DNA from: Anaeramoeba ignava BMAN
Lineage: Eukaryota; Protista; Anaeramoebae
DNA: 57,615 bases
Reading direction: 5' to 3'
NCBI GenBank assembly: GCA_028826165.1
Contig: JAPDFW010000038.1
Location: 1 to 57,615, forward strand
Shown piece after piece: positions 1-57,615 of the stretch. The notes beneath the pieces are model-generated. The model saw only the letters and a program-made list of their open reading frames with translations. It was not told where the DNA came from and made no database searches. The position numbers were made by a program, and so were the translations under genes. Numbering within the stretch: position 1 is the stretch's first letter; every line of letters begins with the position of its first letter.

Positions 1-2330
1 AAGTAAATAATATTGATAAAAATATTTTGAGGAATAAAAATAGATAATAAAAATAGATAAATAAATTATTGAATTGAAATGAAAAGAAAAAGAAAAGAAA
101 AGATATTATATTTAATAATAAATAAAAATAATTTAAATAAATTATTGATGAAATTAAAATACAAGTTAAAGAATCAATATTTAAATTAAATAAAATAAAA
201 TAAAATAGAAAATAAAATAATAATCATAAAATTTGATATTAAATAAATTAAATAAATAATTCCTTATAATAAATTAATAAAAATAATTTAAAATTCAAGA
301 AATAGTTCAATTTATGAATATAATAAGATAAAAATTTATCAAAAATTATTATATTATATTATATTATATTGAAAAAGAAAATTCAAAAATATTATTATTA
401 TCAATTTATTAAATAAATAAACAGAATAATGAAAAGAATAAATAAAAGAATATGAATCCAAAAGTAATAAATTAAATGTTTTTCAAGAAGAATTATGTTT
501 ATCTATAAACAATTTATTAATAAGAATATTTATTATTTTTGAAAAGAATATTTGAATAAATTAAATTATTATGAGAATATATCTTGTATAAATAAATTGG
601 ATTTAGAAAAATAATGAATATAAGAATAGAAATTTTAAAATTACAAAATAAATTAATATAAATAAAATAACCTTATATAATAAATATAAATATTCAAAAA
701 TATTTTGATATAATTAATTAGAAAATTAATTAGAAAAATTATTATCAAATTTCATCAATATTATTATTATTTAAAACTTCTTAAATAAATATTATAAGGT
801 AAAAATAAATATTGAATAAATCAGAAAGAGAAATATTATTTATCCCTTTTTTAATATTTGGAATGATTAATCATTTTATTATTGAAGAGATAAAATTTAT
901 TATTGATTATATGATTATATTGATATAAAAATTTTCATATATAGAAATTGTATTTAAAGTTCAAATAATATTAATAACAATTCTTGAAAATTATGAATTA
1001 AAATCAAATAAAAATAAAAATAAAAATAAAAATAAAAAGGAAATATTAAATATCTTGAAATTATTCTTAATTCAAATAAATATATTGAAAATAATATTCA
1101 AAAAATTTAGAAAAAAAACAATTTTTTAATTAATTAATTAAGGTTTATAATCAATTTAAATAATATTTCAAATCATTTATAAAATAATTAATTATAAAAT
1201 AACAATTCTTACATAATTATATTATGTAACAAAAACCTAATAATATTATTATTATTAAAAAGAAATAATATCAAAGAATAAATTTAATTGTTAATAAACA
1301 TATTAAATCAATTTTATTTAAAAAAATTAATTTATATTCATATATTTTGACTTTTTGGAATGAAATAAACATTTCTAATTTCATAATTCAAATAAATATA
1401 AGAAGATAGAAAATAATAAAAAATTAAAATAAAATTAGAAAATCTTAATTCAAGAAATTATATTCAATATTTATAAATAAGATAGAAATAAGGAATACAA
1501 AATATTTCAAAATAATTCAAAGAATATTTATTTTTTAGAAAGATAAAAAGAAATTAGAATGAATCAAGGATAGAAAAAAAAATAACTTATTTAGAAATAA
1601 TTAAATTATAAACCAAAAATCAAAAGAATAAAAATATCTAAAATATCAAAAAAATATTATTCTTCTAAAATTAATAATTTTCATAAATGGAATCAATAAA
1701 TATACTTATTAAAATGAAAAAATAATATGAAATATATATCTATGTTATTTAAAGAAAAGAAAAGAAATATTAAATTATTTTCTTTATTTGTAAATATTAA
1801 ATTTATCAAGAAATAAGAAATAAATGAATAAAAATCAATTCATTCAATTAAATAAATAAACAAAAAAAAAACTAATAAAAGAAATTAACAGAAGGTAAAT
1901 ATATGAAAAAATAAACAATAAAATATATTCAGAAGATATTTGAAATTATATCATAATTTATAGTTAATGGGAAATAGAATATAATATAAGAAAGATGAAT
2001 AGAAAATGAGAAATAATGAAGAAAATCAAATTCAATATCAAATTCAATAATGATAATAAAATTAATAAGATAAATAACAAAGATAATTCTGAAAATAAAA
2101 ACAAATTCAAAAATAAAAACAAATTCAAAATACGAAAGAAAAATTCAAAGAAAATAAATTATAACAAAAGAAAATAAATCTAAGAAAGGATACAAAGAAT
2201 ATTTGGAAATATAAATTAACAAAGATATCAGAATTAGAGTTAGAATCAAAATAATGAAAAGAATAATCAGAATATTATACAGATTATTTGATAAATTATT
2301 CTTAATTGGAAAGATTAAATAGAATATGAT
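1..2330 (+). pseudogene. Possible heavily decayed coding sequence, unidentifiable
   Basis: Non-repetitive, A/G-skewed, codon-like sequence (GAA/AAA/AAT/ATT-rich) with no ORF of 60 aa or more and frequent stops. No recognisable motif. Confidence 0.25.
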
Positions 2331-3074
2331 TATAAAAATTAATTTAAAAATGAATTATTCCATTTTCCTTTATTTTCTTTTTATCAAAATTACTTCAAAA
2401 AAAAACATAAAAAAAACATGTAGAAATCTCACTTATGATTTTCTTAATAAAATTAAAAATCAAAATCTTATTTGATATTTCCCCAATTTCAAATTAAATT
2501 AAATTAAATTAAATTAAAATTAAATTTAATTTTTTCAAATGAACTAAATAAATATTATTTTATTTGGGAAATTTGTTTTTGTTTTTATTCAAAAGAAAAA
2601 ATCACAAAAAAAATGTTTATTTTTACATACTATTTTTTTCAAAATAAAATAAAAACAAATTTTCATTCAATAAATAATTCATTTTTCAAAAAGGAAAAAA
2701 GAAAAAAAAGTAAATTTTGATTTTGATTTATTTTTACTTCCTATTATAAATAATTTAATATTATTCAATTTAAAATAAAAATTGATTATTTTTGATATTT
2801 ATTTATTATTTAAATAAAATAATTTTTTTAATTTTTAATTTTTTTGTTTTTAAAAAATAAAATTATTTTTAAATTGAAAATTTTTATAAATTTTAAATCT
2901 TGTTTTAATTAATCTGAATTAATAAAATGATTAAAAAATTCAAAAAGTTGTTTTTGCAAAAAAATAATGTAATAAAATGATTTTGAAATAATTTGGATTT
3001 TTGATTTAAATTTTTATTGAAAAAATTGTTATTTAAAAAACAAATTTTAATTTTAAAAATAAAAATTTTAAATT

Positions 3075-4900
3075 TTTGAAATAAAAAATATTATTCCTCA
3101 TTTTAATTTTTATTTTTGATTTTAGAAATTAATAATTTGTTATTTTAAATTAAAATTAAATTAAATTAAATTCAAAAAGAAAATGTTTTTGTTTTTGTTT
3201 TGATTGATTTATTTATTATTTAATTTCAAAAAAATTTACATCTTGAAGGTTTAAATTAATTTCAATTTCAACAGGATTGATTTTCAAATTTTAATTTGAA
3301 AATTTCTTCTGTTATTGATTTATTTCAAAATCAAATGAAAAATTGGTGTTTTCTTTTAAAGTTTTTAAATTTCAAAAATTTTTAATTTTAAAATTTTAAT
3401 TAATTTAGAAGTTTATTTTAAATTGAAATTTTTATTTAAAAAATTATATTTAAATCCCTTTTTATTTTTGATTTTGAATTTATATTTATTAAAAATTTTA
3501 AAAAATAAAAATTTAAAAATATCTTTTTGAATTTTAATTAAAAATAAAACATTTTTGATTTTTTTTTATTTTTATATTTAATTTTGATTTTTGATTTTTG
3601 TTTTTAATTTTGATTTTTGATTTTGAAATTTTTCAAAAATTTTTTGAAAAGGAAAAATTTTTAAATTTTTTACTTCTTTAAATATTTTGTTTATGAATTT
3701 TGATTTTGATTTTGATTTTAAAAATTTTGAGTTTTTTGATTTTGATTTTTGTTATTTTTTTCCTTTTTGATTTTTATTTTTGAATTTAAATTTTGATTTT
3801 TATTTTAATTTTTAATTTTTTGATTTTTAATTTTGATTTTTTGATTTAAATTTTGATTTTAGAATTTTGATTTTTTTTATTATTTTCAATTTTGATTTAA
3901 AAAATTAAAAAAGAAAATTTTTTTTGAATTTTTTCTTTTTAATTAATTTTGGGTTTAAAAAGGAATTGAAATTTTTAAATCAAAAAATATTTTTCATTTA
4001 TTCTTCATTTATTTTTAATTATTTAATTTTAATTTTAAATTTTAAAAATAATAAATTAATTATTTTAAATATTATTTATGAAATGGATCATTATTTTATA
4101 TTTTCAGAAATTTTTAAAAAAAAAATAATGTTGATTTATTTATTATTTATTATTTAAATTCAAAAAATAATTTACATCTTGAAGGTTTAAATTAATTCCT
4201 TTGTTTTCAATCATTAATTTAATAATTTCTTCTGTTATTGATTTATTTTCAATCAAATAATGAATTGGTGTTTTCTTTTGAGTTTTTTAAATTTTCCAAA
4301 AAAAAATTTAATTTTAAAAATTTAATTAATTTAGAAGTTTATTTTAAATTGAAATTTATTTATGTATATTTACTCCCTTTTTTATTTTTGGATTTTGATT
4401 TATATTTATATATTGATTTTATTTAATAAAAAATATCTTTTTTTTTGAATTTTACATCCTATTTTTGATTTTGATTTTTGATTTTAATTTTGATTTTGAT
4501 TTTGATTTTGATTTTGATTTTGATTTTGATTTTGATTTTGATTTTTGATTTTGATTTTGATTTTGATTTTGATTTTGATTTTGATTTTGATTTTGATTTT
4601 GATTTTGATTTTGATTTTGATTTTAATTTTGATTTTGATTTTGATTTTGATTTTGATTTTGATTTTGATTTTGATTTTGATTTTGATTTTAATTTTGATT
4701 TTTGATTTTGATTTTTTTGAATACTTTCTATTTAATTAATTTTAAAAAAAAATGAATTAATTTTTGAGTTTTGAAATAAAAATATTATTCTTCATTTTAA
4801 TTTTATTTTTAATTTTGGAAAATAATAATTTGTTATTTTGATATTATTTTTTAATTAAATTATATTTCCAAAGAAAAATAATGTTTATTTATTTATTATT
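3075..4900. repeat. Diverged local segmental duplication
   Basis: TTTACATCTTGAAGGTTTAAATTAATT...TTCTTCTGTTATTGATTTATTT...AATTGGTGTTTTCTTTT occurs at ~3235-3500 and ~4170-4420. GAAATAAAAA(A)TATTATTC(C/T)TCATTTTAA...AATAATTTGTTATTTT occurs at ~3078 and ~4773. Confidence 0.65.
4460..4715. repeat. (GATTTT)n hexanucleotide microsatellite
   Basis: Directly visible. It explains the ILIL/DFDF ORFs at 4478 and 4545. Confidence 0.95.
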
Positions 4901-7900
4901 TATTATTGTATTTTATTTTCTTTTCAAAATATGAACATGAAAAATAAATAATATTTCTGTAAAAAAAAGAAAAAGAATCACTTTTGAAGTTATTTCACTT
5001 TGTAAAAGAAAATTATTCTTTCAATATTCAGATTCATTGATTTATTAAATAAAAAAATTTCCTCAAAAAATAAAAATGAAAAAAAAATTTATATTGTTTA
5101 TTTGAAATAGATTTTTGATAAATCTTTCCTTTAATTGTTTAAATTAAAATCAACTGGAGAAAAAAAATTGAATTTAAATTTTTATTTGGGAATTTTGATT
5201 AAAAAATGGGATTAAAACTTTGAGAAAAAAAAATGAAAAAAAAATAAAAGAATTATTAGGGAAATTATTTATTGTTAATTTCAAAAATAAGAGAATAATT
5301 CTCTTCTTTTCAAAATTTTGGATAATTTTTATGTATTCAATTTTATTCAATTTTATTTTATTTGTTCATGTTAAAATCTCTCTTCAAAATGATAATGATA
5401 ATGATAATATAATCTATTTTCTTTACAAATCCAAAAAAAGAATAAAGAAGATATATCAATAAATCAAGAGTTAGAAAAGGAAGTAAAACAATTAACAGAT
5501 AGTCTTATAAATGAAAGAAATCATAAAAAAAATAATAATTCAATTTCCCAATACTTATTGAAAATTACAAAAAAATTATCATACATTCCAAAAATCTTTT
5601 TGTAGATGATTTATTGAATTTTTATTTATTCTCAAAATTAATACATAATTTATCTCTCTCAATTATTCAAAATTTTTAAAAAGTTTTTTTTTAATTGATT
5701 AGTTAATTATTCAGAATTAAAGTAAAATTTACTCTTTATAATTGATGAAATTAATGAACCTCATTTTTTATAAGAATAATTAACAGAAATTTTAAAAAAA
5801 AATGAATTAAAGTAAATTATCAAAGTATGAGATGAGGGAAATTAATTGATTAATAAAAATAAAAAAATATTTTTTCTTTCAAATTAATGGAAGAAAAGTG
5901 GAAGATTAGAAGTTGAAACATCTTAAATATAAATAATAAATTCTGATAAAAAATTCTTCAATATCAAATATTTAAGTGAATAATTAACAAAATAAATATA
6001 TTTTCATATTTGAAAGTTTCATTGAAGATGATAATTTTTATGAATTTTTGGAGAATAATAATAATAACAACAATGAAAAAAAGAAATCAAGATAATATTC
6101 AAAATGAAAAAAAAAATAAATGATAATCAAAAAAAAAGAGAAAAAAATGAAGAAAAGTAAGTTCTCAAAAACCAAAATAATAAGTAACATTAATCAAATA
6201 ATCTGAAAAAAATTGTTATTTCTTATTTTTTTTTTTTTAATTAATATTCATCATAAATCTATTGATTTATTGATTTATTGATTGATTATTTGTTGATAAA
6301 AATAGAATAAAATTCTTGATGAAAAAAGGGATATTCTTCATTTCATAATTTTTTCTGTTTCCCTTTAATTTTGAAGTATGATTTAAATGAATCCCAAAAA
6401 TAATGAGAATATGAATAATTAAAATGTTTGAATCAAATTTTACATCTTAATTCTTTTTATTATTTTTTTTTTGAATTGAAAATATTCAAATTTCTTTCTT
6501 TTAAAACAAATTTTTATAAAAATTCATTCAATAATAAAAGAAAAGAAATATTTACATAAAAAAATCAATCTTCATTTTCAAAAAAAGATACAAATAAATT
6601 AATCTTAAATTTATTAAAAAGTTCATTGTAAATAAGAATTGAAAATTTATTTATTTATTCATTCATTCATATTCTTTTTTTCTGAATCTTAAATCAAGAT
6701 TAATTAGATTTAGGATATATTTCTGTTATTTTAATTCATGTTTTCTTGAAATAAATATTAATTACAAAAAAATGAACAAAAAAAGAAGAAGTAACTCGAA
6801 AACTTGAAAATTATTTTAGAGATAATAGAAAAGGAATGGAAATGATTGTTTTTGGTTGATGAATTTTTTGATTATTTCATTCAACTAAAGGAATTGAAAA
6901 TTATCCATCAAATTTTTTTTGTGTTTAAATAAAAATTTTTGAAAAATAGATAACAAATTAGAATATTTCGATTATGAATTTTTTAACTCAAAGAATCTCT
7001 TAAGATGAAATTTTTATCACTTTAATGTTCTATTACTTCATTTAAATGGAATTTTTTTCAAAGATATCGAAAAGATAATTATATTAAATGAAATGAAAAA
7101 GAAATTTTCAAAAAAATAAAATCTTTTTCCTTTTCTCTCAAATCTATCTCAAAATTTCAATATTATAATTCAATATAATTTTTTTTTTCTTCTTCTCACA
7201 TAAGGGAGAAATAATGATATTGATTTTGTAAAAAGGAAATGAAAATATGTAAAATTGAGAAAAGTATCCAAATGTTTTTATTCAAAATATTTTTCATTTT
7301 GAAATTATGTTTTCCACAAAATTAATTCGTTATTATCAACCAAAAAAAAATGAAAAGGATTAAAGAGATTAAGTAATTCTTTTTTTCATTGTGAATTTCT
7401 TCTAAGGGTGATTTTTTCAATTTTGGGAAAAACAAATTTTCTAATTTTTGAAATTTAAATTCTGTTTTTTATTTTAAATAATAAATCAAAATCAAAGAAA
7501 ATAAATATCTTCTTTATGGAAAAAAAAGAAGATAATAAAAGGAAATTGTAATAAAAAATCAGAAAAAGAAATAATTCAATTTTTATAATCTCAGAAAAAA
7601 AAAGGGAAATAAAATAAATTTGAGATTGATTTCAGATAATTCTTAATTTGTTGATTATCTGCTCTTATCATTTTTTTTTCAATTCCAACAAAATAAAATC
7701 AAATGGAAAAAAACTTCCCGATTTTTATTTTATTTTTTATAAATTTTGAGAAAAAAAATTTAATAATTTTAAAATAAATTAAAATTGAATTTTCTTTTGT
7801 TAATAAAAATAATAAAAAATAAAAATAAATATTAATAAATTTGATAAATTTGAATTTATTTTGAAAATAATCAAAATTATTAAATTTTTTTAAAATTATA

Positions 7901-8702
7901 ATTATTATTATTAAATAAAAATAAATACATCTTGTTTATTCCATTCAGATCTTTTTGAATAAAATTTGGAAAATTTCAAAATCAATTGGTTCCTTTTTGA
8001 AAAGTAATGAAATAAAGTTTCCTAAATTTGAATAAAAAAAATAAATGAAGAATAAATTAAAAATTAATTAAAAAGAATCAATTTGTTAAATTAAATAATT
8101 TGTTTTTTTTGAATTGATAAAAACTAAAAAGAATAATTTAAATTTTTATTAACTCAAAATTAAATAATTTAAATTTGTGTTTTTGAAATTAAAATAAAAG
8201 GAATTGAAAAATAATAAATTAAGAATGAATAAATAATAATTATAATTATCAATTTTTCTTTAGAAATTTTACTTTATTTCCTTCATTCTTTTTAATTTTT
8301 CATTAAATCAAAAATGAAAAACAAAATTTATTTATTTACTTATTTATTGGAAAAAGAAAATAATAAAGATATTATCTGGATTATTAATTATGAATAAAAA
8401 AATTTTTTTGATAAATAAATTAATTTTCAAATTGAATTTATATTTTTGATTTTTAATAATAAATTTCCAAATAATAAAATAGATTTAAAATTTTTTGTTA
8501 TTAAAAACAATTTAATTTAGATTTAATAATCAAAAAAACAAAAATTATTTTAAATTAATTATATCCTAATCAAAAAAAAGAAAATATAAATAAATTGGGA
8601 AAATAAATGATTAGAGAAAGTATTATATTTATTATTATTATTATTATTATTGATTTCATTTTTTTTTTCAAAAAGAGGAAATTTAATTTTATCAAATAAA
8701 TA

Positions 8703-10748
8703 CTATCATGTTCCTCGATAAGAGATTTTCCTCAATATGAGACTTTGAAAAATTCAGATGAAATCAATAAATAATAAAATAATAAACAAACTGCATATTT
8801 ATAATCTTAAATCTCATTTTTATTTTTATTTTTTTACTTTCAACTAATTCTTCTTTATTTCATTTTTTTTGTTTTTATGAGGGACACTTTTTTAGAAGAG
8901 AATTTTTTTTGTTCCTCAATAAGAGATTTTGGCTTTTTTTCTTTCGTAAGTGATGTTAAAATGAGGAAGAATAATATATAAGTAAGTTTGAAGGAGAAAG
9001 AGAAAAATTTATTGCAATTCCATATTTCGTATAAATGTAAAAAGATGATTAAACCTTGATTTTTCGCATTTTCCTCGATAAGAGACTTTCCCCTTTTTTT
9101 TTTTTCTAAATTTCCAAAAATTTTGGAAAGGAGAAAAATATTTTGAAACAAAAAAATTCAAGGAAAAAGAAGAGATTTAAGGAAATCAGTTCATTTTCTC
9201 TTTAAAAGTCAAAGAATGAAAAAAAAATCCAAAATCAAAAAATTCATTGATAATAGATTAAATGAAATAATTAAATGGAATTAAATGAAATTAAATGAAA
9301 TTAAATGAGATTAAATGAAATTAAATGAAATTAAATGAAATTAAATGAAATTAAATGGAATTAAATGAAATTAAATGGAATTAAATGGAATTAAATGAGA
9401 TTAAATGAAATTAAATGAAATTAAATGAAATTAAATGAAATTAAATGAAATTAAATGAGATTAAATGGAATTAAATGAAATAATTAAATGGAATTAAATG
9501 AAATTAAATGAAATTAAATGAAATTAAATGAAATTAAATGAAATTAAATGAGATTAAATGGAATTAAATGAAATTAAATGAAATTAAATGAAATTAAATG
9601 AAATTAAATGAAATTAAATGAAATTAAATGAAATTAAATGAAATTAAATGAAATTAAATGAAATTAAATGAAATTAAATGAAATTAAATGAAATTAAATG
9701 AAATTAAATGAAATTAAATGAAATTAAATGAAATTAAATGAAATTAAATGAAATTAAATGGAATTAAATGAAATTAAATGAAATTAAATGAGATTAAATG
9801 AAATTAAATGAAATTAAATGAAATTAAATGAAATTAAATGGAATTAAATGAGATTAAATGGAATTAAATGAAATTAAATGAAATTAAATGAAATTAAATG
9901 GAATTAAATGAGATTAAATGAAATTAAATGAAATTAAATGAAATTAAATGAAATTAAATGAAATTAAATGAAATTAAATGAGATTAAATGGAATTAAATG
10001 AAATTAAATGAAATTAAATGAGATTAAATGAAATTAAATGGAATTAAATGAAATTAAATGAAATTAAATGAAATTAAATGAGATTAAATGAGATTAAATG
10101 AAATTAAATGGAATTAAATGAAATTAAATGGAATTAAATGAAATTAAATGGAATTAAATGAAATTAAATGGAATTAAATGAAATTAAATGAAATAATCAA
10201 AATTCCAGAAAAAATATGGAATTTGTTAAGAATAAAACAAAAAAGTGATTTCTCTCCAAAATTAATTAAGATTAGGAAATAAAGAGTTTGAGATTTGAAT
10301 AAATTTGAAAATCATTTTTTTCTTGGTATTTAAATAAAAGAAAAATTTTATTAAAAAAAGCAAAAAAATTAAAAAAAATTTTTATCCGATATTCTGTTTT
10401 CATTTAGGATTTGGGAAAGAACCAAAAGATCCAATTATGATATGATTAATTGTTTTTGTGGAAAAACAAAACTTGAAAAACGGGATCGACGAAAAATTCT
10501 TTTTTTGTTGATCTCCAATAAGAATTTATTTAAAAGTCTCATATCGAGGAACAAATTTTTTGGTTAAAAATTTTGGAAAATTTGCCAAATTAAAAAAATA
10601 AATAATGATAACTCAAACTTAGGTAAGAAAAAGAAATATTCTATTCTCAAGTATTCGATATTTTTGCAAATAGAATTGAAATTTATGTTGAAATAAATGT
10701 TTAAAAAAAAGAATTTTCCGTTAAATCTCTTATTGAGGAACGTGATAG
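8703..10748. mobile_element. Non-autonomous TIR element (Tc1/mariner-type TA target duplication) carrying a 10-bp satellite
   Basis: Left end TA|CTATCATGTTCCTCGATAAGAGATTT (8703-8728) and right end AAATCTCTTATTGAGGAACGTGATAG|TA (10723-10748) form a 26-bp TIR with 2 mismatches, flanked by TA on both sides. The TTCCTCRATAWGAGA core recurs at ~8728, ~8912, ~9071 and inverted at ~10536. No transposase inside. Confidence 0.85.
9257..10193. repeat. 10-bp satellite (ATTAAATGAA / ATTAAATGGA / ATTAAATGAG)n
   Basis: About 90 near-perfect copies. Variation is confined to two purine positions. Confidence 0.97.
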
Positions 10749-11709
10749 TATCTATTTTTTATTTCTTTAATTTTTATCAATTTTTTTTTATTATAAAAAA
10801 AAGAATTGAATTTAGTTATTATTGATAAAAATAAATAATTATTAAAAAAGAAATCAAATATCTCTTTGTTTTTTGTTAATCTTTCTTCATTCTTGAATTC
10901 TATTAATTTCTTATCTAATCAATAATAATTAATAATAAAATTTTGAAAGAAAAAAAACAAACTTTATTTTCAAATTTGTTTTCAAATAATTTTTGATATA
11001 AGAATTATTTAGTTTGTTTTTTGATAAATATATCTCTAATCTTTTATTTTTATTATTAATTTAAATTTAATCATTTCAATTTTCTCAAAAGGAATTTAAT
11101 TAATTTGATAAATGTTTCTATTATCAACTTTCTCAAATTTTGAAAATAATATAATAATAAAAAATTATAATTTGTTATTTTTAAATTAAATTAAATTAAA
11201 TTAATCAACAATAATAATCAATTTTTTTTTGAAATTAATAAATCTTATTTAATTTAATTCCCAAAATAAAAAAGAGAAAGAAGAAAGGAGAAATATGTTT
11301 GTTTTTTTCCAAAATGGTAAAAATAAAGAAAATAGTTATTAATGCAAAAAAATGAAAAATATTATGTTAGTTTTAAATTTTAAATTAAAAAAATTTTATT
11401 CTCTTTCTTTTTTGGCAAAGAAAAATAATAAAATAAATAAAATAAATTATTATGATTTGAGAAAATAATTATGATAGAGAGAAAATATTGAATTTTTTTT
11501 TGTTTATGAAATAATATGAAGTTTATGAAAATTGAAATAAAAAGAAATAAATAGAAATAAATTATATTTTTATATTTTGAAATGAATTGATAAAAAAACG
11601 AACCTTTTCTCCCTAATAAAATAAAAGAAAAAAAAGAAAAAGAAATAGAAATTAATTTTTAAAAAAGAAAATTTGTTTTTAAATTAAAATAAATAAATTT
11701 TTGTTGTAT

Positions 11710-13932
11710 TATTTACATGTTTTGATTTTTTAAATTCTTTTTTTAATGGGTTTAATTTCTTTTCTTCTTTTTCAACAATGTCTAAATCAAAAATTAAATT
11801 GAATTAAATTAAATTAAATTGTATTTGTTTTTTATATTTAGAAAGATTTTAATAAAAAAATTATTTTGTTGTTTTGTTGTTTTAATTAATTTTACTTTTC
11901 TTTTGTTTGAATAGTTTTTGAATCTCTATTTTGTTTTATGAAATTTAATAAAAATTAATATTTATATTTGTTTTTCAAATTGAAATAAATTTATATTCAA
12001 TCAAAATAATTTTTGTATTTTGTTTGTGAAATAATAAATATGAAAAGAAATTTACCTTTTTTGTCTAAACCTATAACTCCTAAAGCTTCAATTCCTTTGT
12101 TATAAATTTCTTTATCTTTTGCAAAATTAACCATTGTTGAAATTATTGTATCAATTCCAGAATTGGTTTCAATTTGTGTTTTGTTTTCTTTTTTATTTTT
12201 TATATTTCAAAAAAAAATGAAAATTAATTTATTTTTATTTTTAATTTTGAATTTTGAATTTACCGTTTTCTTTTCCAATATTAATAATAATTAAAATAGA
12301 TTGAAGTTGAAGAAATCTGTTAAATGGGAAATTATTCATTGCTTCGATAATTAAATTAAATCCATTTAAATTTGGTAAATTAAATGAAATTCCTATTTTA
12401 AATTGATAATTATTATTTGTTTTGGTTTTTTTTTTGTAAAAACAAAAGAAAAAAGAAAGAAAGAAAATTTAAATAATAAAATTAAAAAGATTTTTTTGTT
12501 AATAAATAAAATCTAAATTTAAAAACTTAATTTTTGTTTTTGTAAAAAAGTTTTTACTCTCTTTTCTTTTATCAGTAAATTTTCTTAAAGCTAAACAACA
12601 ATTTTCTTGAATAAATTCATTTGTTGGAAAATTATTCATAGATTCAAAAATTAAAGAAATATCAATTTTCATTAATTCTTTTGTTTCATCTATTATTTTT
12701 GTTAAATAAATAATTTAAATAAAATAAAATTGTTTTTGTTTTTATTTTTATTTTTGTTTTTGTTTTTAAAATTGAAAAAAAATTATACCTTTATCATTTT
12801 CTTGAATTGAATTTTTAAGTTTTGTAAAATAAATTTTTGCTTTATCTAATGATTGAGTAATTTCTTGTTTTTGTTCTTGTTTTTGTTTTTGTTTCATTTG
12901 TTCAATTTTTTCTTTTTTCCTTTTTAATTTTCTTGTTTCTAATTTAATTTGTTCTTTTTTTTCTTCAATTCTTTTTTCTGTTTGATATTTAATTGCATTG
13001 AAGTTATAATAAGATATTATTCTTTTGTCTTCTTCTTTAAGTTCTTCTTCAATATTTGAATTTAATAAAATGGATTTGGTTTCATTTAAATTAAATGATT
13101 TTTTTTTGATTTGTTGAAATTGTTGAAAATTAAATGTTTGTGTTTGTTGAATTTGTGTGAATAAAATTGAAAAGAATTTATCATTATCAAAATATTCTTC
13201 TTTTTCTTGAGAATTAATAATTTCGTTTTGGTTTAATTTAATTAATGAATTTCGATTTAATCCTTCTTTCTTTTGTTTTTGTAATAATTTGTAAATGTTT
13301 TCTTGGGAATTTTCTTTCCATTTTTGTTGAAAAAGTTGTAATAATTGAAATTTGTTTTGAATTGATTGATGTAAGGAAATTAATCCAACAAAACTGATAT
13401 TTTGTTCAAGTTGTGAATTTTTGAAATCAAATCTTTGAATAATTTGTTGAATATTTGGAATAATAAATTCTTCACATTTTTCAATAAGAAATTTAGATGA
13501 AATGTTTTGACTTTTTGAAATAAATGATAGCAATATTATCAAGTTGTAGATATTCTTTCATTTCAAGTTCAATTTGTTTTTTAACATCATTTAACTTATT
13601 TTGATTAGCAAATTCCCAATATTTATCAAATTCTTCTTTATTAAAAGATAATTCTCCACTATAAATATATTCCATTATTGGTGTAACAATATTTGAATGA
13701 AAATTATTAAATGTTAATTTTGTCTGTTGTTTTTCAAAAATTTTGGTTAAAAAAGTTAATGAACGAGCAGTCAAAATGGATTTATGGCAATAAAGTATTC
13801 TTTTATCAATTCCACAATAAATTTGGATATCTGATGTTTTTTTTATTAAATATTGATAAAATTTGTTTCTGATGTTTTTATTAAAAATTCTTTAAATTTT
13901 TGTAATTCGTTTTGGTTTTGGTTTTGATTCAT
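11710..13932 (-). CDS. BTB/POZ-domain + armadillo-like repeat protein, multi-exon, two apparent frameshifts (pseudogene or assembly indels)
   Basis: ATG at 13932 ([13 protein letters not shown]). BTB motif [26 protein letters not shown]...[10 protein letters not shown]. Frame changes near ~13860 and ~13500. GT-AG introns at 12788-12690, 12557-12393, 12263-12188, 12055-11926 and 11895-11782 join exons in phase, giving ARM-like repeats [40 protein letters not shown] and [27 protein letters not shown]. The 3' end is approximate. Confidence 0.75.
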
Positions 13933-13944
13933 TTTTCCCTTTTT

Positions 13945-16215
13945 CAAATAAATAAAATAAATTTAATTAATAATTTATAAATATTTTGATTATTTAAATA
14001 ATTTAGATAAATAATATTTTTATATTTTTAAATAAATAAAATAAATAAAAATTAAATAATATTAATTGATAATTTATAAATATTTTTATTATTTAAATAA
14101 TTTATGTTTAAAATAATTATTATATATTTATAAATCACTTACTTTTTATTGTCTGATGTTTTCTATTTTGTTTTTCAAATAAATAAAATAAATTTAAATA
14201 AATAATTTATAAATATTTTTATTATTTAAATAATTTAGATAAATAATTTATGTTTAAAATATTATTTTATATCTTTTTAATTAAATATTGTTTTTGCTCT
14301 TTTTTCCAAATAAATAAAAACAAATTTAAAATTAAATTTAATTAATAATTTATAAATATTTTTGTTTATTTAAATAAATTAAATAATAATTTATGAGTAA
14401 AATTATATTTTTATATTTTTAATTAATTTTTTTTCCTTTTTTTTAATAAATAAAATAAATTTAAATTAAATAATTTTAATAAATAATTTATAAATATTTT
14501 GATTATTTAAATAATTTAAATAAATGATTTATAAAATAATAATTATATTTTTAATTTTTAAATTAAATATTTTTTTTTTTTTTTCCTTTTTAATAAATAA
14601 AATAAATAAAAATTAAATAATATTTAAATAATTTATAAATATTTTGATTATTTAAATAATTTAGATAAATAATTTATGTTTAAAAATAATAATTTAATAT
14701 TTTTAATTTAATTATTTTTTAATTTTTTAATTTGTTTTTTCCTTTTTTTTTAATAAATAAAATAAATTGAAATTAAATAATATTAATAAATAATTTATAA
14801 ATATTTTGTTTATTTAAATAATTTAGATAAATAATTTATGTTTAAAAAATAAATAATTTTTATTTTTAATTTAATTGTTTTTCTTTTTAATAAATAAAAT
14901 AAATTTAAATTAAAAATTTTTAATTTTTAAATTTTTTTTTTTTTTCTTTTTAATAAATAATTTAAATTAAAAATAAAATAATTAATAAATAATTTATAAA
15001 TATTTTGTTTATTTAAATAATTTAGATAAATAATTTATGTTTAAAATAATAATTTTTATATTTTTAATTTTAATTTTATTTTTAATTTGTTTTTTTTCCT
15101 TTTTAATAAATAAAATAAATTTAAAAATTAAATAATATTAATAAATAATTTATAAATATTTTGTTTATTTAAATAATTTAGATAAATAATTTATGTGTAA
15201 AATAATAATTTAATATTTTTAATTTAATTATTTTTAATTTTTAATTTAATTTTTCCTTTTAATAAATAAAAATAAATTAAAATTAAATAATATTAATAAA
15301 TAATTTATAAATATTTTTGATTATTTAAATAATTTAAATAAATAATTTATAATTTATAAAAATATAATTTTTAAATTTTTAATTTTTGTTTTTTAATATT
15401 AATTTTAATTTATAAATATTTTGATTATTTAATAATTTAAATAAATAAATGTGTAAAATAATTATATATTTTTAATTTAATTATTTTTAATTTTTAATTT
15501 GTTTTTTTCCTTTTTTTAATAAATAAAATAAATTGAAATTAAAAATTAAAATAATAATTTAAATAATTTATATTTATTTTTAATTTAATTATTTTAATTT
15601 TTGTTTTTCCTTTTTAATAAATAAAATAAATTGAAATTTAAAAATAAATAATTTTAAATATTTTTTATTTTAATTTAAATAAATAATTTATGTTTAAAAT
15701 AATTTTAATTTAAAATTATTTTTTTCTTTTTAATAAATTTTGAAATTAAATAAATAAAATTTAAATTTAAATAATTTAATATTTTTAATTTTAAATATTT
15801 TTAATTTTTTAAATAATTTTTAATAAATAAATTTGAAATTAAATAATAATTTAAATATTTTGATTATTTTTAATTTAATAAATAATTTATGTGTAAAAAT
15901 ATTTTTAATATTTTTAATTATTTTTAATTTTTAATTTGTGTTTTTTTCCTTTTTTTTAATAAATAAAATAAATTTAAATTAAATAATATTAATAAATAAT
16001 TTATAAATATTTTGATTATTTAAATAATTTAAATAAATAATTTATGTTTAAAATAATAATTTAATATTTTTAATTTAATTATTTTTAATTTTTTTAATTT
16101 GTTTTTTTCCTTTTTTAATAAATAAAATAAATTAAAATTAAATAATATTAATAAATAATTTATAAATATTTTGATTATTTAAATAATTTAGATAAATAAT
16201 TTATGTGTAAAATAA
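13945..16215. repeat. AT-rich tandem repeat, ~180-200 bp unit, directly upstream of the BTB gene
   Basis: Recurring AATAATTTATAAATATTTTG(A/T)TTATTTAAATAATTTAGATAAATAATTTATG(T)TTAAAA...TTTTCCTTTTTAATAAATAAAATAAA, about a dozen diverged copies. Confidence 0.85.
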
Positions 16216-16799
16216 TAAATATAAATAAATTACTTTTATTTCTTTGTGTTTACTTTTGTGAAAAAAATGAAAAAAAATGAAAAATTTGTTTTTATTTTTA
16301 TTTTTAATTAAAAAGAAAAAGAAAAAAGAAATTAAAAAGAAAATTTTTATTTATTAAGTTTTGAATAAATTTCAAAACAAATTGTTTATTTAATTTCTTT
16401 TTCAAAAATGAAATAAAATTGATAAAATTGTTCTTAATCATAATTTTTGAATTTTTTTAATTAAATTTATTTATTTTTTCCAAATATAAAATCAATTAAA
16501 ATATTTTTTTTGAAAGAATTTATAAATAAATTAAATCTATTTAAATATTGAATTTCTTTCTATTTTTTTTTTGGAAATAATTTAATAATAATTTTTAAAT
16601 CAAAACAATTCAATTCTATCTATTTTTTTTTTTGGAATTTAAATATTAATTCTATCTATTTTTGGAATTTAAATATTAATTCTATTAACAAAAAGAGAAA
16701 AATTTTTTGAATATTTTATATTTTGTAATAAAAAAATCAAGAAATATTTCTTTTTGGAAATGTTTTGATTTGAGTTTGAGGTTTATAAAGGAAATAAAT

Positions 16800-19700
16800 T
16801 TGAAAATTTTGTTGAATAAAAAAGAAAGGAATAAATAAATAATAAATAGTTTTTTCAAAGTTATTAAAAAGTAAAATTAAATAAAATCTTCCAAAATTTG
16901 AAGATAAATATTTTAAAGAAGATTTGTTGAGTATTTATATAATAATTGATTTATCTCTATAATATTTGTGAATTTGGAAATATTTTGAAATCAAATTTGT
17001 TTTGGATTATATTTTGGATTAAGTAAATGAACAGATATCATGTTTTTTAAAAAGAATTTTGAATATTTCTTGATTAAATTGATTTAAATAATAAATTCAA
17101 TAAGAGTTAGAATTTTGATATTTATATCATTTTCCAATATTTAAGTAAAGAGAATTGAAATTTAAAAGTGATTTGGGATTTTGAAGATTATTTTCATTTG
17201 TTTCATTTTGTTTTTCCAATAAGGATTTAATTTCTCAATTTTAAAGAAGTTAGAATTTATAAATAATTTTTGTTGTTGTTAAATAATTAAGATTAATGAA
17301 CAGAAATAACTTGTTATTGTTTAGAATTTTGTGAATTTAAATTGGATTTGAAATTGAATTTAATATTTTGAAAAAGAGTTTTCTTGTTTGATATTAATGG
17401 AAATATCTTCAAAATGGAATGATTAATAAATATTTATGATTAGGAATTTTGTAATTTTATCAATTATTTTGGAGAAATGAAGAATAATTTTGTAATAAAT
17501 AATTTTGTATTAATTAAATTAAATTAAATTAAATTAAATTTATTGATAAAATTGAGTTCTATCTGTTATATTTTTTGAATAAATTAAATAGAAGTATATT
17601 TCCTTGAAATAAATAAATAAAGAATTTGTGAATATTATTGAAATTATTAAGAAATGTATTTTCAATTCAATTCAATTTAATATTCTTTTTCTTGAAGAAA
17701 ATAATTGAATAATAATTTTGAAATGGAAATAAATAATATTCTGGAAACTGGAAATATTTCTAAAGAAAGGATATATAAATTATTCAAAAATGTTGTTGAA
17801 TTTTGTTAATTTTGTTTTAGAATATAAAAAGTTGTAATTAATCATCAATTTCAAAATATTTGTGGAAAATATTCTTTTTGTGTGTATTGAATAATTGATA
17901 TTTACAAATAAAAGGAGAAATATTTTGTGAAGATTTGTGAAAATAAGTATTCATTGATATCAGTAATTTTTTATTCAAAAAAAAATATTCAAGAAATATA
18001 TTTTGATTTTATCTTTTTTTTAAGTTTCAAGAAAATGGAAAAAATTTCAATAATTTCAATATTTGGTTAATTGTTTATTTGTGATATTTTGATTCAAGAA
18101 AGAAATAAATATTCAAATTAAAATTTTAAGTTATTGAATATATGTATCAAGTATTTCCAATGCAAAAGTAAATTGAAGATATTTAAATAATTTTCATAAA
18201 TTCTTGAAATAATAAAAATGGAAATAAGTATTTCTATTTATGGATTAAATTGTTGAATATATATAAGATAGATATTTTTGTTGTTGATAATAATTTAAAT
18301 TCTTCTTTCTTTTCATAATATAAATCAAATAAAATAATCTTGAAAAATTGTGAGATTTGAGAAATATTGATTAAATTGGAAGAAAATATTTCTGTAATGA
18401 TGTAAACAGTTAGAAAGTTTGTTTTTGAAAGGAAAATGAATGAAAATTGTTGTATATTCAATATTAAAAGATCAAATAAGTGTTGAAATATTTTGGAAAT
18501 CAAATATATTTTTTTCTTTTTTATTGTAAATGTTTCAATTTGTGGATTATCTCTTAATTGTTATTCTATTTTTCTTAATAGAAAAATCTATATTAAATAA
18601 AATTCTTTCTTTCTTTCTTTCTTCTTTTAAATTTCTTTTTAAAATATCCAATAATATTAAATATCAATACTTTTCATTTAATTCAAATATTAAAATGAAT
18701 TCTGTAATAAGATCTATAAAAAACAGGAGAAACAAATAAGAATTAATAAAATATTTCATGTGTTAATTATAGATTTTTAAGGAAATATTTTGGTTATTAA
18801 TTTAATTCACACAAATTTCTTCTTCTTCTTTTTTTCGAATAAGAAATAACATTAAAAAGAGAATATAAAGGTTTTTCTTTATAATATCAATAAATAGATT
18901 ATGAAAATACAGTAAGCTTATTATTGTTTGTTTTATGTTAATTTCTTTTTTTGATTTTGAAATGTAGAATTGTTTTAAAATATCAATTTTAAGTTCTTTT
19001 TCTTTTTCTTCTGTAAAATATTCCATAATAATATTTGGTTTTATCTTGATATTTGATTTATTGATTTCAAATTTTTTTTCAATTAGATTCAATCTATTTT
19101 CTTTGTGTTTCTATTCAAAGATTCTGTTTTAATATCAATTTTATCAAGTGAAATATATATTTTTTATTGTATTATTTTTGAATTGAGAAAAGAGATATAA
19201 TGTTATTGATGAATTTTTTTTTTGATTTAATACAAAGGTGAAAACTTGAATATTTATCAATTTGATTTCCTTTTTCTTTTATTATTATTTTTTTTTGTTT
19301 TTGCAATTAAATTTTCATAATCAAAATTAATGTAAATTTGATTTGATTTTCTTTTAAATATTATGAAGAGATATATTTATTTTGTTGATTATAATTTTGT
19401 TTGAATTTCATTTCAATTTGTAAATAATTTGATAATTTAAATTATTTGTTTTTTGATAATTGAAATTTATTGTTAGATTTTTTTTTTGTAGAGAAAATGT
19501 ATCAATTTTGATTTTTGATTTGGGAATTTTGTTTCATAATTTTATTCAATTAATGTAATAAGTTTCATTTTCAAAATTATTTTTTTTTTGAATATAAGGA
19601 AATATTTTATAAATTTTTGAGAGTTTTTATTTGATAAATTCTATTGTATTCCTTTTTTAAATAAATAAAAAAATTATTTTGGAATTTGAATTAAAAAAAA

Positions 19701-19880
19701 TTTTAAATCAAATAAAATAATTTACTATTGAATAATAATCATCTTCTTCAATTTTCTAAATTGTTTTAATAATTATTTCTTGAATAAAATCAACAATTTC
19801 AAATCATTTTTTGAAGCAAAGAAATTTGAAATTTTCTTTAATAATAATATCTAAATATTTCTTCAATTTTAATTTCTTCA
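16800..19880 (-). pseudogene. Decayed protein-coding region, unidentified (helical-repeat-like composition)
   Basis: Codon-like minus-strand sequence with residual ORF fragments 18234-18503 and 18802-19092 (I/L/F/K/E-rich), interrupted by many stops. No diagnostic motif. Confidence 0.35.
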
Positions 19881-19894
19881 TTATTAATTTTAAC

Positions 19895-21250
19895 ATATTT
19901 ATATTTATTTTTAAATCAATTTTAAATTAATTTAGATAATAAAATCCTTTTTATAAATTATATAAATAAATTATTTTACATTTTAATTTTAATTTTTATT
20001 ATTTAATTTTTTGATTAAATTTATATTAAAAATGTTTAAATTATTTTATTAATTATTTAATAAGTAAAATAAATAATAAAATTATATTTTATATTATTAA
20101 TTTATTTCAAATTAATTTATACTTTAAATTTAATTAAATATTATTATTTAAAATTATTTAAAATTATTTTATTTTTTTGGAAATAAAATTAATTAAATTT
20201 AATTTTTTTTGATTTAAATTTATATTTATTTTTAAATCAATTTTGAATTAATTTAGATAATAAAATCTTTTTATAAATTATATAAATAAATTATTTTATA
20301 TTTTAATTTTAATTTTAATTATTTAATTTTTGATTAAATTTATATTAAAAATGTTTAAATTATTTTATTAATTATTTTAATAAATTAAATAAAAATAATA
20401 AAAAATTATTTTATATTATTAATTTATTTCAAAATTAATTTAATAAATTTAATTAAATAAAATTTATTATTTTAAAATTATTTTATTTTTTTGGAAATAA
20501 AATTAATTAAATTTATTTTTGATTTAAATTTATATTTATTTTTAAATCGAATTAATTTAGATAATAAATTCTTTTTATAAATTATATAAATAAATTATTT
20601 TATATTTTAATTAACATTTTCTCTTTTATTTTTTTTTATAATTTTGTTTTTAAAATTTTTATTTGATTTTTCTTTTTATTTTCTTTTTATTTTTAATTTA
20701 GAAAAACAAAAATGAAAAATGAATAAAAGTTTTTTAATTAAAAAATTTTAAATTTTTAAATTTTTTATTAATTTTAAATAAAATTATTTTAAAAAATTTT
20801 TAAAATCAATTTTGATTTAATTTAATAATAAAAATAAAAATCTTTAAATTTTTTATAAATAATTTATTTAAATTAAATTTTATTTTATTTATTTTTTAAT
20901 AATAAATTCTTTTTAAAATCATTTCTTAATTAAATAAAATTTTATTTAATTTTGTTTTCTTATTTCTTTTTTATTTTTTTAATTTAGAAATCATTTCTTA
21001 ATTAATTTTATTGCGAAATAGTAAATTAATTATTATTAAAAATTAAATAATAAATTCTTTTTAAAATCATTTCTTAATTAATTTTATTGCAAAATAATAA
21101 ATAAATTATAATTAAAATTTAAAAATTTAAATAATTTTTTTTTTAAATTTATTTCTTTATTTTTAATTTTAATTTAATATTAATAATAAATTCTTTTTAA
21201 AATCATTTCTTAATTAATTTTATTGCAAAATAATAAATAAATTATAATTA
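19895..21250. repeat. AT-rich tandem duplications (~310-320 bp unit x3, then ~140 bp unit x3)
   Basis: TTATATTTATTTTTAAATC...AATTAATTTAGATAATAAA recurs at ~19900, ~20220 and ~20530. AATAAATTCTTTTTAAAATCATTTCTTAATTAA recurs at ~20900, ~21048 and ~21185. Confidence 0.7.
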
Positions 21251-22001
21251 AAAATTAATTTGAATTGAATATTTTTTTAGTGTTTGGTGTTTCCTTTCAT
21301 TTTCTAAAGGTAATTTTTATATTTATATTTATATTTATAAATATTCTTTGAAAAGAAAAAAAAATGAAAAAATGAAAAATGAAAAATGAATTTGGAAATT
21401 TAAAAATAAAAATTATTAAAAAACAAAAACAAAAACAAAAACAAAAAACAAAAAATGAATTAGAAATAAATTATTGATTTATTTTATTTTATTATTTATT
21501 AATCAATTAATGATATTTTCCAAAATCAAAATCAAAATTTATTTATTATTTAAAAATAAAAACAAAATAAATAAAGTAATTTAAAATGATAAATAATTTA
21601 GAATAATAGATAAATCTAATTTAATCTAATTTAATTTAATTTAATTGAAAAAAGAAATTCCATTAATTAATTTTGATAAATTATAATTATAAATAATGAT
21701 AGATATTAATAAATATAAATTTAGATTTTTTTTGGAATTATTTTTATTTTGGAAATGGAGATGAATAAAATAAAATAAAATAAAATAAAATAAACATTTT
21801 ATCTAATATAAATATAAATATAAAAATAAAATAGAATAAATATTAATTATAAATAGAATAAAATTAATTAATTAATTAATTTATTTTTGGAAATTAAAAT
21901 AAACTTACAAATAATAAATTAGTTAATAAAGTAATTTTTGGATTTAGATATTAAATTTACTTGAAATAAAATAATATATAAATATAAATATAAATATAAA
22001 T

Positions 22002-22174
22002 ATAAGAAAGGATCATATCGCGTACTTTGTCGTTTTTCGAGTAAATGCCCCAATGTCTTTCAACTTCACCTCCCCCAATGCACCGGCCTTCGGCCTCTCC
22101 GCTACGCTACGGCGGGGAGGCTCAGTTGACGACTTGGGGCTTTACACGAAGACGACAAATGTCGCGTTTCTTAT
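22002..22174. other. GC-rich imperfect palindrome (rod with branched tip), copy 1
   Basis: Nested complementary arms ATAAGAAA/TTTCTTAT, CGCG/CGCG, TTTGTCGT/ACGACAAA, TTCG/CGAA, GTAAA/TTTAC, GCCCCAA/TTGGGGC, GTC/GAC, TCAACT/AGTTGA and CCTCCCC/GGGGAGG. The tip contains GGCC-TTC-GGCC and CCGC-TACGCTACG-GCGG. Confidence 0.85.
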
Positions 22175-22294
22175 TTATTTCTTTTCATTATTGTTCTTAT
22201 ATTGTTCAATTTTGATTAGAATTATTAATTATTAAATTGATTTTAAATTGATTTAATTTGGATTGATTAATAATTAATAATTAGAAATAAATAA

Positions 22295-22390
22295 GGGCGT
22301 AGACTCGGGTGAGTATGTTAACACCAGCTTTTTCTTTGGGCGGGTGGCTAATTTCAAAGCTTAAAACATTGCCAAAGATGAACATCCCCC
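22295..22390. other. Second GC-rich, partly self-complementary block beside the hairpin, copy 1
   Basis: GGGCGTAGACTCGGGTGAGTATGTT...CTTTGGGC...GCCAAAG...AACATCCCCC. Identical copy at 39970-40065. Confidence 0.55.
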
Positions 22391-22874
22391 TTTTTTATTT
22401 TTTATTTTTTATTTTTATTTTTATTTTTATTTTTATTTTTATTTTTATTTTCAATAGATTTATTTATATATTATATATATAAAAAAAAAGAAAAATGAAA
22501 GAAGAAGAAAAAAATGAATTCCACTTTTAAAAAAAAAAATCCACAAAAACATTTTTCCATTTTTCATTTCAATTTTTTATTTAAATTTAGAATAATTTTA
22601 ATTAAGGAATTGTATCTAAATTTCAATTACTTTGAAAGTTTATATTTATATTTATTTTCATTTTCATTTTTTTTTGTTTATATTATTTATTTACTTCAAT
22701 CTTTTATTATTTATTTATTTATTTATTTATTAATTAATTAAAATCTAAAATAATTTTTAATTTATAAATAAATAAATAAATAATTAATTAATTAATTACA
22801 TTCAAAGTTTACATGATTTTTATTTTGATTTTGATTTTGATTTTGATTTTGATTTTGATTTTCAAAAATGTTCA

Positions 22875-23202
<328 letters not shown>

Positions 23203-23377
23203 AAAATCATTTCTTTTATTTATAAATTGAAAATATAAATATAAATATAAATATAAAATAAATATAAAAAAAATAAACATAAATTAAAAATCAAATCTTT
23301 AAAAATGAAAATAAATCAATTCAAAAATTTATTCAATAGTTTCTAAATCATTTTTAAAAGCCAAATAAATAAATATC

Positions 23378-24745
23378 AATCTGAAAATAAATCTAAAAAT
23401 AAATCTTAAAATAAATCTTAAAATAAATCTAAAAATAAATCTGAAAATAAATCTGAAAATAAATCTTAAAATAAATAACAAATAAATCTGAAAATCAATC
23501 TGAAAATAAATCTAAAAATCAATCTTAAAATAAATCTAAAAATAAATCTTAAAATAAATCTAAAAATAAATCTTAAAATAAATCTGAAAATAAATCTGAA
23601 AATAAATCTAAAAATAAATCTGAAAATCAATCTAAAAATAAATCTGAAAATAAATCTGAAAATAAATCTAAAAATAAATCTAAAAATAAATCTAAAAATA
23701 AATCTGAAAATAAATCTGAAAATAAATCTGAAAATAAATCTGAAAATAAATCTAAAAAATAAAATGAAAATAAATCTTTTGAAAAAATAAATCTGAAAAT
23801 AAATCTGAAAATAAATCTAAAAATAAATCTTAAAATCAATCTGAAAATAAATCTTAAAATAAATCTGAAAATAAATCTGAAAATAAATCTTAAAATCAAT
23901 CTGAAAATAAATCTGAAAATAAATCTGAAAATAAATCTGAAAATCAATCTGAAAATAAATCTTAAAAATCAATCTGAAAATAAATCTGAAAATAAATCTG
24001 AAAATAAATCTGAAAATAAATCTGAAAATAAATCTTAAAAATCAATCTGAAAATAAATCTGAAAATAAATCTGAAAATAAATCTAAAAATAAATCTGAAA
24101 ATAAATCTGAAAATAAATCTGAAAATAAATCTGAAAATAAATCTGAAAATAAATCTGAAAATAAATCTGAAAATAAATCTAAAAATAAATCTGAAAATAA
24201 ATCTGAAAATAAATCTGAAAATAAATCTGAAAATAAAATCAAAATAAATCTAAAAATAAATCTTAAAAATCAATCTGAAAATAAATCTTAAAATAAATCT
24301 TAAAATCAATCTGAAAATAAATCTTAAAATAAATCTGAAAATAAATCTGAAAATAAATCTGAAAATAAATCTGAAAATAAATCTGAAAATAAATCTGAAA
24401 ATAAATCTGAAAATAAATCTGAAAATAAATCTGAAAATAAATCTAAAAATAAAAAAAAAATAAATCTGAAAAATAAATGAAAAAATCAAAAATCGAAATA
24501 AATCTTAAAATCAATCTGAAAATAAATCTAAAAATAAATCTTAAAATAAATCTGAAAATAAATCTGAAAATCAATCTGAAAATCAATCTGAAAATAAATC
24601 TGAAAATAAATCTTAAAAATCAATCTGAAAATCAATCTGAAAATAAATCTGAAAATAAATCTGAAAATAAATCTGAAAATAAATCTTAAAATAAATCTTA
24701 AAATAAATCTGAAAATCAATCTGAAAATCAATCTGAAAATCAATC
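23378..24745. repeat. 12-bp minisatellite (AAAATAAATCTG, variants ..TCAATC.. and ..CTT/CTA)
   Basis: About 110 units. The same array sits at the homologous module position at ~35045, ~40860, ~49725 and ~55843. Confidence 0.95.
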
Positions 24746-25937
24746 AATTTATTTTTCGTTATTTTTGTTTTAAATTATTAACAACAACAACAACAAGAAC
24801 AATAACAACAATAAGAAATTTCCTTCAATAAATGTAAATTAAAATTAAAATTAAAAATTAAAAATTTAGAATTAATATTAATAAATTTATTTTGTTAATG
24901 AATAGTTTTTTTGTTTTGATTATTGATATTGAAAGAAAAATTGATTTTAATTATTATTATTATTAATATTAATATTGATTATTTTTTGATTTTTTGATTT
25001 TTGATTACATTTTAAATAATTAAAAAGATTTTGTTAATTATTTTTGAATCTTATATTAATTAATTTAGAATCAATTAATTAATTAATTAATTATAAATTC
25101 TTTTCATTTTTGATTTTTGATTTTTGATTTTTGATTTTATAAAGATTACATTAATTAAAATGTTTTTGAAAGTGAATTTATTTTTTTGTTTTTTGTTTTT
25201 AAAAAATAAAAGCACTAATCAAAATTTTCAATTTAAAACCTATTTAACCTAATAAAAATAATAAATAAAATAAATATAAAATTAATAATAGAAATAAAAT
25301 AATTAATTTAAATTTATTATTTAATTATTTATAATTGAAATAAAAATAATAAAAATATTAAATTAAATAATTAATAATAAAAATTAATAATAAAATATAA
25401 TTTTATAATTTGAAATAAATATAAAATTAATAATAGAAATAAAATAATTAATTTAAATTTATTATTTAATTATTTATAATTGAAATAAAAATAAAATTAA
25501 ATTTTTAAATTTTTAAATAAATAAATAAATAAATTTACTTTTGAATTGAATTGAATTGAATTGAATTGAATTGGATTGGATTGAATATTTTATTAGTTTT
25601 TGAGATTTCCTTTCATTTTGTGAAGGTAATTTTTATTTTTATTTTTATTTATTTTTATATTTATTCTTCTAAGAAAAAAAAAATGAAAAAAATGAAAAAT
25701 GAAAATTGAAAAATGAAAAAATGAAAATTAGAAATAATTTATTAATTAATTAATTAATGATATTTTCCAAATCAAAAATCCATTTATTTATAAATAAAAA
25801 TATAAATAAAAATAATTTGGAATAAATTAATAAATGAATAATAATAAATAAATAAATAAATAAATAATCAGATAAATTGAATCTAATCTAATCTAATCTA
25901 ATCTAAATGAAGTGAAAAAGAAGTTTCATTAATTCAA

Positions 25938-25998
<61 letters not shown>

Positions 25999-27531
25999 AA
26001 TTAATTAAATAATTAATTAATTTTGGTAAATTGTGGATTATAAATAATGATTTTTTTTTGGAAGAATTGAAAATGAATAAAATAAACATTTTATCTAATA
26101 TAAAAATAAAAATATAAGTAAAATTAATTAATTAATTTATAAATTTATAAATTTTGTGAATTAAAATAAAATTACAAGTAAATTAGTTAATAAAGTAGTT
26201 TTGGATTTAGATATTAAATTGTCTTGAAATAAAAAGTTTTCAAAATAAATAAAAATAATTAATTAAATAATTAATAATAAAAATAAATAATAAAATATAA
26301 TTTTATAATTTAAATTAAATATAAAATTAATAATAGAAATAAAATCAATAATTTAAATTTATTAATAATAAAAATAAATAATAAAATATAATTTTATAAT
26401 TTAAATTAAATATAAAATTAAGAATAGAAATAAAATCAATAATTTAAATTTATTAATAATAAAAATAAATAATAAATAATAAAATAATAAATATTTTAAA
26501 ATGAATACAGACATTTTAAGGAATTCCAAAAACTTATAAAAAAATTAATAATCAATTATTTTTTTATTTTTTATTTTTATTTTTATGGAATATTTTGAAT
26601 CAATAAAAAAAGAAAAGAAAAGAAAAAGAAAAATTGGATTTTTAATTTATTTATTTTAGATAAAAATATTAAAAGAAATGAAACAAACAAAACAAAACAA
26701 ATTTGATGATTTTTTTTTGTTTCTAAATAAAACATATAAAAATAATATCAATTTGATTTTGTTTTTATATTTATATTTAGATTTTATTTTCAGAACAAAT
26801 TATCAATAGATTTTGAATTTTGAATTTGATTTAAATTTTGATTTAATTTTGAATTTAAATTTTGATTTAAATTTGAATTGAATTTGATTTAAATTTTGAT
26901 TTAAATTTTGATTTAAATTTTGATTTAAATTTTGAATTTAATTTTGAATTTTGAATTTGAATTTGAATTTGATTTAAATTTTGATTTAAATTTTGATTTA
27001 AATTTTGATTTAAATTTTGATTTAAATTTTGATTTAAATTTGATTTAAATTTTGATTTAAATTTTGATTTAAATTTTGATTTAAATTTTGATTTAAATTT
27101 TGATTTAAATTTGGATTTAAATTTGGATTTAAATTTTGGAAATGAAAAAAAAATGAAATGAATTAGAAATAAATTATTGATTGATTATTGATTAATTGAT
27201 TGATATTTTCCAAATCAAAATTTATTTATAAAAATAAAATAATTTAAAATAATAAATAAATAAATAATAAATAATAATCAGATAAATTGAATCTAAATGA
27301 AGTGAAAAAGAAATTTAATTAATTAATTACCTTTGATAAATTATAAATATAAATAATGATATAAATAAGTATAAATTTAGATTTTTGAAATTATTGATTT
27401 TTTATTTTTGAATTTAAATTTATAAATTATTTTGTTATAAATTTGTTTATAATATATATAAATAAATTGATTTTTTTTATTTTTAATTTAAATTATAAAT
27501 AAATTGAAAATTAAATTTATATATTTTATAT

Positions 27532-30500
27532 GAGAGATTCGAGGGATTCTGTAATCCCTTTTATCTCGACCCCTCTTCCCGCAAAGGTAAAACAAAAAAA
27601 TTCCTCTTTTTTTTTTAACAGAAAACTTAACAGAAAACTTATTTTTTTTTGGCTTTTTGATAAATGCTTTGTTTTTGAATTTTATACAAATTTGAGGGAA
27701 CAATGAAAAGGTTCCCTAGAAATATAAATAAAAAAAAAATAAATTTCTTAATAAATTTTTTGATTTTGATTTTATTTTAAACAAAAATTGGGATCTAAAA
27801 TTGATCCAAAAAAAGTAAGCTTTTGAATTTCCAAGTTTTCAAATCAAAAAATTTGTGGGTGATCCTTTGTGGATTATTAATGGAAAAAAAGAAATAAATG
27901 CAAAATGTGATGACTTTTGGGAAATGTGACTCTAGTATCCAAAAAGAATTTGAACAAAATTATTTGGCGAAGATTTCAGACTATCACAGTTTTTGATTCA
28001 GCCCAGTTTTGGATCTCTTGTTTTGATCTAAAAAAGATCCGATTAATTCAATCTAAAGAAAATATCTTTTCTAAAACAAATCTCAATTACCCAATTAACT
28101 AATAGATCAAACACTATTTTGGTTGACTTCCAAAATATTCAATTTTTTCATGAATCCATAAATCAAATCTGTTTTCGAAATGCTTTTGGGGAATTTTTTT
28201 CATCTCTTCTGTGAGAATAATCTAGTTTGAAAAGTGATTATTTGGATTAAAATCTCTTTAATTTAACATTCTTTGAAATCAAAAAATGGAAAGAATTTTC
28301 AATTTCCATAAAATTATTTTTAAAGATGAGTTCTTTTATTTCTATATTGATTTAATTCCTTTCAATTCCTTTTTTTTTGATCTTTGAAAAGCATTTAATT
28401 CCTTCCAGTTTAAGGATCTTTGCTTTCTTCAGTTTATGTTCGATCAATTTCATGCAAGATAATAAAAAGTTTACTTCATTAGAAAAGTCAATTCTTTCAT
28501 TAATTTTGGGATTCCAAATCCAAAAATTGCAAACTATTACAAAAGATTTGTAGATAATCTATACAAGAAATCACTATAAAATCAAGTATTATTGAGAAAT
28601 TTTGAGCTAATTCCAAGATATCGAGTGAAAAATTGATCGTGGAGAATTTTTAGGTTTGAATTTGGTGGGAATTGTGAAGAAATACAAAGTGAAATGTGAA
28701 AGACAAAAGATACAGAGATAGACTCTAAATTCTCAAAATCATAAGAAAAAAAAGGTGATGTAAGGTGACGTTTTTTGAAGTATAAAAGCAAAAAAATTAA
28801 TTTTTTTGGATCATCTTTCTTAGGAAAATTCTTTTTTTTTTTCAAACTTTTTTTTTCAAACTTTTTTTTCAAACTTTTTTTTCAAACTTTTTTTTTCAAA
28901 CTTTGACAAAAATAAAATCAAAATCAAAATCTAATGTTTTGTATTATTCGATCGGAAGATTTACAATTTATTATTGATTTATCTGAAATCAAATCAATGG
29001 AAGGACTGAAGAAAGAAATTTATGACAATTTCAAATTGAATAAAGATCAAGATGAATTAGAAATTTATTTTAAAAAAGCAATGGAGAAATGCGAATACAC
29101 AGAAGATCGTACTAATCGGGCTCAAAATGAAAATGAAAATGATGAAAAAAAGATGTGGTCCAAATATGTTATAAATTCAGATCTTACGCTTGATACACTC
29201 AGATCACTTTTAAAAAAATCGAACAAGATGATTTATCAGGAGGAAGGTAAGTGTATAATTTTTATCAACAATATCAAAAAAGAAAAACATCTCATTCTAT
29301 CACCTAAATTAAAGAATGAAATTCGAAAACACAAATTTTTTGAGATCAATAAAAATGAGAAAGGAGTTTTTTGTGAAATTTGTGAATTACAAATTCACCC
29401 AAACAGTTGCGACAAAATCGATCGACATGTTACCTCAAAAAGACATAAGAGGAATTATTCCCTTATGTGTGTTAAAAATGATAAGAAAATGCAATCTCTC
29501 ATAGGGAAGAATTTAACAGAGAAAATTAAACGAATTTACAATCTTTTCACCACAGTTTGTTCATCTGATTTTTTTTCAATTAAGAATCATGTATTGTTTC
29601 GGACAGGATTGACTAAAGAGAGATTGTGGAATATTTTAACTGAAGATGGACTCGATTTGAGAATTCCATACAAAGAATTTTGTCATATCACAAAACATTT
29701 TTTTTGTTTCAAAGCAGGAGAGTCATTATTTTTTCACTGTCCTTTGTGTTCAGGACCCAATGCGAAAAAGCACCGCATGAGAGTTGAGAGTATGAAGAAG
29801 TTATATAACACTAAAATTGAGGATCCCAACACACTTGTTGTGATTCTTGATTTTAGTGTGAATATACAGGAGAGAAGAGATAAATGGGAAACTCCTGAGT
29901 TTTACACATCTAAATCATGGATTCTTTTGAATGCTACTTTGATGCTTGATAAGATCCAATATTTGGACTTCATTACTAATGATAATCATAAAGTAATCAT
30001 TATCATAGATCTTTTCAAATTTCTTTAAGATAAACTAATTTTTTCTTTTCTTTAATTTTTTTTTTAAAAATTACTAAAATAGGATCAACAAATGGTTTAC
30101 TTCATATTGGGCAAGCTGCAAGAAAGTATTATGGAAAAGATTAAAAATCAAGAAATTGGACAAAAGGAAAAAATATGCTTCTTCTCTGATGGTGGGAATC
30201 ATTTGCACAATAATGTTGTGATTTCAAGAATAATTAATCTATTCTATCCACACTTCAAGGATATAGAGATATTTTTTTTTGAAGCTTACCATGGAAAGAG
30301 TGCCTGTGATCGGCACTTTGGACTCATTTCACGGCAGAAGAAATCTTTTGGGGATATTCTTTCACTTAAAGATTTGGATATATTTTTATCTGGTTTGAAC
30401 AATACTTCTTGTTTCCCGATGGAAATTGATCGCTCTAAATTGATTACTGTTGATTTTAAGATCAAAGATTTCAAAAAATACCATTGTTGGCACTTCGAAA

Positions 30501-32160
30501 ATGGGAAGCTATTCGGAAGAGAAACTTCTTATTCGGATCCAGTAGAGATCAAGATTCCCTCAATTCTATTTCAAACGAGGAAGTTCATTTGGGATCTAAC
30601 TGACAACAAAGATCAAATTCTTCATAATTCGCAACAAAATGTTCCATTAGAAGGAGATAATTTCAATTCTATTAATTCTTTATCTAAAACTCAAGAACCT
30701 AAATCCACATTGCGAAGAACCAAAAACAAGAGAAAAAAAGGAAATCTCAAGAGGTCAGAAGAGAAAAAAATCTTGAAATCCAAAACTTCAAATCCAAAGA
30801 ATCAAGTCACTGATGAAGTTAGTCAACTTAAAGGATTTCAGAATATTGGAAACACTTGCTTTCTTTCATCTGTATTTCAATGCTTACTTAGAACACAGTT
30901 TTCTCAAATTCAATCTATTGGATCTTTATCACAAAGCATATTCAACCTTTTTTCACAAACAAGCTTGCTTTTCGACCCAACTCAATTTTTTGATGTTTTC
31001 CACAAACTTTCTCCAACTTTTCATTTGGGAAATCAAGAAGATGCCCACTTGTTTTTGACACAATTATTTTTTCAATTAAACCAAGAAATCAAAAGATTGA
31101 GTAAAGAAATGATGGAATCTAAAACAAATTGCAATCAAGAAAGTATCTCAAATGAGAATGAAAATTTACAAAGAAATGTCAGGGTAAATCAATTAATTCT
31201 CGGACAGTTTGTATCACAAATTCAAACCACCATCAAATGTTCCCAATGTAAAGGAATCAAGGAGAACATTGAGCCATTTTTGACAATTGTACTTCCATTG
31301 ACTCAATGCCGACATCAAGTAAATCTCACTTATTTGATTGATTCCTATTTTTCAAAATCAAGATTAAAAAAACAAGATCAAGTTTTCTGTTCCTCTTGTG
31401 ATGAAAAAAGAAATTCAGATCTCCAACGAAAGATCATCACTTTGCCTCGTTATCTGATTTTTTTTATTCAAAGAATCAAATTCAATCCCCAAACCAAGAA
31501 GGCTCGAAAGAGTCATAAAATGGTTGAATTTCCAGAAATTCTTAATCTCCAACATCTTATTTCCCCTGAGTTGAATCTCGAGAATGGGACATTCAATTTG
31601 CTAGGGTTAGTCCATCATTTTGGGACGCCCAATAGTGGGCATTATTATTCGGTGTGTCGCGAATTTTCACCTCTTCTTTCAGCTTATCAGTGGTTTTTAT
31701 TTGATGACGACGAAGTAACTGAGGCTTATTTTCCTCTTCAACCTTCTTCTTCGGTGGTTCTTTTATTTTATGAAAGAAGACATGAAAAAGTTTAACCATT
31801 TCAATTCTTTTTCAATCAATTTTTTTTTAATCAATTCTTTTTCAATCAATTCTTTTCAATCAATTTTTTAATCAATTTTTTCAATCAATTCTTTTTCAAT
31901 CAACTTTTTTTTAATCAATTTTTTTCAATCAACTTTTTTTTTCAATCAATTCTTTGAAGTTTTGGCATCAAAAAAGTTAATAAAAATCCAGAAAAATCAA
32001 TCAAAACATTTTTATTAAAAAAAAAATTTATTCTTTTTTCTAAAAACGCGGGTAAATGAGGAAACCCCGGGTTTTCAATATCAAAAAAATCAAAAAATAA
32101 AAGGAAAATAATTAAAACAAATTAATAAAAAATCCCTTAAATCCTCACCCCGATTCTCTC
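27532..32160 (+). mobile_element. Complete Sola2-like DDD DNA transposon (4629 bp)
   Basis: The left end is ATAT|GAGAGATTCGAGGG and the right end is CCCCGATTCTCTC|ATAT, giving a short imperfect TIR with GAG...CTC termini. Removing the element and one ATAT restores the satellite consensus TTTTATATATAGAGAGAAA. GRG/CYC termini and 4-bp TSDs are established Sola features. Internal GC is higher than in the flanks. Confidence 0.88.
28934..31795 (+). CDS. Sola2-like transposase fused to a C-terminal ubiquitin-specific protease (USP/peptidase C19); join(28934..29992,30083..31795), 923 aa
   Basis: A 90-nt phase-0 intron 29993-30082 (GTAATC...TTACTAAAATAG) joins the two track ORFs in frame (TNDNHK|DQQMVY). 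Motifs: C2H2-type CEIC...HVTSKRH, CPLC...H, and a DDD core LDFSVN / FFSDGGNH / FEAYHGKSACDRHFG. The USP domain from ~30833 has Cys box GFQNIGNTCFLSSVFQCL, QEDAHLFL, two CxxC (CSQC, CSSC), His box HFGTPNSGHYYS, and WFLFDDDEV. Confidence 0.9.
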
Positions 32161-34123
32161 ATATATAGAGAGAAATCGATTTTTTATTTTTTGAATATAA
32201 ATTATAAATAAATTGGGAATTAAATTAATAAATTATTTTATTATAAATTTGTTTATAATATATATAAATAAATTGATTTTTTTTATTTTGAATTTAAATT
32301 AGAAATAAATTGAAAAATAAATTTATATATTTTATATATAGAGAGAAATTGATTTTTTATTTTTTGAATATAAATTATAAATAAATTGGGAATTAAATTA
32401 ATAAATTATTTTGTTATAAATTTGTTTATAATATATATAAATAAATTGATTTTTTTTATTTTTAATTTAAATTATAAATAAATTAAAAATTAAATTTATA
32501 TATTTTATATATAGAGAGAAATTGATTTTTTATTTTTTGAATATAAATTATAAATAAATTGGGAATTAAATTAATTATTATTTTTGTTATAAATTTGTTT
32601 TATAATATATATAAATAAATTGATTTTTTTTATTTTTAATTTGAATTATAAATAAATTGAAAATTAAATTTATATATTTTATATATAGAGAGAAATTGAT
32701 TTTTTATTTTTTGAATATAAATTATAAATAAATTGGGAATTAAATTAATAAATTATTTTGTTATAAATTTGTTTATAATATATATAAATAAATTGATTTT
32801 TTTATTTTTAATTTGAATTATAAATAAATTAAAAATTAAATTTATATATTTATATATAGAGAGAAATTGATTTTTATTTTTGAATATAAATTATAAATAA
32901 ATTGGGAATTAAATTGATAAATTATTTTATTATAAATTTGTTTTATAATATATATAAATAAATTGATTTTTTTTATTTTTAATTTTAAATTATAAATAAA
33001 TTGAAAAATAAATTTATATATTTTATATATAGAGAGAAATCGATTTTTTTTATTTTTTGAATATAAATTATAAATAAATTGGAAATTAAATTAATAAATT
33101 ATTTTGTTATAAATTTGTTTATAATATATATAAATAAATTGATTTTTTTTATTTTTAATTTAGATTAAATTAAATTAAAAATTAAATTTATATATTTTTA
33201 TATATAGAGAAATTGATTTTTATTTTTGAATATAAATTATAAATAAATTGGGAATTAAATTAATTAATTATTTTGTTATAAATATGTTTATAATATATAT
33301 AAATAAATTGATTTTTTTTATTTTTAATTTGAATTGTAAATAAATTGAAAAATAAATTTATATATTTATATAGAGAGAAATTGATTTTTATTTTTGAATA
33401 TAAATTATAAATAAATTGGGAATTAAATTAATTAATTATTTTGTTATAAATTTGTTTTATAATATATATAAATAAATTGATTTTTATTTTTAATTTTAAA
33501 TTATAAATAAATTAAAAATTAAATTTATATATTTTATATATAGAGAGAAATTGATTTTTATTTTTGAATATAAATTATAAATAAATTGAAAATTAAATTA
33601 ATTAATTATTTTGTTATAAATTTGTTTATAATATATATAAATAAATTGATATTTTTATTTTATTTTTAATTTAAATTATAAATTAAAATTAAAAATAAAT
33701 TTATATTTTTTATATAGAGAGAGAAATTGATTTTTATTTTTGAATATAAATTATAAATAAATTGGAAATTAAATTTATTAAGTATTTTATTATAAATTTG
33801 TTTATAATATATATAAATAAATTGATTTTTTTTATTTTTAATTTAAATTATAAATAAATTGAAAAATAAATTTATATATTTTATATATAGAGAGAAATCG
33901 ATTTTTTATTTTTTGAATATAAATTATAAATAAATTGGAAATTAAATTAATTAATTATTTTATTATAAATTTGTTTATAATATATACAGTCGTTTTCGAT
34001 TGACTGAGGATGAAATAATGTAAATTTATACAAAAAAATTTTTAAAAAATTAATAAAAAAATAACAAAAAAAAAATGAAAAAAAAATCATAAAAAATTTT
34101 TTTCATTTTTTTTTCCATTTCAA

Positions 34124-34680
34124 TTTTTTATCCAAATCTAGAATAATTTTTAGTTAAGAAATTGCAACCAAACGTTACTTAGTCTTCAACTTGATATTAT
34201 TTTCATTTTTTTTTTTTCATTTTAATTTTTTATCCAAATCTAGAATAATTTTCAGTTAAGAAATTGCAACCAAACGTTAGTTAGTCTTCAATTTGATATT
34301 ATTTTCATTTTGTCAATTTTTTTTTACATTATTTTTTACATTATTTTTTACAAATTTTTTTCATTTTTTTTTCATTTCAATTTTTTATCCAAATCTAGAA
34401 TAACTTTTAGTTAAGAGATTGCAACCAAACGTTACTCAGTCTTCAACTTGATATTATTTTCATTTTGTCAATTTTTTTTTACATTATTTATATCAATTTT
34501 TTATCCAAATCTAGAATAACTTTCAGTTAAGAGATTGCAGCCAAACGTTACTCAGTCTTCAACTTGATATTATTTTCATTTTTTTTTTTCATTTCAATTT
34601 TTTATCCAAATCTAGAATAACTTTCAGTTAAGAAATTGCAACCAAACGTTACTCAGTCTTCAACTTGATATTATTTTCAT
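34124..34680 (+). repeat. Five subterminal ~76-bp direct repeats with T-rich variable-length linkers
   Basis: ATCCAAATCTAGAATAAYTTTYAGTTAAGARATTGCAACCAAACGTTACTCAGTCTTCAACTTGATATTATTTTCA at 34130, 34232, 34387, 34503 and 34604. Confidence 0.93.
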
Positions 34681-35659
34681 TTTTTTTTTTCATTTTTTTT
34701 TTATTATTAAAATCTAAAATAATTTTTCATTCATAAATTATAAATAAATCGTAATTAATTATAATCAAACTTTACATTGTTTTGATTTTGATTTTGGTTT
34801 TTATTTTGATTTTTATTTCAAAAATGATAAATAAAAAAATCATTTCTTTTTATTTTATTTATTGAAAAATATAAATAGAAATATAAATATAAATATAAAT
34901 TATGTGTTATTTGTCTTCTTAAATGAAAATAAATCAATTCATTTGGTTTGTAAAGTATTCATTCAATAGTTTCTAAATCATTTTTAAAAAGCAAAATTAT
35001 CCAAATAAAGAGAGAAATAAATCAAATCAAAATAAATCAATCAATCTTAAAATAAATCTGAAAATAAATCTGAAAATAAATCTGAAAATAAATCTGAAAA
35101 TAAATCTGAAAATCAATCTGAAAATAAATCTAAAAATAAATCTGAAAATCAATCTGAAAATCAATCAATTTATTTTTCGTTATTTTTGTTTTAAATTATC
35201 AACAAGAACAAGAACAATAACAATAACAACAATAAGAAATTTCTTTCAATAAATGTAAATTATAACTAAAATTAAAAATTAAAAATTTAGAATTAATATT
35301 AATAAATTTATTTTGTTAATGAATAGTTTTTTTTGTTTTGATTATTGATATTGAAAGAAAAATTGATTTTAATATTATTATTATTAATATTAATATTGAT
35401 TATTTTTGATTTTTGATTACATTTTAAATAATTAAAAAGATTTTGTTAATTATTTTTGAATCTTATATTAATTAATTTAGAATCAATTAATTAATTAATT
35501 AATTAATTATAAATTCTTTTCATTTTTGATTTTTGATTTTTGATTTTATAAAGATTACATTAATTAAAATGTTTTTGAAAGTGAATTTTTTTTTGTTTTG
35601 TTTTTAAAAAATAAAAGCACTAATCAAAATTTTCAATTTAAAACCTATTTAACCTAATA

Positions 35660-38600
35660 AAAATAATAGAAATAAAATAATAAATTTAAATTTATTATTT
35701 TATTATTTATAATTGAAATAAAAATAATAAAAATATTAAATTAAATAATTAATAATAAATATAAATAATAAAATATAATTTTATAATTTAAAATAAATAT
35801 AAAATTAATAATAGAAATAAAATAATTAATTTAAATTTATTATTTAATTATTTATAATTGAAATAAAAATATTTAATTAAATAATTAATAATAAAATAAA
35901 TAATAAAATATAATTTTTATAATTTTAAATTAAATATAAAATTAATAATAGAAATAAAATAATTAATTTAAATTTATTATTTAATTATTTATAATTGAAA
36001 TAAAAATAATAAAAATATTTAATTAAATAATTAATAATAAAAATAAATAATAAAAATAATTTTATAATTTAAAATAAATTTAAAATAAATTAATAATAGA
36101 AATAAAATATTTAATTTAAATTTATTATTTAATTATTTATAATTGAAATAAAAATAATAAAAATATTTAATTAAATAATTAATAATAAAAATAAATAATA
36201 AAATATAATTTTATAATTTGAAATAAATATAAAATTAATAATAGAAATAAAATAATTAATTTAAATTTATTATTTAATTATTTATAATTGAAATAAAAAT
36301 AATAAAAATATTTAATTAAATAATTAATAATAAAAATAAATAATAAAAATAATTTTTATAATTTAAAATAAATATAAAATTAATAATAGAAATAAAATAT
36401 TTAATTTAAATTTATTATTTAATTATTTATAATTGAAATAAAAATAATAAAAATAATTAATTAAATAATTAATAATAAAAATAAATAATAAAAATAATTT
36501 TTATAATTTAAAATAAATATAAAATTAATAATAGAAATAAAATAATTAATTTAAATTTATTATTTAATTATTTATAATTGAAATAAAAAAATAAAAAAAT
36601 AATAAATTAAATAATTAATAATAAAAATAAATAATAAAAATAATTTTATAAATTTAAAAATAAATAAAAATAAATAATAGAAATAAAATAATTAATTTAA
36701 ATTTATTATTTAATTATTTATAATTGAAATAAAAATAATAAAAATATTTAATTAAATAATTAATAATAAAAATAAATAATAAAATATAATTTTATAATTT
36801 AAATTAAATATAAAATTAATAATAGAAATAAAATTAATAATTTAAATTTATTATTTAATTATTTATAATTGAAATAAAAATAAAATTAAATTTTTAAATT
36901 TTTAAATAAATAAATAAATTTACTTTTGAATTGAATTGAATTGAATTGGATTGGATTGAATATTTTATTCTCTTATGAGATTTCCTTTCATTTTATTGAT
37001 ATTATTTTTATTTTTATAATTATTCTTTGAGAAAAAAAAAATGAAAAAAATGAAAAATGAAAATTAGAAAATAAATTAATTATTAATTTATTAATGATAT
37101 TTTCCAAATCAAAATTTATTTCCTAAAACAAAATAATAAAAAACAAAAATAATTAATAATAAAAAAATAAATAAATAAATAAATAAATAAAATGAATAAA
37201 TAAATAAATAATCAGATAAATTGAATCTAATCTAAATGAAGTGAAAAAGAAGTTCCATTAATTCAATAATTAATTAAATAATTAATTAATTAATTTTGGT
37301 AAATTGTGGATTATTAAATAATGATTTTTGGAAGAATTGAAAGATGAATAAAATAAAGATTTTATCTAATATAAATAAATATAAATAAAATAATAAATTA
37401 ATAAAAATAAATTAATTTTATAAATTATTAAATTTTTGAATTAAAAAAATAAACTTAAATAGTAAATTAGTTAATAAAGTAGTTTTGGATTTAGATATTA
37501 AATTGACTTCTTTTTGAATTTTTGAAATAAAAATAATAAATTAAATAATTAATAAAAATAAAAATAAATAAAAAATATAATTTTATAATTTAAAATAAAT
37601 ATAAAATTAATAATAGAAATAAAATATTTAATTTAAATTTATTATTTAATTATTTATAATTGAAATAAAAATAATAAAAATAATTAATTAAATAAATAAT
37701 AATAAAAATAAATAATAAAATATAATTTTATAATTTAAATTAAATATAAAATTAATAATAAGAAATAAAATAATTAATTTAAATTTATTATTTAATTATT
37801 TATAATTGAAATAAAAATAATAAAAAATTTAATTAAATAAAATTAATAATAAAAATAAAAATAATAAAAATATAATTTTATAATTTAAAATAAATATAAA
37901 ATTAATAATAGAAATAAAATATTAATTTAAATTTATTATTAAATTTATTTATAATTGAAATAAAAATAATATAAAATATTTAATTAAATAATTAATAATA
38001 AAAATAAATAATAAAAATAATTTTATAATTTAAAATAAAAATAAATATAAAATAATAATAGAAATAAAATATTTAATTTAAATTTATTATTTAATTATTT
38101 ATAATTGAAAATAAAAATAATAAAAATAATTAATTAAATAATTAATAATAAAAATAAATAAAAAATATAATTTTATAATTTGAAATAAATATAAAATAAA
38201 TAATAATAGAAATAAAATATTTTAATTTAAATTTATTATTTAATTATTTATAATTGAAATAAAAATAATAAAAATATTTAATTAAATAATTAATAATAAT
38301 AAAAATAAATAATAAAATATAATTTTATAAATTTAAAATAAATATAAAATTAATAATAGAAATAAAATATTTAATTTAAATTTATTATTTAATTATTTAT
38401 AATTGAAAAATAAAAATAATAAAAATATTTAATTAAATAATTAATAAAAAAAAAAATAAAATAAAAATAATTTTATAATTTAAAAATAAATATAAAATTA
38501 ATAATAGAAATAAAAATATTTAATTTAAATTTATTATTTAATTTATTTATAATTGAAATAAAAATAATAAAAATAATTAATTAAATAATTAATAATAAAA

Positions 38601-38860
38601 ATAAATAATAAAAATATAATTTTATAATTTAAAATAAATATAAAATTAATAATAGAAATAAAATAATTAATTTAAATTTATTATTTAATTATTTATAATT
38701 GAAATAAAAATAATAAAAATAATTAAATTAAATAATTAATAATAAAAATAAATAATAAAAAATAATTTTATAATTTAAAATAAATATAAAATTAATAATA
38801 GAAATAAAATAATTAATTTAAATTTATTATTTAATTATTTATAATTGAAATAAAAATTTA
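35660..38860. repeat. ~145-bp almost pure A/T satellite (two arrays, 35660-36890 and 37525-38860)
   Basis: ATAGAAATAAAA marker at 36096, 36241, 36386 and 36531. Typically two G and no C per unit on the + strand. Confidence 0.9.
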
Positions 38861-39676
38861 AATTAAATTTTTAAATTGTAAATAAATAAATAAATAAATT
38901 AATAATCTAAATTTACTTTTAAATTAATTTGAATTTGAATATTTTTAGTGTTTGGTATTTCCTTTCATTTTCTAAAGGTAATTTTTATATTTATATTTAT
39001 ATTTATAAATATTCTTTGAAAAGAAAAAAAAAATGAAAAATGAAAAATGAAAAATGAATTTGGAAATTTAAAAATAAAAATTATTAAAAAACAAAAACAA
39101 AAACAAAAACAAAAACAAAAATGAATTAGAAATAAATTATTGATTTATTTTATTTTATTATTTATTAATCAATTAATGATATTTTCCAAAATCAAAATCA
39201 AAATTTATTTAAAATTTAAAAATAAAAAAATAAAAAAAAATAAATAAAAAATAATTTAAAATGATAAATAATTTAGAATAATAGATAAATCTAATTTAAT
39301 CTAATCTAATTTAATTGAAAAAAGAAATTCCATTAATTAATTTTGATAAATTATAATTATAAATAATGATAGATATTAATAAATATAAATTTAGATTTTT
39401 GGAATTATTTTTATTTTGGAAATGAAGATGAATAAAATAAAATAAAATAAAATAAAATAAAATAAACATTTTATCTAATATAAATATAAATATAAAAATA
39501 AAATAGAATAAATATTAATTATAAATAGAATAAAATTAATTAATTTTTTATTTTTGGAAATTAAAATAAACTTACAAATAATAAATTAGTTAATAAAGTA
39601 ATTTTTGGATTTAGATATTAAATTTACTTGAAATAAAAATATATAAATATATAAATATAAATATATAAATATAAAT

Positions 39677-39849
39677 ATAAGAAAGGATCATATCGCGTAC
39701 TTTGTCGTTTTTCGAGTAAATGCCCCAATGTCTTTCAACTTCACCTCCCCCAATGCACCGGCCTTCGGCCTCTCCGCTACGCTACGGCGGGGAGGCTCAG
39801 TTGACGACTTGGGGCTTTACACGAAGACGACAAATGTCGCGTTTCTTAT
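39677..39849. other. GC-rich imperfect palindrome, copy 2
   Basis: Identical by eye to 22002-22174 (offset 17675). Confidence 0.85.
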
Positions 39850-39969
39850 TTATTTCTTTTCATTATTGTTCTTATATTGTTCAATTTTGATTAGAATTAT
39901 TAATTATTAAATTGATTTTAAATTGATTTAATTTGGATTGATTAATAATTAATAATTAGAAATAAATAA

Positions 39970-40065
39970 GGGCGTAGACTCGGGTGAGTATGTTAACACC
40001 AGCTTTTTCTTTGGGCGGGTGGCTAATTTCAAAGCTTAAAACATTGCCAAAGATGAACATCCCCC
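39970..40065. other. Second GC-rich block, copy 2
   Basis: Identical by eye to 22295-22390. Confidence 0.55.
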
Positions 40066-40859
40066 TTTTTTATTTTTATTTTTATTTTTATTTTTATTTT
40101 TATTTTTATTTTTATTTTTATTTTTATTTTTATTTTTATTTTTATTTTTATTTTCAAATTTTCAATAGATTTATTTATATATTATATATATATAAAAAGA
40201 AAAATGAAAGAAGAAGAAAAAAATGAATTCCACTTTTTAAAAAAAAAAATCCACAAAAACATTTTTTTTTCCATTTTTTCTTTTCAATTTTTTTTATTTA
40301 AATTTAGAATAATTTTAATTAAGGAATTGTATCTAAATTTCAATTACTTTGAAAGTTTATATTTATATTTATTTTCATTTTCATTTTTTTTTGTTTATAT
40401 TATTTATTTACTTCAATCTTTTATTATTTATTTATTTATTTATTAATTAATTAAAATCTAAAATAATTTTTAATTTATAAATAAATAAATAAATAATAAA
40501 TAAATTAATTAATTACATTCAAAGTTTACATGATTTTTATTTTGATTTTGATTTTGATTTTGATTTTGATTTTGATTTTGATTTTGATTTCAAAAATGTT
40601 AAATAAATAAATAAATAAATAAAAAATCATTTCTTTTTATTTTATTTATTGAAAATATAAATATAAATATAAATATAAATATAAATATAAATATAAATAT
40701 AAATATAAATATAAATATAAATATAAATATAAATATAAATATAAATATAAATTATGTGTTATTTGTCTTCTTAAATGAAAATAAATCAATTCATTTGGTT
40801 TGTAAATTATTTATTCAATAGTTTCTAAATCATTTTTAAAAGCCAAATAAATAAATATC

Positions 40860-41690
40860 AATCTGAAAATAAATCTAAAAATAAATCTAAAAATAAATCT
40901 GAAAATAAATCTGAAAATAAATCTGAAAATAAATCTGAAAATAAATCTGAAAATAAATCTTAAAATAAATCTTAAAATCAATCTGAAAATAAATCTGAAA
41001 ATAAATCTGAAAATAAAATCTGGTAATAAATCTGATAAAATAAATCTGAAAATAAATCAAAAATAAAAGGAAAAATAAATCTGAAAATAAATCTGAAAAT
41101 CAATCAAAAATAAATTAAAAAAATAAATCTGAAAATAAATCTGAAAATAAATCTTAAAATAAATCTGAAAATAAATCTGAAAATAAATCTTAAAATAAAT
41201 CTTAAAATAAATCTGAAAATAAATCTTAAAATAAATCTGAAAATAAATCTGAAAATCAATCTGAAAATAAATCTGAAAATAAATCTAAAAATAAATCTGA
41301 AAATAAATCTGAAAATAAATCTGAAAATAAATCTGAAAATAAATCTGAAAATAAATCTGAAAATAAATCTGAAAATAAATCTGAAAATAAATCTGAAAAT
41401 AAATCTGAAAATAAATCTGAAAATAAATCTGAAAATAAATCTGAAAATAAATCTGAAAATAAATCTTAAAATAAATCTGAAAATAAATCTGAAAATAAAT
41501 CTAAAAATCAAATAAATCTGAAAATAAATCTAAAAATAAATCTGAAAATAAATCTGAAAATAAATCTGAAAATAAATCTGAAAATAAATCTGAAAATAAA
41601 TCTGAAAATAAATCTGAAAATAAATCTGAAAATAAATCTGAAAATAAATCTGAAAATAAATCTGAAAATAAATCTGAAAATAAATCTGAA
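40860..41690. repeat. 12-bp minisatellite (AAAATAAATCTG)n
   Basis: Directly visible. Source of the FRFI/DLFS ORFs. Confidence 0.95.
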
Positions 41691-44600
41691 AAAAAAAATT
41701 GAAAATCAATCAATTTATTTTTCGTTATTTTTGTTTTAAATTATCAACAACAACAACAAGAACAATAACAACAATAAGAAATTTCCTTCAATAAATGTAA
41801 ATTAAAATTAAAATTAAAAATTAAAAATTTAGAATTAATATTAATAAATTTATTTTGTTAATGAATAGTTTTTTTTGTTTTGATTATTGATATTGAAAGA
41901 AAAATTGATTTTAATATTATTAATATTAATATTGATTATTTTTTGATTTTTTGATTTTTGATTACATTTTAAATAATTAAAAAGATTTTGTTAATTATTT
42001 TTGAATCTTATATTAATTAATTTAGAATCAATTAATTAATTAATTATAAATTCTTTTCATTTTTGATTTTTGATTTTTGATTTTTGATTTTTGATTTTAT
42101 AAAGATTACATTAATTAAAATGTTTTTGAAAGTGAATTTTTGTTTTTGTTTTTAAAAAATAAAAGCACTAATCAAAATTTTCAATTTAAAACCTATTTAA
42201 CCTAATAAAAATAATAAAAAATAAATAATAAAATTAAATAATAGAAATAAAATAATTAATTTAAATTTATTATTTAATTATTTATAATTGAAATAAAAAT
42301 AATAAAAATATTTAATTAAATAATAATAAAAATAAATAATAAAATATAATTTTATAATTTAAAATAAATATAAAATTAATAATAGAAATAAAATAATTAA
42401 TTTAAATTTATTATTTAATTATTTATAATTGAAATAAAAATAAAATTAAATTTTTAAATTTTTAAATAAATAAATAAATAAATTTACTTTTGAATTGAAT
42501 TGAATTGAATTGAATTGAATTGGATTGGATTGGATTGGATTGAATATTTTATTAGTTTTTGAGATTTCCTTTCATTTTGTGAAGGTAATTTTTATTTTTA
42601 TTTTATTTTTATTTTTATATTTATTCTTCTAAGAAAAAAAAAATGAAAAATGAAAAATGAAATGAAAAATGAAAAATGAAAATTAGAAATAATTTATTTA
42701 TTAATTAATTAATGATATTTTCCAAATCAAAAATCCATTTATTTATAAATAAAAATATAAATAAAAATAATTTGGAATAAATTAATAAATGAATAATAAT
42801 AAATAAATAAATAAATAATCAGATAAATTGAATCTAATCTAATCTAATCTAATCTAAATGAAGTGAAAAAGAAGTTTCATTAATTCAATAAATAAATAAA
42901 TAATTAATTAATTTTGGTAAATTGTGGATTATAAATAATGATTTTTTTTTTGGAAGAATTGAAAATGAATAAAATAAAGATTTTATCTAATATAAATATA
43001 AGTAAAATTAATTAATTAATTTATAAATTTATAAATTTTGTGAATTAAAATAAACTTACAAGTAAATTAGTTAATAAAGTAGTTTTGGATTTAGATATTA
43101 AATTGTCTTGAAATAAAAAGTTTTCAAAATAAATAAAAATAATTAATTAAATAATTAATAATAAAAATAAATAATAAAATATAATTTTATAATTTAAAAT
43201 AAATATAAAATTAATAATAGAAATAAAATAAATAATTTAAATTTATTAATAATAAAAATAAATAATAAAATATAATTTTATAATTTAAAATTAAATATAA
43301 AATTAAGAATAGAAATAAAATCAATAAATAAAATTAATATTTTTATAAATAATAATAATAAATAATAAAAAAAATAATAAAATGATAAATATTTTAAAAT
43401 GAATACAGACATTTTAAGGAATTCCAAAAACTTATAAAAAAATTAATAATCAATTTTTTATTTTTTATTTTATTTTTATGGAATATTTTGAATCAATAAA
43501 AAAAGAAAAGAAAAGAAAAAGAAAAATTGGATTTTTAATTTATTTATTTTAGATAAAAATATTAAAAGAAATGAAACAAACAAAACAAAACAAATTTGAT
43601 GATTTTTTTTTGTTTCTAAATAAAACATATAAAAATAATATCAATTTGATTTTTTATATTTATATTTAGATTTTATTTTCAGAACAAATTATCAATAGAT
43701 TTTGAATTTTGAATTTGATTTAAATTTTGAATTTAAATTTTGATTTAAATTTGATTTAAATTTTGATTTAAATTTGATTTAAATTTTGATTTAAATTTTG
43801 GAAATGAAAAAAAAATGAAATGAATTAGAAATAAATTATTGATTGATTATTAATTAATTGATTGATATTTTCCAAATCAAAATTTATTAATAAAAATAAA
43901 AATAAAATAATTTAAAATAATAAATAAATAAATAATAGATAATAATCAGATAAATTGAATCTAAATGAAGTGAAAAAGAAATTTAATTAATTACCTTTGA
44001 TAAATTATAAATATAAATAAATATAAATTTAGATTTTTGAAATTATTGATTTTTTATTTTTATTTTTATTTTAGGAAATTGGAGATGAATAAAATAAAAT
44101 AAAATAAAATAAAGATTTTATCTAATAGAAATAAATAGAATAAATTAAATAAATTAATTCAGAATTTGAAAATAAATAAATTTAAAAGTAAATTAATTAA
44201 TAAAGTAATTACAGATTTAGATATTAAATTGATTTAAAATAAATAAAAAGAAGAAGAGTTTTATTTGGGAATATTTTGGTTTGTATTTTTATATTTTGGA
44301 GTTTGAATTTTTTAAACAAAAATAAATTTAATATAAATTTAATATTAATTTTTTTGTATTGATTTAATTTTGTATTATTTTATTCCAAATTTATAATAAA
44401 TTTTTGAATTTTTAATATTTTTTTGGAATAAAATTAATATTAATTTTACATTATTTTTACATCATTAATCATAAATTTTATCCTCACTTACAATAAAATG
44501 TCTGTATAAATATATAAATAAATTGATTTTTTTTATTTTTAATTTAAATTTGTTAATAAAATAAAATAAATAAATTTTTATTTTTAATAAAAATAAATAA

Positions 44601-45924
44601 ATGAAAATTAAATTATATATTTTAAATAAATAGAGAAATTGATTTTTATTTTTGAATATAAAATAAATAAATTAATTAAATTAATTAATATTTTGTTTTA
44701 TAAATAATTTATAATATAAATAAATAAATTGATTTTTATTTTTAATTTTAAATTAAAAAATAAAATAAATTGAAATTTAAATTTTTAATTTTAGAGAGAA
44801 ATGGAATATTTTGAATATAAATTAGAAAAGAAAAGAAAAAGAAAAATTGATTTTTAATTTATTTATTTTATAATATAAAAAATTAAATTGATTTTTTGTT
44901 AATTTAAATAAAACATTTTAAAAATAAAATAATAAAAATATAATTTTTAAATATTTAGATTTTATTTTTGAAGAACAAATTATTTTAGATTTTAATTTTG
45001 AATTTTATAATATAAATAAATAAATTTGATTTTTTATTTTTAATTTTGAAAATTTAAAAATTTAAATTTAAATTTTAAATTTATAGAGAGATTTTGATTT
45101 TTATTTTTGAATATAAATTTATAATTTAAATTTGAAATTTAAATTAATAAATTTTTTTAAATTATAAATTTTGTTTTTGATTTTATATATTTAAATAAAT
45201 TGATTTAAATTTTGATTTAAATTTTGGAAATGAAAAATGAAATGAATTAGAAATAAATTATTGATTGATTATTAATTAATTGATTGATATTTTCCAAAAT
45301 CAAAATTTATTTAATAAAAATAAAATAATTTAAAATAATAAATAAATAAATAATAGATAATAATCAGATAAATTGAATCTAAATGAAGTGAAAAAGAAAT
45401 TTAATTAATTACCTTTGATAAATTATAAATATAAATAAATATAAATTTAGATTTTTGAAATTATTGATTTTTATTTTTATTTTTATTTTGGGAAATTGGA
45501 GATGAATAAAATAAAATAAAATAAAATAAAGATTTTATCTAATAGAAATAAATAGAATAAATTAAATAAATTAATTCAGAATTTGAAAATAAATAAATTT
45601 AAAAGTAAATTAATTAATAAAGTAATTACAGATTTAGATATTAAATTGATTTAAAATAAATAAAAAGAAGAAGAGTTTTATTTGGGAATATTTTGGTTTG
45701 TATTTTTTATATTTTGGAGTGTTTGAATTTTTTAAACAAAAATAAATTTAATATAAATTTAATATTAATTTTTTTGTATTGATTTAATTTTGTATTATTT
45801 TATTTTAAATTTATAATAAATTTTTGAATTTTTAATATTTTTTTGGAATAAAATTAATATTAAATTTACATCATTTTTACATCATTAATCATAAATTTTA
45901 TCCTCACTTACAATAAAATGTCTG

Positions 45925-48616
45925 TAATAAAAATAAATAATAAAATATAATTTTATAATTTAAAATAAATATAAAATTAAGAATAGAAATAAAATCAATA
46001 ATTTAAATTTATTAATAATAAAAATAAATAATAAATAATAAAATGATAAATATTTTAAAATGAATACAGACATTTTAAGGAATTCCAAAAACTTATAAAA
46101 AAATTAATAATCAATTTTTTTTTTATTTTTTATTTTTATGGAATATTTTGAATCAATAAGAAAAGAAAAGAAAAGAAAAAGAAAAATTGGATTTTTAATT
46201 TATTTATTTTAGATAAAAATATTAAAAGAAATGAAACAAACAAAACAAAACAAATTTGATGATTTTTTTTTGTTTCTAAATAAAACATATAAAAATAATA
46301 TCAATTTGATTTTTTTTTATATTTATATTTAGATTTTATTTTCAGAACAAATTATCAATAGATTTTGAATTTTGAATTTGATTTAAATTTTGATTTAAAT
46401 TTGATTTGAATTGAATTTAGAATTTGAATTTGATTTAAATTTTGATTTAATTTTGATTTAAATTTTGATTTAAATTTGGATTTAAATTTTGAATTAAATT
46501 TTGATTTAAATTTGGATTTAAATTTTGGAAATGAAAAAAAAATGAAATGAATTAGAAATAAATTATTTATTGATTATTGATTAATTGATTGATATTTTCC
46601 AAATCAAAATTTATTAATAAAAATAAATAAATAATTTAAAATAATAAATAAATAAATAATAGATAATAATCAGATAAATTGAATCTAAATGAAGTGAAAA
46701 AGAAATTTAATTAATTAATTACCTTTGATAAATTATAAATATAAATAATGATATAAATAAGTATAAATTTAGATTTTTGAAATTATTGATTTTTATTTTT
46801 GAATTTAAATTTATAAATTATTTTGTTATAAATTTGTTTGTAATATATATAAATAAATTGATTTTTTTTATTTTTAATTTAAATTATAAATAAATTGAAA
46901 AAATAAATTTATATATTTTATATATAGAGAGAAATTGATTTTTTATTTTTTGAATATAAATTATAAATAAATTGAAAATTAAATTAATAAATTATTTTAT
47001 TATAAATTTGTTTATAATATATATAAATAAATTGATTTTTTTTATTTTTAATTTGAATTGAAATAAATTGAAAAATTAAATTTATATATTTTATATATAG
47101 AGAGAAATTGATTTTTTATTTTTTGAATATAAATTATAAATAAATTGGGAATTAAATTAATTAATTATTTTGTTATAAATTTGTTTATAATATATATAAA
47201 TAAATTGATTTTTTTATTTTTAATTTAAATTATAAATAAATTGAAAATTAAATTTATATATTTTATATATAGAGAGAAATTGATTTTTTATTTTTTGAAT
47301 ATAAATTATAAATAAATTGAAAATTAAATTAATTAATTATTTTGTTATAAATTTGTTTATAATATATATAGATAAATTGATTTTTTATTTTTAATTTAAA
47401 TTGAAATAAATTGAAAATTAAATTTATATATTTTATATATATATAGAGAAATTGATTTTTTATTTTTGAATATAAATTATAAATAAATTGGGAATTAAAT
47501 TAATAAATTATTTTATTATAAATTTGTTTATAATATATATAAATAAATTGATTTTTTATTTTTAATTTAAATTATAAATAAATTGAAAATTAAATTTATA
47601 TATTTTATATATAGAGAGAAATTGATTTTTTATTTTTGAATATAAATTATAAAGAAATTGGAATTAAATTAATTAATTATTTTGTTATAAATTTGTTTAT
47701 AATATATATAAATAAATTGATTTTTTTATTTTAAATTTAAATTATAAATAAATTAAAAATTAAATTTATATATTTTATATATAGAGAGAAATTGATTTTT
47801 TATTTTTTGAATATAAATTATAAATAAATTGGGAATTAAATTAATTAATTATTTTGTTATAAATTTGTTTATAATATATATAAATAAATTGATTTAAATT
47901 TTGATTTTAAATTTTGGAAATGAAAAAAAAATGAAATGAATTAGAAATAAATTATTGATTGATTATTGATTAATTGATTGATATTTTCCAAATCAAAATT
48001 TATTAATAAAAATAAAATAATTTAAAATAAATAAATAAATAAATAATAAATAATAATCAGATAAATTGAATCTAAATGAAGTGAAAAAGAAATTTAATTA
48101 ATTATCTTTGATAAATTATAATTATAAATAAATATAAATTTAGATTTTTGAAATTATTGATTTTTTATTTTTATTTTTATTTTGGGAAATTGGAGATGAA
48201 TAAAATAAAATAAAATAAAATAAAGATTTTATCTAATAGAAATAAATAGAATAAATTAAATAAATTAATTCAGAATTTGAAAATAAATAAATTTATAAGT
48301 AAATTAATTAATAAAGTAATTACAGATTTAGATATTAAATTGATTTAAAATAAATAAAAAGAAGAAGAGTTTTATTTGGGAATATTTTGGTTTTTATTTT
48401 TTATATTTTGGAGTTTGAATTTTTTAAACAAAAATAAATTTAATATAAATTTAATATTAATTTTTTTGTATTGATTTAATTTTGTATTATTTTATTCTAA
48501 ATTTATAATAAATTTTTGAATTTTTAATATTTTTTTGGAATAAAATTAATATTAATTTTACATTATTTTTACATCATTAATCATAAATTTTATCCTCACT
48601 TACAATAAAATGTCTG
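45925..48616 (+). mobile_element. Copy C: additional right-end segment of the giant element
   Basis: Order of 145-bp units, TACAGACATTTTAAGG (46065), 173-bp satellite, then terminal AAAATGTCTG|TA at 48616 matches the ends of copies A and B. Confidence 0.65.
46790..47895. repeat. ~173-bp satellite, uninterrupted array of about 6 units
   Basis: Same unit as 32161-33986. Confidence 0.9.
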
Positions 48617-48798
48617 TAAATTAAAAATTAAATTTATAAATTTTATATACAGTCGTTTTCGATTGACTGAGGATGAAATAATGTAAATTTATACAAAAAA
48701 ATTTTTAAAAAATTAATAAAAAAATAACAAAAAAAAAATGAAAAAAAAATCATAAAAAATTTTTTTCATTTTTTTTTTCATTTTTTTTTCCATTTCAA

Positions 48799-49354
48799 TT
48801 TTTTATCCAAATCTAGAATAATTTTTAGTTAAGAAATTGCAACCAAACGTTACTCAGTCTTCAACTTGATATTATTTTCATTTTTTTTTTTCATTTCAAT
48901 TTTTTATCCAAATCTAGAATAATTTTCAGTTAAGAAATTGCAACCAAACGTTACTCAGTCTTCAACTTGATATTATTTTCATTTTTGTCAATTTTTTTTT
49001 ACATTATTTTTTACATTATTTTTTACAAATTTTTTTCATTTTTTTTTCATTTCAATTTTTTATCCAAATCTAGAATAACTTTTAGTTAAGAAATTGCAAC
49101 CAAACGTTACTCAGTCTTCAACTTGATATTATTTTCATTTTGTCAATTTTTTTTTACATTATTTATATCAATTTTTTATCCAAATCTAGAATAACTTTCA
49201 GTTAAGAGATTGCAACCAAACGTTACTCAGTCTTCAACTTGATATTATTTTCATTTTTTTTTTTCATTTCAATTTTTTATCCAAATCTAGAATAGCTTTC
49301 AGTTAAGAAATTGCAACCAAACGTTAGTTAGTCTTCAACTTGATATTATTTTCA
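48799..49354 (+). repeat. Five subterminal ~76-bp direct repeats (copy D)
   Basis: Units at 48805, 48906, 49062, 49178 and 49279, with the same linker pattern as in copy B. Confidence 0.93.
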
Positions 49355-51935
49355 TTTTTTTTTTTTCATTTTTTTTTTATTATTAAAATCTAAAATAATT
49401 TTTCATTCATAAATTATAAATAAATCGTAATTAATTATAATCAAACTTTACATTGTTTTGATTTTGATTTTGGTTTTTATTTTGATTTTTATTTCAAAAA
49501 TGATAAATAAAAAAATCATTTCTTTTTATTTTATTTATTGAAAAATATAAATAGAAATAGAAATAGAAATATAAATATAAATTATGTGTTATTTGTCTTC
49601 TTAAATGAAAATAAATCAATTCATTTGGTTTGTAAAGTATTCATTCAATAGTTTCTAAATCATTTTTAAAAAGCAAAATTATCCAAATAAAGAGAGAAAT
49701 AAATCAAATTAAATCAATCAATCAATCTGAAAATAAATCTGAAAATAAATCTGAAAATAAATCTGAAAATAAATCTGAAAATAAATCTGAAAATAAATCT
49801 TAAAATCAATCTGAAAATCAATCAATTTATTTTTCGTTATTTTTGTTTTAAATTATCAACAACAAGAACAAGAACAATAACAACAATAAGAAATTTCCTT
49901 CAATAAATGTAAATTATAACTAAAATTAAAAATTAAAAATTTAGAATTAATATTAATAAATTTATTTTGTTAATGAATAGTTTTTTTGTTTTGATTATTT
50001 ATATTGAAAGAAAAATTGATTTTAATATTATTAATATTAATATTAATATTGATTATTTTTTGATTCTTTTATATTTTAAATAATTAAAAAGATTTTGTTA
50101 ATTATTTTTGAATCTTGTATTAATTAATTTAGAATCAATTAATTAATTAATTAATTATAAATTCTTTTCATTTTTGATTTTTGATTTTTGATTTTATAAA
50201 GATTACATTAATTAAAATGTTTTTGAAAGTGAATTTTTTTTTGTTTTGTTTTTAAAAAATAAAAGCACTAATCAAAATTTTCAATTTAAAACCTATTTAA
50301 CCTAATAAAAAATAATAGAAATAAATAATAAATTTAAATTTATTATTTAATTATTTATAATTGAAATAAAAATAATAAAAATAAATTAATTAAATAATTA
50401 ATAATAAAAATAAATAATAAAATATAGTTTTATAATTTAAAATAAATATAAAATTAATAATAGAAATAAAATATTTAATTTAAATTTATTATTTAATTAT
50501 TTATAATTGAAATAAAAATAATAAAAATATTTAATTAAATAATTAATAATAAAAATAAATAATAAAAAATAATAAATAAAATAAATATAAAATAAATAAT
50601 AGAAATAAAATATTTAATTTAAATTTATTATTTAATTATTTATAATTGAAATAAAAATAAAATTAAATTTTTAAATTTTTAAGTAAATAAATAAATAAAT
50701 TTACTTTTGAATTGAATTGAATTGAATTGGATTGGATTGAATATTTTATTCTCTTATGAGATTTCCTTTCATTTTATTGATATTATTTTTATTTTTATAA
50801 TTATTCTTTGAGAAAAAAAAAATGAAAAAAATGAAAAATGAAAAATGAAAAATAAATTAATTATTAATTTATTAATGATATTTTCCAAATCAAAATTTAT
50901 TTCAAAACAAATAATAAAAACAAAAATAATTTAGAATAATAAATGAATAAATAAATAAATTGAATCTAATCTAATCTAATCTAATCTAATCTAATCTAAA
51001 TGAAGTGAAAAAGAAGTTCCATTAATTAATTAATTAATTTTGGTAAATTGTGGATTATAAATAATGATTTTTTTTTTGGAAGAATTGAAGATGAATAAAA
51101 TAAACATTTTATCTAATATAAAAATAAAAATATAAGTAAAATTAATTAATTAATTTATAAATTATTAAATTTTGTGAATTAAAATAAACTTACAAGTAAA
51201 TTAGTTAATAAAGTAGTTTTGGATTTAGATATTAAATTGACTTCTTTTTTTTTTTTTGAATTTTTTTTTTGAAATAAAAATAATAAATTAAATAATTAAT
51301 AATAAAAATAAATAATAAAATATAATTTTATAATTTAAAATAAATATAAAATAAATAATAGAAATAAAATATTTAATTTAAATTTATTATTTAATTATTT
51401 ATAATTGAAATAAAAATAATAAAAATAATTAATTAAATAATTAATAATAAAAATAAATAATAAAATATAATTTTATAATTTAAAATTAAATATAAAATTA
51501 AATAATAGAAATAAAATAAATAATTTAAATTTATTATTTAATTATTTATAATTGAAATAAAAATAATAAAAATATTTAATTAAATAATTTAATAATAAAA
51601 ATAAATAATAAAAATAATTTTATAATTTAAAATTAAATATAAAATTAATAATAGAAATAAAATAAATAATTTAAATTTATTATTTAATTATTTATAATTG
51701 AAATAAAAATAAAATTAAATTTTTAAATTTTTAAATAAATAAATAAATAAATTTACTTTTGAATTGAATTGAATTGGATTGGATTGGATTGAATATTTTA
51801 TTCTTTTATGAGATTTCCTTTCATTTTATTGATATTATTTTTATTTTTATAATTATTCTTTGAGAAAAAAAAAATGAAAAAAATGAAAAAAATGAAAAAA
51901 ATAAAAAAATAAAAAAATCATTTTTTTTTTTAGAA

Positions 51936-53102
51936 ATGGACACAAAGAAAATTTTCAATTTTCAGTTAAACAAAACAGGCAATGTGTATTTTCCTGGGTA
52001 TTCCTATGAACCAAGGGTTGTAATTCAAGTATTATTATTACTGAGCGAAAACTTAATTTGTGAAATTTTCAAAGACAAATCTCATCTCACATTTGCACAA
52101 ATGGAAGAAATTTTGTGCGTAGGGCATTCATATATTCATAAACTTAATCAAAAATTTGTAAAAAATGTAGCAGCCTTGTTTTCGGAAAAAGTAGAGATGA
52201 TGGTTGAAGAGGATTTTCATTATATTTTTGTAGAAGCGATAATCAAAACAACAGAAGAGATCATAAAAAATTCACATAAAACTTCCAATTCGAAAAAGAA
52301 ATTAACATTGACACATGAAGAATTTATCAAAAATGAAATCAAGAAACAACCCTCAATATATATTCGAGAAATTCAATCGAAATTAAATGAGGAATTTAGC
52401 TTAGATATTTCGATTTCTAGTTTATATAAATATATCACGAATCAATTAAAATATTCCAAAAAGAAGCTATCTTTGAGATCTCCGAGAAAGTTTACAGAAG
52501 AAAACAAGCATTTCCATGCCAAATTCAAGGAATATATGAAAGAAATATTTGATCTATTTGGAGACAACAATGTTATTTTTATTGATGAAGTTGGTGTGAA
52601 TTTAGATTCTTCGTATCGAAAAACTGGATGGGGACCAAAAAACGAAGAAATTTTATCGCCTTTTATTGCAAAAGATGAGAAACATCGGATAAATTCAATA
52701 TGTGCACTGTCTAATAATGGATTTGTTTGTATGGATTCATATCAAGATTCAATTAATGGAGTTAAATTTGCACAATTTATGATCGAAGTTTTGCTTCCAC
52801 TTCTATCAGAATCGTCTGCAGTAGTCATGGATAATTGCTCTATCCATCATTCTGTGGATAATCTTGTCAAAGGATATTATCAGGAATTCAATCACTTAAT
52901 TATTTACCTTCCACCATATTCCCCAGAACTCAACCCAATCGAAATGGGATTTGGTTGGCTAAAGCGTACTTTAGCAAGTTATCGAAAAGAATTTCTTGAA
53001 AATCCTTTCCAAACATGGCAAGATCTTGTTCAGAAATTTAATTCCACGCAAGATGCTCAATGCTATTTTGAAAAAGATTATGAATTTTTGAAGCAAAAAT
53101 AA
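51936..53102 (+). CDS. IS630/Tc1-mariner superfamily transposase (DD36E), 388 aa
   Basis: Intact ORF. HTH-like PSIYIREIQSKLNEEFSLDISISSLYKYI. Catalytic motifs IFIDEVG, VVMDNCSIHH and YLPPYSPELNPIE, with 36 residues between the second D and the E. Confidence 0.95.
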   Translation: MDTKKIFNFQLNKTGNVYFPGYSYEPRVVIQVLLLLSENLICEIFKDKSHLTFAQMEEILCVGHSYIHKLNQKFVKNVAALFSEKVEMMVEEDFHYIFVEAIIKTTEEIIKNSHKTSNSKKKLTLTHEEFIKNEIKKQPSIYIREIQSKLNEEFSLDISISSLYKYITNQLKYSKKKLSLRSPRKFTEENKHFHAKFKEYMKEIFDLFGDNNVIFIDEVGVNLDSSYRKTGWGPKNEEILSPFIAKDEKHRINSICALSNNGFVCMDSYQDSINGVKFAQFMIEVLLPLLSESSAVVMDNCSIHHSVDNLVKGYYQEFNHLIIYLPPYSPELNPIEMGFGWLKRTLASYRKEFLENPFQTWQDLVQKFNSTQDAQCYFEKDYEFLKQK

Positions 53103-53224
53103 ATGAAAGATATATTTCATTTTGTTTTCATTTTTTTTGTTTTTTCATTTTTTTTGTTTTCATTTTTTTTGTTTTCATTTTTTTGTTTTCATTTTTTTGT
53201 GTTTTCATTTTTTTTTGCTTTAAC

Positions 53225-55223
53225 ATGGAAATTGAACTTGATGAAAATAACGAAAACGAGGAAGAGACTTTTCAGGAATTAAAGAAGGAACTCCAAATGA
53301 TTTTTTCACTAGGTTACCAAAGTGAAACCATTGTGAATTGCTTATTAAGATTCAAAATTATAGGTTCGGTTCAAACATATTCAACTGCAGAAAGTATTGA
53401 AATTGTCACACAACTTTGGAGAAGTTATTTTATAGATGCAACTGCTTTTTTGAAAGCCATTGAAATTTTAAGAAATCAAAATAACGAAGATATGAAACCT
53501 CCAATTCCTCCACTCTTTGAGAATTCATCCCATATTTTAGGAGATGAACATTTTTATGAAACAGATATGGATAATTCCCTCGATAACTTCCCCTTTTTGG
53601 AAAGATCTTATGAAGAGAATGAATCCGAAATTGATCAAGTCTTCTCGAATCACACATATGTAAATGAAAATACAAGAAGAAATATCTCTCCATATTCAGG
53701 TGAACAGAGGAGAATGCGTCGAGAACAGGAATTAGGTAATTTTTCTTTTGAAATATATATATATATAAAAGAAAACAAAAGCAAAAATCCAAACTAACCA
53801 AGATCATCAAGGTGATGGTCGAGAGAGCCAAAATTCTTCACAAAAAAAAAAGTGTTCATTATGCTTTCAATACAAAAGTAAACCACATATTTGTCCTTGC
53901 GAAAACGAAATGCGCGATCTTGGAACTCTAGAAATATTTAAGAGATGCGCAAATAATATCCGAGAAGGTGAAAAAAGAAGATACATATATTCTAGATGTG
54001 TGAATAACGCATCAGAACAATATCTGGAAGAAAATATTAATAAGGAAATTCTTGATTGGAAACAAACTAGAAGGAATAATAATCCCCCAAAAAGAACCAA
54101 TCCCACACTTGTTAATATGGAGGAAAATTTACATATACTTCATCAAGAAAACGATCCTGAAGTGAAAAAACAAAAGTTAATCCAAAATCAAAGGAGAAAT
54201 AAGTAAAAAAACAAAAACAAAACAAAAACAAAAAAAAAAAAACAAAAACGAAATTATATTCTTTTGATATTAGTCATATTTCAAATATTACAAATGATAA
54301 TCTAAACAACGATAGGAATAAAAGCAACACGACCACCATCACCAACAACAATAATAATAATAATCAACATCATTATTTTACCAATAATCTTTCTAATAAT
54401 ACTCATGCCAATAACCGCTCAAATTACCGAAGCCAAAGAAGAGTTTTTTTACCAAAAAGAAATGAATCAAATACATCTAGAAGACTTGCTCGTATTCAGA
54501 CACGATCCCAATCCAGAATACCTGATATAAATGAAAATGGAAAAGAAGAATATATTTCCAAATCAAAATCAAAATCAAAATCAAAATCAAAATCAAAATC
54601 AAAATCGCAAACACAATCTATTTCAATTTCAAATTCAAATTCAAATTCAAAATCAAAATCAAATTCAAATTCAAAATCGCAAACACAATCTATTTCAATT
54701 TCAATTTCAAATTCAAAATCAAATTCAAATTCAAATTCAAGATCAGAATCGCAATCAAAATCAAAATCAAAATCAAAATCAAAATCAAAATCAAAATCAA
54801 AATCAAAATCAAAACCAAAATCAAAATCAAAATCAAAATCAAAATCAAAATCAAAATCAAAATCAAAATCAAAATCAAAATCAAAATCAAAATCAAAATC
54901 AAAATCAAAACCAAAATCAAAATCAAAATCAAAATCAAAATCGAAAATCAAAATCAAAACCAAAATCAAAATCAAAATCAAAATCAACTACTTTTTTAAA
55001 ACACCAAAAACCAAAAATGAAGAGCAAAAAGAAGCTTCAATTCTCTGAATTTTCTGAGCAATTTCAACAAACAGAAACTGAAGAGCAAAATTATAGAGGC
55101 AACCAAAATATAGATTTGGTTAATAAAGAAGATCATTCAACTTACAAAGTTATTCAGCAACAGCAACAACGAAGATTTTTTGTTCCAATAAATGCAGAAA
55201 AAGAATCATCAGATGAAAATTAG
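53225..55223 (+). CDS. Transposon cargo gene of unknown function; join(53225..53735,53803..54202,54274..55048 or ..55223 with one frameshift)
   Basis: Introns 53736-53802 (GTAATT...ACTAACCAAG, phase 1) and 54203-54273 (GTAAAA...TTAG, phase 2) link the track ORFs in frame. It has an N-terminal UBA-like LQMIFSLGYQSETIVNCLLRF, CSLCFQYKSKPHICPC, and N-rich and (SK)n tracts. As assembled it stops at 55048 (561 aa). Removing one base near 54944 extends the SK frame to TAG 55223 (619 aa). Confidence 0.7.
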
Positions 55224-55459
55224 AAGGAGGAGAATCGAGCAATAATTAATTTGCATAAGGATTTCTATTGAACTTACTTACTATTTCTAAATCAAAATAT
55301 TGGAGAATATATGATGGAATCATAATAAATGGATAATCACATTATGATTGATGCTCCTGAATCCATAATCTAATTGTCAATTAACTCTCAAATAATACTG
55401 AATTTTTTTCCCATTCTTCCAAATCAAACAATAAACAAAATCATTTCTTTTATTTTATT

Positions 55460-55676
<217 letters not shown>

Positions 55677-55842
55677 TGAAAAGAAAAACAAATCGAAAAA
55701 TATAAATATAAATATAAATAAATCAATTAATTTTGTTTATAAATTATTCATTCAATAGTTTCTAAATCATTTTTTTAAAAGCCAAATTATCCAAATAAAT
55801 AAAAATAAAAATATAAAAATAAAAATAAAAAGAATATCATCA

Positions 55843-56265
55843 ATCTGAAAATAAATCTTAAAATCAATCTTAAAATCAATCTGAAAATAAATCTTAAAAT
55901 AAATCTGAAAATCAATCTTAAAATAAATCTTAAAATAAATCTGAAAATCAATCTTAAAATAAATCTGAAAATCAATCTGAAAATCAATCTAAAAATAAAT
56001 CTTAAAATAAATCTGAAAATCAATCTTAAAATAAATCTTAAAATAAATCTGAAAATAAATCTAAAAATCAATCTTAAAATCAATCTTAAAATAAATCTGA
56101 AAATAAATCTTAAAATAAATCTTAAAATAAATCTGAAAATCAATCTTAAAATAAATCTTAAAATAAATCTTAAAATAAATCTTAAAATAAATCTAAAAAT
56201 AAATCTTAAAATAAATCTGAAAATCAATCTGAAAATAAATCTGAAAATCAATCTGAAAATCAATC
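55843..56265. repeat. 12-bp minisatellite, CTT-rich variant
   Basis: AAAAT(A/C)AATCT(T/G) units. Confidence 0.95.
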
Positions 56266-56764
56266 AATTTATTTTTCGTTATTTTTGTTTTAAATTATCA
56301 ACAAGAACAACAACAAGAACAATAACAACAATAAGAAATTTCCTTCAATAAATGTAAATTATAACTAAAATTATAATTAAAATTAAAAATTAAAAATTTA
56401 GAATTAATATTAATAAATTTATTTTGTTAATGAATAGTTTTTTTGTTTTGATTATTGATATTGAAAGAAAAATTGATTTTAATATTATTATTAATATTAA
56501 TATTGATTATTTTTTGATTCTTTTATATTTTAAATAATTAAAAAGATTTTGTTAATTATTTTTGAATCTTGTATTAATTAATTTAGAATCAATTAATTAA
56601 TCAATTAATTATAAATTCTTTTCATTTTTGATTTTTGATTTTTGATTTTATAAAGATTACATTAATTAAAATGTTTTTGAAAGTGAATTTTTTTTTTGTT
56701 TTTTTGTTTTTAAAAAATAAAAGCACTAATCAAAATTTTCAATTTAAAACCTATTTAACCTAAT

Positions 56765-57615
56765 AAAAATAATAGAAATAAAATAATCAATTAAATAATA
56801 GAAATAAAATAATTAATTTAAATTTATTATTTAATTATTTATAATTGAAATAAAAATAATAAAAATAATTAATTAAATAATTAATAATAAAAATAAATAA
56901 TAAAAAATAGTTTTATAATTTAAAATAAATATGAAATAAATAATAAAAATAAAATATTCAATTTAAATTTATTATTTAATTATTTATAATTAAAATAAAA
57001 ATAATAAAAATATTTAATTAAATAATAAATAATAAAAATAAATAATAAAATATAATTTTATAATTTGAAATAAATATAAAATTAATAATAGAAATAAAAT
57101 AAATAATTTAAATTTATTATTTAATTATTTATAATTGAAATAAAAATAATAAAATATTTAATTAAATAATTAATAATAAAATAAATAATAAAAATAATTT
57201 CATAATTTAAAATAAATATAAAATAAATAATAGAAATAAAATAAATAATTTAAATTTATTATTTAATTATTTATAATTGAAATAAAAATAATAAATATTT
57301 AATTAAATAATTAATAATAAAAATAAATAATAAAATATAATTTTATAATTTAAAATAAATATAAAATTAATAATAGAAATAAAATAATTAATTTAAATTT
57401 ATTATTTAATTATTTATAATTGAAATAAAAATAATAAAAATAATTAAATTAAATAATTAATAATAAAAATTAATAATAAAATATAATTTTATAATTTGAA
57501 ATAAATATAAAATAAATAATAGAAATAAAATATTTAATTTAAATTTATTATTTAATTATTTATAATTGAAATAAAAATAATAAAAATAATTAATTAAATA
57601 ATTAATAATAAAATA
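56765..57615. repeat. ~145-bp A/T satellite (runs off the window)
   Basis: Same unit as 35660-38860. Confidence 0.88.

Follow-up and report, generated by a model that had tools for sequence, protein, structure and literature searches.

A Sola2-like DNA transposon of Anaeramoeba ignava whose transposase is fused in frame to an apparently intact USP-type deubiquitinase domain

Structure of the element and its gene

We analysed a window of 57,615 nt from contig JAPDFW010000038.1 (contig C40 of the searched assembly) of Anaeramoeba ignava BMAN. Positions 27532-32160 hold a transposable element of 4,629 bp that starts with GAG and ends with CTC; we refer to it as family A, and to sister lineages in the same genome as families B-E. 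Its left terminal inverted repeat (TIR; 27532-27544, + strand), whose 13 bases are also those of the family C left end, pairs imperfectly with a right TIR (32148-32160, - strand), with matches at 11 of 13 positions. ATAT stands outside both ends, at 27528-27531 and 32161-32164, and the right-hand copy is also the start of a host tandem array of 173-bp units (32161-33986, 10.6 copies), the first unit of which the element interrupts. Because the uninterrupted 173-bp units show the empty site, exactly 4 bp can be seen to have been duplicated on insertion, which bears out the clean ATAT target site duplication (TSD) and the GAG...CTC ends claimed in an earlier, sequence-only reading of this DNA. 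The 3’ part of the element also contains a low-complexity 15-bp tandem repeat (31801-31955).

Family A has one gene, on the + strand, with two exons of 353 and 570 codons plus stop that together encode 923 amino acids. Exon 1 (28934-29992) encodes the N-terminal region, a C2H2 (BED-like) zinc finger (C147-H171; 29372-29446), a CxxC...H motif and the first catalytic aspartate, D306 (29849-29851), within the motif DFSVN. The zinc finger is conserved in families A-D, and its family B counterpart matches zf-BED with an E-value of 2.5e-4; the aspartate is invariant in the family alignment and nearly so in 60 homologues. A predicted phase 0, GT-AG intron of 90 nt (29993-30082) follows, retention of which introduces an in-frame stop. 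Exon 2 (30083-31795) begins with the C-terminal half of the RNase H-type core (30083-30577), including the second (nt 30188, FSDGG) and third (nt 30308, HGKSACD) aspartates, and continues through a polar, basic linker of about 78 amino acids (30578-30811; 24% Lys+Arg), possibly a nuclear localisation signal, into a USP (peptidase C19) domain that runs to the stop codon (30812-31795) and is supported by Pfam UCH, PDB sequence matches and the family alignment.

Sequence searches and folding of this gene model were done exon by exon. The single spliced reading frame of 923 amino acids proposed earlier agrees with the NCBI model KAJ5079105.1, named ‘ubiquitin carboxyl-terminal hydrolase’, which has the identical intron, and with families B, C and D, in which an intron lies at the same position and in the same phase. 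The NCBI model is 973 amino acids long; its extra 51-residue tail is taken from a tandem repeat of about 102 bp (34411-34670) outside the element, and we rejected it as a gene-prediction extension. The sequence-only reading had also placed the whole DDD core in one exon with the USP domain, which holds for the second and third aspartates but not for the first (nt 29849), encoded in exon 1. Since those two aspartates and the USP domain share one open frame, the fusion is independent of the splice, whereas the complete active site does depend on it.

Sister lineages, target site and transposase class

Exon-wise searches of the A. ignava assembly (42.8 Mb, 147 contigs) returned related transposases, 32-37% identical in the core, that are followed by USP domains. 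Four further diverged lineages, B, C, D and E, share the transposase-USP layout, the USP being truncated in E. Family B has 6 copies at different loci, of about 3.65-3.8 kb and 96.6-99.6% identity, and family C has 5 copies at different loci, of 3.4-3.5 kb and 98.3-99.7% identity, all with sharp shared ends. Family D (on C26) is represented once, its USP being frameshifted, and the USP of family E (on C67) is reduced to the Cys box. The domain follows the transposase directly in family A, and in B, C, D and E a second intron, of phase 0 and absent from family A, lies a short way ahead of the Cys box and keeps the domain in frame. NCBI also models families B and C as fused proteins. We rejected an assembly or annotation artefact, as the layout and the intron position are common to five lineages.

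Among the insertions for which ends were recovered and read, ATAT was present at 12 of 12 and on both sides at 11, mostly within A-ATAT-T. ATAT makes up 9.5% of the AWWT 4-mers in the window, so that drawing it 12 times in 12 by chance has a probability of about 5e-13, and left-end searches made without the ATAT prefix recovered identical family B and C loci. Further copies with a 4-bp TSD had been anticipated; they were found as sister families at ATAT but not for family A itself, which is single-copy, with no other copies or MITEs of it in the assembly. As judged from their copies, families B and C are shown to have been recently mobile as units, complete with ends and TSDs.

The ends of Sola2 elements have the form 5’-GRG...CYC-3’, with which the GAG...CTC termini and 11/13 TIR of family A agree. 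Sola3 elements target TTAA, and Bao et al. in 2009 reportedly described them as having GAG...CTC termini and a single, fixed target of 4 bp; our elements resemble them in both of the latter respects but differ in that the target is ATAT in all copies. The AWWT preference of Sola1 is compatible with ATAT and is not diagnostic. When 1.84 billion representative proteins were searched with a profile of the exon 2 core, 246 matched, of which 60 homologues share the motifs CxxC...H, DF, [FW]SDGG.HFKN and NFF..YHGKS.CD.HFG; profile searching returned no named Sola protein, and Pfam has no Sola model (PMC5751038). We read by eye the core motifs of Sola1, Sola2-1_HM and Sola3 as given in the supplement of PMC3985635. 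Sola2-1_HM has the same order of motifs (DF..N, an acidic residue, an ISDD..HD-like motif, [FW]SDG..[QH].KN and FF...HG); the Sola3-1_HM core (D[YW].QK, SDNA, no FF...HG) fits less well, and the motifs of the Sola1-1_AP core (DL.K.L..P, SDNCGGQN, GHT) are not matched.

Protist Sola2 elements, such as the amoebozoan DFa and PPa families, have a 4-bp AT-rich TSD, TIRs of 12-21 bp and exchangeable 3’ cargo, e.g. Fanzor (PMC3627910), and the present element is like them in having a 4-bp AT-rich TSD, short TIRs and additional 3’ cargo. It differs in that it carries an in-frame USP fusion rather than a separate Fanzor gene, in that its target is strictly ATAT rather than AWWT, and in a very divergent sequence. 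Taken together, the core motif order, the TSD and the TIRs support the earlier assignment at the strength of ‘Sola2-like’, the motif match having been judged by eye; the strict-ATAT lineage looks like an undescribed branch of Sola. The RNase H fold expected of the transposase came out only weakly: an intronless homologue, modelled with confidence, gave matches to RNase H, UvrC, Mos1, integrases and Argonautes, every one of them weak (E-values of 3e-3 and above). Family A is an autonomous cut-and-paste DNA transposon of this Sola2-like lineage, inserting at ATAT.

The USP domain: integrity, selection and origin

All of the USP motifs previously named are present in family A on the + strand: the catalytic Cys (nt 30857), QEDA (31034), both CxxC motifs (31238 and 31388), the His box (31640) and the aspartate of FDD (31703). 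The expected UCH match was found in exon 2 and covers nearly the whole Pfam model (positions 2-254 of 254; E 3.9e-38, 131.9 bits against a cut-off of 23.9). The best PDB sequence matches are USP8, USP15 and USP2, at about 1e-23 to 1e-25, and in the alignment to USP8 the Cys-His-Asp/Asn triad, the oxyanion Asn and the zinc site of the fingers are in place. A single-sequence structure model of the domain (pLDDT 38) was too low in confidence to inform on the fingers-palm-thumb fold.

Across families A-D the USP domains are 22-40% identical, and the 31 invariant columns among 286 ungapped ones include the oxyanion Asn, the Cys, the His, the FDD Asp and the four zinc Cys; FDD varies at its first acidic position, where family B has Ser and family D has Asn. 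Within family B the USP exon carries 10 synonymous and 8 non-synonymous changes, giving a pN/pS of 0.20-0.31 (p 0.001-0.012, depending on transition bias), small numbers in which about half of the changes come from one divergent copy. The family C value of 0.7 is uninformative, because it is mostly driven by one decayed copy, and the pN/pS of 1.47 for family B exon 1 is raised by frameshift artefacts. Selection on the USP, which the earlier reading had singled out as a test, is indicated by family B and by the invariant active site, and family C is silent on it. These comparisons support a USP domain that is apparently intact, shared by sister lineages and under purifying selection, and we put at about 85% the probability that it works as a deubiquitinase and is maintained by selection acting on the element.

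The USP might instead be a chance passenger, or the locus a domesticated host gene, so that the domain would be irrelevant to transposition. Protist Sola2 elements do swap 3’ cargo such as Fanzor (PMC3627910), the NCBI annotation calls these proteins simply ubiquitin hydrolases, USP genes are numerous in A. ignava (140 matches) and family A is single-copy. A neutral passenger would have decayed, however, whereas here the active site is invariant at 22-40% identity in elements that still move with ends and TSDs, and the family A copy itself, which lies in a satellite, is complete at both ends and flanked by a perfect TSD. We regard this explanation as unlikely.

As to where the domain came from, families A, D and (B,C) come together in the tree of the transposase with support of 92/85, and in that of the USP, which includes 18 host USPs, A and (D,(B,C)) do so with support of 93/98. 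These values are moderate, the branches are long, the groupings are unstable to which part of family D is included, family E is unplaced, and the host set (18-20 USPs) is made up wholly of single-exon genes; read with that in mind, the two trees are consistent with a single capture followed by co-descent. A search at E 1e-20 found no donor of the USP.

The domain did not turn up in the relatives searched elsewhere: no USP was found in any of the 146 non-Anaeramoeba homologues, at any of 32 metagenome loci (on contigs that are mostly short) or in viral contigs. One metagenomic relative (L078, Ga0209417_1038934) is complete at 2.6 kb, encodes about 560 amino acids without a USP, and has a perfect 16-bp TIR starting GAGTGA and an ATAT duplication; a second, L076, has a similar end. 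The like ends and ATAT duplication of this USP-less element indicate that the chemistry of transposition can do without the USP, and that ATAT targeting is a trait of the wider lineage to which the USP is an add-on.

What the tethered deubiquitinase may do

We propose that an ancestor captured the catalytic domain of a host USP, probably in a single event, as a C-terminal addition to its transposase, and that the USP-bearing families then diversified within Anaeramoeba. The zinc finger would bind the element ends and the DDD core would cut and paste, the basic linker may see to import of the protein, and the USP, being tethered, would be an active deubiquitinase working in cis. Its likeliest substrate would be the transposase or the transpososome itself: with ubiquitin stripped off, the transposase could be spared from the proteasome or from extraction by Cdc48/p97 and so have a longer working life. 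We rank this substrate first, at a little under even odds. That the USP has been kept across several lineages suggests that the element counters host ubiquitin-based control.

The same active-site conservation and family B pN/pS apply equally to a USP that acts on its neighbours: at the donor or target site it could take ubiquitin off histones or off DNA-damage proteins, and so open up silent AT-rich chromatin or direct how the excision break is repaired. Most copies lie in AT-rich satellite or low-complexity DNA, histone-acting enzymes (Ubp8, USP36, USP46) are among the PDB matches, and Bao et al. suggested that the Ulp1/OTU domains of transposons act in a repair pathway (PMC2836005). On the other hand, those histone USPs score below the generic catalytic cores of USP8, USP15 and USP2, repeat-rich sites may reflect the density of ATAT and the survival of harmless insertions, and neither the donor search nor the host USP tree points to a host donor. 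We take this to be possible but rather doubtful. Nothing in the sequence tells self from chromatin substrates, and self- as against histone deubiquitination is a choice of mechanism that we infer.

The N-terminal ~100 amino acids of the protein would offer another substrate, if the USP cleaved a ubiquitin-like modifier or the transposase’s own N-terminal beta-grasp domain, as self-processing or auto-regulation, and not host ubiquitin chains. Language-model features give this region a resemblance to PB1/ubiquitin-like folds (0.76-0.83), it matches the Crinkler N-terminal domain weakly (E 0.01), and the long branches of the element USPs leave room for a shift in specificity. The resemblance scores are within the chance range, though, USP-less relatives have an equivalent N-terminal region, and we noticed no di-glycine motif for cleavage at its end, which makes this the least probable of the explanations weighed here. 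Deubiquitination of the transposase or transpososome itself remains our first choice.

A protease of this kind on a transposon has precedents. OTU or Ulp1 domains are found on Ginger1, Mutator and Helitron elements (PMC2836005), and our elements are like them in bearing a C-terminal or internal protease that removes ubiquitin or SUMO, but differ in its fold (C19 rather than OTU, C48 or VTD) and in the transposon superfamily. The VTD domains of Helitrons are active deubiquitinases that prefer K48/K63 chains, and have been proposed to shield transposition proteins from the proteasome (PMC9741609). Closest is a protein of the related metamonad Trichomonas vaginalis, XP_001314237.1, in which, like here, a DNA transposase (transposase_11, PF01609) and a USP-type domain (Peptidase C19) lie in one protein (PMC2836005); unlike here, that transposase is IS4/IS5-type, and the passages available give it as a one-line observation with no element ends, copy survey or selection analysis. 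Given this C19 fusion and the active Helitron VTD, the present protein is of no new kind, either as a deubiquitinase on a transposon or as a transposase joined to a USP. What stands of the novelty earlier supposed is that no Sola element was described as bearing a USP in the papers that our search covered, Repbase lying outside that search.

The A. ignava genome also appears to hold a second case. On C91, DDE_Tnp_4 and UCH matches both fall within one open frame of 1,022 amino acids, and similar pairs of matches occur on C67 and C134, which points to a second, unrelated group of USP-bearing transposons. A USP in the reading frame of a second superfamily is a hint that deubiquitination has been selected for more than once in this host. 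It may be, more tentatively and with the odds against it, that metamonads restrain DNA transposons by a ubiquitin-dependent pathway, and that Sola2-like and Harbinger/IS5-like elements in Anaeramoeba and IS4/IS5-type elements in Trichomonas captured USPs independently as a tethered counter-defence; if true, USP fusions would point to an undescribed ubiquitin-based anti-transposon system. Transposon-borne ubiquitin/SUMO proteases recur across many superfamilies, and the elements described here are a compact test case, at 3.4-4.6 kb, recently mobile and with one fixed target, a switchable catalytic Cys and natural USP-less relatives as controls. Proteins of these elements are annotated as host ubiquitin hydrolases, which inflates the USP count of A. 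ignava.

PF13359 transposase matches adjoining UCH matches

Pfam matches to PF13359, the PIF/Harbinger/IS5-type transposase, adjoin matches to UCH, the model matching USP domains, on A. ignava contigs C91 (G000:C91:3417-5750, minus strand), C67 (G000:C67:192325-195268, minus strand) and C134 (G000:C134:51122-53699, plus strand). On C91, both matches are held by one open frame of 1,022 aa. These domain pairs suggest that a second transposon superfamily in this genome bears a USP.

Related transposases and left-end-like sites

A complete USP-less relative was found in a metagenomic locus (L078:30-2622; Ga0209417_1038934), having an ATAT duplication, a 16-bp perfect TIR and an intronless transposase of about 560 aa, and provides a natural USP-less control for the USP-bearing elements. 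Another Sola-like transposase, also related, lies on C142 (G000:C142:102631-104592, minus strand) within an open frame of 1,200 aa; intron 1 is apparently absent, and no UCH match was detected at the locus by Pfam.

Searching the A. ignava contigs for element left ends gave similar ATAT-GAG(A/T)GATTC sites on C57, C37, C71, C82 and C107. The C57 site (G000:C57:185179-185191, minus strand) is followed by a decayed related transposase; the other four may mark additional families or non-autonomous copies.

The element's gene and its surroundings

The transposase N-terminus (window 28934-29250) has weak likeness to PB1/ubiquitin-like beta-grasp domains, and a comparable region is also present in the USP-less relatives. 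Splicing in the NCBI model of the gene, KAJ5079105.1, runs beyond the element's right end into a tandem repeat of about 102 bp (34411-34670), and the 51 residues thereby added look spurious.

Because kilobase direct repeats pair 21227-25960 with 38896-42911 and 33966-36050 with 48629-50698 at 88-94% identity, the element belongs to a more extensive block that is repeated and very AT-rich. A 204-aa ORF (53183-53797), for which no Pfam match was found, comes after a 388-aa Tc1/IS630-type transposase (51936-53102; DDE_3, E 9e-24). The stretch at about 22000-22175 is GC-rich and self-complementary-looking.
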